64,000 nucleotides of DNA from Gammaproteobacteria bacterium (GCA_965238175.1 CBDEGZ010000003.1:934089-998088); one strand, 5' to 3'; counted from the stretch's first letter, positions 1-64,000 are shown. Notes: generated by a model from the sequence alone, not told the origin. Numbers and translations are program-made.

Positions 1-502
1 GTCTTCCACTGTCGTAGGGATCTTCGGCTTCGTCAATTTTAAATGCATTTATAAATTCAGCAGAAACATTATCCGCTTTGATGATCAGCTGACCTTGAAA
101 ATCTTTTAATGACTCCTTCATTTTTACAGTATCGGTAATTTCTTTTACAACTAAAACCCGTTTAACCCGATCATAATGCTTACCTATTGCTAAGCGTATT
201 TGACGCATGCGATAGACATTGCTGATACATTTTTCGTCACAGTCTGTCTTTGTGAAAGTTAACAGACTCCAGCGTTTGTGCAGCTTTATTTCTTCTTCAG
301 GCTTATGTGGGTCAAGTAAATCAACATTTTCGAGTGTTATCACTGGCTGGATCAATTGGCCCTTGCTTGCTGCGCCGCCATCACGTCCTAGATCGGTATA
401 TTTGTAGAGTATTTGTGATCCGATAAATGGCGTGAGGAAGATGACAAAGAGAAGGATCAGTGTCAGCCTGGATTTAAGTTTTTGCGATTTTTCAGTCGTC
501 AT
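1..502 (-). CDS. Partial CDS (3' end off window): membrane-anchored protein of the oxidase-assembly cluster, function unknown
   Basis: Manual reverse-complement translation from ATG (502-500) reads MTTEKSQKLKSRLTLILLFVIFLTPF... and stays open to position 1. The start overlaps the SURF1 3' end by 11 nt. It has one N-terminal TM helix and a CDEKC (CxxxC) motif. Confidence 0.5.
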   Translation of the reverse strand, partial: MTTEKSQKLKSRLTLILLFVIFLTPFIGSQILYKYTDLGRDGGAASKGQLIQPVITLENVDLLDPHKPEEEIKLHKRWSLLTFTKTDCDEKCISNVYRMRQIRLAIGKHYDRVKRVLVVKEITDTVKMKESLKDFQGQLIIKADNVSAEFINAFKIDEAEDPYDSGR

Positions 503-1262
503 TGCGTCCCTTTTTTATATTTATTGTAAGATAAATGATGATAAGTGCAGCGGTCATTGCAAACCATTGGAAGGCATAACCGTAATGTTTTTCAGCGCCA
601 AAACCGGGTAAGACCCAGTCTCGGAGATAACCTTGAGGACTTTCTTTGTCGAGTCTTACTATGTAGGGCAAGAGATTCTGTCCAGTGGTTGATGCCACAT
701 TTTTAATATCAATTTGTTGGACTCTTGAGATACCATTCTCCAGGTTTTCTACTAGATCGTCGCTGAGTTTAATACCCGAAAAAGGTGTTTTCTTGGCAGC
801 ACCTGAGATTGTGATCAGTTCAGTAGAAAGATCGTCAATTTTGGGCAGAATACGTCGATCGGGATCCGCCGGGATCCAACCTCGGTTGACCAAAATATGT
901 GTGGGCTCATTCTCAAGTTTAAACGGTGTAAATACGAGGTAACCTGTCTTGAAGTTCATCGGCTGATTATCAAGCAAAAACTGGTGCTCAGCCTCGAAAG
1001 TTCCACGGACGATGACTTTCTTCCATTGCATAAGAGTTGGATCGAGTCGATCTGAGGATTTTTCATTAAGATCAAAAGGCACACCGTAATAATTAGTTTC
1101 GAAATCTTTCTTTACTTGTTCTTTTTCTGCAGCTCTATCTAATTGCCAATTGCCCAATGAAAGTAACAGCGGAAGGCACAACAGTGTAGCGAGGCTGGGC
1201 CATAAAGATGGCTGAAAATTCCAGATTCCAATTTGCATTCTAATAGTGTGGCCGGCTACCAA
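492..1262 (-). CDS. surf1: SURF1 family cytochrome oxidase biogenesis protein
   Basis: 256-aa ORF with TM helices at both ends and a SURF1-like core (VNRGWIP, HYGYAFQWF). It is adjacent to the cox genes. Confidence 0.85.
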   Translation of the reverse strand: MVAGHTIRMQIGIWNFQPSLWPSLATLLCLPLLLSLGNWQLDRAAEKEQVKKDFETNYYGVPFDLNEKSSDRLDPTLMQWKKVIVRGTFEAEHQFLLDNQPMNFKTGYLVFTPFKLENEPTHILVNRGWIPADPDRRILPKIDDLSTELITISGAAKKTPFSGIKLSDDLVENLENGISRVQQIDIKNVASTTGQNLLPYIVRLDKESPQGYLRDWVLPGFGAEKHYGYAFQWFAMTAALIIIYLTINIKKGRNDD

Positions 1263-1336
1263 TTAAATGATCGTAATGTTATGGTCGCGATAATACCTCA
1301 AATTGAAACCAATGTGCTCTTGGAGCCCAATTAGAT

Positions 1337-1606
1337 ATGTCGATAAGCGAAATTTACAAACTTATTATTTTGATCGTTTTTATTGGCATATTGCTTTCTC
1401 TTGCTTCAAGTGCTTTCTTTTTAACTAAGGAACAAGGCAAGGCCAACAGGATGGTCCAGTCATTGACGGTGAGAGTTATACTCTCTGTGACACTTTTTTG
1501 TATGTTGATTTTTGGATATTTCACCGGTTTGCTTAAGCCACATGGTTTAATGTTACCAGCAAAAAAATCTCTGCAAGAGCATGTGCAAGATTACAACTCG
1601 CAATAA
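1337..1606 (+). CDS. Small twin-transmembrane-helix protein (DUF2909/HIG1-like) common in cox clusters
   Basis: 89-aa ORF with two hydrophobic helices, positioned between SURF1 and coxB. Confidence 0.55.
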   Translation: MSISEIYKLIILIVFIGILLSLASSAFFLTKEQGKANRMVQSLTVRVILSVTLFCMLIFGYFTGLLKPHGLMLPAKKSLQEHVQDYNSQ

Positions 1607-1719
1607 TACCTATTAGGTTCAACTAGAGACCTCTGGTTTTTGGTGAAATATGTTGAGAATAAATATCGAGAGATTAATTAGTTAGTAGAAGACAGAGGCT
1701 TTATTGCATATGTGCAATA

Positions 1720-1760
1720 TTAAACAAAGCAATTTCTTGCTTTGTTTAATCTACTTTTTT
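1720..1760 (+). terminator. Rho-independent terminator-like hairpin
   Basis: 13-bp perfect stem ttaaacaaagcaa/ttgctttgtttaa with loop tttc, followed by tctactttttt. It lies downstream of the 89-aa ORF. Confidence 0.6.
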
Positions 1761-1918
1761 AGGTAGTATTGCGTTCTTACAATAATAACCACGTTAATCA
1801 AGTGGTAATGTTTAAAGATGGCAAATTGTCGAGGGGCATAGTTGTTGTTGAATATCACATATAAAATCAATAATTCAAGAATTCATATATTAAATAATCT
1901 GGTGTTGAGGGAAGTTTT

Positions 1919-3073
1919 ATGACTAAGCCGCTAATTTCTATGCTGCGAACTTTTTATCTGATCGTTGTTTCATCATTAACTTCCATGCTTTTAGTAAGTC
2001 CTGCTCGGGCTGACTGGGCACTGAATCTGACTCAAGGTGTTACACCTATTAGTCATCAGGTTTATGACCTGCATATGCAAATTTTATGGATAGTGACCAT
2101 TGTCGGCATTGTTGTTTTTGCAGTGATGTTCTGGTCAATATTCATGCACCGTAAGGATAAGGGTGTCGTTCCTGCAACATTCCATCACAGCACATCATTG
2201 GAGCTGTTGTGGACTGCCATTCCTATCGCTATTTTGGTTGTCATCGCAATACCTGCAACCAAAACATTAATTGCAATGGAAACTACAGCTGATGCTGATA
2301 TCACGATTAAAGTGACAGGCTATCAATGGAAGTGGAAATATGACTATATGGGAGAGGATCTGAGTTTCTTCAGCTCATTAGATGCGGAGAGTCGTGCTAT
2401 TGCAGACAATAATAGTGATAACGCTCCAGAAGATATCGAGCATTATCTACTAGACGTTGATAACCCAATTGTTTTACCAATCAAAACGAAAATCAGGATT
2501 CTTACAACCGCTGCTGATGTAATACATGCATGGTGGGTGCCGGCTTTAGGTTGGAAACGTGATGCTATTCCAGGATTTATAAATGATAACTGGACATATA
2601 TTGAAGAGCCTGGTGTATATCGAGGACAGTGTGCAGAATTGTGTGGTAAAGATCACGGATATATGCCGATTGTTGTCAGGGCAGTGCCTGAAGCGGAATA
2701 CGATGCCTGGATTACAGAAACGAAGCAGAAAATAGCCAAAGCATCTTCTGGCGCAGATCGAGAGTGGACGATGGACGAGTTAATGGCCAGAGGTGAAGAA
2801 GTTTATGGAGCGAATTGCGCTGCTTGTCACCAGGCTAATGGTAAGGGCCTTCCGGGTGCATTTCCTGCGATAGATGGAAGTGCCATCGCAATAGGCGCTG
2901 TGGCGGATCACATTGATATTGTTATGAATGGTAAAGCTGGTACAGCAATGGCGGCTTATGGCCCGCAATTGAATGATATAGATATTGCCGCAGTTGTGAC
3001 CTACGAAAGAAATGCATGGGGCAATAAGGCAGGTGATCTGGTACAGCCTTCGGCAATTAAAGATGCTCGGTAG
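1919..3073 (+). CDS. coxB: Cytochrome c oxidase subunit II with fused C-terminal cytochrome c domain
   Basis: CuA motif CAELCGKDHGYM, C-terminal heme-c motif CAACH, and two N-terminal TM helices. Confidence 0.95.
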   Translation: MTKPLISMLRTFYLIVVSSLTSMLLVSPARADWALNLTQGVTPISHQVYDLHMQILWIVTIVGIVVFAVMFWSIFMHRKDKGVVPATFHHSTSLELLWTAIPIAILVVIAIPATKTLIAMETTADADITIKVTGYQWKWKYDYMGEDLSFFSSLDAESRAIADNNSDNAPEDIEHYLLDVDNPIVLPIKTKIRILTTAADVIHAWWVPALGWKRDAIPGFINDNWTYIEEPGVYRGQCAELCGKDHGYMPIVVRAVPEAEYDAWITETKQKIAKASSGADREWTMDELMARGEEVYGANCAACHQANGKGLPGAFPAIDGSAIAIGAVADHIDIVMNGKAGTAMAAYGPQLNDIDIAAVVTYERNAWGNKAGDLVQPSAIKDAR

Positions 3074-3136
3074 CTAGTAAATAACTTAAGGTCTGAAAGT
3101 TACTAATAGTAAAAAATTTATTTAGAGGATATAACG

Positions 3137-4732
3137 ATGAGTGAAGCAGTAGCCCACCACGACGATCATCATGATCATAAACCAACAGGTATTGGTCGTT
3201 GGTTGTTTTCTACAAATCATAAAGATATAGGTACTATGTACCTGTTGTTTGCACTACTGATGTTTTTTATTGGTGGTGCGATGGCAATGGTTATCCGTGC
3301 TGAGCTTTTCCAGCCCGGTCTTCAGTTTGTTAATCCTCAATTTTTTAACTCAATGACCACAATTCATGCTCTGGTAATGATATTTGGTGCGGTTATGCCA
3401 GCGGGTGTTGGTTTAGCAAACTGGTTGATCCCTCTGATGATTGGTGCACCTGACATGGCGCTTCCAAGGATGAACAATATGAGTTTTTGGATACTGCCTT
3501 TTGGTTTTACTCTATTGCTGTCAACCTTCTTCATGGATGGTGGTGCTCCTGCAGGTGGTTGGACAATGTATCCTCCATTAGTTTTGCAAACAGGTAACGC
3601 GTTTCCATTTTTGATCTTTACTGTTCATATTCTTGGTGTCTCATCAATCATGGGGGCAATTAATATTATTGCTACGGTGTTCAATATGCGTGCGCCTGGC
3701 ATGACATTTATGAGATTGCCTCTTTTTGTCTGGACTTGGATCATTACAGCATTTTTGTTAATTGCTTCTTTACCAGTATTTGCTGGGGCAGTTACCATGC
3801 TGTTGACCGATAAATATTTTGGTACAAGTTTCTTTGCTGCTGCCGGTGGTGGTGATCCGGTAATGTTCCAGCATTTATTCTGGTTCTTCGGTCATCCAGA
3901 AGTATATATTTTGATATTGCCAGCATTCGGTATTGTGTCACAGATCATTCCAACGTTTGCACGTAAACCATTATTTGGATACGCATCAATGGTTTATGCA
4001 ACGGCAGCCATTGCATTTTTATCATTTTTTGTTTGGGCACATCACATGTTTACAGTCGGCATGCCACTTGCTGGTGAGTTGTTCTTTATGTATGCAACCA
4101 TGACGATAGCGGTGCCGACAGGCGTGAAGATATTTAACTGGGTGGCGACGATGTGGAGAGGGTCGATGACCTTTGAAACACCGATGTTGTTCTCTCTAGC
4201 CTTTGTTATTCTTTTCTCTATAGGTGGCTTTACGGGCTTGATGATGTCGGTTACACCCGTTGATTTTCAATACCATGACACCTATTTTATTGTAGCCCAT
4301 TTCCATTATGTTCTAGTAACCGGTGCTGTTTTTGCGCTGATGGCAGCTGCGTATTACTGGTTACCTAAATGGACTGGTTATATGTACGACGAAAAGTTAG
4401 GGAAACTACATTTCTGGATTTCTACGATAACGGTAAATATCTTATTTTTCCCACAGCATTTCTTGGGATTAGCAGGTATGCCTAGACGAATTCCAGACTA
4501 TGCAGTTCAGTTTGCTGATTGGAACATGGTGTCTAGTCTTGGTGGGTTTGCTTTCGGTCTGAGCCAATTGATATTTGTTGTGGTTGTATTCAAATGTATT
4601 CGTGGTGGTGAGAAAGCAACGGATCAAGTATGGGAAGGAGCTCATGGATTGGAGTGGACATTATCTTCACCACCACCTTTCCATTCGTTTACTGTACCTC
4701 CTAAGGTTACAGAAGAAACGGCTCATTCATAA
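3137..4732 (+). CDS. coxA: Cytochrome c oxidase subunit I (A-type)
   Basis: Canonical WFFGHPEVY, WAHHMF and AHFHYV motifs; 12-TM-type sequence. Confidence 0.97.
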   Translation: MSEAVAHHDDHHDHKPTGIGRWLFSTNHKDIGTMYLLFALLMFFIGGAMAMVIRAELFQPGLQFVNPQFFNSMTTIHALVMIFGAVMPAGVGLANWLIPLMIGAPDMALPRMNNMSFWILPFGFTLLLSTFFMDGGAPAGGWTMYPPLVLQTGNAFPFLIFTVHILGVSSIMGAINIIATVFNMRAPGMTFMRLPLFVWTWIITAFLLIASLPVFAGAVTMLLTDKYFGTSFFAAAGGGDPVMFQHLFWFFGHPEVYILILPAFGIVSQIIPTFARKPLFGYASMVYATAAIAFLSFFVWAHHMFTVGMPLAGELFFMYATMTIAVPTGVKIFNWVATMWRGSMTFETPMLFSLAFVILFSIGGFTGLMMSVTPVDFQYHDTYFIVAHFHYVLVTGAVFALMAAAYYWLPKWTGYMYDEKLGKLHFWISTITVNILFFPQHFLGLAGMPRRIPDYAVQFADWNMVSSLGGFAFGLSQLIFVVVVFKCIRGGEKATDQVWEGAHGLEWTLSSPPPFHSFTVPPKVTEETAHS

Positions 4733-4743
4733 GAGAACTTCTA

Positions 4744-4878
4744 ATGACTGATCAAGATCAAAATTATAGTAAAAAAGATATGGCAGCGCGTAGCGCTGCC
4801 ACTAATCGTACTGTCGGTTTTTTAGTTTTACTTGTTGTTAGTATTTACGGTGGTTACATTTTTTATCACTATATGTGA
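4744..4878 (+). CDS. Small single-TM protein (44 aa) between coxA and ctaG
   Basis: Manual ORF MTDQDQNYSKKDMAARSAATNRTVGFLVLLVVSIYGGYIFYHYM. Its stop overlaps the GTG start of the ctaG ORF. It is below the ORF-track size cutoff. Confidence 0.35.
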   Translation: MTDQDQNYSKKDMAARSAATNRTVGFLVLLVVSIYGGYIFYHYM

Positions 4879-5444
4879 TTCACAGAGAAGGGCATATTTT
4901 GAAAAAGGAAGGAATCAAATTAACGACGAAGAGATTGTATCTGCTTGCTATCTTTATGTTTGGCTTTGGTTTTGCATTGGTTCCTATATATAACGTTTTT
5001 TGTGAAGTCACCGGTTTAAATGGGAAAACTGGAGAGCTCGCTGTTAGCGAAACTGAAGCACTTGTTGTGGATGAAGATAGATTGGTGACTGTTGAGTTTG
5101 ATACTAATTTAAACGAAGAGTTGCCTTGGAGTTTTACTGCAAAAGAATACAAAATGAAAGTGCATCCAGGTCAGGTTTCTGATGCAATTTTTGTGGTTAA
5201 GAACAAGACTAGTCGGTCAATAATTGGTCAAGCAATACCAAGTGTGGCACCAGCACAAGCATCTCTATTTTTTAACAAAACAGAATGTTTTTGTTTTACA
5301 CGACAAACTTTACAAGCACATGAAGAGCGTGAAATGTTAGTGCGGTTTGTCGTTGATACAAAATTGCCCGAAAAAATAGAAACAATGACGCTTTCTTATA
5401 CATTCTTTTTAGCCACGGATGAAAATGAAATTACAAAACTCTGA
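4875..5444 (+). CDS. ctaG: Cytochrome c oxidase assembly protein CtaG/Cox11
   Basis: Cox11 hallmarks FALVPIYNVFCEVTGLNG and CFCF. The start codon is uncertain (GTG at 4875). Confidence 0.9.
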   Translation: MIHREGHILKKEGIKLTTKRLYLLAIFMFGFGFALVPIYNVFCEVTGLNGKTGELAVSETEALVVDEDRLVTVEFDTNLNEELPWSFTAKEYKMKVHPGQVSDAIFVVKNKTSRSIIGQAIPSVAPAQASLFFNKTECFCFTRQTLQAHEEREMLVRFVVDTKLPEKIETMTLSYTFFLATDENEITKL

Positions 5445-5514
5445 ATGATTGAAGTTTGATGAAGCAGTTTATTAAGTAGAAATTAAAAAGAAGTAATAAT
5501 ATAGAGGAAAAATT

Positions 5515-6399
5515 ATGTCTGATTCTGAAACTTATTTTATTCCAGAACCAAGCGCTTGGCCGATAGTTGGTTCGGCTGCTCTGTTCATTGCCTTTGTTGG
5601 TGGTGCATTGTTTCTGAATGGGTCAATGCCAATGTTCGGATCATTTGTTCTTGGACTAGGTATTGCAGCCATTATTTATATGTACTTTGGTTGGTTTTCA
5701 GACGTTATCGATGAGAGCTTGGCAGGAAAATACAGTAGCCAGGTGGATATTAGTTTCCGGTGGGGGATGGCCTGGTTCATATTCTCAGAAGTAATGTTCT
5801 TCGCGGCCTTTTTTGGCGCCCTTTATTATGCCCGAGTTTTATCAGTTCCATGGCTTGGGGGGGAAGGAGCGGGTCTTCTGACTAACCAGGTTTTATGGCC
5901 TGATTTTGCACCTGAATGGCCAATTGATGTTGTTCCAGATTTTGCTCAGTTTACAGCCCACATATATGACGAAGTTATTCATGCGTGGGGTGTACCTGCA
6001 ATTAACACGGCGATACTTCTTTTAAGTGGTGTGACAGTTACCTTTGCTCACTGGGCTCTTAAAAAAGATAATCAGAAAGGTCTGGTTACTTGGTTATTGA
6101 TTACCGTGTTACTTGGTGTCCTTTTTGTATACCTACAAGCTCTTGAATATCATGAAGCGTACAGCGTATTAAATCTTAAAATGTCTTCAGGTATTTATGG
6201 TTCGACTTTCTTTATGTTAACTGGCTTCCATGGTTTTCACGTAACAATGGGTACATTGATGCTAGCTGTGATCATGTTCAGAGCAATGAAAGGACATTTC
6301 ACACATGAAAATCATTTTGCTTTTGAAGCAGTTGCCTGGTATTGGCATTTTGTAGATGTGGTTTGGTTAGGATTGTTTATTTTTGTTTATTGGTTGTAA
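5515..6399 (+). CDS. coxC: Cytochrome c oxidase subunit III
   Basis: 7-TM protein with subunit III motifs (GFHGFHV, WYWHFVDVVWL). Confidence 0.95.
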   Translation: MSDSETYFIPEPSAWPIVGSAALFIAFVGGALFLNGSMPMFGSFVLGLGIAAIIYMYFGWFSDVIDESLAGKYSSQVDISFRWGMAWFIFSEVMFFAAFFGALYYARVLSVPWLGGEGAGLLTNQVLWPDFAPEWPIDVVPDFAQFTAHIYDEVIHAWGVPAINTAILLLSGVTVTFAHWALKKDNQKGLVTWLLITVLLGVLFVYLQALEYHEAYSVLNLKMSSGIYGSTFFMLTGFHGFHVTMGTLMLAVIMFRAMKGHFTHENHFAFEAVAWYWHFVDVVWLGLFIFVYWL

Positions 6400-6426
6400 G
6401 AAACCAGATCAAAGATTGAATAAAAA

Positions 6427-6449
6427 AGCGCCTATATGGCGCTTTTTTT
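6427..6449 (+). terminator. Rho-independent terminator of the cox operon
   Basis: agcgcc-tatat-ggcgct stem-loop followed by a T7 run, 28 nt after the coxC stop. Confidence 0.8.
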
Positions 6450-6574
6450 GTGTTGAATTAAGCCGTAGGTAGAAAAGTAATTTTTTATTGACTGCGTCCT
6501 GATCTACAAATTTACTAAACTTGTATTAGTAAAAATTAATATAGACATAAATTACTGCGTTTGGAGGTGTTCAA

Positions 6575-6679
6575 ATGTGGTTTGTCATATTTCATGTCTT
6601 AGCAATTTTAGTATTGATCAGACATTTTAGTGGTTTGTTGTTTGGAATTTTAGTTTTTGTCGCTGCGATATTTTTATGA
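6575..6679 (+). CDS. Possible 34-aa hydrophobic peptide
   Basis: GGAGG lies 7 nt upstream of the ATG. Sequence MWFVIFHVLAILVLIRHFSGLLFGILVFVAAIFL. No family recognised. Confidence 0.3.
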   Translation: MWFVIFHVLAILVLIRHFSGLLFGILVFVAAIFL

Positions 6680-6836
6680 TTCAAAAAGAAGGGGTGGGTT
6701 GCCATCCGTAGCAAGATGACTTCCTGTCAAAGGCCATCCTTAGGAGCCTGCATCCTGCTGCCACGCCCACCTGAATACAGTAACGGCAGGCGTGACAATA
6801 ACTTTAAGAATGAAATGACTCGATTTTATTTTTGAG

Positions 6837-7385
6837 CTAAATTTTGCCGTCTAGACCCATTTGATAATACTTGTGAGTAAGAGAGTCCTGATTTTCCAAT
6901 AACCAGTCAATAGATGGTTCATTATTCATAGCTTTGTGTATGGCTTGTGTGGTGGCTTTACGATGTATATCAAATAAGATTTTATGATCTAGATTGTCAT
7001 CGGTCGCAACAGAAGGGTTTAACCATACTGATACGATGATTCCAAGATCATTTGCTTTTTCTTTAGGTATATCCCCTGCGCGTACGGCATCTAAAACACC
7101 ATTCGCAATTGCACCTTGGACAGTTCCCATCAGGATATTTGTATAACGGCTATTATTCACTGTGACTTTACTAACCATTAAAGTGACGGGCCGCACTTGT
7201 ATATCTGTGTTCATAATCGCAAAAACTCGCGAATGTCCTTTTACTTGATCGCCGGTCAAAGTAGCAAGTGCTGTCCCTACTGGGCCATCTAGCTCACCAA
7301 TAATAATTTCTGGTTCCGCTGCTGTGCCGGGAGGGCCACCTGCTACCAATGCCTCACCGGTACGCATAATAATTCTTTCACTCAT
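6837..7385 (-). CDS. fae: Formaldehyde-activating enzyme (Fae) family protein
   Basis: 182 aa. The overall pattern (GEALVG.G....H/E.IIG, VNN...Q.A...GVLDAV..G.IPK, IIVSVW) matches my recollection of Fae/Fae-like proteins. Confidence 0.75.
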   Translation of the reverse strand: MSERIIMRTGEALVAGGPPGTAAEPEIIIGELDGPVGTALATLTGDQVKGHSRVFAIMNTDIQVRPVTLMVSKVTVNNSRYTNILMGTVQGAIANGVLDAVRAGDIPKEKANDLGIIVSVWLNPSVATDDNLDHKILFDIHRKATTQAIHKAMNNEPSIDWLLENQDSLTHKYYQMGLDGKI

Positions 7386-7539
7386 ATGTTTTCTCCTAAA
7401 ATCAGCGATGGTATCAGACAGTGAAGATTTTTTGTATTAAATAGTGAAGGTGACAATGAAACTATTAAGAATTGGGCGCTAAGAGAAAAAACGTTTTGTA
7501 GTTTAAGAAAAAAGCATACTACGAGATTTTGAAATTATT

Positions 7540-8061
7540 TTAAGGTAGTAATTTCGGCTTCATATAGTCTACTATTTGCCAAGCTCCTGATTGTGTAGAA
7601 CTAGTGACATCGATCAATTTTAGCACTGTTATCGCGGCCGTAGGCATCAGGTTTCCAGTTGCTTGTTTGGGGATTTGATTCCCACTGAGATATAAAATTA
7701 ATTCACTCAGACCTGGGTTATGACCGACGAGCATATTGATTTTATTTTGCTCTAGATCGCCAGTTATGATGGCTAATAACTGTGTAAGTTTTGCATTGTA
7801 AATGGAATGCTCCCATTGAATATTCTCTTGTGATAACGGCCAAGATTTTCCTACTAAATTAATTGTCTCTTTAACACGTTGAGCGGGTGAACAGATAACA
7901 CGATCCGGCGTATAATTTTGATCAATTATCCATTTGCCGATAAGAGGAGCATCTTTGTATCCGCGATCAGATAAAACGCGATCGAAATCAGGTTGATCAC
8001 TGATATTCCAATCAGATTTTGCGTGGCGCATAATGAGAAGCATTGTTGAATTCATAAGCAA
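7540..8061 (-). CDS. sixA: Histidine phosphatase family protein, SixA-like
   Basis: N-terminal LLIMRHAKS (RHG-type catalytic motif) and later VGHNPG. The true start is probably an internal ATG (8055 or 8043). Confidence 0.7.
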   Translation of the reverse strand: MLMNSTMLLIMRHAKSDWNISDQPDFDRVLSDRGYKDAPLIGKWIIDQNYTPDRVICSPAQRVKETINLVGKSWPLSQENIQWEHSIYNAKLTQLLAIITGDLEQNKINMLVGHNPGLSELILYLSGNQIPKQATGNLMPTAAITVLKLIDVTSSTQSGAWQIVDYMKPKLLP

Positions 8062-8174
8062 AGGTTATCACAGAAAAAAGCATTGGTAATCTGTAGAGTT
8101 GATACTGACAGACTAATTCAAAAGCCACTACTATATTAACTAAGTACTATGATAATAAAAGTTTGGAGATAAAC

Positions 8175-9449
8175 ATGAAGATTGAAACACTTGCAATACA
8201 TGCCGGATATGAACCGGACCCAACAACAAAAGCAGTCGCTGTACCGATTTATCAAACTACATCCTACGCATTCGATAACACTCAGCATGGGGCGGATCTT
8301 TTTGATCTAAAAGTTGAGGGTAATATCTATACCCGAATAATGAATCCAACAACTGCGGTTTTGGAGCAGCGCGTAGCAGCAATGGAAGGTGGTATAGGTG
8401 GGCTCGGATTAAGCTCTGGTATGTCAGCGATCACATATTCGATTATGACACTTGCGCAGGGTGGATCTAATATTATTAGTACGTCTACACTTTACGGCGG
8501 AACATACAATTTATTTGCTCATACATTGCCGCAATATGGAATTGATGTTCGTTTTGCAGCTTCTTCTGATCTGGACAAAATGGCTTCCTTAATCGATGAA
8601 AATACCAGAGCAATCTTCTGCGAATCTATTGGGAATCCAGCAGGGAATGTCGTTGATATCGAAGCGATTTCCGAAATGGCTCACAGTCATGGTATTCCAG
8701 TTATTGTTGATAATACAGTTCCTACGCCGTATTTATGTCAACCGATTAATTGGGGTTGCGATATTATCGTGCACTCTCTGACAAAATATATGGGTGGTCA
8801 TGGAACCAGCATTGGTGGTGTATTAGTAGATTCAGGTAAATTTGATTGGTCGGCAAACAAAGAACGGTTTGCATGCCTGAATGAACCTGATCCTTCCTAT
8901 CATGGTGTGGTCTATACAGAAGCATTAGGACCAGCGGCATATATAGGTCGAGCGCGTGTGGTGCCACTGCGTAATATGGGAGCAGCAATTTCACCAATGA
9001 ACAGCTTCCAGATCCTTCAAGGTATCGAAACGCTACCTGTAAGAATGGATAGACATTGTGAAAATGCACTCGCGGCGGCAAAATATTTGCGTGATCTGCC
9101 ACAAGTTGAATGGGTGAACTATTCTGGTTTGGATGATCATCCAGATCATGAGTTGGTTCAAAAATATATGGGTGGCCGGGCTGCCGGTCTTTTGTGTTTT
9201 GGAATTAAAGGCGGCAAAGAAGCAGGTGCAAAATTTATTGATGCACTGAAATTGATCACACGACTGGTTAATATTGGTGATGCAAAATCCTTAGCTTGTC
9301 ATCCTGCCAGCACAACTCATAGACAATTATCAGAAGACGAATTAGCAACCGCTGGCGTTAGTGAAGATTTGGTTAGACTTTCTATTGGTATAGAACATAT
9401 TGACGATATTATTGAGGATATTGAGCAGGCCCTAGCTGCAGCAAAATAA
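8175..9449 (+). CDS. metY: O-acetylhomoserine aminocarboxypropyltransferase (sulfhydrylase)
   Basis: MKIETLAIHAGYEPDPTT..PIYQTTSY and PLP-lysine motif HSLTKYMGGHG. The ORF-track start at 8163 is TTG; the ATG at 8175 is preferred. Confidence 0.9.
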   Translation: MKIETLAIHAGYEPDPTTKAVAVPIYQTTSYAFDNTQHGADLFDLKVEGNIYTRIMNPTTAVLEQRVAAMEGGIGGLGLSSGMSAITYSIMTLAQGGSNIISTSTLYGGTYNLFAHTLPQYGIDVRFAASSDLDKMASLIDENTRAIFCESIGNPAGNVVDIEAISEMAHSHGIPVIVDNTVPTPYLCQPINWGCDIIVHSLTKYMGGHGTSIGGVLVDSGKFDWSANKERFACLNEPDPSYHGVVYTEALGPAAYIGRARVVPLRNMGAAISPMNSFQILQGIETLPVRMDRHCENALAAAKYLRDLPQVEWVNYSGLDDHPDHELVQKYMGGRAAGLLCFGIKGGKEAGAKFIDALKLITRLVNIGDAKSLACHPASTTHRQLSEDELATAGVSEDLVRLSIGIEHIDDIIEDIEQALAAAK

Positions 9450-10381
9450 TGCAAAAAACGTTTTTTTTGATTGTAGTTCTATTAAGTGTACCCGCTTTGG
9501 CGATTGATGCCGAAACAGGTGCGCAGTATGCTGCAAAAGGAGATTATGCAACGGCATATAATATTTGGAAGGTTTTTGCTGAGGAAGGTGATCCACTGTC
9601 GCAGTTCTATTTGGGTGTTTTGTACGAAAAAGGTAGTGGTGTAGAAAAAGACTATCCACAAGCATTATTCTGGTATATCAAATCAGCCGAACAAGGTGTC
9701 GCAAAAGCAAGCTATAACATCGGTAATATGTTTTTTAATGGTCGTGGCGTAAGTCGGGATTATAAGGAAGCTGAACGGCGTTTTAGGCTTGCTGCCGAGC
9801 TGAACTACCCACCTGCACAATATAATCTTGCTTACACCTTAGACAAAAGTTTAAATGGCGAAAAAAATCCAACAGAAGTATTTAACTGGTATTTAAAAGC
9901 AGCTAAAAATGGTGTGCAAAAAGCAAAATCTAAAGTTGGTAAAATGTATGAGGTTGGTATTGGTGCTGCACAGGATAAAGAAAAAGCGATCTACTGGTAC
10001 GAAAAAGTTGTGAGTAAAGATCCTGAGATCCGGATCCGTTTAGCCAAACTATATCTTGATGATCAAAATCGGGTGGAAGAAGGGATCCGTTTATTACGAT
10101 CAAGTGCTGAAAACGGCGATAAACTAGCCCAGTATCAACTTGGTTATCTTTATGGGCAAGGAGAAAAAGTTAAGCAGGATTATGAGCAAGCCACTTTTTG
10201 GTATAAACGTGCAGCGAAACAACAAGTCCCTGAAGCACAATATCTTTTATGTCTTTCCTACTCCTTAGGCAAAGGTGTCCCAGTGGATATGGCCGTAGCC
10301 CAAGCCTGGTGTGAGGCAGCTGTAATAAACAAAGCAGAAGGTGCCGAAGAAGCGTTAAAAGAGATCAAAGAGTCGCGATGA
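9449..10381 (+). CDS. Sel1-like (SLR) repeat protein with signal peptide
   Basis: Repeated A..W(Y/F).KAA.QG...AQ..LG..Y units. TAATG overlap with the metY stop. Confidence 0.85.
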   Translation: MQKTFFLIVVLLSVPALAIDAETGAQYAAKGDYATAYNIWKVFAEEGDPLSQFYLGVLYEKGSGVEKDYPQALFWYIKSAEQGVAKASYNIGNMFFNGRGVSRDYKEAERRFRLAAELNYPPAQYNLAYTLDKSLNGEKNPTEVFNWYLKAAKNGVQKAKSKVGKMYEVGIGAAQDKEKAIYWYEKVVSKDPEIRIRLAKLYLDDQNRVEEGIRLLRSSAENGDKLAQYQLGYLYGQGEKVKQDYEQATFWYKRAAKQQVPEAQYLLCLSYSLGKGVPVDMAVAQAWCEAAVINKAEGAEEALKEIKESR

Positions 10382-10658
10382 TAATTGAGTAGATCAAAGG
10401 AGTGGCTATACTTGCACTAATGTTGAACCAAGAATAATAGAAGATTCGTTGAGTAAATTATTATTTCGTAGGGCAGCTTACTAGTGCATGGATGCACGTA
10501 GTTAGAACAATGCGGGGGCAATTGTTGAGCGCAGCGTAAGCCGGCATTTAATCTTAATGAATAGAGCTGTGTTTAGTTTCGTGGTTCTGGTTAGATATAG
10601 CGTAATTTAGGATAGATGGTGGCTGCATATTTAGGCTCTTAAATAAGTTCCATTGACG

Positions 10659-11123
10659 CTATTGTCCCGTTCGTCGGATCAATTCCATAATCTCTTCACG
10701 CAGTAGTAGGTCAGACAAAATGCTGTCATCTGCGCAAAGCAATTGTATATCCAATCCCTCTCTTCGCGCTATAAAGGAAGTCTTATGTAAAGTGCCAGAG
10801 ACGCCGTTTATAATGGAGGTGTCTGCTTTCACCATACCTAACAGGAACGCCGCTTGATCTGTTTTTTTCGAACCATCAATTATGGTTATCTCATAGTATT
10901 GCCGAGATAAACGCAAAGCTATAGCCTCTGATCGCTTTCCTAGTGCAACCTTTGACTCAATAGATTTGTCTTCTATTTCAGCCATATCAATATGTTCGAC
11001 AGCGTCCTCAATGAGTGTCGGCGGTAAGCATGCCGTTGTTGCAGCTATAGGCCACAGTACAAAACAGATTAGTGTTAACTGTTTAGATATTATCTTCATT
11101 GAGGAATTATATGCGTTTTCCAT
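10659..11123 (-). CDS. Hypothetical secreted/lipoprotein
   Basis: 154-aa ORF with an internal MKIISKQLTLICFVLWPIAATTAC signal/lipobox-like segment. No family recognised. Confidence 0.4.
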   Translation of the reverse strand: MENAYNSSMKIISKQLTLICFVLWPIAATTACLPPTLIEDAVEHIDMAEIEDKSIESKVALGKRSEAIALRLSRQYYEITIIDGSKKTDQAAFLLGMVKADTSIINGVSGTLHKTSFIARREGLDIQLLCADDSILSDLLLREEIMELIRRTGQ

Positions 11124-11194
11124 ACCAGACAGCTATAAACTGCCTAATTCACAAATAGGGTTCTAGGTGAGTAGTTAATAAATAACCTGATGTG

Positions 11195-12529
11195 ATGGTC
11201 TCCTCCCCCTAACGGCATCTAGGTGCCATGATTGAACTGACATACACACAATCAAAAGAGGAGAAGACCAAAATGAAGACTACAACAATCGGGTTAGACA
11301 TAGCAAAAAACGTATTTCATGCTGTCTGCTGTAATCAACAAGGGCGTATAATCAAAAAGAAAATGTTAAAGCGAGCGCAGGTACTCTCCTTTTTTCAATC
11401 TCAACCTCCTTGTTTAGTCGCAATAGAATCTTGTGCAACGTCACAGTATTGGGCCCGAGCGATACAACAACAGGGACATCAGGTGAAATTACTACCACCT
11501 CAGCATGTTAACGCATTTCTAATCGGCAATAAGAATGATTATAACGATGCCTTGGCCATCGCCGTTGCTGCGAAACAACCTCATTTAAAAAGTGTGGGCA
11601 TTAAATCAGTTGAGCAACAAGACAACCAGGCACAACATAAAGCAAGAGACTTAGCGGTCAGACAAAGAACCGCATTATGTAACCAAATGAGAGCGCTTGT
11701 TGCAGAATATGGCATTAGCCTTCGTCCCGGCCTAAATACCCTACGTCAATCTATCCCGTTGCTATTAAGTGATGAGAACGAACGGTTGTCCGTTACTTTC
11801 AAAAGGATACTGCGCCAGCTAAAGGAACAATGGCAATCACTTGATGCCTGTATTGCGACATTTGACCAATTGATCATTCAATCGGCAAAAAACAATGCGA
11901 TTTGCCAACGCTTACAAACTATTCCAGGGTTTGGGCCGATGGTCTCGAGCGCGTATTTTAATGAAGTGGGAAACGGCGCTCATTATCACAAAGGGCGCGA
12001 TGTGTCCGCCTCATTAGGACTTGTTCCACGACAGTACAGTAGTGGTGGTAAAGAGGTGCTACTGGGGATCAGTAAACGCGGCAATAAATACCTTCGTTGT
12101 TTGTTAATTCTAGGCGCGAAGGCCGTGGTATCAAGAGCCAAAACGAAAGGCGATAAACTGAGTCAATGGATTAATCGTTTAGTTGAGACGCGGGGGCATA
12201 ATCGAGCGTGTGTGGCGTATGCCAACAAAATGGCAAGAATGGCCTGGGCTATAACGGTTTCTGGTGATGACTACTCACCGGCCTAAATAGAGAGAACAAA
12301 TCATTTCAACGAATTGCGAAGGTAAAACTAAAGATGGCATAACAGGTCAAACCAGCCTATTGAAAACCTGTCGAGCTCAGGGGTAACTAATACCGATAAC
12401 CTGATAAGGAAAATAGGCGCGTAATACATCCAGGTCAGAAGTTGAAAACTTCATTGAAGGCCGTATATATGACAGCAATCCTGTCCCTGTTATCTGAATG
12501 TTTTATCTTGCAATACGGGAGGAGACCAT
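11195..12529 (+). mobile_element. IS110-family insertion sequence (IS1111-like, with subterminal inverted repeats)
   Basis: 13-bp inverted repeat atggtctcctccc (11195-11207) / gggaggagaccat (12517-12529) brackets the transposase gene. Confidence 0.6.
11273..12286 (+). CDS. IS110 family (DEDD) transposase
   Basis: MKTTTIGLDIAKNVFH N-terminus and C-terminal IPGFGP...LGL.PRQYSSGGK..LG.ISKRGN.YLR motifs typical of IS110. RBS aaagaggag lies upstream of ATG 11273. Confidence 0.9.
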   Translation: MKTTTIGLDIAKNVFHAVCCNQQGRIIKKKMLKRAQVLSFFQSQPPCLVAIESCATSQYWARAIQQQGHQVKLLPPQHVNAFLIGNKNDYNDALAIAVAAKQPHLKSVGIKSVEQQDNQAQHKARDLAVRQRTALCNQMRALVAEYGISLRPGLNTLRQSIPLLLSDENERLSVTFKRILRQLKEQWQSLDACIATFDQLIIQSAKNNAICQRLQTIPGFGPMVSSAYFNEVGNGAHYHKGRDVSASLGLVPRQYSSGGKEVLLGISKRGNKYLRCLLILGAKAVVSRAKTKGDKLSQWINRLVETRGHNRACVAYANKMARMAWAITVSGDDYSPA

Positions 12530-12537
12530 ATATGAAC

Positions 12538-13763
12538 TGTAGAAGTTTAGACCCAATCTGACACATCACTAAATCAAGCGGAGCGTAGCGACGCTTGATT
12601 TAGTGAGAGTTACCCGCTTTGATGTAACTGCAACGTAAACATCAAAACACAAAGAGGTAACTCTCATGATTCATACTAATGACAAAGTTATAAAACATAA
12701 AGTTGGTCTACTCAATCTCGCTGAAGAACTCGGCAATGTCTCAAAAGCCTGCAAGATGATGGGTTTGTCCAGAGATACATTTTATCGCTACAAAGAAGCG
12801 GCTGATGAAGGCGGTGTAGAAGCCTTGTTTGATCGTAATCGGCGTACCCCAAATCTTAAAAACAGAATCGACCCGGCTATTGAAACCGTTGTGCTCGAGT
12901 ATGCACTGGAAGAGCCCGCACATGGTCAAACGCGCACCAGTAACGAGCTGCGCAAACGGGGAACATTTGTCTCACCCAGTGGCGTTCGTTGTATCTGGCT
13001 TCGTCATGGTCTTGCTTGCTTTAAAGATCGCCTGAAGGCATTGTCTGATAAGGTAGCTGGTGAAGGCTTGATCCTCACTGAGTCTCAAGTCGCGGCGATG
13101 GAACGCAAAAAAGACGACGATGAGGCTTGTGGCGAGATAGAGACGGCACACCCTGGTTATCTTGGCTCGCAAGATACTTACTATGTCGGTACTTTCAAAG
13201 GCATTGGTCGGGTTTATCAACAAACGTTTGTTGATACTTACAGCAAGGTCGCTCACGCGAAACTGTACCCGACTAAAACACCGATTACGGCAGCTGACAT
13301 GCTCAATGACCGCGTCCTCCCATTCTACGAAGAACAACGTTTGCCTATGTTGCGCATTTTGACAGATAGAGGGACGGAGTATTGTGGGCGAGCTGACCAG
13401 CATGATTATCAGCTTTATATGGCGTTGAACAATATCGAACACACCAAAACCAAGGTCAAATCACCTCAGACGAATGGTATTTGTGAGCGATTCCATAAGA
13501 CGATCCTCAATGAGTTTTATCAAGTCGCTTTGCGTAAGAAAATTTACCAATCGATTGATGAACTGCAACTCGACCTTGACGAATGGTTGCTCAAATACAA
13601 TACTCAACGAACTCACCAAGGCAAAATGTGCTGCGGGAGGACGCCGATGGAAACACTCATCGACGGACAAGCTATCTGGAAGGAAAAGTTTGTGAATTAA
13701 ACTTAACCTGACAGTCGGTTACTGATAATTGGGTAACTGTCAGATCAAATCTGAATTTCTACA
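12538..13763 (+). mobile_element. IS481-family IS, copy 1 (1226 bp), no target-site duplication
   Basis: Terminal IRs tgtagaagtttagacccaatctgaca / tgtcagatcaaatctgaatttctaca. Flanks are tatgaac and ggttaag, which do not match. Confidence 0.85.
12666..13700 (+). CDS. IS481-family DDE (rve) transposase
   Basis: 344 aa with an N-terminal HTH and an rve core with SPQTNGICERFHKT. The protein is identical in all four copies. Confidence 0.85.
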   Translation: MIHTNDKVIKHKVGLLNLAEELGNVSKACKMMGLSRDTFYRYKEAADEGGVEALFDRNRRTPNLKNRIDPAIETVVLEYALEEPAHGQTRTSNELRKRGTFVSPSGVRCIWLRHGLACFKDRLKALSDKVAGEGLILTESQVAAMERKKDDDEACGEIETAHPGYLGSQDTYYVGTFKGIGRVYQQTFVDTYSKVAHAKLYPTKTPITAADMLNDRVLPFYEEQRLPMLRILTDRGTEYCGRADQHDYQLYMALNNIEHTKTKVKSPQTNGICERFHKTILNEFYQVALRKKIYQSIDELQLDLDEWLLKYNTQRTHQGKMCCGRTPMETLIDGQAIWKEKFVN

Positions 13764-13875
13764 GGTTAAGTAATAATAACCAAAGGGGCACATATTTATG
13801 TGCATCTTTTTTGTTTATCTTTCTACGTTATACTGATTTTGTAGGCCGTTACAATGGCACACAATTAATGCCCAC

Positions 13876-14297
13876 CTATTCGAATTTATACTTAATCAAC
13901 TCACTATACTCATCCATAAAATTAAAATACTGTCTATCATGGTTGATATAAATGCCCCACGTCCCATCTGTTTCAACTAGGGCGCCGACGCTCATAAACA
14001 TTCTAGGATCAGTAAGATACTCGTAGGCATTCTTACATAACGCATCGCTATTAAGGTAAGAAACTTCTCTTTCTTCTATAGAAGATGTTCGATCTTCCCA
14101 ATTTGATGTATATAATTTTAAACATACACTTACTATCACTGTAACGATAGCTCATAATAGCCGACCCGCCGCCTTCACTAATCCAAGTAAAACCCAAAAG
14201 ATTCCTCTCTGACTGATAAAATAAGAGCAGCAAAAACCACTGAAATTATACCCAGCGTAATAAAGATTACCCGATATAGATATTGTTTAAATTTCAT
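13876..14297 (-). pseudogene. Probable frameshifted small membrane-anchored protein
   Basis: Three overlapping minus-strand ORFs in different frames (14178-14387, 14051-14233, 13876-14139) read as one continuous protein if two frameshifts are allowed, starting at MKFKQYLYRVIFITLG. Confidence 0.35.
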
Positions 14298-14515
14298 ATT
14301 AGTACATATCAACTTCAACGGTGGGTGAAGTATGTTTGTATTTCGGTAGCATTTTGAATCGTCATTAACGAAGGTTAAGTCGTTCACCAGAACGCTTCGC
14401 TTTTTTATCAGTTTTCAAACATATTTCAATCAAGTACATCCGTTTAAACTGTCAAGTTTAGAGGTCAGCTTAACGATAGCGTAAACCGACTTGCGAGAGC
14501 TTGATATAATACGAA

Positions 14516-15766
14516 TCAAGCTTGATTAAATTGAAAATAACTATCCCAAATTTGATCTAATTTTATTCTCGCATCGGCAAGTGGAACAACGGAAATTTGA
14601 TCGTTATGCAATTTGATTAATTCCAAATCCTCTAGTTTTCTAAGTGCATCGCTAATCTCGAAATTTAATGCGTGTTGATACTTTTTTTGAAACCATTGTT
14701 CTATTTGGTGATCAAGTTGTTCCGCATTGATATTTTTGTCTGAGCGTAATAAAAAATAATAGGCGAGAATGGCTTCTTTACATTCCTCTTCTTCAGCAGC
14801 ATCAATCAGTTGATGAAAAACACCGGTGTTATTATCTAAATTTTTGAAATAAAGATTGTCTGCAAGCGTCTTCATGAATTTGATCTTGCGGTTTTTAAAA
14901 TTACTAAATTGTTTCCACAAGAAAGCGCCGAGTGTTCCGAAGCCAGCCACTAGCGCTAGTAAAGCGGCTTGATCAAGCACGACAGGTTCATGATGTAGTC
15001 CGAACCAGAAAGCCAATAATGATCCAGTCAATATAAGGGTTGCCCCTAATTTTGTTGCAAGCATAATTATTCCACCGACAGCGGCAGGTATACCGATGAT
15101 CAATTTGTCGATGGTTTTCATTTTTACTTCCGTGTTTGGGAAAAGCATTTCAAGATCTGATCGAGGAATATTCTGGAACAGTTTTATCGTGGTTGATCCT
15201 GGTTTGAAAAATAAGTCTTTTCGTTGCTGCTGATCAAAATATTTCTGTTCTTTATACTTCACATAGATCACAACACGATCATAATTTATAAACGAAATGA
15301 GTTTCTTTTTTAATCCAAAAAAACTCAGTAAGGTTTCGTGCTTTTCTGATTCACCACGTCGAAAAAAGAGTACTTGTTCAAAATCATCAAAATCAACATT
15401 CAAACGGATCTTGAAAAGAGACTCTTCTAGTAAGGCACGATCTAAATCTTCTTGGGTAATGATTTCAAAATTAGCCGCATCTAATAATTTTTTTAATTCT
15501 GAAATTAAAACCTTCTCCATTTTGTTTCTTTGATCGCTGGATTTTTTGTAAACAAGTTTCGTATCCGCATCTGGGTTAACGGGTGCGTAATTATCTTTCA
15601 GAAGTTCAAGGCTTTTGTGAAATTTAAAATGGAAGATACTTTCAAGGAGTTTGCAGACATCCTGAAATTTCAGAAGATCTTGTGCCGATAAATGAGCCTC
15701 TTCGCAGCACATCGAAACAATGTCAGATTTTCGATAGGGAATAAAACGTTGTTTGCTTTCAGTCAT
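14516..15766 (-). CDS. DUF3754/TMEM143-like membrane protein (tentative)
   Basis: 416 aa with a soluble N-terminal half, then 2-3 TM helices (IIGIPAAVGGIIMLATKLGATLILTG..). The family assignment is from memory. Confidence 0.45.
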   Translation of the reverse strand: MTESKQRFIPYRKSDIVSMCCEEAHLSAQDLLKFQDVCKLLESIFHFKFHKSLELLKDNYAPVNPDADTKLVYKKSSDQRNKMEKVLISELKKLLDAANFEIITQEDLDRALLEESLFKIRLNVDFDDFEQVLFFRRGESEKHETLLSFFGLKKKLISFINYDRVVIYVKYKEQKYFDQQQRKDLFFKPGSTTIKLFQNIPRSDLEMLFPNTEVKMKTIDKLIIGIPAAVGGIIMLATKLGATLILTGSLLAFWFGLHHEPVVLDQAALLALVAGFGTLGAFLWKQFSNFKNRKIKFMKTLADNLYFKNLDNNTGVFHQLIDAAEEEECKEAILAYYFLLRSDKNINAEQLDHQIEQWFQKKYQHALNFEISDALRKLEDLELIKLHNDQISVVPLADARIKLDQIWDSYFQFNQA

Positions 15767-15795
15767 TCTTTTGGATTCAAGCTGGTCAGAGTTCC

Positions 15796-17211
15796 TTACA
15801 GATGCAATGTCCTTCCGTCAACGCTCAAAGAGGCTTCATGCATGGCTTCTGATAATGTTGGATGTGCGTGAACAGTTCTGGCGATATCTTCGGTACTTGC
15901 TTCAAATGACATCGCGAGTACAGCCTCACTGACCAATTCTGAGGCATTCGGGCCAAAGATATGAACACCGAGTAATTCATCGGTTTCAGCATCGCCGATC
16001 ATTTTGATCAATCCTGCAGTTTCGTTCATTGCGCGAGCGCGTCCGGTTGCGGCAAATGGAAAACTGCCGACTCGAATCTTCCGACCTTCTGCTTTTAGTT
16101 GTTGTTCTGTTTTCCCGACCCATGCAATTTCTGGCCAGGTGTAGACTACCCATGGAATATTATCGTGGCTAAAATCAGGTTTTTGACCATCGATCAATTC
16201 CGCGACCGCAACGCCTTCTTCCATCGCTTTATGCGCGAGCATGGGCCCGTGGATCGCATCACCAATCGCAAAAACATTTTCCAAGTTGGTGCGGCATTGC
16301 TCATCGGTTTCGATGAAACCACGCTGATCAACTTTTAAACCAACTTGATCAGCATTGAGACCTTCAGTATTTGGTTTTCGTCCGATGGCAACAATCAGTT
16401 TATCTACTTCCAAATTGCGGGATTCACCATTCTGATCGTACTGAACTTTTACCTTTCCATTGGCTTTTTCACAGCGGGTCATTTTTGCGCCGAGCTGAAT
16501 ATCTAATCCTTGTTTGATCAAATTCTTTTGGGCTTCTTTTGCGATATCATGATCTGCCGCTGCCATGAAATCATCCATGGCTTCGATGACGGTTACTTTT
16601 GAGCCAAGTCTGCGCCAGACGCTACCGAGTTCTAAACCAATGACACCAGCGCCGATCACACCCAATGTTTCCGGGACTTCAGCAAAAGATAAGGCACCCG
16701 TTGAATCAACAATTTGATCATTATCAACAGGCGCGGGTGGTAATACCGCCGGAACAGATCCCGTCGCAATGATTATTTTTTTCGCGCTGACAGTTTGAAT
16801 TTGATTATCAATAGCTTTGATCTCAATTTCTGAATTTGATCGCAAGCTACCGGTGCCTTCCAATAGAGTGATATTGTGTTTTTTGAATAAGCCAGCAACA
16901 CCCATTGTCAGGATCTGGACAATTTTATCTTTACGCTTAAGCATTTTGCTGACATCCATTTGTGCGTTTTCAACAGTGATGCCGTGATCTTTTGCGTGTT
17001 TGTTAATGTCTTCAAAATGGTGTGATGAATCAAGCAATGCTTTCGATGGAATACAGCCGACATTGAGACAGGTTCCGCCGAGTACCGTCTTGCTTTTATC
17101 GCTTTGCCATTTTTCGACACAGGCGGTTTTCATGCCGAGTTGAGCACAACGAATAGCGGCAACATAACCACCGGGACCACCACCAATTACGACCACATCA
17201 TAATTATCCAT
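15796..17211 (-). CDS. lpdA: Dihydrolipoyl dehydrogenase (E3)
   Basis: GGGPGGY FAD motif, redox disulfide GGTCLNVGCIPSK, C-terminal HAHPTLSE. Confidence 0.95.
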   Translation of the reverse strand: MDNYDVVVIGGGPGGYVAAIRCAQLGMKTACVEKWQSDKSKTVLGGTCLNVGCIPSKALLDSSHHFEDINKHAKDHGITVENAQMDVSKMLKRKDKIVQILTMGVAGLFKKHNITLLEGTGSLRSNSEIEIKAIDNQIQTVSAKKIIIATGSVPAVLPPAPVDNDQIVDSTGALSFAEVPETLGVIGAGVIGLELGSVWRRLGSKVTVIEAMDDFMAAADHDIAKEAQKNLIKQGLDIQLGAKMTRCEKANGKVKVQYDQNGESRNLEVDKLIVAIGRKPNTEGLNADQVGLKVDQRGFIETDEQCRTNLENVFAIGDAIHGPMLAHKAMEEGVAVAELIDGQKPDFSHDNIPWVVYTWPEIAWVGKTEQQLKAEGRKIRVGSFPFAATGRARAMNETAGLIKMIGDAETDELLGVHIFGPNASELVSEAVLAMSFEASTEDIARTVHAHPTLSEAMHEASLSVDGRTLHL

Positions 17212-17243
17212 CTTTGTTCACCCACCTTAATTTTGTATCTTAG

Positions 17244-18485
17244 TTAGATCTCAAGAAACAGCATGGCTGGATCTTCTAATTGTTTTTTGATCGACACCAA
17301 AAAAGACACCGCTTCACGGCCGTCAATGATTCGATGATCATAAGATAATGCAACAAACATGACAGGTCGGATCACAACCTGGTTATTTTCTGCAACAGGA
17401 CGATCTTGTATTGCGTGCATACCTAAAATCGCACTCTGAGGAGGGTTAATAATCGGTGTTGATAACATTGATCCAAATGTGCCGCCATTGGTAATAGTAA
17501 AAGTGCCGCCAGTCAGATCGTCTAATGTTAGATTAGAGTTTCTGGCTTTATCACCAAGCTCGCGTATTTCTCCTTCAATTCCAGAAAAGGATATTTGATC
17601 CGCATCACGAATTACGGGTACGACCAAACCTCTGGGTGAGCTGATCGCGACGCCAATGTCGTAAAAGTCGTGATAGACGATATCTTGATTTTCAATCGAT
17701 GCATTGATCAGCGGAAACTCTTTTAATGCATTGATCGCTGCTTGCACAAAAAATGGCATAAAGCCTAAACGATAACCATATTTTTCTTCGAATTTAGGTT
17801 GGATTTTTGTGCGTAGTTGTTTAACCGCATTTAAATTGATCTCATTAAATGTGGTCAGAATTGCATTTTCAGATTGAGCAGATAATAAACGCTCGGCCGC
17901 GCGTTGACGTAAGCGACTCATCGGTACGCGCCGTTCTTGTCTTTCTGTTACGGGTGGATTATCTTTTTGAGAAATAAAGCTGGCTTCAGTGACATTTGTT
18001 TCAGAGTGAGATGGTGAATTTTTTATTTCTTCGTTTTGTTTTTGCAGATGGGTTTGCACATCGGATTTTGTAATTCGACCCTCTTTACCACTACCTTCAA
18101 TTTTATTCGTATCAAGACCTTTTTCTGTAATTAATTTGCGTACAGCAGGGCCTGGAGCAGGCGTTGTTTTAGATGATAGCTCTGGTGTTTCTTCATTAAG
18201 AATTTCTATTGATGTTTTTTGGACATGTTTTTGATCGGGCATTTCAGCATCGGTATCAATAATCGCCAGAATATCTCCGGCGACAACAATATCGCCTTCA
18301 CCTTTTATGATTTCTTTAATGATGCCATCGTTTTGTGCAGCAACTTCCAGGGTGACTTTATCTGTTTCCAGATCAATTAAACTTTCACCCCGTTTGATGA
18401 AATCACCGGGTGATTTCTGCCATTCGAGTAAAGTGGCATCCGCGACGGATTCTGCTAAAGCCGGTACTTTTATTTCTTCTAACAT
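17244..18485 (-). CDS. sucB: 2-oxoglutarate dehydrogenase E2, dihydrolipoyllysine succinyltransferase
   Basis: Lipoyl domain (LETDKV) and catalytic DHRIIDG. The start is taken at MLEEIKVP, which forms a TAATG overlap with the sucA stop. The ORF-track N-terminal extension is rejected. Confidence 0.93.
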
Positions 18486-21268
18486 TATTGATCCAGTTTC
18501 AGTGCTTCTTTGATTATAACTTCTTGTTGTTTGATATGTTTGGAAAGATAACCAACCGCAGGCGACGCTGAATAAGGTCTGGCGATACAAGTTAATTGAT
18601 GATGGCTATCTACGGCTCCAGACAGATGTGATCGACCTAATAAATAAAACCAGCTTCCCTGATTGACCGGTTCTTCTTGAATCCATACTACCTCTTTAGC
18701 ATTTGGGTATTTATCAATTATGGTCTCTACTTCCGGTTTTGGAAATGGGTACAGTTGTTCAATTCGAAGAATAGCAATATCGTCAATCTGGTGAGAACGC
18801 CGAGCTTCGAGTAGATCGTAATAGATCTTGCCACTACAAAATAATAAGCGTGTGATGTTGTCTTTATTCAGTTCATCTTTTTCATCTAAAACGTATTCAA
18901 ATTGTCCATGGGTAATGTCTTCTACTTCGGAGACAGATAACTTATGGCGTAACAAACTCTTCGGTGTCATGACGATCAATGGCTTGCGGTATGGACGCAG
19001 GATCTGACGACGGATCATATGGAACATTTGTGCCGGTGTGCTCGGAATGCAAACCTGCATATTGTCTTCAGCACAAAGTTGTAAATAACGCTCTAGTCGA
19101 GCAGAGGAATGTTCGGGGCCTTGGCCATCATAACCGTGTGGCAAGAACATAGTCAGGCCACAATGGCGGCCCCATTTTGCTTCACTGGAAGATATAAATT
19201 GATCAATAACAACTTGTGCGCCGTTGGCAAAATCACCGAATTGGGCCTCCCAGATAACAAGTGCATCTGGCTCAGAGCTGCTGTAACCAAATTCATAAGC
19301 AAGAATGGCTTCTTCAGAGAGAATCGAATTGATGATCCGGAACTTCGCTTGATCAGGTTTTATATGCTTGAGTGGGACAAATACGTCACCAGTATTCATA
19401 TCGTGGATAACTGCATGACGATGTGCAAATGTGCCGCGTTCGCTGTCTTGCCCTGATAATCTGATCGGGTAACCAGCTTCAACCAGACTGGCATATGCGA
19501 GGCTTTCAGCAAAGCCCCAGTCCATATTAATCTCTCCTGCTGCCATTAATTGACGATTACTGAGGATCTTTTTCACGCCACGATGTGTCGTAAAGCCGGT
19601 TGGTAAGGTGGTTAACTTTTCGCTCAATAGATCTAAATGAGATTTACTGATGGTCGTTGCTACTTCATCTCGCCAGTTTGTGCCTATATAAGGGTGGAAA
19701 TTGGTTTTAAATTCTTCTTCCCCAAGCGCACATAGTTGCTGGCCTGCGACAGGCTCATTTCTTTCCAGGGAAGCAATATAATTTTCTTTCATCTCACTGA
19801 CTTGTTCCGACGTAACAACTTCTTCATTGACTAATTTGGTCGCATAAATTTGTCGTATATTTGGACGGTTTTTGATCTTTTGATACATCAATGGCTGGGT
19901 AATCATCGGTTCATCTGCTTCACTATGGCCATGCTTTCTATAGCAGATCAAATCGATAACAATGTCTTTATTGAATTCTTGACGATAAGCGAATGCGAGC
20001 GAGCCTGCGTAAACAACAGCTTCTGGATCATCACCATTGACATGAATGATTGGTGCCTGAACCATTTTTGCGACATCTGTGCAATATAGAGTTGAGCGTG
20101 AATCAAGCGGATCGCTTGTCGTGAAGCCAATCTGATTATTGATCACGATATGAACGGTGCCGCCCGTTGCGTAACCTCGCGTTTGAGACAGGTTGAAGGT
20201 TTCCATGATCACGCCTTGTCCTGCAAAGGCAGCGTCGCCATGGATCAAAACAGGCATTACCTGATCTCTTGCTATATCGTGCCGTCGATCCTGACGAGCT
20301 CGAACAGAGCCTTCGATGACAGGATCAATTATTTCCAAATGTGAGGGATTAAAGCCTAAAGTCAGGTGTACAGGCCCGTGGAGCGTGTCGATATCTGAAG
20401 AGAATCCCTGGTGATATTTGACATCGCCGGTTCTCGATTCGGTATCACCTTTGCCTTCAAATTCATCAAATAGATCGGCGGGTTGTTTGCCTAAGGTGTT
20501 GACAAGAACATTGATTCTGCCTCGATGAGCCATACCAATAACAAGCTCTTTCACGCCATCTTCTGCGGAGTCTTGTATGATGTTATTCAGGAGTGGAATA
20601 AGGCTTTCCCCACCTTCTAGAGAGAATCTTTTTTGGCCGACATAACGACTATGAAGATATTCTTCGAGCGAACTTGCTGCGACGATTCGTTCGAGTATTC
20701 GGCGTTTTTTCTCAAAGGTGAATCCAGGGTTGCCACGATCAACCTCAAGACGTTGTTGTAACCAACGTTTTTGAGATGTTTCATTTATGTGCATGTATTC
20801 AATGCCGAGTGTTCGGCAGTAGGTTTTTTGCACAATATCGACAATTTCTCTTAAGGTTGCTTGTCTGATCCCTTGTAGTGAACCGGTATTGAAAACGGTG
20901 TCCATATCGGACTCCGAGAGATTGTGATAGCTAGGTTCTAGCTCAGGTACTTCGGGGCGTTCATAGAGCTGTAACGGATCTAAATTTGCTCGTCGATGGC
21001 CACGGAAACGGTAAGCATTGATCAGTTGTAAAACAGATACTTGCTTACTAGCGTGACTGGCTAGTGCTTCATCAGAAAGCACTGCTTTAGGGTTGGTTAA
21101 GTTGGGCTTAGTTTCACTTTTTCCTAAGTCGGTTTTTTGTGATTCAGCTGCAGTGTTTTGAACAAAATACGTTTTCCATTGACTATCAACAGCATTGGGA
21201 TTGTCTAAATAGACTTCGTACAACGCCTCAATGTAGTTTATATTGTTACTGTTCAGGCACTTTGCCAT
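18485..21268 (-). CDS. sucA: 2-oxoglutarate dehydrogenase E1
   Basis: 927 aa with characteristic AYRFRGH, GMAHRGRLNVL-like and [11 protein letters not shown] motifs. Confidence 0.96.
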
Positions 21269-21474
21269 TCGATCAGTTCCTGCGAATTGGTTTCAAAGAT
21301 TAATACCGATTTAACGACTTAAAAACAGATTATGCTATACTTACGCGTTTTACCAATGCCAATTATCACAATAATTATTACATTATTTTTTATATTGCGT
21401 TAGCAATTACAATACCAGTTTGCTTGGTGAGTTAAGGCTACGAGACAACTATAATATATCGCTGGAGTATTTTA

Positions 21475-22776
21475 ATGACATCTGAGACAGTAACCATAAC
21501 GGATAATTCAACAGGGAAGACGATTGAATGCCCAATTCTTAAAGGAACGTATGGAGCACCAGTTATTGACACTGCGGCACTCTATAAAGAGTTGGGAATG
21601 TTCACTCTTGATCCCGGTTTTACGACAACGGCGAGTTGTCGTAGTGCTATCACTTACCTTGATGGTGAACAAGGTATCTTGCTGCATCGTGGATATCCCA
21701 TTGAGCAGTTAGCAGAAGAAAGCTCATTTCTGGAGGTTTCTTATCTACTACTACATGGTGAATTGCCAACTACAACTGAATTTGCAGAATACGAAGGTAA
21801 GATCAAACAATACAACATGGTGCATGAGCATTTGATGCGCTTTTTCAATGGTTATCGTTATGACGCACATCCAATGTCGATCATGGTGGGCGTCACAGGT
21901 GCAATGGCTTCTTTCTATCACGAACAAGTAGATGTAAAAGACCCGGAAGATAGAATGAAGATCGCGATGCGTTTGATCGCTAAGATGCCAAATATTGGTT
22001 CTAAGGTTTATAAACATGGGGTTGGTGAGCCGTTTATCTATCCCGATAATTCATTGGGTTATATCGAAAATCTAATGAACATGATGTTTGCTATCCCTTC
22101 TCAGCCTTATGAGCTTCATCCAAAAGCAGTCTCTGCACTTGATCAATTGATGATTTTGCATGCAGATCACGAACAAAATGCCAGTACGTCAACGGTACGT
22201 CTATCAGGTAGTTCAGAAGCAAATCCACTAGCTGCAATTTCTGCAGGCATTTCAACACTTTGGGGTAAGGCTCATGGTGGTGCTAACGAAGCTGTTCTGG
22301 AAATGCTCGAAGAAATTGGAGATGTGAAGAACATTTCTAAGTTTATCGCTCGTGCAAAAGATAAGAGTGATAACTATCGCCTAATGGGCTTTGGACATCG
22401 TGTCTACAAAAACTTTGATCCTCGTGCGACAATTATTAGTAAAGCCTGTCACGAAGTGCTGGATGATATGGATGAAAACTCAGAACTACGTCCATTGATG
22501 GAAATTGCGATGGAGTTGGAACGAATTGCACTGGAAGACGAATACTTCATCGAGCGTAAGTTGTATCCAAATGTTGATTTTTACTCAGGTATAATCCTGC
22601 GCGCATTGGGTATTCCAACAAACATGTTCACAGTATTCTTTGCAATGGCACGTTCTGCAGGATGGATAGCAAACTGGCATGAAATGATGGGAGATTCAGA
22701 TTTCCGAATTGGCCGTCCACGTCAGCTTTATACGGGTTCAGCAACACGTGATTATGTGGCCATGGATAAACGTTAA
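21475..22776 (+). CDS. gltA: Citrate synthase (type II)
   Basis: [14 protein letters not shown] and [10 protein letters not shown] motifs. Confidence 0.96.
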
Positions 22777-22913
22777 AATCGCAGTTAATAGCCAACATTA
22801 AATTAAACTTTTTTGTAGGTATTTATCTTGCTGGTAGTTAATGTTCTAGAGGCATCTCACTCAAAGTGAGGTGCCTTTTTTATTAAGCGAAAGTTTAGGG
22901 GAGAGGATTGATT

Positions 22914-23894
22914 ATGAAAAAACCTGTTCAGGTGGCAGTTACGGGTGCAGCTGGTCAAATAGCGTATTCAATATTATTTCGAATTGTTTCAGGTGAGATG
23001 TTGGGACCGGATCAACCAGTAGTTTTACGGTGTCTTGAAATCACTCCAGCCATGCAAGCGCTAGAAGGTGTTGCGATGGAGATTGATGATTGTGCATTTC
23101 CATTATTAGAAGGGCTTGTGCTTAGCGATGATCCAAACGAAGCATTTAAGGGTGCTGACATTGCGATGTTGGTCGGTGCACGACCACGTGGACCAGGGAT
23201 GGAGCGTTCTGATCTGCTGGAAGCTAATGGCGGAATATTCAAAATTCAGGGTGAAGCCATTAACGGCAATGCTAATAGTGATGTAAAAGTTGTCGTAGTT
23301 GGTAATCCTGCAAATACTAATGCCCACACGGCAATGCGTTTTGCACCGGATCTAAACCCGCATAATTTTACCGCCCTTACACGACTTGATCATAATCGCG
23401 CTCTTTCGCAATTGGCTGCAAAAACGGGAAGCAGTACGCGAGATATTAGAAAGATGACGATCTGGGGAAATCATTCCACAACTCAATATCCTGATATCAG
23501 CCATACAACAATTGCTGGAAAAGCGGCAAAAGATCTTGTTGATCAGGCCTGGTATGCCGATGAATATATTCCACGCGTTGCTAAACGTGGTGCGGAAATT
23601 ATTGCTGCAAGAGGTGCATCCAGTGCTGCATCTGCTGCAAATGGTGCGATCGAACATATCCGTGATTGGGTTCTAGGAACGCCTGAAGATGATTGGACAA
23701 GCATGGCTGTTCCAAGTGATGGTAGTTATGGTATCCCAGAGGGACTGATGTATTCATTTCCAGTACGTTGTAAGAATGGTGGTTATGAAATTATACAAGG
23801 GTTAGAAATTGATGAATTTAGTCAAGCGAGAATGGATCTAACCCAGAAAGAGCTAGAAGAAGAACGTGATGCGGTTAAAGAACTGATTGGGTGA
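22914..23894 (+). CDS. mdh: Malate dehydrogenase (LDH-like, 328-aa class)
   Basis: [12 protein letters not shown] Rossmann motif, GNPANTN and WGNHS motifs. The ATG at 22914 is preferred over the TTG at 22908. Confidence 0.95.
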
Positions 23895-23896
23895 GC

Positions 23897-23927
23897 AAAA
23901 TCTTTTGTCCAGTGGACAAAAGATTTT
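23897..23927 (+). terminator. mdh terminator-like hairpin
   Basis: 14-bp stem aaaatcttttgtcc / ggacaaaagatttt with loop agt, starting 3 nt after the mdh stop. Confidence 0.6.
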
Positions 23928-24124
23928 GCGAACGAGCGGCAAGGATGCCGTGCCGGAGAGATCCACCATGGATGGTTAGTATTACAAAACTGAAAAGAAT
24001 GACTAGAGATAATGTTATTGGAAAAAATATTGTCCAGTGGACAAAAGATTTTGCGAACGAGCGGCAAGGGTGCCGTACCGGAGAGATCCACCATGGATGG
24101 TTAGTATTACAAAACTAAAAAGAA
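23906..24124 (+). repeat. Two direct copies of a 94-bp unit (23906-23999 and 24031-24124) separated by 31 bp
   Basis: The units differ at 3 positions by eye. Each contains tgtccagtggaca and a GC-rich core gcgaacgagcggcaagg.tgccg..ccggagagatccaccatggatgg. Confidence 0.85.
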
Positions 24125-24204
24125 CGGTGTTTCTTACCGTTACCTGGAAAGATTATTTGTACGTTCTGGTTCATAGGATATTATTCAGAAAAAACTATAT
24201 TTCA

Positions 24205-25005
24205 CTATAGTGAAGTTACGGCTGTTGTTTCAGTTGATGTTGCAGTCTCGGTATTGGCCATCCAATAACCTGCCCCCATAAACAGGCTGCCACCAATAAT
24301 ATTACCTAACGTAACCCAAAGAAGGTTATGTCCCATACCCACTAACGAGATGCTTTCAGGGTGCTGGCTAAGCAGGGCGATTGATAATAAGGTCATATTT
24401 GCAACGCTATGTTCAAAACCACTGGCAATGAATGCAAGCAAACACCAGAAGATAGCAATACACTTTGCCACTTCATTCCTTAGTCGTGCTGCCATCCATA
24501 ATGCAAGGCAGACCAGCCAATTACATAAGATAGCTCGGGAAACAAGCTCTATTACAGTGGAGTTCATCTTATAATCTGCGACCTTATGTAATAAGCCTAC
24601 CCCTCCATGTAATAACTCACCACCACCACCGGCGACAAAGATCAAGGCGAGTATGACTGAGCCGGTCAGATTCCCTATCCATGCGGCTACCCAAACTTTT
24701 CCCAAATCAACAAGCGTTGTTTTCTTTTTGAGCCAGCCGAAGACCATATACATGGTATGGCCGGTAAAGAGTTCAGAGCCAGCAAAGACCACGAGTGTCA
24801 GGGCTATGCCGAATGTGGCACCCATAATTAATTTCTGAAAAGCCACGGGCACTTGTCCCGCAGTGCTAAAGATTAAAATAATTCCAAGCCCAACATAAGC
24901 ACCTGCCATCATTGCTCCTATTAAAAAAGCTAATGGAGAATTTCTGACTGCAGTTGCTTTTTGATCTGCAACATTAGAAAAATAATTGATTGTTTCTTTG
25001 TACAT
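24205..25005 (-). CDS. Formate/nitrite transporter family protein (NirC/FocA-like)
   Basis: 6-TM FNT pattern (GAELFTG-like GSELFTGH, ..FEHSVANM). The start is set at MYKETINYF (cat at 25003-25005); the upstream ORF extension is AT-rich leader. Confidence 0.85.
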   Translation of the reverse strand: MYKETINYFSNVADQKATAVRNSPLAFLIGAMMAGAYVGLGIILIFSTAGQVPVAFQKLIMGATFGIALTLVVFAGSELFTGHTMYMVFGWLKKKTTLVDLGKVWVAAWIGNLTGSVILALIFVAGGGGELLHGGVGLLHKVADYKMNSTVIELVSRAILCNWLVCLALWMAARLRNEVAKCIAIFWCLLAFIASGFEHSVANMTLLSIALLSQHPESISLVGMGHNLLWVTLGNIIGGSLFMGAGYWMANTETATSTETTAVTSL

Positions 25006-25123
25006 ATTTTGATCACTACCGTTAGTTAATTTTAAAAAATAAACAAATTTATTTTGACATTTTTTATTTGTTTCATATAAGATACAACTATAAATAATTT
25101 TTATCAATACAAGGAGATAAAAA

Positions 25124-25651
25124 ATGCAGGAAATAGCTTGGGGTATTTCTCTAGTGCTCATGTTAGTTATCATCGGTGTCTTTATGTTTGTTGTTATAAA
25201 CTCTGGACAAAAAGTTGAATACGCGCCGGTACAAACGCGTTTCTATAAAGTGCGCAGTGGTTTGTTTTGGGTAATGGTCGCTGGTTTTTTCGTGGTGACA
25301 TTCAGTACTATTCAAGGAATGCCATACGCAGCCAAGGATTTAGACACAAGCACAGGTGAGATACAGGTTATCGATGTAGAAGGCTTTCAATGGTATTGGA
25401 AGTTAAGCAATAGCAAAGTAAAGGTAAATCGACCGGTTTTGTTTAATGTCACAAGTGGGGATGTTAATCATGGTTTGGGGATCTATGACGAAAGCCTAAC
25501 CTTGTTAGCACAAACACAGGCAATGCCTGACTATATCAATAAGCTTGAATACACCTTTAAGAAACCTGGCACTTATAAGATTTTGTGTATGGAATATTGT
25601 GGTATGGCACATCATGTTATGACCGCCGTTATTGAAGTTACCTCAGAATAA
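25124..25651 (+). CDS. Heme-copper oxidase subunit II (CuA cupredoxin), second oxidase/NOR-like cluster
   Basis: CuA ligands: VNHG ... CMEYCGMAHHVM. Two N-terminal TM helices. Confidence 0.85.
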   Translation: MQEIAWGISLVLMLVIIGVFMFVVINSGQKVEYAPVQTRFYKVRSGLFWVMVAGFFVVTFSTIQGMPYAAKDLDTSTGEIQVIDVEGFQWYWKLSNSKVKVNRPVLFNVTSGDVNHGLGIYDESLTLLAQTQAMPDYINKLEYTFKKPGTYKILCMEYCGMAHHVMTAVIEVTSE

Positions 25652-25666
25652 TTTCAGGAGAGAAGA

Positions 25667-27127
25667 ATGTCATCATCAATTTCCGTTACTCATCCAAATT
25701 TAAGCCACGGCGCACGTAATACGCTACTACTCTACCTCGCAATTAGCGCCGTGGTCTTTTTATTAATGATGGTTTTTGGAACCACATTACGTTACGAACA
25801 AGGGCAATGGTTAGGCTTAGGCCCCGAATATTTCTATCAAATAATGACTGCGCATGGTGTCGGTATGGTGGGTATATCCGGTTTAGCAGCCAGTGCCGTA
25901 ATGTGGTTTTTCCTTTCACGACATGTACAACTTAGTACAGCAATATTAGTTGCTAACCTTGGTTTCTTTCTAGTCGGTGTTGTCTTAATACTCGGCTCAA
26001 TATTCATTGGTAAGTTTGCTGCAGCCTGGACTTTTTTATATCCCTTGCCAGCAATGGGACAAGGTATTTGGGGTAATCATGCAGCGGCCAGCTTTTTGCT
26101 TGGGCTATTACTCGTCGGTGTTGGCTTCTTGTTACTTTACCTTGATACAGCGCGTGCCATCATGAAGAAGTATGGCAATTTAGCAAAAGCACTTGGTTGG
26201 CCACAGATTTTTGCCAATAGTCAGGATGAAGCTCCACCACCTGCTGTCGTCGCCAGTACGATGGTCTTAATCGTCAATATTGCTGGGATTGCTGCAGGTG
26301 CTGTTGTTATTGTCTTGAGTTTGGTCAATCTTTATCTGCCGGCATTTGAACTGGATCCCCTACTTGTAAAAAATCTGATCTATTTTTTCGGGCATATATT
26401 TATTAATGCGACGATCTATCAAGCGGTCATTGCTGTATATGAGATCTTACCGCAATATACACAACGTCCATGGAAATCTTCAAAAGTATTTTTAATGGCA
26501 TGGACAGCATCAACCTTAATGGTAATGTCAGTTTATCCACATCACTTGTTAATGGACTTTGCGATGCCAACCTGGGCATTGGTGATGGGACAAATTATTT
26601 CTTATATGAGTGGTTTTCCAGTGCTCGTTGTCACGGCTTATGGAGCTTTGACAATTATTTATCGCTCTGGTATTAAATGGGATGTAACTTCAGGTTTGTT
26701 GATGTTATCGATGATGGGTTGGGCTTGTGGTGTTATCCCAGCAATTGTTGATGGGACCATTAGTGTCAATAACGTGATGCATAATACATTGTGGGTACCG
26801 GGACATTTTCATATTTACCTGTTATTAGGTGTGGTACCGATGATCTTTGGTTTTATGTATTATCTGGCGCAAAGTAATGGTGAAAAAGTGGGTCTTTTAG
26901 ATACACTTGCATACTGGGCCTACTTACTTTCAGGAATGGGTTTTGTGACGATGTTTTTGCTAGGCGGTAAAGAAAGTGTTCCACGTCGCTGGGCAACACA
27001 TATGGAAGAATGGATAGCATACGATCAGATCGCTGCCGTATTTGCAACCTTAGTTGTATTAAGTGCATTGGTTTTTGCTTACCGTTTCTTGATACGAATA
27101 TCCAAGGTGAATATTACTGCTTCATGA
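25667..27127 (+). CDS. Heme-copper oxidase superfamily subunit I, non-canonical active site (sNOR-like)
   Basis: His ligands are present (TAHGVGM, FFGH, YPHH, PGHFH). The CuB motif reads GHIFIN where coxA in this same window reads GHPEVY, so the cross-linked Tyr position is Asn. Confidence 0.85.
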   Translation: MSSSISVTHPNLSHGARNTLLLYLAISAVVFLLMMVFGTTLRYEQGQWLGLGPEYFYQIMTAHGVGMVGISGLAASAVMWFFLSRHVQLSTAILVANLGFFLVGVVLILGSIFIGKFAAAWTFLYPLPAMGQGIWGNHAAASFLLGLLLVGVGFLLLYLDTARAIMKKYGNLAKALGWPQIFANSQDEAPPPAVVASTMVLIVNIAGIAAGAVVIVLSLVNLYLPAFELDPLLVKNLIYFFGHIFINATIYQAVIAVYEILPQYTQRPWKSSKVFLMAWTASTLMVMSVYPHHLLMDFAMPTWALVMGQIISYMSGFPVLVVTAYGALTIIYRSGIKWDVTSGLLMLSMMGWACGVIPAIVDGTISVNNVMHNTLWVPGHFHIYLLLGVVPMIFGFMYYLAQSNGEKVGLLDTLAYWAYLLSGMGFVTMFLLGGKESVPRRWATHMEEWIAYDQIAAVFATLVVLSALVFAYRFLIRISKVNITAS

Positions 27128-27747
27128 ATCGATTGAGTTATATCAGTACTGCTTTAGTTTTTATCTTCTCTGCTACCTTCTGGTGGCAGGGAACGAGCGG
27201 CCTTCAGGCATTTACCAGTGAAACGGCCAGAAGACTTGAAGTTTTAGAATCTCCTAAAACGCTGTCCAATCTAAACTTTGAGAACCAAAATAATGAACCA
27301 ATCAATTTTGTTGATTATCAGGGTAAGGTTGTTTTAGTAGATTTTATATACACCCGTTGCCCAGATATTTGTCATGCCTTGGGCTTTGCTTTCAAATCGA
27401 TTAAAGAAGATCTGAAAGAACTGGGTTTGGATGATCAGGTACAAATAGCTAACATCAGTTTTGATCTGGAAAATGATATGTCAGAAGAACTCGATGCTTA
27501 TATTAAACGCTATAGCAATGACACAAGTTCATGGCATGGATTACGTCTTAAAGATCCACAAAAACTCCCTCAGCTTTTAAACGATTTTGGCATCGTTGTT
27601 ATAGCAAATGATCGTGGTGGTTTTGATCACAATGCAGCCATTCATTTATTGGATGAAAAAGGTCGCCTGATTGGTATATATGACTATCAAGCTCAGAAAC
27701 AGATCGTAAAGCATATACGTGAACAGATCGAAACCATAACTTTATGA
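27124..27747 (+). CDS. senC: SCO1/SenC copper chaperone
   Basis: Thioredoxin-fold CxxxC motif FIYTRCPDICH. The start MNRLSYIST forms an ATGA overlap with the subunit I stop. Confidence 0.85.
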   Translation: MNRLSYISTALVFIFSATFWWQGTSGLQAFTSETARRLEVLESPKTLSNLNFENQNNEPINFVDYQGKVVLVDFIYTRCPDICHALGFAFKSIKEDLKELGLDDQVQIANISFDLENDMSEELDAYIKRYSNDTSSWHGLRLKDPQKLPQLLNDFGIVVIANDRGGFDHNAAIHLLDEKGRLIGIYDYQAQKQIVKHIREQIETITL

Positions 27748-28325
27748 TTAAGCCTGTATTGGTTTATGCATTTGGTCTTTATGCAATTAGTTATTCTCTA
27801 ATAGGAGAGTGGTTAGAAGCTTCTATGATCAGGCATGTCTTGATCCAAATACCTTGTCTCATTTTACTAGGCTATTTCTATGGTCGTCAGTATTTAAAAA
27901 ATAATTCCTTTTTATTATTGATCAACGAAAAGGGTCTGGCGGGTATACTCTTGTGTATTTTTATCGGTGCTTATTGGATGCTACCAAGAGCATTGGATAC
28001 ATCATTGACAACGCCTTTAATGGCGTCATTCAAATATTTTTCGTTACCTGTTCTGGTTGGCATTCCATTAGCGATTAGTTGGGAAAAGATCCACCCTATC
28101 GCTCAGGCTCTAGTAAAAATTGAGTTGCTAACGATGTTATACCGATTGGGTTGGCTCTATTTGGTTTCTCCAAATCGATTATGTAATTTTTACCAACTAA
28201 ACGAACAGGTTCTATTAGGAAAATCTTTTTTGATCATTGCCCTGCTTATTTCTATTTATTGTGTATGGCAGCTTTTTTCTAATGATTATCGTGAATCGGA
28301 AAAAGAACCAGAAAGCTCAGTTTAA
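27744..28325 (+). CDS. Polytopic membrane protein (orf1 of norSY-senC-orf1-type clusters; CtaG_caa3-like?)
   Basis: 193 aa with about 5 TM helices. ATGA overlap with the SCO1 stop. Confidence 0.5.
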   Translation: MIKPVLVYAFGLYAISYSLIGEWLEASMIRHVLIQIPCLILLGYFYGRQYLKNNSFLLLINEKGLAGILLCIFIGAYWMLPRALDTSLTTPLMASFKYFSLPVLVGIPLAISWEKIHPIAQALVKIELLTMLYRLGWLYLVSPNRLCNFYQLNEQVLLGKSFLIIALLISIYCVWQLFSNDYRESEKEPESSV

Positions 28326-28736
28326 AAATTGTTTTAATTCTCTTTTGTTTTTAATGAGATCAGCCAAAGTAAAATCATCTAAAACACTTAAGAATGCTTG
28401 CGTTGCCTGGTTGAGCGCGGACTGTAAATAACAGGCGGGTAGAAATGGACAAATGGGTTCATTACAATTGACGACATCCAAAGTCTGCTCAGTAGAACGT
28501 ACAATTTCACCGATACTAATTGTCTCTGGTTCATAGGCGAGTTCAAGTCCCCCGCCACGCCCGCGTTTAGAATAGATATAGCCAAGTTTAACCAAATAAT
28601 TTACAACTTTAATCAAATGGTTTCGGGAAATATTAAACGACTCGGCAATATCAGAAATATGACCAAGCTTATCCGGATTTAATGCCAGGTACATAAGCAC
28701 TCGCAAAGAATAGTCCGTATATCGTGTTAGTTGCAT
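28317..28736 (-). CDS. nsrR: Rrf2-family transcriptional regulator, NsrR-like (NO-sensing)
   Basis: MQLTRYTDYSLRVLMYLA wHTH N-terminus and a C-terminal Cys cluster C..(6)..C....C (CNEPICPFLPAC). Its 3' end overlaps the convergent upstream gene by 9 nt. Confidence 0.8.
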   Translation of the reverse strand: MQLTRYTDYSLRVLMYLALNPDKLGHISDIAESFNISRNHLIKVVNYLVKLGYIYSKRGRGGGLELAYEPETISIGEIVRSTEQTLDVVNCNEPICPFLPACYLQSALNQATQAFLSVLDDFTLADLIKNKRELKQFLN

Positions 28737-29050
28737 TGATAAATATCCTTAATAACAAGAAAATAAGTCATGAACACATTTTCCACCTAATTATTGTAAA
28801 TAAAATATAACAATATCATATGGAATGAAAAAGAGGGTAGATAGTAACTGAATGTTTACATTGTCTTAACACCTAATTGCGGAAACCAACTTAAACGGAG
28901 AAGTGACAAATGAATAATATGCATTCAGGCAACCACATATTTTGATATGTTGACTGTGGATATAAGTGAATAGATAATATCGAAAAAAGGAATTTCGTAA
29001 CAGTTTTGTTTATTTAATAGGGGTTTCTTACCCAAAATCTGGTATTTATA

Positions 29051-29410
29051 ATGAGGAAAAAAATACTAGAATTTCCACTTGGGAAAAAGGGATCAGTTTT
29101 ACTGAAACAATCACAGAATATATTCCGCAAAAACGTATGACGTAGACATATGACTTCAAGCCGAGTGATATTCTACATAATGCACTAGACGAACATCTTG
29201 AAATCGGAGGAAAATATTTCGACGTGATAGATACAACGTATGTAACCAAACAATTAGCAAACAAAATAAGACCAAGCTTACGTTATTGATAATACAGGAT
29301 CTCAACTAACTTAAATTGGTACTCGAACCCGTGGGCACAGTTTCTAATTTCAAACTTTCAAAGTCAGATTTTGTATGTCTATAAAATCGCTCAGAAACCA
29401 GTTAATGTGG
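29051..29410 (+). pseudogene. Degraded SRPBCC-family gene
   Basis: Manual translation gives SFTETITEYIPQKRMT*TYDFKPSDILHNALDEHLEIGGKYFDVIDTTY...LRY**YRISTNLNWYSNPWAQFLISNFQSQILYVYKIAQK, with in-frame stops and a frameshift. Confidence 0.4.
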
Positions 29411-29507
29411 CAACTTTGCGGCTGGGCGCAAAAAAGACGTGCGCCCATTCTTGTAGGCATTATTAAGGCAAGGAGTAAGTCTGATTAAACTTTTACTTAT
29501 ACCTGGA

Positions 29508-30158
29508 ATGGATGGTACAGGAGAATTGTTTAACCCTTTATTGGATGAGTTACCTGAGCACATTAACACTCATGTGATCTGTTTGAACTCTTTAACGGCT
29601 AATGAGCCAAAAGTCCAAGCAATCGAAATTGCATCAACTCTTGGTGATGAAGAAGTTATAATTTTATCTGAATCATATTCAAGCTATATCGCTTATCAGT
29701 TATGTTTACTATCTCATTTGAATATTAAACACGTAATATTTTCAGCTGGTTTCTTAAGTAATCCATCTAAACTTAGTTATTTAAGAAATGTTCTACCGTT
29801 AAATATTATTCGTTCAGGTTTTATTCCTGGCCATATTCTTAGTTTATTTTTGTTTGCTCAGCGTAATAACGACAAATTGGTAAAGTTGTTTAATTCATCT
29901 TTACAGTCAGTCACTAATTTCACTTTAAAGCAAAGGCTTGAATATATTGCGAACTTAACTACTCCAGCACAAGAGTTAACTATTCCAGCGACTTACGTAC
30001 AAGCAAGTAATGATTATCTTGTTAGTAAAAAATCGGTGGATGTCTTTACTAAAATATGTATAAATATTAATGTGGTTAAAGCAGAAGGTGGTCATTTTGT
30101 GGTTCAGAGTAACCCGCAATTTTTTGTAAAATTAATACAAAATGTAATGGCTTTATAA
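29508..30158 (+). CDS. Alpha/beta-hydrolase-fold protein (family not resolved)
   Basis: The frame is open upstream as LIKLLLIPGMDGTGELF, typical of an alpha/beta hydrolase N-terminus. The probable true start is CTG/ATT at 29481-29484, 6 nt after aaggag. Confidence 0.5.
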   Translation: MDGTGELFNPLLDELPEHINTHVICLNSLTANEPKVQAIEIASTLGDEEVIILSESYSSYIAYQLCLLSHLNIKHVIFSAGFLSNPSKLSYLRNVLPLNIIRSGFIPGHILSLFLFAQRNNDKLVKLFNSSLQSVTNFTLKQRLEYIANLTTPAQELTIPATYVQASNDYLVSKKSVDVFTKICININVVKAEGGHFVVQSNPQFFVKLIQNVMAL

Positions 30159-30197
30159 AAAGCACCATAGAGGTGCGTTATATTTTCCAATAAGATA

Positions 30198-30830
30198 ATG
30201 ACAAGATTCATATTAATTGCTTTGATACTATTTTCTCAAAACGTTAGGAGTGAGAGTTTTGAGGATGATATTGTGCTTGCTGCAGTAGGCCGGACGAAGC
30301 ATGAAGTTCGCTACGATGGCGCATACTTTTCGATTCCATATCCAAATGGCGATGTGCCAGCGGACATTGGTGTTTGCACTGATGTCGTCATTAGGTCATA
30401 TCGTGCACTCGGTACAGATCTTCAAGTCTTGGTACACGAAGATATGGCCAATAATTTTAGCCTTTATCCATCAAAACGAATTTGGGGACATAAATCTACG
30501 GATAGAAATATAGATCATCGTCGCGTGCTCAACCTGCAAGTGTTCTTCTCTAGGCACGGGGGATCACTTCCTATTACCGATAAAAAACAAGATTATGCGC
30601 CAGGCGATATCGTCACATGGCTATTACCAGGAAATTTGCCTCATATAGGCATTGTTACCAACCGGGTATCACTCCGTACAGGAAATCCACTTATTGCTCA
30701 CAATATTGGCTCAGGGCCAAATCTTGATGATATGCTCTTCGCATACAAAATAACGGGGCATTATCGCTACATACCAAAAAAGTATAACAATTTAAGCAAG
30801 CTGGAGGCGCTACAGCGCACACCTTCTTAA
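30198..30830 (+). CDS. DUF1287 domain protein with signal peptide
   Basis: YDGAYFSIPYPNGDVPADIGVCTDVVIRSYR...NIDHRRV matches my memory of the DUF1287 consensus. Confidence 0.7.
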   Translation: MTRFILIALILFSQNVRSESFEDDIVLAAVGRTKHEVRYDGAYFSIPYPNGDVPADIGVCTDVVIRSYRALGTDLQVLVHEDMANNFSLYPSKRIWGHKSTDRNIDHRRVLNLQVFFSRHGGSLPITDKKQDYAPGDIVTWLLPGNLPHIGIVTNRVSLRTGNPLIAHNIGSGPNLDDMLFAYKITGHYRYIPKKYNNLSKLEALQRTPS

Positions 30831-30831
30831 A

Positions 30832-31257
30832 GTGATGCGTATGTCTAAAGAATGCCCGGAGCACTTATGGAGACATCCAACTGCAGCAGCAATTGATAGC
30901 CTGGCCACAAGATTTAATTTGCCAAATCACGAAGGAATGCAGGATTGGGAACATGAGGTTGCCGATCCAAATAGAGTTGTTGAGTTCATAGACGCATATA
31001 AAAATGGTGAGCTATCCGAAGACGAACGATTTACAATTATGGAAACCATAATTCAATCATTTGAGGAGCAGGAGCGATCCTTAGACGATAGCAAGGAGTG
31101 GAAGGAGGTGTTGAATTTGATCGAATCAAATGTTGATCTACATATTTACACTATTTGGTATTGGTCCCTTGTGGAAGAGGAATCCGAAAACAATTGGTGG
31201 AATGTTACTAAATTCATACGACAAATTTTTGAAGGAAACTGTGACAAATACACATAA
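30832..31257 (+). CDS. Hypothetical acidic cytoplasmic protein (immunity-protein-like)
   Basis: 141-aa ORF, Trp/Glu-rich. No family recognised. Confidence 0.35.
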   Translation: MMRMSKECPEHLWRHPTAAAIDSLATRFNLPNHEGMQDWEHEVADPNRVVEFIDAYKNGELSEDERFTIMETIIQSFEEQERSLDDSKEWKEVLNLIESNVDLHIYTIWYWSLVEEESENNWWNVTKFIRQIFEGNCDKYT

Positions 31258-31305
31258 AAAGCGCACTTTGTCGTGATGCGAGGCGTTGCACGGTAGGTCG
31301 GAAAT

Positions 31306-31731
31306 TTGAATGTGAGTAATAAATTGGCAAGGCGAGTTTGGTACATAATATTTTTGGTAGTTGGTATTGCTATTGGTAGTTCAGGCGGCTGGTTTCTGTC
31401 TTTTCTCCATAATAAAAATGCTGTTCTCCAGCCTATAGAATTGGGAACTGTTTTAAAATTTTCAAATATACGAATAAGTGAAAGTAAATTTTCATGTGAA
31501 GGTCATTTAGCGAAAACAGTTGGTGGTGTAGTCGCTTCAATATATGAATCAAATTCGAGAAATACCAGAAATATGGTTTTATATAAGTGCAATGCATCAA
31601 TATGTTCATTATCAGTTACAAGTTGTAAACCCTGGCAGTCGTCAGAGTGTGGCTCGCGTACATTGCGTTTCAATATTACAGAGCAACAGAAAATAGATGA
31701 AAATTCATTTGCGTGTATTGATGTACCGTAA
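31306..31731 (+). CDS. Hypothetical membrane-anchored Cys-rich protein
   Basis: 141-aa ORF with an N-terminal TM helix (VWYIIFLVVGIAIGSSGGWFL). Confidence 0.35.
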   Translation: MNVSNKLARRVWYIIFLVVGIAIGSSGGWFLSFLHNKNAVLQPIELGTVLKFSNIRISESKFSCEGHLAKTVGGVVASIYESNSRNTRNMVLYKCNASICSLSVTSCKPWQSSECGSRTLRFNITEQQKIDENSFACIDVP

Positions 31732-31811
31732 TCGTTTCACAGATAGTCAATTGACGCACCCTAGTCGCTAGTCCAGGCAGCAGTAAAAAAGTATTAGAAA
31801 CTGACTATATT

Positions 31812-32148
31812 GTGGTCTGGAAGGAGGGTAGCAATCAAAGAAACTTCGGTGTTTACCTCTTCAAGGGCGATGGTACTTTCGGAGGCCTTATCAATACGAC
31901 GACTGCCGGGTTTGCTCCGGATATTAGCGGGTGTGATAGAGGGCAATGTGCGGATGTCAACGGTGATGGCTTAGCCGATTATACCGTTTCCTTGGATCAT
32001 AACGGTAAAAGGGCTTTGGTCGTGCATCTTTCTAAGGGCGATGGCACGTTCAAGGAACGTGTTTATACAGAAAGCAATGGGAATTTCTTACTGGATAGTT
32101 TGGGTCGTGACAGAGGCATGTTTATCAATGCCAATGAGAAAGGGAGAG
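31812..32148 (+). pseudogene. FG-GAP/VCBS-repeat protein fragment, truncated at both ends
   Basis: Two FKGDGTF ... DVNGDGLADY type repeats and no plausible start. The reading frame runs into the terminal repeat of the Y1 element and then into IS481 copy 2. Confidence 0.5.
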
Positions 32149-32162
32149 GGGCAGGTCTTACA

Positions 32163-33388
32163 TGTAGAAGTTTAGACCCAATCTGACACATCACTAAATC
32201 AAGCGGAGCGTAGCGACGCTTGATTTAGTGAGAGTTACCCGCTTTGATGTAACTGCAACGTAAACATCAAAACACAAAGAGGTAACTCTCATGATTCATA
32301 CTAATGACAAAGTTATAAAACATAAAGTTGGTCTACTCAATCTCGCTGAAGAACTCGGCAATGTCTCAAAAGCCTGCAAGATGATGGGTTTGTCCAGAGA
32401 TACATTTTATCGCTACAAAGAAGCGGCTGATGAAGGCGGTGTAGAAGCCTTGTTTGATCGTAATCGGCGTACCCCAAATCTTAAAAACAGAATCGACCCG
32501 GCTATTGAAACCGTTGTGCTCGAGTATGCACTGGAAGAGCCCGCACATGGTCAAACGCGCACCAGTAACGAGCTGCGCAAACGGGGAACATTTGTCTCAC
32601 CCAGTGGCGTTCGTTGTATCTGGCTTCGTCATGGTCTTGCTTGCTTTAAAGATCGCCTGAAGGCATTGTCTGATAAGGTAGCTGGTGAAGGCTTGATCCT
32701 CACTGAGTCTCAAGTCGCGGCGATGGAACGCAAAAAAGACGACGATGAGGCTTGTGGCGAGATAGAGACGGCACACCCTGGTTATCTTGGCTCGCAAGAT
32801 ACTTACTATGTCGGTACTTTCAAAGGCATTGGTCGGGTTTATCAACAAACGTTTGTTGATACTTACAGCAAGGTCGCTCACGCGAAACTGTACCCGACTA
32901 AAACACCGATTACGGCAGCTGACATGCTCAATGACCGCGTCCTCCCATTCTACGAAGAACAACGTTTGCCTATGTTGCGCATTTTGACAGATAGAGGGAC
33001 GGAGTATTGTGGGCGAGCTGACCAGCATGATTATCAGCTTTATATGGCGTTGAACAATATCGAACACACCAAAACCAAGGTCAAATCACCTCAGACGAAT
33101 GGTATTTGTGAGCGATTCCATAAGACGATCCTCAATGAGTTTTATCAAGTCGCTTTGCGTAAGAAAATTTACCAATCGATTGATGAACTGCAACTCGACC
33201 TTGACGAATGGTTGCTCAAATACAATACTCAACGAACTCACCAAGGCAAAATGTGCTGCGGGAGGACGCCGATGGAAACACTCATCGACGGACAAGCTAT
33301 CTGGAAGGAAAAGTTTGTGAATTAAACTTAACCTGACAGTCGGTTACTGATAATTGGGTAACTGTCAGATCAAATCTGAATTTCTACA
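32163..33388 (+). mobile_element. IS481-family IS, copy 2, 7-bp TSD tcttaca
   Basis: Same 1226-bp sequence. tcttaca occurs at 32156-32162 and at 33389-33395. Confidence 0.9.
32291..33325 (+). CDS. IS481-family DDE transposase
   Basis: Identical 344-aa protein. Confidence 0.85.
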   Translation: MIHTNDKVIKHKVGLLNLAEELGNVSKACKMMGLSRDTFYRYKEAADEGGVEALFDRNRRTPNLKNRIDPAIETVVLEYALEEPAHGQTRTSNELRKRGTFVSPSGVRCIWLRHGLACFKDRLKALSDKVAGEGLILTESQVAAMERKKDDDEACGEIETAHPGYLGSQDTYYVGTFKGIGRVYQQTFVDTYSKVAHAKLYPTKTPITAADMLNDRVLPFYEEQRLPMLRILTDRGTEYCGRADQHDYQLYMALNNIEHTKTKVKSPQTNGICERFHKTILNEFYQVALRKKIYQSIDELQLDLDEWLLKYNTQRTHQGKMCCGRTPMETLIDGQAIWKEKFVN

Positions 33389-33414
33389 TCTTACATTTGA
33401 CATAATGCCGATTT

Positions 33415-33690
33415 TTATCCATTTGCCATTTCAAAAGTCTTCACGGCACGACTCACCGTTGCATAGCTTTTGGAATAGGCCACGCCTACTTCCTTTAGCG
33501 TATAATGCCCACTCAAGTAGGCTCGTGCCATTCCCTCTTTATCTGGGTATTGGGCCAAATAGTAAGTCAGCGGTTGGGATGGGGCTAGCTTTTGTGATCT
33601 GGGGATATCTACCAGAGATTGTTCTTCTTTATAAGTTTGCACTGGGTATTTTCAACAAACTCATCGGAGTCCAGAAACACTTGACTCTTT
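33415..33690 (-). pseudogene. C-terminal fragment of Y1 (IS200-like) transposase with DnaA_C-like HTH
   Basis: KEEQSLVDIPRSQKLAPSQPLTYYLAQYPDKEGMARAYLSGHYTLKEVGVAYSKSYATVSRAVKTFEMANG is about 90% identical to the C-terminus of the 37081-37926 protein. Confidence 0.8.
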
Positions 33691-33832
33691 AATATGTCAA
33701 ATGTAAGGCCTGACCCTGAGGGATCCTCTGAGGGATCCTTTTTGACGTGAGGAATTGCACTTATCGTATGAATTCGCGCTATTGTCGCCTATTTAATGTA
33801 CCCGTTAAATGTAGCAGTTTCAGCTTTTGTTT

Positions 33833-34333
33833 CTAATCCCGACCCCACCACTTTTTCCAGTTCAAGTCTTTGAAGCACGTCTTTCCTTCATCTCTATCAA
33901 AAAAGAATTTAGGGATCTCTTTATTCGTCCGTTTGAAATCACCTTTTGAGTATATCGCATGACCATATCCGCAATCGTCGGCTTGATCATTAGTCCGAAT
34001 GTAAAGTGAGTCATTAGTAAACCTAAAATTCATACTACAGTTGATATTCTCATTTTCCTTAATCATGGTGAAGTTTGCTTTCCCTAAACTTTCAATATTC
34101 ATTTGCCCAACAATTGCACCACTATTATAGGAAGGAGCACCACGGTTCAATTCTAAGTAAAAAAGGAGTGTACTATCAGAATTCGGATATACATAGATTA
34201 CACCTGTCCGTCCGTTTTCTGGAGTTGTTCCATAGGAGTATGTTCCACCATATCCTAGGTCCTGTCCGTAGGCAGTTTTAATCATTAAAAAGAGTAGTAC
34301 GAGTATTTTGCTTTTCATTTTTTCATTAAGCAC
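33833..34333 (-). CDS. Hypothetical secreted protein
   Basis: Signal peptide MKSKILVLLFLMIKTAYGQ. AT-rich gene, no family recognised. Confidence 0.45.
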   Translation of the reverse strand: MLNEKMKSKILVLLFLMIKTAYGQDLGYGGTYSYGTTPENGRTGVIYVYPNSDSTLLFYLELNRGAPSYNSGAIVGQMNIESLGKANFTMIKENENINCSMNFRFTNDSLYIRTNDQADDCGYGHAIYSKGDFKRTNKEIPKFFFDRDEGKTCFKDLNWKKWWGRD

Positions 34334-35204
34334 AACGTTGTCGTATAAGAAGAGTAAGGGATTAAAACCTATTTGTTTTTCGGTTTAGTACTTAGCTTAA
34401 TCTAAATTTAAGTGGGTTTTAAGCACGAATTCTTTGCTTTAGCTATCTTAGATGGCCTCTTATTAAAAACGAGTTTACTGGTATCCTCTGCTAATGTATT
34501 TCAACCTGCTTTTTTCTTTTGTTACCGTTTCTTTTCCATCACAATTATTATCCATATTTACAAAATCTTCTCTCTCCGTTATTGTATTTTTAGCTAGCAG
34601 GTCAAAAAAACCATTAGTTTCATTATTGGTCATAACTAAAACCTTGTTTTGTAAACTTCCCTGCACAGATTGTATTTCATTCACCATTAAACTGTTTAAT
34701 TGTATAATTTTTCAGGATATTCTCTAAAGCATGTGATGCCACTACAAAAAGAAAAATTGTTGCATAGTGGTACGGGTCTGGCCTCGAACTATTGATAGTA
34801 TATTCGAATTCCAAATGATCTCTTGTTTTTGGTTATCGTATACGGTGCTGTATCGATTTTTATGTGTTCCATTCTAAGCGTATCAGAAACTCATTCATGG
34901 GTGTCTGCGCTTTCAAAGTATTTGTGCTTTATTTTTCCGGTTTTAGTGTCCGTGATTAAAATTTAGCTATTCAGTGTAAAATAATCCTCCTCTTCCTCTG
35001 CAACTTCTAGAATCACAATGATGGTTTCTTCAAGATGATCAGGATGTACTTTAGACGCGATTAAATCTGTTTTTATGTTCTCCTTATCTAAGTTTAATTC
35101 CCTTAGAAGAGAATGAATGTGATTGGGTTTTGAACATAACAATTCAATCCAATGAGCAATGTTATTATGAATATAAATTTTTTCATCTTGTTTTATACAA
35201 CGTT

Positions 35205-35930
35205 TTATTGAGTTAATCCACTTTCAAAAGCACCTAACACAAATTTTGTATCATTTAAAAAATTCTCTTTAAATAGTTGTGTTGGCACAAGCCATAGTCC
35301 TAACTGCAAATGTTTACGGGTGGAAGAGTTTGATAGTGGTTGCGAGCCAACAAAACGAACTCCAATTTTTCCATCCTTCATTTTTGTATCAATTATGGTA
35401 AAACTATAAGCGTTAAGTTCTATAAAATTATTAAGACCATTCAGCAATCCAAGTATTTCATCAAACGATTTGATTGAACCCATCTTAACTTTAGTAGATG
35501 AAATATTAAGTTGGCTAGACAGCCAACTATCATTTTTGAATGCGTTCAATATTGATTCTTCGGTAAATAAATCGGTAAGATTAACTTTTTCTAGTGTTTG
35601 TAAATCTATGGTTTCGACTGTTATTGTGTTTCCATAATATCCACATCCTGTTTCTGAACCAAAGAAATATTCATAACTAAAATAAGCGCCAACCAATGAC
35701 AATGGGTTTCGGTCTATGTTTACCAGAACTGGACATCCTTCAGTTTCGTTGGATTTCCTATAGGCAATTTCCTCTTTTTTAGAATCATAAATCTCAATAT
35801 CTCTGTAGAATGCTCTTGTGTTATAAATTACGAAGCCATCGTTATCCTTTGGATAGATCGCTGCATCTTTTTGAGCAAATACCGAATTGATCGGCAATAG
35901 AAGTAGAAAGATTTTAAGGATTGTTTTCAT
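35205..35930 (-). CDS. Hypothetical secreted protein
   Basis: Signal peptide MKTILKIFLLLLPINSVFAQ (start at 35930 preferred over 35966). AT-rich. Confidence 0.45.
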   Translation of the reverse strand: MKTILKIFLLLLPINSVFAQKDAAIYPKDNDGFVIYNTRAFYRDIEIYDSKKEEIAYRKSNETEGCPVLVNIDRNPLSLVGAYFSYEYFFGSETGCGYYGNTITVETIDLQTLEKVNLTDLFTEESILNAFKNDSWLSSQLNISSTKVKMGSIKSFDEILGLLNGLNNFIELNAYSFTIIDTKMKDGKIGVRFVGSQPLSNSSTRKHLQLGLWLVPTQLFKENFLNDTKFVLGAFESGLTQ

Positions 35931-36396
35931 ATGGTTTGTCGCTAGTGGTTCAGACCACTCAGTCACGCTTGTTTTTGTTAATGATTCTTTAATTTCAAAG
36001 AGTTCCTAATTGTTACGAACGCATGCTGCAAAAATTAAAAACGCAGGCAGGCGACGCAAAATGCGCGCGCCTGCTACGAGCGTTAGGCGAGAAAAACCCA
36101 AACTCTACACTATATTTAAGAGAACGCGTTAGTACTCATTACTAGCATCAGTAGCCCTACAATTTTTAGAGGCCTTCCAGAAATTAATCATCGTCAGGCT
36201 TACAGGGATCCCTCAGGACCTGATCCTTTCTTTTTTTTCTTTTTCTCACCTTAGTTTTATACTAAAGTGGTGCGTTTCGTTTTAGAATGTGGGCCTTTAC
36301 TTTTCCCAGTTGGCCGTCACCTTATATTTATTGGGATAAGAGAAATAAAGCATATGTTAAAGAATGGCTGTTCGATTGACAGATAACTCAAACGTT

Positions 36397-36843
36397 ATGT
36401 TGAAAGGAACACTCCTATATATTGTAATTTTCTTTATAAGTATTGCATGGCTTTCATGTTCAAAGCCCCTACCCAATAATTCATTTCAATTTGATAAGGC
36501 AGACAATGTAAAACTTAATGGCATTGACCTCACCCACAGCCAGATTGATAATATCGAAAAATTATTGAACAACTTACCGAATGCTAAAAAAGACACTTAT
36601 AGCCGGGCGCCTCTATTCATTACGTCATTTGAAAATGATAAGCTAAAACAGGTAATATCAATTTTCAAAAAAGAGATGTTCGTTTATAAGGGCGTTGACT
36701 TGGATTCCTGGGAAGATCGGATGAAAGGAAAGGAATCCAAAGGATACAAAGCTAATAAAGCTTTAATTGAATTATTAGAGGACATAGTGAACAAAAAACA
36801 TAACAAAACATTCAAGACGGACCAGCTACCGCCGGCCGCTTAA
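36397..36843 (+). CDS. Hypothetical lipoprotein
   Basis: MLKGTLLYIVIFFISIAWLSCS lipobox-like N-terminus. AT-rich. Confidence 0.4.
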   Translation: MLKGTLLYIVIFFISIAWLSCSKPLPNNSFQFDKADNVKLNGIDLTHSQIDNIEKLLNNLPNAKKDTYSRAPLFITSFENDKLKQVISIFKKEMFVYKGVDLDSWEDRMKGKESKGYKANKALIELLEDIVNKKHNKTFKTDQLPPAA

Positions 36844-37009
36844 CTGGACTGTTATGTTAAAAAGATGAACACATGATACAGCATAAATATACAGGGTTAG
36901 ACCACAGGAAGCAGAATGTAGAAGAAAATGTTGTTGATGCCATTTTTCATTACGATAATGATCTTTGTGAGATTGAGCTAAAGAAATGTCTTAAACAACA
37001 AGTTCATCA

Positions 37010-37960
37010 GGGTCAGGCCTTACAATTGACATTCTCCAGCCTCTTCCTTATTCTGGGTCGTTTTATATTAAGGTATCCTTATGGCTAGGCCATTACGCAT
37101 TGAGTATTCAGGGGCGCTTTACCACGTCACATCCCGGGGTAACGCGCAGCAGGATATATATCTGAGCGATGACGACAGGCGACAATTTCTCACGTTACTA
37201 AGCAATGTCTGTGAGCGACATCAGTGGTATTGTCATGCCTATTGTTTGATGTCGAATCACTACCATCTATTGATCGAAACACAGACACCGACTCTTTCCA
37301 AGGGAATGAAATACCTCAATGGTAGCTACACGCAATATTTTAATCGCAATCATCAGCGGGTAGGGCATGTATTTCAGGGGCGATTTAAAGCGATTATGCT
37401 GGAGGCCGAGAGTTATCTGTTGGAACTGTGTCGCTATATTGTATTAAATCCAGTTCGGGCACAGATGGTTAGGTCGGCTAAGGATTGGCCGTGGAGCAGT
37501 TACCGCGCTACAGCAGGTATGACTAAGCCGGTCAATGCGTTGACAACAGATTGGGTATTGGGTTGTTTTAGTAAGCAAAAAAAGCGCGCTATTAAGGGTT
37601 ATAGATTGTTTGTTTCAGAAGGTAGAAATCAGCCGTCCCCATGGAAGGCATTAAAGAATCAGGTGTTTCTAGGCTCCGATGAGTTTGTTGAAGATACCCA
37701 GAACAAGCTTAAGGAAGAGCATTCTCTGGTGGATATTCCCAGGTCGCAAAAGCTAACCCCATCCCAACCGCTGACTTACTATTTGGCCGAATACCCAGAT
37801 AAAGAAGGAATGGCGCGAGCCTATTTGAGTGGGCATTATACGTTAAAGGAAGTAGGCGTGGCCTATTCCAAAAGCTATGCAACGGTGAGTCGTGCCGTGA
37901 AGGCTTTTGAAAGGGCAAGTGGATAGAAATCGGCATTATATCAAATGTAAGTCCTGACCC
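37010..37960 (+). mobile_element. Intact Y1-transposase element (about 951 bp) with imperfect terminal inverted repeats
   Basis: Left gggtcaggccttacaattgacat (37010-37032) and right atatcaaatgtaagtcctgaccc (37938-37960) are imperfect reverse complements of each other. Confidence 0.6.
37081..37926 (+). CDS. IS200-like Y1 (HUH) transposase domain protein with C-terminal DnaA_C-like HTH
   Basis: YHVTSRGN, CLMSNHYHLLIET (HUH) and GHVFQGRFK motifs. The C-terminal YTLKEVGVAYSKSYATVSRAV is an HTH. Confidence 0.8.
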   Translation: MARPLRIEYSGALYHVTSRGNAQQDIYLSDDDRRQFLTLLSNVCERHQWYCHAYCLMSNHYHLLIETQTPTLSKGMKYLNGSYTQYFNRNHQRVGHVFQGRFKAIMLEAESYLLELCRYIVLNPVRAQMVRSAKDWPWSSYRATAGMTKPVNALTTDWVLGCFSKQKKRAIKGYRLFVSEGRNQPSPWKALKNQVFLGSDEFVEDTQNKLKEEHSLVDIPRSQKLTPSQPLTYYLAEYPDKEGMARAYLSGHYTLKEVGVAYSKSYATVSRAVKAFERASG

Positions 37961-37971
37961 TATTTACCTAG

Positions 37972-38199
37972 CAGGTATTCTTTCCCAAAGAGCTTGGCCC
38001 TGTTGATGGTGAACTTGACGTTATTGCACCGTTTAAAAATCTGGATGAAGTCACCGATCAGATCATCAACAAAACCACGGGTGGTGGCTGGTTCCTGATC
38101 CCATGGAACCGCCGCAATCAGACGGGCGCTTTAGAGATCACCAACGGGCTTGGGCAAGCGGGCGCGCGTGAAGGCCGCCAAAGTGAATGTGACCAATAG
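37972..38199 (+). pseudogene. 3' fragment of an unknown gene truncated by the Y1 element
   Basis: Open frame with no start: QVFFPKELGPVDGELDVIAPFKNLDEVTDQIINKTTGGGWFLIPWNRRNQTGALEITNGLGQAGAREGRQSECDQ*. It begins 12 nt after the element end and is followed by an RBS plus an ATG. Confidence 0.4.
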
Positions 38200-38207
38200 G
38201 AGTAGAT

Positions 38208-38748
38208 ATGCTAGATTTTAAAGAGATATACAGCCTATTTGATCAGTCAATCGCGCTCTATGAAGTTGGTGCCAACCGCCTCGATGAAATAGTTGAGCAA
38301 TTAGGTGATCATGTCCTTCATAGAAAGCCGTTACCACCAGAAATTCTACGAATGATGGAAAACAGCGCGCCCTTGCAAAGTGACATCAGAACGCAAATGG
38401 GAAATCTATAATGAATTGCGAAAAATGCCGAATTTGTTACGGCGGTCACAAAAGTTTTTGCGTGAGTCTTTAGGTGAAGGGGATGCTATTAGTTCTTTAA
38501 CATATGCATACGCATATGTTAAATACCAAAGATCCTACCAAGATCAATTGGGGTTTTGGAACAAATTGGAAGACCCCGCTTTGATGGATTTTGAGAAAAA
38601 AAGCTATGATGTTGCTTTACGTCTCAGTGATATTTTTACGATTGTGTCTGAAGATGGCAGCATGCCGTATTCAAATGATACAGCAGATGTAGCCCTTGCA
38701 GCCGAACTCTCACGCAATAACCCATGGGCGAAATACGCAACAAAATAA
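38208..38748 (+). pseudogene. Frameshifted hypothetical gene (possible immunity partner of the upstream fragment)
   Basis: ORFs 38208-38411 and 38380-38748 overlap in different frames and look like one disrupted gene. aggag lies 5 nt before the ATG. Confidence 0.4.
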
Positions 38749-38862
38749 CTTAAAGGGGGGGATTCAATTTCAAAGTGCACTATCGCTGTTAATGGCGTGT
38801 TTTGGAGTGGAAACCGTCCAAATGCTATTCTACTTATTTTTTAGAATGGGTGGCTTAATCTA

Positions 38863-38905
38863 AAGTTTATCAGGGTCAGACCTTACAATTGACATTCTCC
38901 AGTCT
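38863..38905 (+). repeat. Solo copy of the Y1-element left end
   Basis: The 43-nt stretch aagtttatcagggtcagaccttacaattgacattctccagtct differs at 3 positions from 37000-37042. Confidence 0.8.
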
Positions 38906-39023
38906 GGTAGATCCACGTTTTAAGTGTAACTCTCCTTAATTAAAGTTACTAGATTAGCTAGTAATTGCTTAATAGAAAATTGCACTTAAAACGGATCCCT
39001 CAGGGTTAGATACTGTCTTAAAT

Positions 39024-40249
39024 TGTAGAAGTTTAGACCCAATCTGACACATCACTAAATCAAGCGGAGCGTAGCGACGCTTGATTTAGTGAGAGTTACC
39101 CGCTTTGATGTAACTGCAACGTAAACATCAAAACACAAAGAGGTAACTCTCATGATTCATACTAATGACAAAGTTATAAAACATAAAGTTGGTCTACTCA
39201 ATCTCGCTGAAGAACTCGGCAATGTCTCAAAAGCCTGCAAGATGATGGGTTTGTCCAGAGATACATTTTATCGCTACAAAGAAGCGGCTGATGAAGGCGG
39301 TGTAGAAGCCTTGTTTGATCGTAATCGGCGTACCCCAAATCTTAAAAACAGAATCGACCCGGCTATTGAAACCGTTGTGCTCGAGTATGCACTGGAAGAG
39401 CCCGCACATGGTCAAACGCGCACCAGTAACGAGCTGCGCAAACGGGGAACATTTGTCTCACCCAGTGGCGTTCGTTGTATCTGGCTTCGTCATGGTCTTG
39501 CTTGCTTTAAAGATCGCCTGAAGGCATTGTCTGATAAGGTAGCTGGTGAAGGCTTGATCCTCACTGAGTCTCAAGTCGCGGCGATGGAACGCAAAAAAGA
39601 CGACGATGAGGCTTGTGGCGAGATAGAAACGGCACACCCTGGTTATCTTGGCTCGCAAGATACTTACTATGTCGGTACTTTCAAAGGCATTGGTCGGGTT
39701 TATCAACAAACGTTTGTTGATACTTACAGCAAGGTCGCTCACGCGAAACTGTACCCGACTAAAACACCGATTACGGCAGCTGACATGCTCAATGACCGCG
39801 TCCTCCCATTCTACGAAGAACAACGTTTGCCTATGTTGCGCATTTTGACAGATAGAGGGACGGAGTATTGTGGGCGAGCTGACCAGCATGATTATCAGCT
39901 TTATATGGCGTTGAACAATATCGAACACACCAAAACCAAGGTCAAATCACCTCAGACGAATGGTATTTGTGAGCGATTCCATAAGACGATCCTCAATGAG
40001 TTTTATCAAGTCGCTTTGCGTAAGAAAATTTACCAATCGATTGATGAACTGCAACTCGACCTTGACGAATGGTTGCTCAAATACAATACTCAACGAACTC
40101 ACCAAGGCAAAATGTGCTGCGGGAGGACGCCGATGGAAACACTCATCGACGGACAAGCTATCTGGAAGGAAAAGTTTGTGAATTAAACTTAACCTGACAG
40201 TCGGTTACTGATAATTGGGTAACTGTCAGATCAAATCTGAATTTCTACA
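39024..40249 (+). mobile_element. IS481-family IS, copy 3, flanks cttaaat / cttaaag
   Basis: Same 1226 bp with one substitution (a at 39628 where the other copies have g; synonymous). The TSD matches at 6 of 7 positions. Confidence 0.9.
39152..40186 (+). CDS. IS481-family DDE transposase
   Basis: Identical 344-aa protein. Confidence 0.85.
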   Translation: MIHTNDKVIKHKVGLLNLAEELGNVSKACKMMGLSRDTFYRYKEAADEGGVEALFDRNRRTPNLKNRIDPAIETVVLEYALEEPAHGQTRTSNELRKRGTFVSPSGVRCIWLRHGLACFKDRLKALSDKVAGEGLILTESQVAAMERKKDDDEACGEIETAHPGYLGSQDTYYVGTFKGIGRVYQQTFVDTYSKVAHAKLYPTKTPITAADMLNDRVLPFYEEQRLPMLRILTDRGTEYCGRADQHDYQLYMALNNIEHTKTKVKSPQTNGICERFHKTILNEFYQVALRKKIYQSIDELQLDLDEWLLKYNTQRTHQGKMCCGRTPMETLIDGQAIWKEKFVN

Positions 40250-40263
40250 CTTAAAGATCAAGT

Positions 40264-40404
40264 CTAAATGCCATTAATTTGATAATGAACATCAAAGGGT
40301 TTACCTGATTTCAACACCCCATAAGCCAACACCAACAGCTTTCGCATCACCGCGACCAATGCGACTTTCTTAGGCTTGCCTTTTGCCAATAGCTTTTTAT
40401 AGAA
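40264..40404 (-). pseudogene. 3' remnant of a different IS110-family transposase
   Basis: Manual translation FYKKLLAKGKPKKVALVAVMRKLLVLAYGVLKSGKPFDVHYQINGI* is the typical IS110 C-terminus. It is only 46 codons long. Confidence 0.6.
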
Positions 40405-40435
40405 TTAATTCTGACTCTTGTTGGTTTTGATTCCT

Positions 40436-41053
40436 TCATGAGTATTCTAACCATCCTGTCATAACATACTTCGTGCCTTTAAGAGGTGGATTACCACGAT
40501 GAAGATGTGTCCAACCAGCAGGCCAGATAACGCATCTACCAGCTTTTGGTTGTACTCGACGACTCTGATACAAAAATTCTGTCTCACCACCTTCTTCGAC
40601 ATCATTTAAGTACAACATATAAGCACTATGTCTGCGAAGAAAACTTAGAGCTCCATTCTCATGATGCCAGACATGATAACCACCTGATGGTTCTGTTCTC
40701 TGTATTTTGTAAGTGAAGATAGTATGTGGAGGAATATCGTTCAGAACTTGAAACTGATCGCAGTAATGTTTGTATGCTTGATTCCAGAAAGCATCGTTAA
40801 AGCCATCTATGAACCCAACTAAGTTTTCATAATTAAAATCAATTTCACTGTGACTATTTGGATTTAGAAACACAGAAAAATCTTTTACCGTTAATCCTTC
40901 AGACTCTAGTTCCGTATCTTCTCTCGACCTTCCGTAAGTTTTATTGTTTTTATTACACCACTCAAAGTACTCGATGAGTTCCTGGCAATATTCTTTACTG
41001 ACCATATCATCATATACACCAATGAAATCTTCATTCTGTACATCCATAACCAC
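40436..41053 (-). CDS. 2OG-Fe(II) oxygenase superfamily protein
   Basis: HxD/E...H-type pattern: YHVWHHENG, GGETEF, WPAGWTHLHRG. Confidence 0.65.
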   Translation of the reverse strand: MVMDVQNEDFIGVYDDMVSKEYCQELIEYFEWCNKNNKTYGRSREDTELESEGLTVKDFSVFLNPNSHSEIDFNYENLVGFIDGFNDAFWNQAYKHYCDQFQVLNDIPPHTIFTYKIQRTEPSGGYHVWHHENGALSFLRRHSAYMLYLNDVEEGGETEFLYQSRRVQPKAGRCVIWPAGWTHLHRGNPPLKGTKYVMTGWLEYS

Positions 41054-41559
41054 ACACTCCTCAATTTAAGACCAATCTGGTCTTTCATACCATTAGCAAG
41101 ACTAATTCTTTTACCCTTAGTTACGGGTGTTGCTCTGTGTACTACGAAACTCGGAAAGCAACGAAACCACCCAATAACTTATCAGGATATTGATTATTGT
41201 CACAATCTAACAACTCTAATTGACTGCCTTCAAAATCTTCAGGTGATGGCAATAGAACAGATGCTGAAACTTTTCTTTGTTGTTGTACATATGACAGTTA
41301 TTTAAAATCAATAGGGTCATTGAAAGCAAAATATCAATCGAAATTGACCTTATTGATACACAGAGTACCGTACGTGTTGCAATTCATGCAAAGCAAAGGC
41401 CAAGTTCAGGGAATGCCTTGGTTTAAACGAAAATAGGGCGTGAAAATGGATCACAAATTCTTACTATATTGGGTGATTTAGAGATTCTTTTTTTGACAAA
41501 GATGATGAGGATTATGAATGGCCTGCCTGCATATATATTATTGGGACTGCTCTAACGAA

Positions 41560-41890
41560 TTAGAATCGAGCCTCTACAACTCTGTGACGAATATGCTTGA
41601 GAAGCGCGTTAAAGGTTTGAAGAAAACTAAGGTGCTGATGCAGGAAAAAATGGCAAATTGTCATCGTCCGGTGAGAGGGATAGCGAAACTTATAGAATCG
41701 CAATAGAATTCCTCGCAAAGCCTTATAAAATCTGGTTTTCCAAGTGACTAGAAGATAAGCGGAGAGTGCTAAAATTGGCTTTTGCAGACCGATTGACTTA
41801 TGTGTGTGGGAAGGGTTATAGAACTGCAAAAACGATTTACCTTTCAAAGTGTTAAGGAAATATTTTACTCAAAAAGAAGTAATGGTGGGC
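41560..41890 (+). pseudogene. Degraded 3' end of a second large serine recombinase gene
   Basis: LEKRVKGLKKTKVLMQEKMANCHRPV... then, in shifted frames, KISGECAKIGFCRPIDL / LPFKVLRKYFTQKEVMVG. This parallels residues about 410-507 of the intact recombinase (LEKRVKALEEKKIVIQEKTANCRRPV ... LPFKVLGDFFAQKEVMVG). Confidence 0.8.
41868..41890 (+). repeat. attL-side copy of the 23-bp direct repeat ctcaaaaagaagtaatggtgggc
   Basis: Identical to 60802-60824. Its last 8 nt are the 3' end (ACCA plus first acceptor bases) of the tRNA on the opposite strand. Confidence 0.85.
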
Positions 41891-41985
41891 ATCGATGTGG
41901 AAACATCGAACCAACTTTTCGAGACTTTAGCAGAATGGGATGACTACTTACAACACCATGTTCCATACTTTCAGGAGCCACAACC

Positions 41986-42429
41986 ATGAGCGCCGTAGTC
42001 AATCAAAAGCTACGGGCTACGACAGCATTTCAAGCAGTTTCCGGTAAACAAAACTCTCACCCCGGCAAACGTGCTGCTCCTTTTTCACTTCGACTGACAG
42101 CCGACGAAAGAGCCTACCTTGAACAATTAGCAGGTAATCGCTCTCTGAGCGCCTACATCCGAGAACAGTTATTGGGTGACAAGGTACATAAACGCCGTGT
42201 CTTAAGAAAACCCAAAATGGATGAGGCGCAATACGCTTCCTTACTGGCAGCATTAGGGCAATCCCATCTCTCATCCAACCTCAACCAATTGGCAAAACAT
42301 GCCAACATGGGCACACTGGATGTTTCAGAAGAAACGGAACGACAATTGGAGGAAGCGTATAAAACCATCTTGGTGGTGCGAGAAACCTTATTGATGGCCT
42401 TGGGTCTCAAAACAGGAGATAGCACATGA
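41986..42429 (+). CDS. mobC: MobC-family relaxosome accessory protein
   Basis: FSLRLTADERAYLEQLAGNRSLSAYIREQLLG is the MobC signature. ATGA overlap with the relaxase start. Confidence 0.75.
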   Translation: MSAVVNQKLRATTAFQAVSGKQNSHPGKRAAPFSLRLTADERAYLEQLAGNRSLSAYIREQLLGDKVHKRRVLRKPKMDEAQYASLLAALGQSHLSSNLNQLAKHANMGTLDVSEETERQLEEAYKTILVVRETLLMALGLKTGDST

Positions 42430-43709
42430 ACCTGCAAGGCAGTCAACGCGGTGGCGCAAAAGACCTAGCATTGCATCTTCTCAAAGAAGAGAACGAACAT
42501 GTTGAAGTGCATGAGCTACGTGGGTTTGTGTCTGATGATTTAGTCTCTGCCCTCAACGAAACCCATGCAATTAGTCGTGGCACCAAAGCCAAACAATTCT
42601 TGTTTTCTCTTAGCCTGAACCCACCTCCAAAAGAAAACGTTTCAACAAAGACGTTTGAGGATGCGATACAACGGGTGGAAGACAAGCTAAACCTGACCAA
42701 TCAACCCCGCGGCATTGTCTTTCATGAAAAACAGGGGCGTCGTCACGCACATGCGGTCTGGTCGCGCATTGATACAGAAACCATGAAAGCTATTCCGTTA
42801 CCGCACACACGTTACAAACTCAGAGATATTTCCCGCGAGTTATATTTAGAAAATGGCTGGGATATGCCAAAGGGTTATCTGAATTCCAAAGAACGTGATC
42901 CTAAAAATTTTACCCATGCTCAATGGCAGCAAGCCAAACGCTTGGGTAAAGACCCACGAGAAATAAAGGCTGCGTTTCAGGAGAGTTGGTCAATCAGTGA
43001 TACTCAAAGCGCTTTTCAGCAGGCCTTGAAAGAACGGGGTTACGCATTGGCAAAAGGTGATAGACGCGGTTTTGTCGCCCTCGACCATCGCTGTGAAGTC
43101 TTCTCAGTCCCAAAGTGGACAGGCCTTAAAACCAAAGACATCAAAACCAAACTCACCGAGAAAGAAAATCTGCCTTCGGTTGATACTGCCAGAGCGCAGA
43201 TTTCCAAGGAGATGCAATCACGGTTAACGACATTGCAAAGGCAACAACACGAAGCAATTGAGGGACGTGTGAGTGAGATTGAGCAAAAGCGGGTGCCGTT
43301 GATGCAAGCTCAGCAAGCTGAACGCCTTCAACTTAAAGCATCTCAGCAAACTCGCTGGCAAGCTGAAACCTTGCAACGACAGGCGCGATTTAATAAAGGG
43401 CTACGAGGATTGTTTGATCATGTCACAGGTCAGCGCCGCCGTATCCAAGAACAAAATGAGCAGGAAACCTATGAATCCAGCGAGCGCGATAAACAAGAAA
43501 AAGACACGTTAATCTTTACACAACTCAATCAGCGGCGAATGTTACAGAGCCGTATTGAACGCTTGCAAGATTTTAAGCAGCACCGGGTTGAATCACTCTC
43601 CCATGACATTAAGCAATACCAAGAAGTCAGAGAGAGAAAACGTGAAGTTGTCGATTTTAAAGAGCGAATGCAACAGCGCCGCCAACGAGGGCCTGAACGT
43701 GAGCGTTAA
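42426..43709 (+). CDS. Relaxase/mobilization nuclease (MobA/VirD2 family)
   Basis: N-terminal relaxase domain with the HAHAVWSRID histidine motif. Coiled-coil Gln/Arg-rich C-terminal half. Confidence 0.85.
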   Translation: MNLQGSQRGGAKDLALHLLKEENEHVEVHELRGFVSDDLVSALNETHAISRGTKAKQFLFSLSLNPPPKENVSTKTFEDAIQRVEDKLNLTNQPRGIVFHEKQGRRHAHAVWSRIDTETMKAIPLPHTRYKLRDISRELYLENGWDMPKGYLNSKERDPKNFTHAQWQQAKRLGKDPREIKAAFQESWSISDTQSAFQQALKERGYALAKGDRRGFVALDHRCEVFSVPKWTGLKTKDIKTKLTEKENLPSVDTARAQISKEMQSRLTTLQRQQHEAIEGRVSEIEQKRVPLMQAQQAERLQLKASQQTRWQAETLQRQARFNKGLRGLFDHVTGQRRRIQEQNEQETYESSERDKQEKDTLIFTQLNQRRMLQSRIERLQDFKQHRVESLSHDIKQYQEVRERKREVVDFKERMQQRRQRGPERER

Positions 43710-43749
43710 GCCAATTTTATCCATCCCCTAATAACAGGGGATTAATCGC

Positions 43750-43778
43750 TTGACCTCTCACTTAGTAGCAACTATATT
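43750..43778 (+). promoter_or_regulatory. Candidate sigma70 promoter of higBA
   Basis: ttgacc - 17 nt - tatatt, about 40 nt upstream of the higB ATG. A second candidate is ttgacg - 17 nt - taatat at 43784-43812. Confidence 0.4.
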
Positions 43779-43817
43779 TACGATTGACGTAACACGTACT
43801 TTTTGGTAATATAAAAG

Positions 43818-44093
43818 ATGATAATAGACTTTAAGTGCAGGAAAACCGAACGTCTGTTTAATGGTGAACATATCCCGGCGTTTTCCGGCTTTAAGCGACA
43901 GGCTGAAAAACGCCTTCGTATATTGGATGCGGCAGATACACTTGGGGCGTTGCAAGCCTTGCCGAGTAACCGTTTTGAATCCTTATCCGGTGATCGGGCA
44001 GGACAATACAGTATCCGCGTTAATATGCAGTGGCGTGTTTGTTTTACATGGGACGAAGGTGCTCACGATGTAGAGATAGTGGATTACCACTAG
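43818..44093 (+). CDS. higB: HigB-type toxin (RelE/ParE superfamily, plasmid maintenance killer protein)
   Basis: 91 aa. MIIDFKCRKTERLF...NRFESLSGDRAGQYSIRVNMQWRVCF is the typical HigB pattern. Confidence 0.85.
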   Translation: MIIDFKCRKTERLFNGEHIPAFSGFKRQAEKRLRILDAADTLGALQALPSNRFESLSGDRAGQYSIRVNMQWRVCFTWDEGAHDVEIVDYH

Positions 44094-44105
44094 ATAGAGA
44101 AATGA

Positions 44106-44417
44106 ATGGAGTTAATCATGGCTAGAGAAGCAATACACCCCGGCGAAATTCTGGCAGATGAGCTGGAAGAAATCGGAATTACAGCGGCGGAATTATCGCG
44201 TCAAATTGATGTGCCACCCAACCGTATATCACATATTGTTCGTGGTATGCGGGATGTTACGGCGGATACGGCGCTAAGGCTCGGTCAGTTTTTTGGGACG
44301 GGGCCGGAGCTTTGGATGAATCTGCAAAAAACCTATGAACTAGATAAGGCGAAAGCCGAGTTAGGTGCAACGATTAAGAAAATACATCGCTGGCAGCCTC
44401 AAGACATGCATGTTTAA
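44106..44417 (+). CDS. higA: HigA antitoxin (XRE-family HTH)
   Basis: IHPGEILADELEEIGITAAELSRQIDVPPNRISHIVRG is the HigA signature. Confidence 0.88.
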   Translation: MELIMAREAIHPGEILADELEEIGITAAELSRQIDVPPNRISHIVRGMRDVTADTALRLGQFFGTGPELWMNLQKTYELDKAKAELGATIKKIHRWQPQDMHV

Positions 44418-44441
44418 GACGGTAGATTAAGGTATTAAGTT

Positions 44442-44602
44442 ATGGCGACAATGAATATTTCCTTACCGAGCCTATGCGTAAATGGGTCGAGTCCAGAACC
44501 GATGATGGTCAATATGCGAATAATAGCGATTATGTGCGTGACTTAATTCGTAAAGATATACAGCGAGCCGAGAAAATTCAGCAAGAACTGGATAGTGAGT
44601 AA
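44442..44602 (+). pseudogene. parD: ParD/CC2985-family antitoxin with a 1-bp deletion; no partner toxin
   Basis: 161 nt. MATMNISLP then, after a -1 shift, PMRKWVESRTDDGQYANNSDYVRDLIRKDIQRAEKIQQELDSE*. The sequence ttaccgagcctatg lacks one base relative to an in-frame reading. Confidence 0.7.
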
Positions 44603-44712
44603 TGGGTAGCATATAAGCAAAGTATTAATTTTTTCGGTAGAAGTTCAATTAGCTGCTAGAGACTACCAACAGTCCCCTGACAGATTGAGACATCAATAAT
44701 TGGAGAATAACT

Positions 44713-45036
44713 ATGCCAGATTATCACAACTACTATGGTAGTGCAGAGGATCCCACTGAAAAGCACAAAGTTGAGTCTGGGGGAATTCGACGTTATACGA
44801 AGAGCAGTGTTTTCTTCGCTAGTTTTCAACGTTGGAAACCAGGTATTTTGTGGAGGTTCACACCAAATACTAGGCTTGTTGAGTTCACAAACAATTCAGG
44901 CAAAGGATGGGTAACTATGACAGGTTTAGATGGTCCTTCGGATAAACAAACATTCTATGCTTACCAGAACGTGAAAAGTCTGGAACAGGAGATAGCTAAA
45001 CAAGGTGTGCTGAAAGAGCCCCGCTACCCAGAATAA
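44713..45036 (+). CDS. Hypothetical protein
   Basis: 107-aa ORF with ggag upstream. No family recognised. Confidence 0.4.
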   Translation: MPDYHNYYGSAEDPTEKHKVESGGIRRYTKSSVFFASFQRWKPGILWRFTPNTRLVEFTNNSGKGWVTMTGLDGPSDKQTFYAYQNVKSLEQEIAKQGVLKEPRYPE

Positions 45037-45114
45037 TGGGGCAAATAAACCGATGCTGCCTAACAAGTTCGGGCAACGCATTTCTCGTTTTGTCGTTATT
45101 CTCTATAAATATCA

Positions 45115-45291
45115 TTAATACATAGGTGAGTTTTCAATCAGTTCCCGCAGGCCATTAAGGAGCGGCCCAAGGTCATCACCCTCAATGATTTTTATTACTT
45201 CTTCTTCATGGTCGGCCAGTTCCGCAATTAACGTACCGTAGGCTTTCATATAAATCCGGTAGTGGTAGAGCGTTTTGGCATTAACCGACAT
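45115..45291 (-). CDS. Hypothetical small protein downstream of the resolvase
   Basis: MSVNAKTLYHYRIYMKAYGTLIAELADHEEEV... The start overlaps the resolvase 3' end by 11 nt. Confidence 0.35.
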   Translation of the reverse strand: MSVNAKTLYHYRIYMKAYGTLIAELADHEEEVIKIIEGDDLGPLLNGLRELIENSPMY

Positions 45292-45871
45292 TTGCAAGCA
45301 CTCCTTCCTCACTCACCTGCGAAATAATCCGCGAGACAGTGCGCACAGATACATCAAACTGACTTGCAATTTGCGCCGGGGTTAAACCGGGTTGTTCTTG
45401 TAATAAACTTTGCGCATAAATTATTTCATCATCTGAAAGCTTACGCGGCCTGCCGATATGCACCCCGCGCTTTCGCGCCGCATCCATCCCGGCAATCGTG
45501 CGCTCACGTATCAAATTACGTTCCAGTTCAGAAAACGCATGACGCACTTGATACATGCACTTTCCCATCGGCGTAGTGGTATCAATCGCCTCAGTTAAAC
45601 AGCGGAACTCAACGCCGCGCCTTTCAAATTCTTCGAGCGTATCCAGTGCATTTTTTAATGAGCGAAAGGCCCTGTCCATTTTCCAGACCACCAACACATC
45701 ACCTTCTTGCAAGCATGCTAACGCCTGTTCAAATCCGGGCCGGGTTTTGGCTATGGCCGAGACACCTTCATCTTCAAAGACAGGATGGCATCCGGCATCG
45801 AGTAAGGCATCACGTTGTAAATCGAGATTTTGTTCTTGTGTGCTGACACGGGCGTAACCGATAACGGCCAT
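45281..45871 (-). CDS. Small serine recombinase (resolvase/invertase family)
   Basis: IGYARVSTQEQ catalytic-Ser motif, a resolvase core, and a C-terminal HTH. Confidence 0.9.
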   Translation of the reverse strand: MAVIGYARVSTQEQNLDLQRDALLDAGCHPVFEDEGVSAIAKTRPGFEQALACLQEGDVLVVWKMDRAFRSLKNALDTLEEFERRGVEFRCLTEAIDTTTPMGKCMYQVRHAFSELERNLIRERTIAGMDAARKRGVHIGRPRKLSDDEIIYAQSLLQEQPGLTPAQIASQFDVSVRTVSRIISQVSEEGVLANVG

Positions 45872-45922
45872 AGGTTTCTCCTACTTGTTTAATATCATTA
45901 ACCCTTTGCGCCGAAGTATAGA

Positions 45923-45940
45923 CAAAAGGGAACCCTTTTG
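45923..45940. promoter_or_regulatory. Palindromic recombinase-type site A: caaaaggg-AA-cccttttg
   Basis: Perfect 8-bp arms around a central AA, 52 nt upstream of the resolvase start. An extra half-site-like ccctttg lies at 45902-45908. Confidence 0.5.
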
Positions 45941-46016
45941 ACTTATGCTCATAAACACCTCCTGTCAACCTAAAAACCCGCGCATTTAGCGGCATAAAAC
46001 CCATGATTGTGATTAT

Positions 46017-46038
46017 GGCAAAAGGGTTCCCTTTTGCC
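46017..46038. promoter_or_regulatory. Palindromic recombinase-type site B: ggcaaaaggg-TT-cccttttgcc
   Basis: Perfect 10-bp arms around a central TT. Same arm sequence as site A, centres 96 bp apart. Confidence 0.5.
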
Positions 46039-46051
46039 GAACCTTAAGTGT

Positions 46052-46294
46052 ATGAAAAACAATGTATATTTCGGTTTTTTGGTTGTGGTTTTTTTAGTTG
46101 TTTTATTCGTGTTTTCTTATAGGGCAGCATTCGCACAGGAGGAATTATTATCTGCAAAAAATGATTATATTACCTGCTGGAAGCAACCGTGTGTGTTGGT
46201 AGAAGGCAGTATCTGGTCAGAAAAAAATCCCAATGGTGTGGCGGTTAGTGTGGCGATGGGCACAAAACCACTTATTCTACAACCAGCGCTTTAG
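46052..46294 (+). CDS. Small secreted protein
   Basis: MKNNVYFGFLVVVFLVVLFVFSYRAAFAQ signal peptide. The ORF-track TTG start at 46034 lies inside site B. Confidence 0.4.
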   Translation: MKNNVYFGFLVVVFLVVLFVFSYRAAFAQEELLSAKNDYITCWKQPCVLVEGSIWSEKNPNGVAVSVAMGTKPLILQPAL

Positions 46295-46862
46295 CATTAT
46301 TCAAATTGTTCTGCTTCTGCGCCCACTGCGCATAATCACCATACTCTGGATGGTCTTTATATTCATTTTTAATGCTGCCATCGGGGTTAAGCATTTCGTT
46401 GATAAGATGTGCCTCTAACCGTTCACGGTAATCAGCCATACTCTCATCGGGATTACGCTGTGGGATTTCATCTTCATCCAATATTTGCAACGCCAATTTT
46501 TCCCGCCATTCTTCACCGTCACGCGCCTGAAACTTTTCTTCCAACGCTTTGATATCGGCTTCCATCCGCTGGAGAGAAGCGCGGACTTGCTCTATTAATT
46601 CGGTAATTTGCGCCGTTTGGCGTTCTTTGTTCTTGCGGGTTTTGGCCTGTTTGGATTGTACGCCGGTGGCCGCGCCACCGCGTTCAATCACACCATCAAC
46701 CGAACCACCGGGCTGACCCAGCAGGATTTGGTTTTCTTTTTCGATGAATTCTTGGTGACGCAACGCGTTAAACTCTTCGTCCGACAGGCAGGTGTCACAG
46801 TGAATAAAAGTATCGGTTAATCCGCCGGATAGTCGCAGAGTATCGGTAGTCGGTTTAACCAT
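46272..46862 (-). CDS. Hypothetical coiled-coil protein
   Basis: 196-aa ORF. No family recognised. Confidence 0.4.
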   Translation of the reverse strand: MVKPTTDTLRLSGGLTDTFIHCDTCLSDEEFNALRHQEFIEKENQILLGQPGGSVDGVIERGGAATGVQSKQAKTRKNKERQTAQITELIEQVRASLQRMEADIKALEEKFQARDGEEWREKLALQILDEDEIPQRNPDESMADYRERLEAHLINEMLNPDGSIKNEYKDHPEYGDYAQWAQKQNNLNNAKALVVE

Positions 46863-46900
46863 AGATCGCCCCGCTTGAAAGTCGGGTCGCCGAAAAACCG

Positions 46901-46951
46901 CGATATGCTACTGCATATCGAAGATTAAGAATAACGGCGTTATTCTTAATC
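46901..46951. promoter_or_regulatory. Two adjacent perfect palindromes (terminator and/or operator)
   Basis: cgatatgc-tact-gcatatcg (46901-46920) and gattaagaataac-ggc-gttattcttaatc (46923-46951). On the minus strand they are followed by cggttttt. Confidence 0.4.
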
Positions 46952-47102
46952 ACTGTTAAGCAAATATCAGACACACTACACCCCATTGTCCCTACCTCCC
47001 TGTGCTCTTAGTCATTATTATTCCCATAAATACTACCGGGAATTGATTAAAAAATACTTAATACAACTAAAATGGGAAGTGTGAAAAGTACGTAAAAATC
47101 GG

Positions 47103-47609
47103 TTACCGTTCGCGGTCTTTATCCCGGTTAGATTTTGTCCGTATTTTCTGCCGATGTTCACGTACCTGCTTATTCAGGGCTTTATCATCCCGGTCAATCA
47201 CATTCAGGTTACGGTTTCTTGCATTCTCCCGCACCTGTTCAATCGTGGTTTTAATCAAGCCTTGCGGTAAATAACCGTAGGCCAATTCACCAAATTGGGT
47301 TTTTCTCACATCCGGGCCTTGCCATGTAAAACGGTTCACTTCACGGGTGATGATCCAAGATTGATCATCATCTAGCTTTAGACGTTGTTTCGTGGCTAAC
47401 GGAATTTCTTTAGCCTGAGTTAAGTCGTCAGGGGGTGTATGCGTAATCGGACAGATAAAGACTTCGGTTTCATCGAACTCATTCAAGCGTTTATGAACAA
47501 TGACGCAAGGCCGGGCTTTACGTCCTTCCTCGTGTCCTCGTTGTTGTTCATCCCGCCAAAGATACAAATGACGGATAACCAAGCCTATTTCAGGGGTATC
47601 CTCCGCCAT
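47103..47609 (-). CDS. PemK/MazF-fold-like toxin candidate with long basic C-terminal tail
   Basis: GLVIRHLYLW..(14)..KARPCVIV...VFICPITH resembles the MazF/PemK G.h..V.F...RP.hVh...hhP.T pattern. It lies 6 nt downstream of a Phd-type antitoxin. Confidence 0.5.
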   Translation of the reverse strand: MAEDTPEIGLVIRHLYLWRDEQQRGHEEGRKARPCVIVHKRLNEFDETEVFICPITHTPPDDLTQAKEIPLATKQRLKLDDDQSWIITREVNRFTWQGPDVRKTQFGELAYGYLPQGLIKTTIEQVRENARNRNLNVIDRDDKALNKQVREHRQKIRTKSNRDKDRER

Positions 47610-47615
47610 TACTGA

Positions 47616-47876
47616 TTATGAGGATTTATATTCGTGGTCGAATTGTTGGGTTTCTTTGGGAATGGGTAACGTACCTAATTCGTCGATAACCTCTTTGGGT
47701 AATTCGTTGGCATAGAAGGTTTGTTGGTCAAGCTGGCGTAAGCGGCTGTACTCTTCTGCCGAAATCAGTGCTAAATCATCCCGCCCATGGTTGGTGATGA
47801 TGACCGCCCCCTTATGGGCTTCGGTACGAAAGCGACCAAATTCCTTTTGGAATTCCGCTGATGTGATTTTGTTCAT
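47616..47876 (-). CDS. Phd/YefM-family antitoxin
   Basis: MNKITSAEFQKEFGRFRTEAHKGAVIITNHGRDDLALISAEEYSRL is the Phd/YefM N-terminal signature. Confidence 0.8.
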   Translation of the reverse strand: MNKITSAEFQKEFGRFRTEAHKGAVIITNHGRDDLALISAEEYSRLRQLDQQTFYANELPKEVIDELGTLPIPKETQQFDHEYKSS

Positions 47877-47900
47877 GGTGATATCTCCTAATCCTATATC

Positions 47901-47950
47901 GGCATTAAATGCCTATTATTTATATTATCCGTAAAATATGGATTTTACAA
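47901..47950 (-). promoter_or_regulatory. Candidate promoter plus palindromic operator of the phd-toxin pair
   Basis: Minus strand: ttgtaa - 17 nt - taatat (47950-47922), then the palindrome ggcatt-t-aatgcc (47901-47913) between the -10 and the RBS aggag. Confidence 0.45.
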
Positions 47951-47997
47951 GAAGAATATATTCCTACCTTTTTATGCCTGTCTGGAAGAGTTGTTCT

Positions 47998-48174
47998 TTA
48001 TTCTGGCTGTCTATCGGGAAACTGAGATAACTCAGTTTCCAACGCCTCAGACAGAGTGTTGCGTTCATCAACATTATCAAGGCTAAGTCCATCGTGTTGT
48101 TCAAGGATAGTCGAGATAATCTCGCGTAAACTTCGACTATTTTCTTTTTTATCTGTGTGTTTTTGATTTGGCAT
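47998..48174 (-). CDS. Hypothetical 58-aa protein
   Basis: Manual ORF MPNQKHTDKKENSRSLREIISTILEQHDGLSLDNVDERNTLSEALETELSQFPDRQPE, below the ORF-track cutoff, between ardA and phd. Confidence 0.3.
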   Translation of the reverse strand: MPNQKHTDKKENSRSLREIISTILEQHDGLSLDNVDERNTLSEALETELSQFPDRQPE

Positions 48175-48215
48175 TTTAGTATCCTTTGCGTTGTTGTTTT
48201 TGCCTCTTTTTCAGC

Positions 48216-48734
48216 CTAATGGCTCCAGAATATATGCGCTTCTTGACAGCCCGTTTCGATAGTGTAAATATCGCCGCCCATTTCCATGTCACGCCCCATG
48301 CGTTCATAGTCGATATAGAACGCTAAATGTTCTGGAATATCGGTGGTGGTGTCTTCGGTGAGTTGCTGGGCGTAACCGGCCACACTTTCATATTCACCAC
48401 TGTAATTTTCTTCTAAGGCTTTTCGGGCATCTTCGATGTCACCGCACCAATGATTTAAAACCGCTGCTCCCAACTCGCCGTGTTCTTCAATAAACAGGGC
48501 TTTATTGTTGGCACTTTCCAATCCTTCATATTCTGAAAGTTCGACACCGCCAAATCCTTCGTAATCATGCAGCGAATATTCTTCTGCATCTTCAATAGGG
48601 CTGGCTTTCAGCATGTCTCGGACAGCTTTCAAGATATCCTGTAAATCCTGCGTCGCATCAATCCATGCACCATGCAAAATACCGTTGTTGTAAGCGGCTA
48701 AATCTGCCACGTGAATTTTAGGTTCTATGTTCAT
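48216..48734 (-). CDS. ardA: Antirestriction protein ArdA
   Basis: HVADLAAYNNGILHGAWIDA N-terminus, very acidic, YIDYERMGRDMEMGGDIYTIE C-terminus. These are ArdA hallmarks. Confidence 0.85.
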   Translation of the reverse strand: MNIEPKIHVADLAAYNNGILHGAWIDATQDLQDILKAVRDMLKASPIEDAEEYSLHDYEGFGGVELSEYEGLESANNKALFIEEHGELGAAVLNHWCGDIEDARKALEENYSGEYESVAGYAQQLTEDTTTDIPEHLAFYIDYERMGRDMEMGGDIYTIETGCQEAHIFWSH

Positions 48735-49103
48735 TGTCTTTTCTCCTAAATCGTTGCTGAGGTTTATGAAGCAGCTTTTGCGCTGCTCATGAACCTCTGG
48801 CGACTAGGCCGACTAGCGGACGTGAGAATTCCAGAAAAATTGCGGAGTGTCTGCGCCTTTTGTGGCGTAGAAACCGTCATTATTCTTGAATTTGAGGGGA
48901 ACAAGACCCCCTCTCTTTTGGGGCGTTGCGGGGTATCCCGCTAGAAAGGGGTGCCGGAAAACGCAGCTTTTGCTGCGGTTGAAGCAGGTGGAAGGCTTTC
49001 CCCCCCACAAAGCTATATTCATATTAAAAGACAGCTCTGCTATCGACTGCTATGATAAAGCGATGTATAAAAACGTGTTTATTGGTTAAATTAGAGAGTC
49101 CTG

Positions 49104-49886
49104 ATGGCAGAAACACAAATCGAATGGACAGATGCGACGTGGAATCCAGTTGCAGGTTGCTCTCTCGCAAGTGCCGGTTGCAAACACTGCTACGCCATGC
49201 AAATGGCTAGACGACTTGAGGCCATGGGGATCGACAAATACAAAGGACTTACTCAGAAGCGAGGCAAAAATGTCACATGGAATGGTATTGTTAAAGAAGA
49301 TAAATCTTCTTTATTAATTCCCTATACGTGGAAAAAACCGCGTAAAATTTTCGTAAATTCAATGAGCGACTTATTTCACGAAGATGTCAGTGAGGCATTT
49401 ATTCTTTCTGTCTGGAAAGTGATGCGCGAAACACCACAGCATAATTATCAAATATTGACTAAGCGTCCAGAAAGAATGCATCAAATCGTCTCCAAGAAAA
49501 TCAAAATAGTACTGCCAAATGTTTGGTTAGGCACGAGTGTTGAAAACGCAGAAGTCACTGAACGAATAAACCACTTACGCAAGATTCCTGCTGCCATAAG
49601 GTTTATCTCCTTTGAGCCACTTATTGACTCTGTTGGTTCTGTTAATTTGAAGAATATTCACTGGGCGATTGTTGGTGGTGAAAGCGGCAACAAAGCCAGA
49701 CCTATAAAAGAAGAATGGATTGATGAAATTCATGAACAGTGTGATCTCTACGATACGGCCTTCTTCTTTAAACAATGGGGTTCTTGGGGGAAAGACAATC
49801 AAAAACGATCTAAAAAAGCCAATGGCCGTGAATATAGGGGTAGAACGTGGGATGAAATGCCCATAACAGGTAATGTAGCAATGTAA
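49104..49886 (+). CDS. DUF5131 (phage Gp37/Gp68) family protein, three-Cys motif
   Basis: IEWTDATWNPVAGCSLASAGCKHCYA N-terminus (CX6CX2C) is the family signature as I recall it. Confidence 0.8.
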   Translation: MAETQIEWTDATWNPVAGCSLASAGCKHCYAMQMARRLEAMGIDKYKGLTQKRGKNVTWNGIVKEDKSSLLIPYTWKKPRKIFVNSMSDLFHEDVSEAFILSVWKVMRETPQHNYQILTKRPERMHQIVSKKIKIVLPNVWLGTSVENAEVTERINHLRKIPAAIRFISFEPLIDSVGSVNLKNIHWAIVGGESGNKARPIKEEWIDEIHEQCDLYDTAFFFKQWGSWGKDNQKRSKKANGREYRGRTWDEMPITGNVAM

Positions 49887-49905
49887 AACAGAGTGGTTTT
49901 GTTAC

Positions 49906-51159
49906 GTGGTAAAGAAAAAAATTGATTGGGAAGGTGGCGCTGAACTTGAAGACCACACAAAGAAAAAGCATACTATTCTTGAGAAATATTTTAGAGAATA
50001 TCTGATTATTCGTTGCCAGTTACCCCAACAGGAAAAATTCAGACTGGCTATAGTTGATGGGTTTTCTGGAGCAGGTCAATACAAGTGCGGCAGTTATGGC
50101 TCACCTCTCATATTTGTAGACGTACTCAGAAAAACCACAAATGAGATTAATTTACGCCGCGTAAATCAGGGTATACGCCCTATCCAGATCGAGTGTTTAT
50201 TAATCTTGAATGATTACGAGAAGTCTGCCGTTGAACTGCTTCGTAAAAATATTTCTCCTCTCTTAGTCGAGGCAAAAGATAATAACGACAAACTCTATAT
50301 AGAAACTGAATTCTTAAATGGAGCATTTGAGACAGTTTATCCCCAGATAAAAAAGAGATTGTTAACTGCAAGATGCAATAACGTGTTGTTCAATTTGGAT
50401 CAGTGTGGTTATTCACTTGTTCCAACAATTATTATTAGTGACATAGTGAGTACATGGCGTTCGGCTGAAATTCTTCTTACATTTATGATCAAAAGTATGT
50501 TGACATATTTATCTGCGAAAGAAGGAGCGAATAATGTTCCTTTAGAGCCTGAAATGAAGCAAAAGATCGATGCTTTATTGAGCGATAGCGATAACCTTCT
50601 TGGGAAAAAGGAATGGCTAGGTGAAGCTGAGAAAATTGCTCACGCTCATCTCCAAAACTGCGCAACATATGTGAGCCCCTTTTCAATCAATAACCCCTCT
50701 GGTTGGCGTTATTGGTTGATGCATTTTGCTAATGCGTATCGCGCTCGGCAAGTCTACAACGACATACTCCATCAGGTTAGTGCATCGCAAGCACATTACG
50801 GGCGACCAGGTTTGAATATGTTGTCATATGATCCTCAAGAAGAAGGGCAGCTATATTTATTTAGCGATGACTCCAGACAATCTGCGAAAGAGGCATTGTA
50901 TGACGATATTCCAAGGTTTGTAGCGGCATCGGGTGACACGCTTGCCATGCAGGATTTCTATGCTGCTGCATATAGCGAGACACCAGCTCATAGTGATGAT
51001 ATTCATGAAATGATTATTCAGAACCCTGATATGGAAGTCGTCACTGAATCAGGCGGCAACCGCCGAAAGGCTAACACGATTAAAGCAAATGATACTTTGA
51101 AGCTCAAGAGCCAGAAAAGTATGTTTTTTATGTTTTCAGATGTCCCCGAAAAAAAATAA
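49906..51159 (+). CDS. tcmP: Three-Cys-motif partner protein TcmP (tentative)
   Basis: 417 aa, immediately downstream of DUF5131. LEDHTKKKHTILEKYFREYL...IVDGFSGAGQY resembles the TcmP N-terminus. GTG start. Confidence 0.6.
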   Translation: MVKKKIDWEGGAELEDHTKKKHTILEKYFREYLIIRCQLPQQEKFRLAIVDGFSGAGQYKCGSYGSPLIFVDVLRKTTNEINLRRVNQGIRPIQIECLLILNDYEKSAVELLRKNISPLLVEAKDNNDKLYIETEFLNGAFETVYPQIKKRLLTARCNNVLFNLDQCGYSLVPTIIISDIVSTWRSAEILLTFMIKSMLTYLSAKEGANNVPLEPEMKQKIDALLSDSDNLLGKKEWLGEAEKIAHAHLQNCATYVSPFSINNPSGWRYWLMHFANAYRARQVYNDILHQVSASQAHYGRPGLNMLSYDPQEEGQLYLFSDDSRQSAKEALYDDIPRFVAASGDTLAMQDFYAAAYSETPAHSDDIHEMIIQNPDMEVVTESGGNRRKANTIKANDTLKLKSQKSMFFMFSDVPEKK

Positions 51160-51391
51160 AAGGCCTTCTCACTTTATGCACGTGGGTATCCCTTCGCTAT
51201 CTCACTAGAGCTTTACCTAGGGGGAGCACAGCAAATGCATGATGGCTAAGTGCAGGTGGAAAGGCATTTTTCCAAGCCCTGCGAGTGATTAAAACGGCGA
51301 TACGTTTGACTGGAGCAATAGGCTCAATGCCTAATTTGCACCAGCGCTAGAGGTATCCAACAGGAGAACGCAGTGTCTCCTTTGGCAAGCG

Positions 51392-51429
51392 GCTTTGTAC
51401 TACCATTTAGGAAAATGGTAGTACAAAGC
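51392..51429. other. Perfect 17-bp inverted repeat with 4-nt loop in a 570-bp non-coding gap
   Basis: gctttgtactaccattt-agga-aaatggtagtacaaagc. There is no flanking T-run on either strand. Confidence 0.7.
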
Positions 51430-51729
51430 ACTGCTTGCGTGAAGCGACATGTGTAGTAGTCCCCGATACTTTGCGTTTAATGCTTATATCAGCTTCTGGA
51501 GTAAGCTAGCTACCCATAGACGGCTATTATTGTTTGTAAACCCGATAATTACATGCTTGATTCTGGGGTATGACTGTATTCGAAGTTTAGGCCGATTGAC
51601 CTTTCTTTTTAGCCGCTACTGAGTATGAAAATAGTTTCAACTCCATGGGATGTAACTGAAAAAAATGCCATCATTTATTACGCACCATTTGCTTATAAAC
51701 AAATGGCAAAACGAAAGAAGCGACTGTTC

Positions 51730-51939
51730 TTACAAGTAATAATCAGAAGGACTGCTTGTCTCGGCTTGGAACGATATGATTTCTTTATCTGCTTCCCAAG
51801 GAAGGCGCATTGATTTTTTCAAAAATACAGTCTGATACTTTTTATCAGTTTCAAGCCCATTTTCAACAATCATCTCTATCGCTTTATCATGTATCTGAAT
51901 CTTCCTACCAGAAGCTTTCTCCGTAAACTCTATCAACAT
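51730..51939 (-). CDS. Hypothetical 69-aa protein, last gene of the NTPase cassette
   Basis: ORF 32 nt downstream of the 153-aa gene. No family recognised. Confidence 0.4.
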   Translation of the reverse strand: MLIEFTEKASGRKIQIHDKAIEMIVENGLETDKKYQTVFLKKSMRLPWEADKEIISFQAETSSPSDYYL

Positions 51940-51971
51940 TTCATACCTTTCTGACTTGAGAGTTTTTTTAG

Positions 51972-52433
51972 TTATGTCTTTGTTACCGAATCTTTTAGCT
52001 TTTGTATACCATTATCTTTACCTTTTGCGTAATCATCGTCAAGAAGAGCATTTCTATCATTAATTTGTTTAAAAGTGTTCCAGAAAAACTTGTCTACTTC
52101 TTTTACAACCGCTCCATACTCCGCCTTGGTGACATGAGGCAACGTGGACAAGACGTCAAGATACGTGCTTCTAATCTGGTATTCGGAACGGCCATTTCCA
52201 TTTCTCTCAAGTAGAGCATCAATATAATTTATAAGTGATAATAAAGAATTTTTAGCCAATAAATGCTGGTGCCTTTTTTCTCTACGCGAAATTAATATCT
52301 CAGCTTGATAGCTTGTAAAAAGCTGTAATAAAAGTGAAATGAAGACTCCAGCAAATAAGTAAACCATTCCATTGGGCATTGACTCCATTGTCATGGTAAT
52401 GGCTTGTTTAAAATCATTAATTAATGTGCACAT
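51972..52433 (-). CDS. Hypothetical single-pass membrane protein (153 aa)
   Basis: N-terminal TM helix MVYLFAGVFISLLLQLF. The start is 3 nt after the stop of the 842-aa gene. Confidence 0.5.
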   Translation of the reverse strand: MCTLINDFKQAITMTMESMPNGMVYLFAGVFISLLLQLFTSYQAEILISRREKRHQHLLAKNSLLSLINYIDALLERNGNGRSEYQIRSTYLDVLSTLPHVTKAEYGAVVKEVDKFFWNTFKQINDRNALLDDDYAKGKDNGIQKLKDSVTKT

Positions 52434-52436
52434 TAA

Positions 52437-54965
52437 TTAGATACCATAAGCTACAGGGAAAATCTTACTAAAATAATTGTGAAAGCTCTTGTATTCGTTA
52501 TATAACTCTTCCTGAGCTGGAAGCTCATCTTTTTTCACAGCGTAGTAGTAAACATCCTCAATAGATTTTTTAACAATCAAATCTGTATTAAATAGATTGC
52601 AATCAATGTTTGATAAATCTCCCCATACGTTTACGTACTTTTTCATCTCCACCTCTTGCGCAGCTTTTAACAAACCCATAAAACGAACTACCTTTCGAAG
52701 TTTGTGCCCCATGACTTTTACATAGCAGTGGGGGTAATCTTCTCTCACGAGATAAGAATAATTGAACATAGTTATGTATTGAAACGGTGCATATTCTAAG
52801 GACTGAGGGTTTTGATATAAATTAGGTAGCCCTAGTTCCTTATTCCGAATTTCAACTCTCGGTAATATACTTAGCCGATGAGTTTCAGGTGGGAGTGGCA
52901 ATTTTGGGTCATCAATTACTAATTGCGTATATAAAAAATCAGCCACCAAGGGCAGATCATCACTATTTGCATCTTCATGAAAAAGTTCCTTAGCTCTAGG
53001 CGTAAGCTCGATATTTTCATGGTCAAATTTCTGTTTCCTCAGGCTAGAGAGTCGTCTTTCTACCTGCAATAATCTTGGGCCTTGTTGAATGCGTTGAAGT
53101 CTGGTTATAGTCTTACAAAAACTTATGATATCGTAAAACCCATTAGGGTTGCCTTCACCACTTCTATTATTTGGGTAATCGCAAAAATGTTCTAACAACT
53201 CCTTCAACCTGATCTTCCCGTTTGTTTTTAAAAAGTCCACAATCATTGGTATTAGCCAATAATCTGGTGTGCTTGGCCGTTCTTCATTGGTATAGGCTAA
53301 AAACACATTTGGGAAATGGGAGTTATGCTCTGAAAAACGAATTCTATGCCTAGAGGCTTGCACCATGATTGCAAGGTTTGGTTTCTTAAAAATCCTATTT
53401 TGCGCATTAACATTTAGTTTATCGTGAGAAGAGTCCTGTTGCACCCATGAGAATGCTTTAAAAACTCTTATCGCGTCACGGAGGCCTGAGCCCGATAGTT
53501 TTACTATCCTATCAATTGACTTTGCATGCCTATTATTCATTGCCTTTACTGAAACAGGATTTTTTTCATAGTCACTTAGTTTTTTTGCGAGATCACTTAC
53601 GGTTTTTACTAGGGCATTGATTTGTTTGATATGGTTTATTACCTTATGGTTCTTTTCATCTTGTGAGTTTAGGGTATCAAAGGAATCGTTCAGAGCCTTT
53701 CTTAACTCACTCAAAGTGGCATTCATATCCAAAAAGGTATCGGGTAATTCAATAAGACTTTCATCGGTGGGTTTCTTATGATTGATCAGTTCACACTGCA
53801 ATAAAAGTCGACATCCAATAGCTAGGTAATGTAAACGTTTGAGAATAATTAACTGTGCAGGTGCTTTTGAAGTTGAGTGAAGCGAGTATGTGTTTTCTGA
53901 TGAAATTAGCTTATCTCCACCACCTGCAGATATTGATGAAGAAAGTTGCTCTAGAAGACTATATGAATCTTTTCTAAGTATAATTAGTATCGCCCCACAA
54001 ACCTTTGACCAATTTCTATTTGATGAAAGAAGATTTCCTAAAACAGTTATAAACGAAAACAAGCACTTCTGTTTTTTGTCCTTGATTTTTGTCTTGCCAT
54101 TTTTCACCGATATAGTTTGTATTTCGTCATTCTCATGAAAAACAAAGTCAATATTATCTAAGATGATGATAACATTCCGCTTTGAGGCTCTTTTTAGATA
54201 GCCTAAGTACTCTATAGTCTCAACTTCTGCTTTATGTTCTTCTTTCTTCTGAACATACTTAAATATATTCTTCTCGTATGTTTCAAAGGCATCTTTATCA
54301 TTTTCAGAAAAAAAGTTAACTTCTTTGTGAGTGGTTAAGCTCTCTCGTACTTGATTCACTTTTCTTACAACTTCAAGACAGAATTGATTCATATCGAAAC
54401 CATCACGATAGAATTGTTGTAGGTTTATTCTAATGAACCATATCTTATCGTTCTGAATCGAGTTTGCTATTAAATGTGACGACAGAATATAACTAAGAAA
54501 TGATGACTTTCCAGAGCCAACATCACCGACTATGGAGAAAACTGAACTACGGCGATTAACTGAGCTTTTAATAAAAACCCTTTGAAAAAATTCGTCGATG
54601 GATTTTTCTGCAGACTCTTCTAATTGCGAGCCATGACTTTGCCCTTGCCCATGATGCACCATAGGCAAATCAAGAAGTTTTAGAATGTAATAATATCTTC
54701 TTAAAATATCATTCCTTCCCCCCGAAGTTAAAAGGGCATCTTCAGGAATATTTTGAGGATTATCTAAAGCCTTTCCATTTAGAAGCCCACTGGCATCAAA
54801 ACTTATAGCCTGTTCATCAAAAACAAATTGGAATAATTTATCTAGCTCATTATACCTTGCTCTAAAAGGACCCTCATCGTTATTAACCAATGGATTAACG
54901 GTTGATAAGCTGCCCTCATGTTCTGACGTACAATCACGATATGTAAACCAATTAGGATTTGTCAT
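52437..54965 (-). CDS. Large P-loop NTPase (842 aa), STAND/KAP-like; N- and C-terminal regions unassigned
   Basis: Walker A VGDVGSGKSSF. Candidate Walker B VIIILDNIDF about 125 aa later. No other motif recognised. Confidence 0.6.
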   Translation of the reverse strand: MTNPNWFTYRDCTSEHEGSLSTVNPLVNNDEGPFRARYNELDKLFQFVFDEQAISFDASGLLNGKALDNPQNIPEDALLTSGGRNDILRRYYYILKLLDLPMVHHGQGQSHGSQLEESAEKSIDEFFQRVFIKSSVNRRSSVFSIVGDVGSGKSSFLSYILSSHLIANSIQNDKIWFIRINLQQFYRDGFDMNQFCLEVVRKVNQVRESLTTHKEVNFFSENDKDAFETYEKNIFKYVQKKEEHKAEVETIEYLGYLKRASKRNVIIILDNIDFVFHENDEIQTISVKNGKTKIKDKKQKCLFSFITVLGNLLSSNRNWSKVCGAILIILRKDSYSLLEQLSSSISAGGGDKLISSENTYSLHSTSKAPAQLIILKRLHYLAIGCRLLLQCELINHKKPTDESLIELPDTFLDMNATLSELRKALNDSFDTLNSQDEKNHKVINHIKQINALVKTVSDLAKKLSDYEKNPVSVKAMNNRHAKSIDRIVKLSGSGLRDAIRVFKAFSWVQQDSSHDKLNVNAQNRIFKKPNLAIMVQASRHRIRFSEHNSHFPNVFLAYTNEERPSTPDYWLIPMIVDFLKTNGKIRLKELLEHFCDYPNNRSGEGNPNGFYDIISFCKTITRLQRIQQGPRLLQVERRLSSLRKQKFDHENIELTPRAKELFHEDANSDDLPLVADFLYTQLVIDDPKLPLPPETHRLSILPRVEIRNKELGLPNLYQNPQSLEYAPFQYITMFNYSYLVREDYPHCYVKVMGHKLRKVVRFMGLLKAAQEVEMKKYVNVWGDLSNIDCNLFNTDLIVKKSIEDVYYYAVKKDELPAQEELYNEYKSFHNYFSKIFPVAYGI

Positions 54966-55092
54966 AATTTTCTCAACTTGTATTTATATGTTTTTATATG
55001 AATTTCGTTGTGCTAATTTATGAATTCAAATATTTTGGTTTTTATTTTTCGATAGTTTAGAATAAAGTAAGAATCCACACTAAGCGTTATGC

Positions 55093-55701
55093 TTAGAAAT
55101 CGCTGACAACATCTAAGAAGGATTTGCTTTCGTTCAAGTCCAGAGGTTCTGCTTCGAGCTCTGATTTAAACAATAGAAATGCCTTTTCAGATAATTTATA
55201 TATTATTTTCTCGTTCGAAATTTCAGTCAGGCCACTCTCTCTCCCCGCTGCCATTATCAGAGAAGCATAGCCGACGTAACTACCAAAAAAACGACTATTA
55301 ATTCCATATGATTGTTTGAATCGACCTTTTAGAATTTTCAAAAAAAAGAGCATTTGTGGTTTCACTTCAAGCATCGAATTGTTGACATCTTTTGGTGAAA
55401 CCCTTCTCTCTTCATCGTAATTCCATGTACCCACCAAAAAGTGCCGTATAGTCGCAATTAATTTTTTCATTAAATCTGGCCTTTTTAGAGCTAACTGGCG
55501 ATAGTTGAAAGTCTGTAACGCACGGCTTCCTAGTGCTTGGTAATATTTATGCACAGTTACCTTTGATACGAAAGTTTTCTTTGCGGTTTTGTCAGCCTCA
55601 ACTCCTTCACACCAATATTTTAGAACACTTAAAAACTTATCCTCACTCAGGTTAGAGTTTTTTACGAACTTATTTTTAGGTGTATAGAATTTACGCGGCA
55701 T
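55093..55701 (-). CDS. Hypothetical 202-aa protein (possible N-terminal HTH), upstream of the NTPase
   Basis: Same strand, 127 nt upstream of the NTPase gene, AT-rich. VSKVTVHKYYQAL looks HTH-like. Confidence 0.4.
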   Translation of the reverse strand: MPRKFYTPKNKFVKNSNLSEDKFLSVLKYWCEGVEADKTAKKTFVSKVTVHKYYQALGSRALQTFNYRQLALKRPDLMKKLIATIRHFLVGTWNYDEERRVSPKDVNNSMLEVKPQMLFFLKILKGRFKQSYGINSRFFGSYVGYASLIMAAGRESGLTEISNEKIIYKLSEKAFLLFKSELEAEPLDLNESKSFLDVVSDF

Positions 55702-55816
55702 TCATTGATGGTACAACAGTCTTTACTAGCTTTTCTATGGTTGCTGTCATTGTAAAAATATCCCCTATGATATGAAACCTCTTAAAAAAACACCGCAGAA
55801 GCGGTAAGAGGTACAA

Positions 55817-56119
55817 ATGTTCAACAAATCCAAGTCCTCTAGTAATAAGGGGCAATCAACCGTCGAAAGTTCACTCTACGGGATGGCAAATATGCTGGCA
55901 TTAATAGCTGCATTTCTTGTCGCTCCGCAGATTTACGAGCATTCGGCAGATCCCGTCTATATGTATTTACTTAATTCCTACAGCGATCAAACACTGGCGG
56001 AATTAGGAATCTACGTGTGGACATTCCTTGCAACCGCCTGTGTGTATTTTTTAAGCCGCGCCATCTTTGTATTGGCGCTCATGCTGATTGCACAGCGGCT
56101 GCTTGTTTTAGCATTTTAA
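55817..56119 (+). CDS. Small polytopic membrane protein (100 aa)
   Basis: Two to three TM helices. RBS aagagg. Confidence 0.45.
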   Translation: MFNKSKSSSNKGQSTVESSLYGMANMLALIAAFLVAPQIYEHSADPVYMYLLNSYSDQTLAELGIYVWTFLATACVYFLSRAIFVLALMLIAQRLLVLAF

Positions 56120-56137
56120 ATAAACAGGAGAAATATC

Positions 56138-56263
56138 ATGCCAAAAAAAGTATTAAGCAAACCAGTCGGTACTGTCCATAGAGTCGAATCCAAATGGACT
56201 TTTAGTGACTATGTAATCGGTGCTGTCATTGTGTTTGTTTTAATCGCTGTCTTCTCTGGCTAA
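56138..56263 (+). CDS. 41-aa single-TM protein
   Basis: Manual ORF MPKKVLSKPVGTVHRVESKWTFSDYVIGAVIVFVLIAVFSG with RBS caggag. It is followed by the gccccgc-ttcg-gcggggc hairpin (56289-56306). Confidence 0.35.
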   Translation: MPKKVLSKPVGTVHRVESKWTFSDYVIGAVIVFVLIAVFSG

Positions 56264-56325
56264 TTAGCTAGCAAGACATTCATCCACCGCCCCGCTTCGG
56301 CGGGGCAACTTTCTGGATAAACATT

Positions 56326-57936
56326 ATGAACTACGAACAAGACCGTTTCGGCAGTGCCGGAGCCGTTTCAACCCATGCGTTGAAACACGCCAAGATTATT
56401 GGTGGTAAAGGCATCAGTTTTGGTTTTGATGCCACCAAGCGTCATGAACTCCGTATTCCCACCGATGGCTCAACCGCCTTATTCGGTGGTGCAGGAAGTG
56501 GTAAAAGCGCAGGCCCCTTTGCCAATGCATTAATTGGTGGACATCTACCGGGTAATTTTATCTGTTTTGACCCACGCGGCGAACTCGCTGCTGTTAGCAT
56601 GCTATCCCTATCGCTACAGGGTTATGAAATTTTTTACATTAACCACACCGGCATGTTGGGTTTACCCCAGCATCAAGTCAATCCACTCGACCATCTGAGA
56701 ATTGATAGTCCAAGTTTAATTCCCGATGCCCAAAAATCGGCACTGGACTTTTGTCCTACCCCGGCGGGGATGCGAGCGAGTTGGGCCTTTGATGATGCGA
56801 GGCGTTGGCTTACAGATTTATCACTCTATGATGCGGAACGTAATGGCTGTGCCAGCTTACCCGGTATCTATCAATTACTGCTTTCCTTACAAGGCGATTT
56901 AAACCAATGGTGCCAACATCTAGATCGGATGCTGCAATCACGCTTTGCAACCGTCCGTAGCTTTGCTAATGAGATTATGAGTTTGCAGCAAGAAGGCCGT
57001 GAGAGTTTTACCGCGCCTATGGGTGTGTTGCAAAATGCCTTTGCCTTTATGCGTGACCCACGTTTGCAACATACCTTCAGTGGTAATGACTTTTCTCTGC
57101 AATGGCTCACAGAGCCTAATCGCAAAATCGGAGTATTCGTCAATTGGCCTATTGAGTATATCGACACCCAAGCCCCGGCCATTCGGCAAGTGATTGGCTC
57201 GGCCATTCAAAACAAACTACGTCAGCCGGGGAGTCAGCCTGTTAGTGTATTAATTGACGAAGCAGGTCAACTCAAAAACTTTCCTTCTGTGAGAGAACTT
57301 TTCACCTTTGGCCGAGGTGCAGGTCTTATCAGCAATATGGTGGCATGGCAGGAGATTTCTCAAATTCGTGCTGCTTTTGGCCCCCAAGCTGATGAGATTA
57401 TTGGTTCAGCACAGTTCAGAGTATTCAAGGGCGTACGTACGATGGACAGTGCCATGATGGTCTCACGTATGGCAGGCACCATGACGTTGGAATATGACGC
57501 TGTAAAAGAACAATCCGATGCCCGGCGTCTAAAACAACAGGCCGCCCAACGGATGCTAACAGGTGGGAGTTTCTTTGAAGCGGCGGCGGATTTACGGCAT
57601 TACAACGAGGCCGAAGAGCATCGCACCAAACAGGCCCGTCTAGTACTACAACCAGATGAAGTGCTGAACCTGCCACCCACTGCCATGGTCGCGTTTGCCT
57701 CCGGTTTGGTCGAAGGCCCAATTATTGGACATTGGATTAATCACTTTGAGCGTGCTGACTTTCCCGGAAAGTATCTCAACAACCCCTACCATGGAGAAGA
57801 GGTGCTACTTAAAACACGTTGGGGGTCAAAAAAGGCACGCATTATCGAAGAATCTGTTCCCGATGTCATGGCACATCTGCCGCAATACCAAAGCGGTACA
57901 TGGCGATATGTGGAAGGCTATCGCCCAAAAATATGA
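56326..57936 (+). CDS. Type IV coupling protein (TraG/VirD4/TraD-like ATPase) lacking an N-terminal TM domain
   Basis: Walker A FGGAGSGKSAG at about aa 55. Walker B VSVLIDEAGQL. No hydrophobic N-terminus. Confidence 0.65.
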   Translation: MNYEQDRFGSAGAVSTHALKHAKIIGGKGISFGFDATKRHELRIPTDGSTALFGGAGSGKSAGPFANALIGGHLPGNFICFDPRGELAAVSMLSLSLQGYEIFYINHTGMLGLPQHQVNPLDHLRIDSPSLIPDAQKSALDFCPTPAGMRASWAFDDARRWLTDLSLYDAERNGCASLPGIYQLLLSLQGDLNQWCQHLDRMLQSRFATVRSFANEIMSLQQEGRESFTAPMGVLQNAFAFMRDPRLQHTFSGNDFSLQWLTEPNRKIGVFVNWPIEYIDTQAPAIRQVIGSAIQNKLRQPGSQPVSVLIDEAGQLKNFPSVRELFTFGRGAGLISNMVAWQEISQIRAAFGPQADEIIGSAQFRVFKGVRTMDSAMMVSRMAGTMTLEYDAVKEQSDARRLKQQAAQRMLTGGSFFEAAADLRHYNEAEEHRTKQARLVLQPDEVLNLPPTAMVAFASGLVEGPIIGHWINHFERADFPGKYLNNPYHGEEVLLKTRWGSKKARIIEESVPDVMAHLPQYQSGTWRYVEGYRPKI

Positions 57937-57947
57937 GGTAATTATGA

Positions 57948-58490
57948 ATGATCACCAAAGACGAACTCAAAAGACTGGAACAACCGTCCCGGCAAAACAA
58001 AGAACTGCATTATACGATTGGCGGCTCTGTAGAATCTGCCGTTCACTCAAATTTAGAGAGTGAGCGTATCAGCAAGCTTAATAAAGGCCACCGCATCATG
58101 AATAAGGCCGTTCAACAGTTTGAAAATAACATGGCCTTTAAATCACGCGAAGGACTGGCACACAGTCAGTTTCAGCAATTGGTGAATAGTGAACCACCGC
58201 CGCCAGACAGAAAGCTTGCTGAACAAACATGGCAGGATAATCATAAGGTGGCGCACCAAGAAACATTCGATAAAGCCCGCAAACAGTTTCGCTCTGCGAT
58301 GCAACAGGCAACCCAAGGTGAGCTTCCCATTATCGATACCGATTCAGGCTATGGTGCAGGTCAGGACAATACCACCGTTGAGAAATACGTTAACCATACC
58401 ACTAAGGAACAACAACCTGTCCGCAATGAACGGGTTAAGGCATTCGCACAAAATATGACGCAAGACCGCAGTCAAGGTTTAGAACGCTAA
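57948..58490 (+). CDS. Hypothetical protein
   Basis: 180-aa ORF that ends in ...DRSQGLER. Confidence 0.4.
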   Translation: MITKDELKRLEQPSRQNKELHYTIGGSVESAVHSNLESERISKLNKGHRIMNKAVQQFENNMAFKSREGLAHSQFQQLVNSEPPPPDRKLAEQTWQDNHKVAHQETFDKARKQFRSAMQQATQGELPIIDTDSGYGAGQDNTTVEKYVNHTTKEQQPVRNERVKAFAQNMTQDRSQGLER

Positions 58491-58518
58491 TTTTTTACCA
58501 GCACACAGGAGAACCATT

Positions 58519-58827
58519 ATGAGCAACGAGAATGAACAACACACAACCGTAATCAATTCACAGCAAGGTAATAGACCTATAGACACACTTTGGGATGGTT
58601 CTATTAAAGTCGCTATTTTTAAAAACCAACGGCAAAACGGTGTGTCATTTTCTGCTGAGGCAGGTCGGATTTATACCGATAGCCACGGTCAGACACAGGA
58701 AGCCAAAAGTTTTTCAGGTAGAGAATTACTTAGCGTGGCAAAACTTTCAGAAAAAGCCTATGACCGTATCGGCGAATTCAAGCAACAAATGAAATCTCAG
58801 CAACGAGGCACAGAGCGAGAACGCTAG
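58519..58827 (+). CDS. Hypothetical protein
   Basis: 102-aa ORF with RBS aggag. It ends in ...QQRGTERER. Confidence 0.45.
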   Translation: MSNENEQHTTVINSQQGNRPIDTLWDGSIKVAIFKNQRQNGVSFSAEAGRIYTDSHGQTQEAKSFSGRELLSVAKLSEKAYDRIGEFKQQMKSQQRGTERER

Positions 58828-58969
58828 ACAAAAAATAGAGATTGCCGTTGTGAATGCAACGGCTGTTTTTTGTATTGCCAGATTTAAAAATATCGGTTAA
58901 ATGTTCTCGTTATGTTCTATTTAGAAAAGGAGAGAGCATTGATGTATTAATTCAAGACACGGAGGCGTG

Positions 58970-59314
58970 ATGAAAAATAATAACACTATTGAAATCGCTG
59001 ACTATAGCGAAGAGCAAAACGATATTGCGGTTGTGCCGCCCCTGCAATTGGAGCCGGATGACTATCGGGATGAGTTGGCAGAATTTGAGCTTACACCCGA
59101 GCAGGAAACTGAACTGTTGCAAGTACTCTGGAATATCATGTCAACAATGGTTGACCTTGGTTGGGGACTGGATTCTGTACAACTGTTTTCATTGCCAAAA
59201 GCACATAAAATTGACAGCGATTCCAGTGACAAGGTAAAACTAACAGACAACAACCAAGCATTTAATCAGACCGCAGGAAATACAACTGAGAAAGGCAACA
59301 ATGATGAAAAATGA
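58970..59314 (+). CDS. Acidic hypothetical protein overlapping the recombinase start
   Basis: The ATG at 58970 lies 4 nt after ggagg. The N-terminal half is very acidic. 14-nt overlap with the recombinase ORF. Confidence 0.45.
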   Translation: MKNNNTIEIADYSEEQNDIAVVPPLQLEPDDYRDELAEFELTPEQETELLQVLWNIMSTMVDLGWGLDSVQLFSLPKAHKIDSDSSDKVKLTDNNQAFNQTAGNTTEKGNNDEK

Positions 59315-60860
59315 AACAAATAAGAAAGCCCTTATCTACTGTCGCGTTTCCAGTAAGAAACAAACTAAAGGCAGTGGGTTGGACAGTCAGGAACACCGTT
59401 GCCGTCAATATGCAGCCTCTAAGGGCTATGAAGTCGAAGCTGTTTTTCCCGATGATGTAACCGGAGCAGGTGATTTTATGAAACGTCCCGGCATGGTGGC
59501 CTTGCTAGCGTATCTGCAAGCGCAGACAGACAGCAATTACGTGGTGATTTTCGACGATCTCAAACGTTTCGCTCGTGACACTATCTTTCACTGGGGGTTA
59601 CGTCACAAGCTCTTAGAATATGGCGCTACAGTGGAATGCCTGAATTTCAACTTTGAAGATACACCGGAAGGTGAGTTTGTTGAAACCATTGTTGCTGCGC
59701 AAGGGCAGCTTGAACGCCAGCAAAACCGCCGTCAGACCTTGCAAAAGATGAAAGCCCGACTTGAGAAAGGTTTTTTCGTTTTTCAGGCACCCATTGGTTA
59801 TCGCTATCAGAAATCACAGTATGGTGGAAAAGAATTAGTCAGGAATGAACCGCTTGCCAGTATCATGCAAGAGGCATTGGAAGGGTTTGCCACGGGTCGG
59901 TTTCAGATCAAGGCTGAGGTGAAACACTTTCTGGAGAGTTTTCCTGATTTCCCACGAGGCCCAAGCGGAGTCATCGGTAGTTCACGTATTGATGAAATGC
60001 TGACCCGTGTTACTTACGCTGGATATATTGAGCATAAGGACTGGGGAGTGAGTTTACGAAAGGCGCGCCATGAAGGAATAATCAACTTTGAAATGTTCCA
60101 GAAAATACAGGAGCGTCTTAGAGGTCGAGCTAATGCGCCAGCCAGAAAAAATATCAATCAGGATTTTCCGTTGCGCGGCTTTATCAGTTGCTCGTGTGGA
60201 AAACCGTTAACCGCAGCATGGTCAAAGGGGCGTAATACCCATTACCCCTATTATTTTTGTCAGGCTCGCGATTGCAGTCATTACGGTAAGTCCATCAAGC
60301 GTGAAGTCATAGAAGGCGAATTTAAAACCCTGCTCAAACAACTAACCCCAACAAAGGAATTAATCGGGGTCGCCAGCATCATGTTTGAAAAGCTATGGAA
60401 TCATCGAGCGCAATATCAACAATCTCGTGTCTCCATGCTTGATACTGAATATATCAAAATTGATCGCAGTATCGACAAATTGCTTGATCGAGTCGTTGAT
60501 GCTGAATCACCAACAGTGATAAATGCACTTGAGAAACGAGTTAAAGCATTGGAAGAAAAGAAAATTGTGATACAGGAAAAAACCGCCAATTGTCGCCGCC
60601 CGGTAAAGGCCTATAGTGACAGTTATAGAACCGCTATGGAATTCCTCGCTAAGCCTTATAGGCTATGGGCTTCCGATCGGCTTGAAGATAAGCGAGCAGT
60701 GCTAAAATTAGCCTTTGCAGACCGCTTAACCTATGTGCGTGGCGAAGGTTATAGAACCGCAAAAACCACCTTACCTTTCAAGGTATTAGGGGATTTTTTT
60801 GCTCAAAAAGAAGTAATGGTGGGCCCGGGAGGACTCGAACCTCCGACCAATGGATTATGA
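59301..60860 (+). CDS. Large serine recombinase (integrase of the element)
   Basis: LIYCRVSSKKQ catalytic Ser, a recombinase domain, and a Zn-ribbon Cys cluster (CSCGKPL...YYFCQARDC). The last 12 codons are antisense to the tRNA gene. Confidence 0.9.
   Translation: MMKNETNKKALIYCRVSSKKQTKGSGLDSQEHRCRQYAASKGYEVEAVFPDDVTGAGDFMKRPGMVALLAYLQAQTDSNYVVIFDDLKRFARDTIFHWGLRHKLLEYGATVECLNFNFEDTPEGEFVETIVAAQGQLERQQNRRQTLQKMKARLEKGFFVFQAPIGYRYQKSQYGGKELVRNEPLASIMQEALEGFATGRFQIKAEVKHFLESFPDFPRGPSGVIGSSRIDEMLTRVTYAGYIEHKDWGVSLRKARHEGIINFEMFQKIQERLRGRANAPARKNINQDFPLRGFISCSCGKPLTAAWSKGRNTHYPYYFCQARDCSHYGKSIKREVIEGEFKTLLKQLTPTKELIGVASIMFEKLWNHRAQYQQSRVSMLDTEYIKIDRSIDKLLDRVVDAESPTVINALEKRVKALEEKKIVIQEKTANCRRPVKAYSDSYRTAMEFLAKPYRLWASDRLEDKRAVLKLAFADRLTYVRGEGYRTAKTTLPFKVLGDFFAQKEVMVGPGGLEPPTNGL
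60802..60824 (+). repeat. attR-side copy of the 23-bp direct repeat
   Basis: Identical to 41868-41890. It spans the recombinase 3' coding region and the tRNA 3' end. Confidence 0.85.
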
Positions 60861-60893
60861 GTCCACTGCTCTAACCAACTGAGCTACAGGCCC
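60817..60893 (-). tRNA. ileX: tRNA with CAU anticodon, most likely tRNA-Ile2 (lysidine)
   Basis: Manual fold: acceptor GGGCCTG/CGGGCCC, D stem GCTC/GAGC, anticodon stem GTGGA/TCCAT with loop CTCATAA, T arm GGAGG-TTCGAGT-CCTCC, encoded CCA. C4-G69, C5-G68 and G27-U43, together with the position next to rpoD, resemble E. coli ileX. Confidence 0.85.
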
Positions 60894-60986
60894 TGAATGG
60901 GTTGGCAATTATAGCCGAGTGCGTTTGATCCTGAAAGTCAGGATCAAACTTATCGTTGTACGACTAAACGAATTGGATTTATTAGT

Positions 60987-62212
60987 TGTAGAAGTTTAGA
61001 CCCAATCTGACACATCACTAAATCAAGCGGAGCGTAGCGACGCTTGATTTAGTGAGAGTTACCCGCTTTGATGTAACTGCAACGTAAACATCAAAACACA
61101 AAGAGGTAACTCTCATGATTCATACTAATGACAAAGTTATAAAACATAAAGTTGGTCTACTCAATCTCGCTGAAGAACTCGGCAATGTCTCAAAAGCCTG
61201 CAAGATGATGGGTTTGTCCAGAGATACATTTTATCGCTACAAAGAAGCGGCTGATGAAGGCGGTGTAGAAGCCTTGTTTGATCGTAATCGGCGTACCCCA
61301 AATCTTAAAAACAGAATCGACCCGGCTATTGAAACCGTTGTGCTCGAGTATGCACTGGAAGAGCCCGCACATGGTCAAACGCGCACCAGTAACGAGCTGC
61401 GCAAACGGGGAACATTTGTCTCACCCAGTGGCGTTCGTTGTATCTGGCTTCGTCATGGTCTTGCTTGCTTTAAAGATCGCCTGAAGGCATTGTCTGATAA
61501 GGTAGCTGGTGAAGGCTTGATCCTCACTGAGTCTCAAGTCGCGGCGATGGAACGCAAAAAAGACGACGATGAGGCTTGTGGCGAGATAGAGACGGCACAC
61601 CCTGGTTATCTTGGCTCGCAAGATACTTACTATGTCGGTACTTTCAAAGGCATTGGTCGGGTTTATCAACAAACGTTTGTTGATACTTACAGCAAGGTCG
61701 CTCACGCGAAACTGTACCCGACTAAAACACCGATTACGGCAGCTGACATGCTCAATGACCGCGTCCTCCCATTCTACGAAGAACAACGTTTGCCTATGTT
61801 GCGCATTTTGACAGATAGAGGGACGGAGTATTGTGGGCGAGCTGACCAGCATGATTATCAGCTTTATATGGCGTTGAACAATATCGAACACACCAAAACC
61901 AAGGTCAAATCACCTCAGACGAATGGTATTTGTGAGCGATTCCATAAGACGATCCTCAATGAGTTTTATCAAGTCGCTTTGCGTAAGAAAATTTACCAAT
62001 CGATTGATGAACTGCAACTCGACCTTGACGAATGGTTGCTCAAATACAATACTCAACGAACTCACCAAGGCAAAATGTGCTGCGGGAGGACGCCGATGGA
62101 AACACTCATCGACGGACAAGCTATCTGGAAGGAAAAGTTTGTGAATTAAACTTAACCTGACAGTCGGTTACTGATAATTGGGTAACTGTCAGATCAAATC
62201 TGAATTTCTACA
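60987..62212 (+). mobile_element. IS481-family IS, copy 4, 7-bp TSD tattagt
   Basis: tattagt occurs at 60980-60986 and at 62213-62219. The right copy contains the rpoD stop codon. Confidence 0.9.
61115..62149 (+). CDS. IS481-family DDE transposase
   Basis: Identical 344-aa protein. Confidence 0.85.
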   Translation: MIHTNDKVIKHKVGLLNLAEELGNVSKACKMMGLSRDTFYRYKEAADEGGVEALFDRNRRTPNLKNRIDPAIETVVLEYALEEPAHGQTRTSNELRKRGTFVSPSGVRCIWLRHGLACFKDRLKALSDKVAGEGLILTESQVAAMERKKDDDEACGEIETAHPGYLGSQDTYYVGTFKGIGRVYQQTFVDTYSKVAHAKLYPTKTPITAADMLNDRVLPFYEEQRLPMLRILTDRGTEYCGRADQHDYQLYMALNNIEHTKTKVKSPQTNGICERFHKTILNEFYQVALRKKIYQSIDELQLDLDEWLLKYNTQRTHQGKMCCGRTPMETLIDGQAIWKEKFVN

Positions 62213-62214
62213 TA

Positions 62215-64000
62215 TTAGTTATCCAGGAAAGTTCGAAGTTGTTCTGATCGTGAAGGATGGCGTAATTTTCTTAATGCTTTTGCTTCTATTTGACGAATGC
62301 GTTCACGTGTTACATCAAACTGTTTTCCGACTTCTTCCAAGGTGTGATCGGTGTTCATGCCGATACCAAAGCGCATGCGCAGTACTTTGGCTTCTCTTGG
62401 AGTGAGTCCTTCGAGTACGTCACTTGTTGTTCTACACAGTCCTTCAAAGGTAGCTGAATCAACAGGTGCTTGGATATTAATGTCTTCAATGAAGTCTCCG
62501 AGGTGCGAATCTTCATCGTCACCTATAGGTGTTTCCATAGAGATAGGTTCTTTAGCGATTTTTAGTACTTTGCGGATCTTGTCTTCTGGCATTTGCATGC
62601 GTTCGGCAAGTTCTTCAGGTGTTGGTTCACGTCCTTTTTCTTGAAGGATTTGCCGAGAGATACGATTCAGTTTATTGATCGTTTCTATCATGTGCACGGG
62701 GATACGGATAGTACGTGCTTGATCGGCAATTGATCGCGTTATTGCTTGCCTGATCCACCATGTTGCGTAGGTGGAGAATTTGTAGCCACGACGATATTCA
62801 AATTTATCGACGGCTTTCATCAGGCCGATATTGCCTTCCTGAATAAGATCCAGAAAGAGCAGGCCACGGTTGGTGTATTTTTTCGCGATCGAAATAACCA
62901 GCCTTAAGTTGGCTTCAACCATTTCTTTTTTCGCACGCCGTGCTTTTGCCTCACCGATCGACATGCGACGGTTGATCTCTTTGATCTCCGGGATTGGCAT
63001 GTACGATCTTTCTTCAACTTGAATAAGTCGTTTTTGCGCAAATATAATATCTTCCTGATAGTTTTTTAGTTTTTCTGACCAGGGTTTTCCGGCAGCAAGT
63101 AATTGATCTGTCCAATCTAAGTTGGTTTCATTATCTTTAAATGAGGCAATGAAATCTTTACGTGGCATTCCAGAACGTTTAGTACATGCGGTGATGATGG
63201 TTTTTTCTTGCTTGCGCAGTTCATCAACTAGACCTCGAACTTCTTTATTTAAGCGATCAATAAATTTAGGTGTGAATTTAAGTTCGCGAAAGCGTTCTGC
63301 CAGTTCTTTTCTGAGAGGCTTGGTTTTATCATCTTCTCTGCCGTGTTGTTTTGTTGTAGCAAGGACTCTGTCATGCAATTTAGCGAGATGTGTGAAGCGA
63401 ATGTGTGCTTCTTCAGGATCTAATGCATTTGGATCTTCTTCCTCTTCGTCGCCATCGTCATCAGGTTCTGAATTATCTTCTGCTTCGACAGCCGGTCTTG
63501 GTGCTGGTTGGGCTGCTGCTTCGTTAGGGTCAAAAAATCCAGTGATGACGTCAGTTAATTTGAGTTCTTCCGTACCAACTTTGTCATATTCAGCTAATAC
63601 GATATCCATGATATATGGATAATCAGACAGGGCAGCAAGGACTTGGGTTAAGCCTTGTTCGATGCGTTTTGCGATGACGATCTCACCTTCTCGGGTAAGA
63701 AGGTCAACCGTTCCCATTTCACGCATATACATTCTGACGGGATCAGTTGTTCGCCCAAAGTCGTTTTCAACTAATGCCAGCGCTGCGGCTGCTTCTTCCG
63801 CCGCTTCATCACTGTCTGTGACGGCGTTATCCGACATCAACAATGAATCCATGTCTGGAGCTGTTTCATGGACTGTAATACCCATGTCATTGATCATGCT
63901 GATAATTTCTTCGATCTGCTCAGGATCTACAATTTCTCCTGGCAAGTGATCGTTTACTTCATGATATGTGAGGTAGCCCTGTTCTTTACCTTTTGCGATC
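62215..64000 (-). CDS. rpoD: RNA polymerase sigma-70 factor RpoD (5' end off window)
   Basis: Regions 1.2 to 4.2 are recognisable ([11 protein letters not shown], acidic spacer, [42 protein letters not shown]). The frame stays open to position 64000. Confidence 0.97.

Follow-up and report, generated by a model that had tools for sequence, protein, structure and literature searches.

The STAND superfamily is said to have been delineated by Leipe et al. in 2004 on the basis of a P-loop NTPase domain with Walker A and B motifs and a conserved arginine (sensor 1) ending strand 4, reportedly with a helical domain (ARC1-like) and then a winged-helix domain (ARC2-like) after it. Prokaryotic immune receptors of this superfamily include Avs, bNACHT and the clades covered by the survey in PMC13581612, and Kaur et al. 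(2020, PMC7159879) described NTP-dependent conflict systems in which the effector is encoded by a separate gene. In the window, by which we mean the whole 64,000-nucleotide stretch of DNA that was analyzed, a predicted NTPase of this general kind is encoded together with a small membrane protein and a small soluble protein. We regard this trio as a credible candidate for a new anti-phage or anti-plasmid system, because the cargo slot it occupies holds restriction systems in related elements.

Gene layout and the mobilizable element

The locus consists of the following features:

55093-55701, minus strand: p202, open reading frame of 202 aa
54966-55092, minus strand: AT-rich spacer of 127 nt, p202 to p842
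52437-54965, minus strand: p842, open reading frame of 842 aa
51972-52433, minus strand: p153, open reading frame of 153 aa
51730-51939, minus strand: p69, open reading frame of 69 aa

As originally predicted, the four open reading frames lie on one strand, and recomputing the gaps gave the same values as before for p842/p153 (3 nt) and p153/p69 (32 nt), with 127 nt between p202 and p842. The region had also been judged by eye to be more AT-rich than the element backbone, and its GC content is 35.5% (51730-55701), against 47-49% in the T4CP region (56-58 kb) and 41.2% for the entire window. Equally AT-rich stretches occur elsewhere in the window, at 28-30 kb (34-35% GC) and 34-36 kb (32.5-34%).

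The surrounding DNA is an integrative mobilizable element in the chromosome, a call made from a relaxase, a T4CP, a serine recombinase and the chromosomal flank. Its landmarks are:

42426-43709: relaxase, 43.5% identical to an annotated relaxase
47103-47609: PemK toxin
48216-48734: ArdA
49104-49886: DUF5131 protein
49906-51159: GMT-wHTH (TcmP-like) protein
56326-57936: T4CP
59301-60860: large serine recombinase

A tRNA-Met adjoins the serine recombinase, with chromosomal TCA-cycle genes upstream, and the neighbors named in the original prediction (ArdA, toxin-antitoxin modules and a DUF5131-TcmP pair) were located at 47-51 kb.

Homologues of p202, 52-64% identical (L034/L035, L036/L037, L039), are always divergent from the T4CP module, with a large serine recombinase nearby where visible, and no p202 homologue was found beside any other NTPase locus. 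Since it is absent from all of those loci, p202 falls outside the conserved module, and what had been proposed as a four-gene cassette is instead a layout of three genes plus one. Judged by sequence comparison, p202 is a backbone gene of related mobilizable elements that borders a variable cargo slot, and a weak GerE match suggests it may be a helix-turn-helix protein. The serine recombinase is 53-54% identical in the related elements and with p202 defines their common backbone. DNA homology between the window and L034 breaks off 14 nt short of the stop codon of p202. In a comparison covering two independent relatives only, the slot after p202 holds McrBC, Mrr and a type I restriction-modification system in L034, and a ResIII/RE endonuclease, an N6/N4 methylase and UvrD (type III-like restriction-modification plus UvrD) in L036. 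The earlier placement of the genes in mobile-element cargo is borne out for the trio by this comparison with related elements. The spacer at 54966-55092 is the first DNA of the slot and presumably holds the trio's promoter; promoter-like matches in the spacer region were at chance level only, and no motif was common to the spacer and the upstream regions of L001, L002 and L003. In our reading, p842, p153 and p69 make up a single horizontally mobile operon that travels as cargo of the integrative mobilizable element.

The predicted NTPase and its small partners

The Walker A (GDVGSGKSS, residues 147-155) and Walker B-like (IIILDNID, residues 266-273) motifs first recognized in p842 are both present and near-invariant in its relatives: G147, G150, G152, K153, D270, N271, D273 and R331 each show conservation of at least 90% over 92 family sequences, and R496 is also near-invariant in the family alignment. 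The near-invariance of Walker A/B and R331 over these 92 sequences supports p842 as a probably active NTPase, with a putative catalytic role for R331. An AF2 model (pLDDT 89.7, pTM 0.91), supplemented by a separate model of the C-terminal domain (pLDDT 89), divides the protein as follows:

residues 1-100: N-terminal region
residues ~100-365: NTPase domain
residues 192-261: three-helix insert, between beta2 and beta3
residues 369-500: helical lid
residues ~570-655 (571-654): winged-helix-like region, helix plus beta-hairpin
residues 660-842 (183 aa): novel all-helical C-terminal domain, modeled alone

With strands taken from the AF2 model, p842 combines Walker A/B with an arginine at the end of strand 4, and its helices 369-500 and helix/beta-hairpin 571-654 are candidates for the helical and winged-helix domains of STAND proteins, at a TMq of ~0.2. 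No GxP or MHD-type motif was identified in p842, and no curated profile (NACHT, NB-ARC, nSTAND1-6, AAA_16) scored above cut-off; its Pfam scores were 18.5 bits for AAA_16 (cut-off 32.6), 13 for nSTAND1 (27.1) and 14.7 for NPHP3_N (24.8). Over 55 family members, matches were obtained to AAA_16 (44/55), AAA_22 (36/55), ATPase_2 (18/55) and NACHT (11/55); for some distant members the AAA_16 match has E 7e-10. Foldseek matched the model to ORC4, Cdc6, NOD2, Apaf-1, NLRP3 and RdrA; alignments to NOD2, Apaf-1 and NLRP3 span 400-600 columns, with ORC/Cdc6 equally good and TMq ~0.2. The C-terminal domain model had no PDB match (best E 0.7), Pfam, PADLOC and fold searches revealed no enzymatic effector domain, and hydropathy gave no TM helix (19-residue Kyte-Doolittle maximum 1.22). 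The predicted structure supports p842 as an uncharacterized cytoplasmic P-loop NTPase of STAND type, or more broadly STAND/ORC-like. Of the KAP/STAND-type resemblance noted at the outset, fold and motifs uphold the STAND half and the KAP half is rejected: the P-loop domain has no TM insertion, and the KAP_NTPase model touches 3/55 members, p842 not among them.

In p153, hydropathy bears out the single N-terminal TM helix attributed to it (residues ~23-45; 19-residue Kyte-Doolittle maximum 1.94). Because K/R make up 4 of the 15 residues after this helix, the tail should be cytoplasmic, so that the predicted topology should be a short N-terminus outside, then the TM helix, then a cytoplasmic helical tail of ~108 aa. 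The gene begins 3 nt past the p842 stop, and its homologues (23-39% identical in L001, L002, L003, L007 and L009) overlap or abut the NTPase gene, with spacings of -11 to +8 nt in L001, L002, L003 and L007, which upholds the suggested co-translation of the 842- and 153-aa proteins. The third gene, p69, encodes a soluble protein in which hydropathy gave no TM helix. L001 and L003 each have a homologue of 37-39% identity at the corresponding position, and in L002 the homologue is an uncalled open reading frame at 13137-13328; none was found in L007 or any distant locus, and p69 is thus confined to the mobile-element clade. Neither p153 nor p69 matched a family in Pfam, NCBIfam, PHROGs or PADLOC, and no docking domain common to p842 and either small protein was detectable. 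All three open reading frames are real genes, each being conserved in independent loci, p842 at 34-39% identity.

Distribution and candidate functions

The p842 family search returned 94 cluster representatives among 1.8 billion, only 4 of them close. The trio recurs in three other mobile-element loci (L001, L002, L003), where the proteins are ~34-39% identical, and the 842- and 153-aa pair recurs in L007 and L009. Distant relatives of p842 number about 90, are ~700 aa long and come from at least six phyla, and almost every one has a coupled membrane protein encoded after it; over about 20 distinct loci in at least six phyla this downstream protein is the sole conserved neighbor, its gene overlapping that of the NTPase in most. 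In the mobile-element clade the conserved unit comprises three genes, and family-wide it comprises two (NTPase plus membrane protein), so the co-occurrence of partners with 842-aa homologues that had been put forward as a check holds widely for a membrane protein and in the close clade for p69, but not for p202. The family is patchy over many phyla and is not conserved inside any lineage; its rarity and patchiness, with the AT-richness of the locus relative to the backbone, fit horizontal transfer, and the pseudogenized or interrupted NTPase-locus copies in L009, L014 and L017 are typical of dispensable accessory genes. No member turned up in IMG/VR, INPHARED phages or PLSDB plasmids, which is uninformative on defense either way. 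As far as sequence comparison goes, the trio is a very rare, unnamed module; the original prediction that it matches no named system agrees with Pfam, NCBIfam, PHROGs and PADLOC, which gave nothing above cut-off, and PDB sequence searches likewise put no name to any of the proteins.

From its context, the trio may be a new NTPase-switched defense module with the membrane protein as effector, a reading that we hold tentatively, with confidence somewhat short of even. ArdA, toxin-antitoxin toxins, resolvase and relaxase lie nearby in the close-clade loci, and in L002 a Gabija-like OLD-TOPRIM plus UvrD pair is 6.3 kb away from the trio. Among wider-family loci, PDC-S01, itself a candidate defense gene only, directly adjoins the NTPase locus in L013 and L016, the adjacent gene encodes a HerA/mad8-like ATPase in L017 and an IetA-like ATPase in L012, and an RT-like gene is close by in L018. 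In PADLOC-DB v2.0.0 (2023), p202, p153 and p69 had no matches and p842 matched at P-loop level only, and there was no consistent PADLOC match over 55 family members.

We infer that p842 would be a cytoplasmic STAND/ORC-like NTP-driven switch, monomeric and nucleotide-locked at rest, whose unique helical N- or C-terminal domain would bind an invader-derived cue and thereby cause it to oligomerize. Because p842 carries no enzymatic domain, output would pass through the co-translated p153: the oligomer would gather p153 cytoplasmic tails and cluster their TM helices, so that the inner membrane is damaged or depolarized and infection aborted. The p69 protein might act as regulator, inhibitor or adaptor of the p842-to-p153 step, and the trio would protect the host or the element from phages or rival plasmids. 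The trigger, oligomerization, signaling direction and roles of p153 and p69 are all putative.

Several observations weigh against a defense function. In many loci of the wider family the flanking genes are housekeeping ones (for example glutamate synthase, tRNA synthetase, aspartokinase, nusA/infB/rbfA), the cargo-slot comparison has a two-relative basis, and there is neither a PADLOC match nor a detectable docking domain. When p153 was compared by hhalign with the TM-plus-tail part of the distant partners, the probability was only 69% (E 4.5e-5), with the TM helix dominating.

The same partners could support the opposite logic, in which the membrane protein is the sensor and the NTPase the transducer or output; we think this unlikely, and it could still be defense. 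The partner might report phage adsorption, DNA injection, conjugative mating or envelope stress, and the ORC-like NTPase might act via its winged helix, for instance by binding or blocking incoming DNA. Distant partners mostly comprise a signal/TM segment, an outward domain of ~100 aa that is beta-rich, a second TM segment and a cytoplasmic tail, an architecture seen in L010, L012-L016, L018, L020, L021, L023 and L027. Such a domain suits a sensor better than a killer, and the partner could equally be a sensor. The best structural matches of p842 are DNA-binding ORC/Cdc6 AAA+ plus winged-helix proteins, it has no effector domain, and its large helical insert (192-261) lies at what we take to be the position of the DNA-contacting insert in initiator-clade AAA+ proteins. 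However, the outward domain has no Pfam match and is missing from the window's clade and from L025, L026 and L030, and is therefore dispensable for core function; the window's clade would be a stripped-down form that senses within the membrane. DNA binding by p842 is putative, and STAND proteins match nearly as well as ORC, to which TMq is ~0.2. A bolder version, which we consider decidedly unlikely, is that the pair is an unrecognized, phylum-spanning, membrane-coupled ORC/STAND-like switch in which a bitopic partner, most often bearing an outward domain, reports an envelope event and the effector-less NTPase acts directly on incoming DNA or on the membrane. If true, this would be a new signaling architecture for bacterial immunity, beyond a STAND protein with a swapped effector, with the three genes in the window as the form adapted to mobile elements.

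A housekeeping-type or other role outside conflict is improbable, whether as a membrane-tethered ORC/Cdc6-like replication or segregation factor or as a MalT/LAL-like STAND regulator whose presence in a cargo slot is incidental. Replication initiators are the top fold matches, several wider-family loci sit amid core metabolic and translation genes, and non-defense STAND clades are common, 391/589 not being classed as defense-associated (PMC13581612). Against this stand the extreme rarity and patchiness of the family, its lack of conservation inside any lineage, the interrupted copies, the carriage of the mobile-element clade as cargo, and the failure to recognize a DNA-binding output domain or HTH in the NTPase. 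Similarly improbable is a selfish module serving the mobile element's maintenance or competition, either an addiction system (p153 as membrane toxin, p69 as antidote, p842 as regulator) or an exclusion function blocking entry of related elements: the close-clade trio is always on mobile elements with toxin-antitoxin toxins, ArdA, ParB, resolvase and relaxase, adjoins the T4CP module and places a small soluble protein gene directly after a small membrane protein gene, but the wider family sits in chromosomes, has no p69 and often has housekeeping flanks, a full-length conserved 842-aa NTPase would be an unusually heavy toxin-antitoxin regulator, and the relatives' equivalent slot holds restriction systems rather than toxin-antitoxin or exclusion genes.

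If the trio is a defense module, it would add a family unseen by current profile libraries and defense-finding tools, and would represent a minimal switch of STAND/ORC-like type that acts through a co-translated but separate membrane protein, not a fused enzyme. If it is not, a conserved two-gene unit across at least six phyla still stands. An NTPase with a separate membrane partner is convenient for studying how oligomerization is coupled to membrane damage or envelope sensing, and the p202-bordered cargo hotspot in serine-recombinase/T4CP mobilizable elements of uncultured Gammaproteobacteria could be mined for further systems.

Comparison with known systems

With STAND receptors, p842 shares Walker A/B, the arginine after strand 4, fold matches to NOD2, Apaf-1 and NLRP3, a candidate helical lid and winged helix behind the NTPase domain, sub-threshold AAA_16, NACHT and nSTAND scores, a place in mobile cargo beside defense genes, and a rare, patchy distribution. 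Unlike them, it has neither a fused effector nor a repeat sensor such as TPR or WD40; what follows its core is short, a winged-helix-like region plus the 183-aa novel helical domain, and its obligatory partner is a coupled single- or double-pass membrane protein with no detectable effector-associated docking domain. Identity with Avs was rejected on the missing effector domain and the non-repeat C-terminal 183 aa, 1/55 members giving a weak Avs1a match (E 0.0012).

ORC/Cdc6 proteins provide the best Foldseek matches (E 5e-4 to 1e-2), among them ORC4 (7jpo_D, E 5e-4) and archaeal Orc/Cdc6 (1w5t, TMt 0.43), and would share with the p842 model the AAA+ core, lid, winged helix and a helical insertion ahead of the Walker B strand. 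Profile matches to ORC4 and Cdc6 were at E 0.002-0.02, and the Pfam ORC-CDC6-like model matches 1/55 members. The differences are a TMq of ~0.2, identity of 10-14%, the extra N- and C-terminal domains of p842, its membrane partner and the apparent lack of a replication-origin context. RADAR RdrA is likewise a large defense ATPase of STAND/'archaeal ATPase' type, and p842 resembles it weakly both in fold (8hr8, E 0.019) and in profile comparison (8hr7, E 0.017), but only the NTPase core is similar, and PADLOC gave no RdrA match. RADAR identity was rejected since neither the operon nor any related locus has an RdrB adenosine deaminase gene.

PADLOC gave no matches of the trio or its family to Kiwa, Zorya, Rex or Tmn. 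For PifA, which mediates F-plasmid T7 exclusion, the match (E 0.0016, 15 bits) covers model positions 33-138 of 720, the P-loop only, and identity was rejected; the TM insertions of KAP systems are absent from p842. The trio nevertheless resembles Kiwa KwaAB, Zorya, RexAB, PifA and Tmn/KAP in the logic of a membrane plus a cytoplasmic component, a P-loop NTPase domain is likewise present in PifA and Tmn, and Kiwa KwaAB and Zorya offer a logic comparable to that of a membrane sensor signaling inward to the NTPase.

Gene order and the conserved unit

The AT-rich block of the window holds four minus-strand ORFs, of which the last three are called the trio below.

ORFs of the block in gene order (window positions)
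55093-55701, minus strand: p202, 202-aa ORF upstream of the trio
52437-54965, minus strand: p842, 842-aa ORF, P-loop NTPase
51972-52433, minus strand: p153, 153-aa ORF, one-pass membrane protein
51730-51939, minus strand: p69, 69-aa ORF, small soluble protein

Intergenic gaps are 127, 3 and 32 nt. The p842 sequence includes a Walker A motif (GDVGSGKSS, residues 147-155) and a Walker B motif (IIILDNID, 266-273), and p153 has a single transmembrane (TM) helix at approximately residues 23-45 with positive charges C-terminal to it; the same membrane-segment analysis found no TM helix in p842 or p69. The four-ORF block has a GC content of 35.5%; the window as a whole has 41.2% and the adjoining T4CP region 47-49%, and two further stretches of the window are as AT-rich. 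The ORFs, spacing, Walker motifs, p153 helix and low GC content described in the original prediction are all present in the sequence. A promoter and terminator scan of the region returned matches at chance level and was uninformative, and no upstream motif common to the four mobile-element loci was found.

Conservation extends to three of the genes, or to two, but not to all four. Loci of close NTPase relatives (L001-L009) encode the following proteins.

Protein sizes at the loci of close relatives
L001: NTPase 878 aa; membrane partner 155 aa; small protein 65 aa
L002: NTPase 866 aa; membrane partner 173 aa; small protein an uncalled ORF, 13137-13328
L003-L006: NTPase 871 aa; membrane partner 140 aa; small protein 65 aa
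L007/L008: NTPase 843 aa; membrane partner 128 aa; no small protein
L009: NTPase frameshifted; p153-like ORF, 5019-5462; no small protein

In these loci the partner gene starts -11 to +8 nt from the end of the NTPase gene, overlapping or abutting it. The partners are homologous to p153 at 23-39% identity and to p69 at 37-39%, a divergence about equal to that of the NTPase; the genes of the set are therefore inherited together. The original prediction had described a four-gene cassette; the p153 and p69 partners do recur with the NTPase, but no p202 homologue lies beside any other NTPase locus and elsewhere p202 is a backbone gene, so its membership was rejected. One lineage alone (L003, 7569-7874, and also L004-L006) has an Arg-rich ORF of 102 aa directly against the start codon of the NTPase gene; neither the window nor the other loci contain a homologue, and the ORF may be spurious in GC-rich DNA.

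The wider family includes seven genomic loci, from Chlorobiaceae, Acidobacteria, Nitrospirae, Planctomycetaceae, Thiotrichaceae and Sedimentisphaerales MAGs and the Desulfoluna limicola chromosome (NZ_AP024488.1, homologue at about 614.7-616.8 kb), to which metagenome contigs add further loci. Nearly every locus with enough downstream sequence has a membrane-protein gene 3' of the NTPase gene, mostly overlapping it, and an all-against-all ORF comparison revealed no other conserved neighbour across loci. The usual wider-family partner (210-320 aa) consists of a signal or TM segment, a beta-rich outward domain of ~100 aa that matches no Pfam family, a second TM segment and a helical tail of ~100 aa, while three loci (L025, L026, L030) encode a short, single-TM, p153-like form. 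It is probable from profile comparison that p153 is homologous to the TM-plus-tail of the larger partners (hhalign 69%, E 4.5e-5, a TM-dominated match; full-length profiles gave only 2.9%). No docking (EAD-like) domain common to p842 and p153 or p69 was detected (hhalign probabilities <=1.4%). The NTPase homologue of the Sedimentisphaerales MAG (L017, 7899-11482) is split by a ~1.3 kb insert, and those in L009 (2385-5018) and L014 (1724-3841) are frameshifted; these broken copies reflect either the decay of accessory genes or errors in assembly.

The p842 family and its predicted fold

Scanning 1.84 billion cluster representatives exhaustively with HMMER yielded 94 family proteins, all from metagenomes or MAGs, for which the sole source-given name is the generic "GTPase SAR1 family protein". 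Close full-length relatives of p842 number just four (P0002-P0005; 843-878 aa, 31-41% identity); the remainder are ~670-760 aa and align over their full length at 17-22% identity. Near-invariant positions include G147, G150, G152, K153, D270, N271, D273, H277 and D280, along with R331, R496, P552, N553, Y679, P692, Y736 and E773. Matches to Pfam among 55 family members were to AAA_16 (44/55), AAA_22 (36/55), ATPase_2 (18/55) and NACHT (11/55), and no PADLOC system was matched consistently across the same 55. In agreement with the earlier statement that the gene set fits no named system, Pfam, NCBIfam, PHROGs and PADLOC gave nothing above cut-off for p202, p842, p153 or p69, and p842 had only sub-threshold P-loop matches (AAA_16, AAA_22, NPHP3_N, nSTAND1 and PifA, E 0.0016). 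A PDB sequence search with p842 alone found nothing, and the family profile found P-loop-level matches only, to TRIP13, ORC4, Cdc6 and RdrA. Named defence systems (PifA, mad8, TRIP13, Avs, RdrA and others) were rejected, the matches being confined to the P-loop level. No protein relatives were found in PLSDB plasmids, INPHARED phages or IMG/VR. At the DNA level, neither PLSDB plasmids nor E. coli genomes contained a near-identical sequence, and genome-contig and metagenome-contig scans with the close-clade alignment gave no match.

The AlphaFold2 model of p842 is confident (pLDDT 89.7, pTM 0.91, from a 92-sequence alignment) and divides as follows.

Regions of the p842 model
Residues 1-100: N-terminal region
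Residues ~100-365: P-loop alpha/beta domain, three-helix insert before the Walker B strand
Residues 369-500: helical domain
Residues ~570-655: winged-helix-like region
Last 183 residues: helical C-terminal domain

The best Foldseek matches were ORC4, Orc1 and Cdc6 (E 5e-4 to 1e-2), NOD2, Apaf-1, NLRP3 and RdrA, with query-normalised TM-scores of only ~0.2; there is therefore no whole-chain match. Among viral predicted structures the best match reached only E 9e-3. A separate model of the C-terminal 183 residues (pLDDT 89.1) had no significant PDB match (best E 0.7), and this fold search found no hidden effector in the domain. Because of these fold matches and the C-terminal domain without a PDB counterpart, p842 is predicted to act as a nucleotide switch of STAND/ORC-like type, whose terminal domains are novel and which has no recognisable enzymatic effector. 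The resemblance to KAP NTPases suggested by the original prediction did not hold, as p842 lacks a TM helix and profile comparison of family members also spoke against it; what survives of the proposed cassette is an uncharacterised STAND-type NTPase coupled to a small membrane protein in mobile cargo.

The host element and its cargo slot

The trio's neighbours are ArdA, a PemK toxin, DUF5131, a GMT-wHTH/TcmP-like protein, T4CP, a large serine recombinase and a relaxase, which bears out the predicted company of ArdA, a TA toxin, the DUF5131-TcmP pair and T4CP. The window lies within a 3.33-Mb contig of an uncharacterised gammaproteobacterium and itself includes sucA, lpdA, gltA and coxA, upstream of the element. 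The trio's carrier is an integrated mobilizable element, as indicated by the relaxase, T4CP, the recombinase abutted by tRNA-Met and the chromosomal genes upstream.

Further features of the window (window positions)
49104-51159: DUF5131 protein (E 3e-102) and 417-aa protein with a GMT-like wHTH domain, same strand, 19 nt apart
51392-51429: inverted repeat, perfect 17 bp, 4-nt loop, GCTTTGTACTACCATTT-AGGA-AAATGGTAGTACAAAGC
55817-56263: two small hydrophobic ORFs (100 aa, 41 aa) between p202 and the T4CP gene
59301-60860: large serine recombinase ORF
60817-60893, minus strand: tRNA-Met, overlapping the recombinase ORF 3' end by 44 nt
12666-13700, 32291-33325, 39152-40186, 61115-62149: IS3-family element in four copies, all carrying a transposase ORF (344 aa, "InsO family")

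The tRNA-Met/recombinase junction (59301-60893) is probably the integration end of the element; the tRNA was the sole match in an Rfam scan. An IS3-family copy directly follows this junction, and every copy also has the same 156-aa antisense ORF; in the protein collection, the 90% cluster for this IS3-family element numbers 294 members. The DUF5131-TcmP pair shares the cargo region with the trio, and the inverted repeat sits where the TcmP-like gene and p69 converge, within the 570 nt that separate them, with no T-run after it. Bidirectional termination of transcription is one role the repeat could have; marking a recombination site or a cargo boundary is another.

Four p202 homologues were found, and the homologue is divergent from the T4CP module in L034/L035, L036/L037 and L039. 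Beyond this module, L034 and L036 carry small ORFs and the gene for a large serine recombinase, which shares 53-54% identity with its counterpart in the window. At the position of the two small hydrophobic ORFs, L034, L036 and L039 carry genes of ~423 aa and ~285-289 aa instead. Pfam identifies a T4CP in both L034 and L036, yet tblastn with the window T4CP gave no match to either at E < 1e-6. Compared with L034, the window DNA loses homology 14 nt before the p202 stop codon.

Gene content after p202
L034: McrBC, Mrr/HARE-HTH nuclease, type I HsdR/HsdS
L036: HTH_17, ResIII/RE endonuclease, N6/N4 methyltransferase, UvrD helicase
Window: the trio

Because the shared backbone ends at p202 and the content beyond it differs, the trio fills the position that restriction systems occupy in related elements. 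This position, based on two independent relatives, is the strongest argument for a candidate defence role. Although it is a backbone gene, p202, at 36.8% GC, is as AT-rich in the window as the trio, whereas its relatives' loci have 48-51% GC, and so p202 and the trio may have come in together via recombination with an AT-rich relative.

Putative function and comparison with known systems

The most economical reading is that the trio is a mobile, NTPase-switched conflict module. Since p842 lacks an effector domain and the co-translated membrane protein is its sole universal partner, the output of the switch would most likely run through that protein, a proposal that agrees with the NTPase-plus-membrane-effector logic of the original prediction. 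The reverse may apply, the membrane protein sensing and the ORC-like NTPase acting, a logic allowed by the outward-facing domain that most of the distant partners carry.

The close clade always occurs with mobile-element genes (resolvase, relaxase, ArdA, ParB, ParE or PemK toxins), the resolvase being 38-48% identical across four close-clade loci and the relaxase 47% identical between the window and L002; the trio may serve the selfish maintenance of its mobile element. In three loci that are otherwise unrelated (L013, 6581-7345; L018, 5636-6682; L001, 3028-4767), ParB-like proteins (ParB_N + HTH_ParB) are encoded 1-3.5 kb upstream of the NTPase, which could be a loose association or plain mobile-element background. 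Flanks in the wider family are mixed, with many housekeeping genes among 103 neighbouring ORFs in 12 loci, and a non-conflict function may also be considered.

Bearing on the conflict-module reading, the relaxase-bearing contig of L002 encodes a Gabija-like pair (522-3675) 6.3 kb upstream of the trio, made up of a 574-aa AAA_15/AAA_21 + OLD-TOPRIM protein and a 482-aa UvrD-like helicase. A match to the PADLOC model PDC-S01 directly adjoins the module in L013 and L016 (E 4e-116, 5e-139), and further PADLOC-model matches next to or near it were a HerA/mad8-like ATPase (L017), an IetA-like ATPase (L012) and an RT-like gene (L018); viperin and mad3 matches came from a pooled scan, without locus assignment. 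The background for defence enrichment quoted in PMC13581612 is 1.5%.

A text search of the literature returned no description of the trio's gene set, and the family may be among the 589 clades that PMC13581612 lists in its supplementary tables. Separate effectors are already known for STAND-type NTPases (PMC7159879; PMC13581612). None of the libraries queried contains the p842 family, which combines a novel C-terminal domain, no fused effector or repeat sensor, and an obligatory membrane partner.
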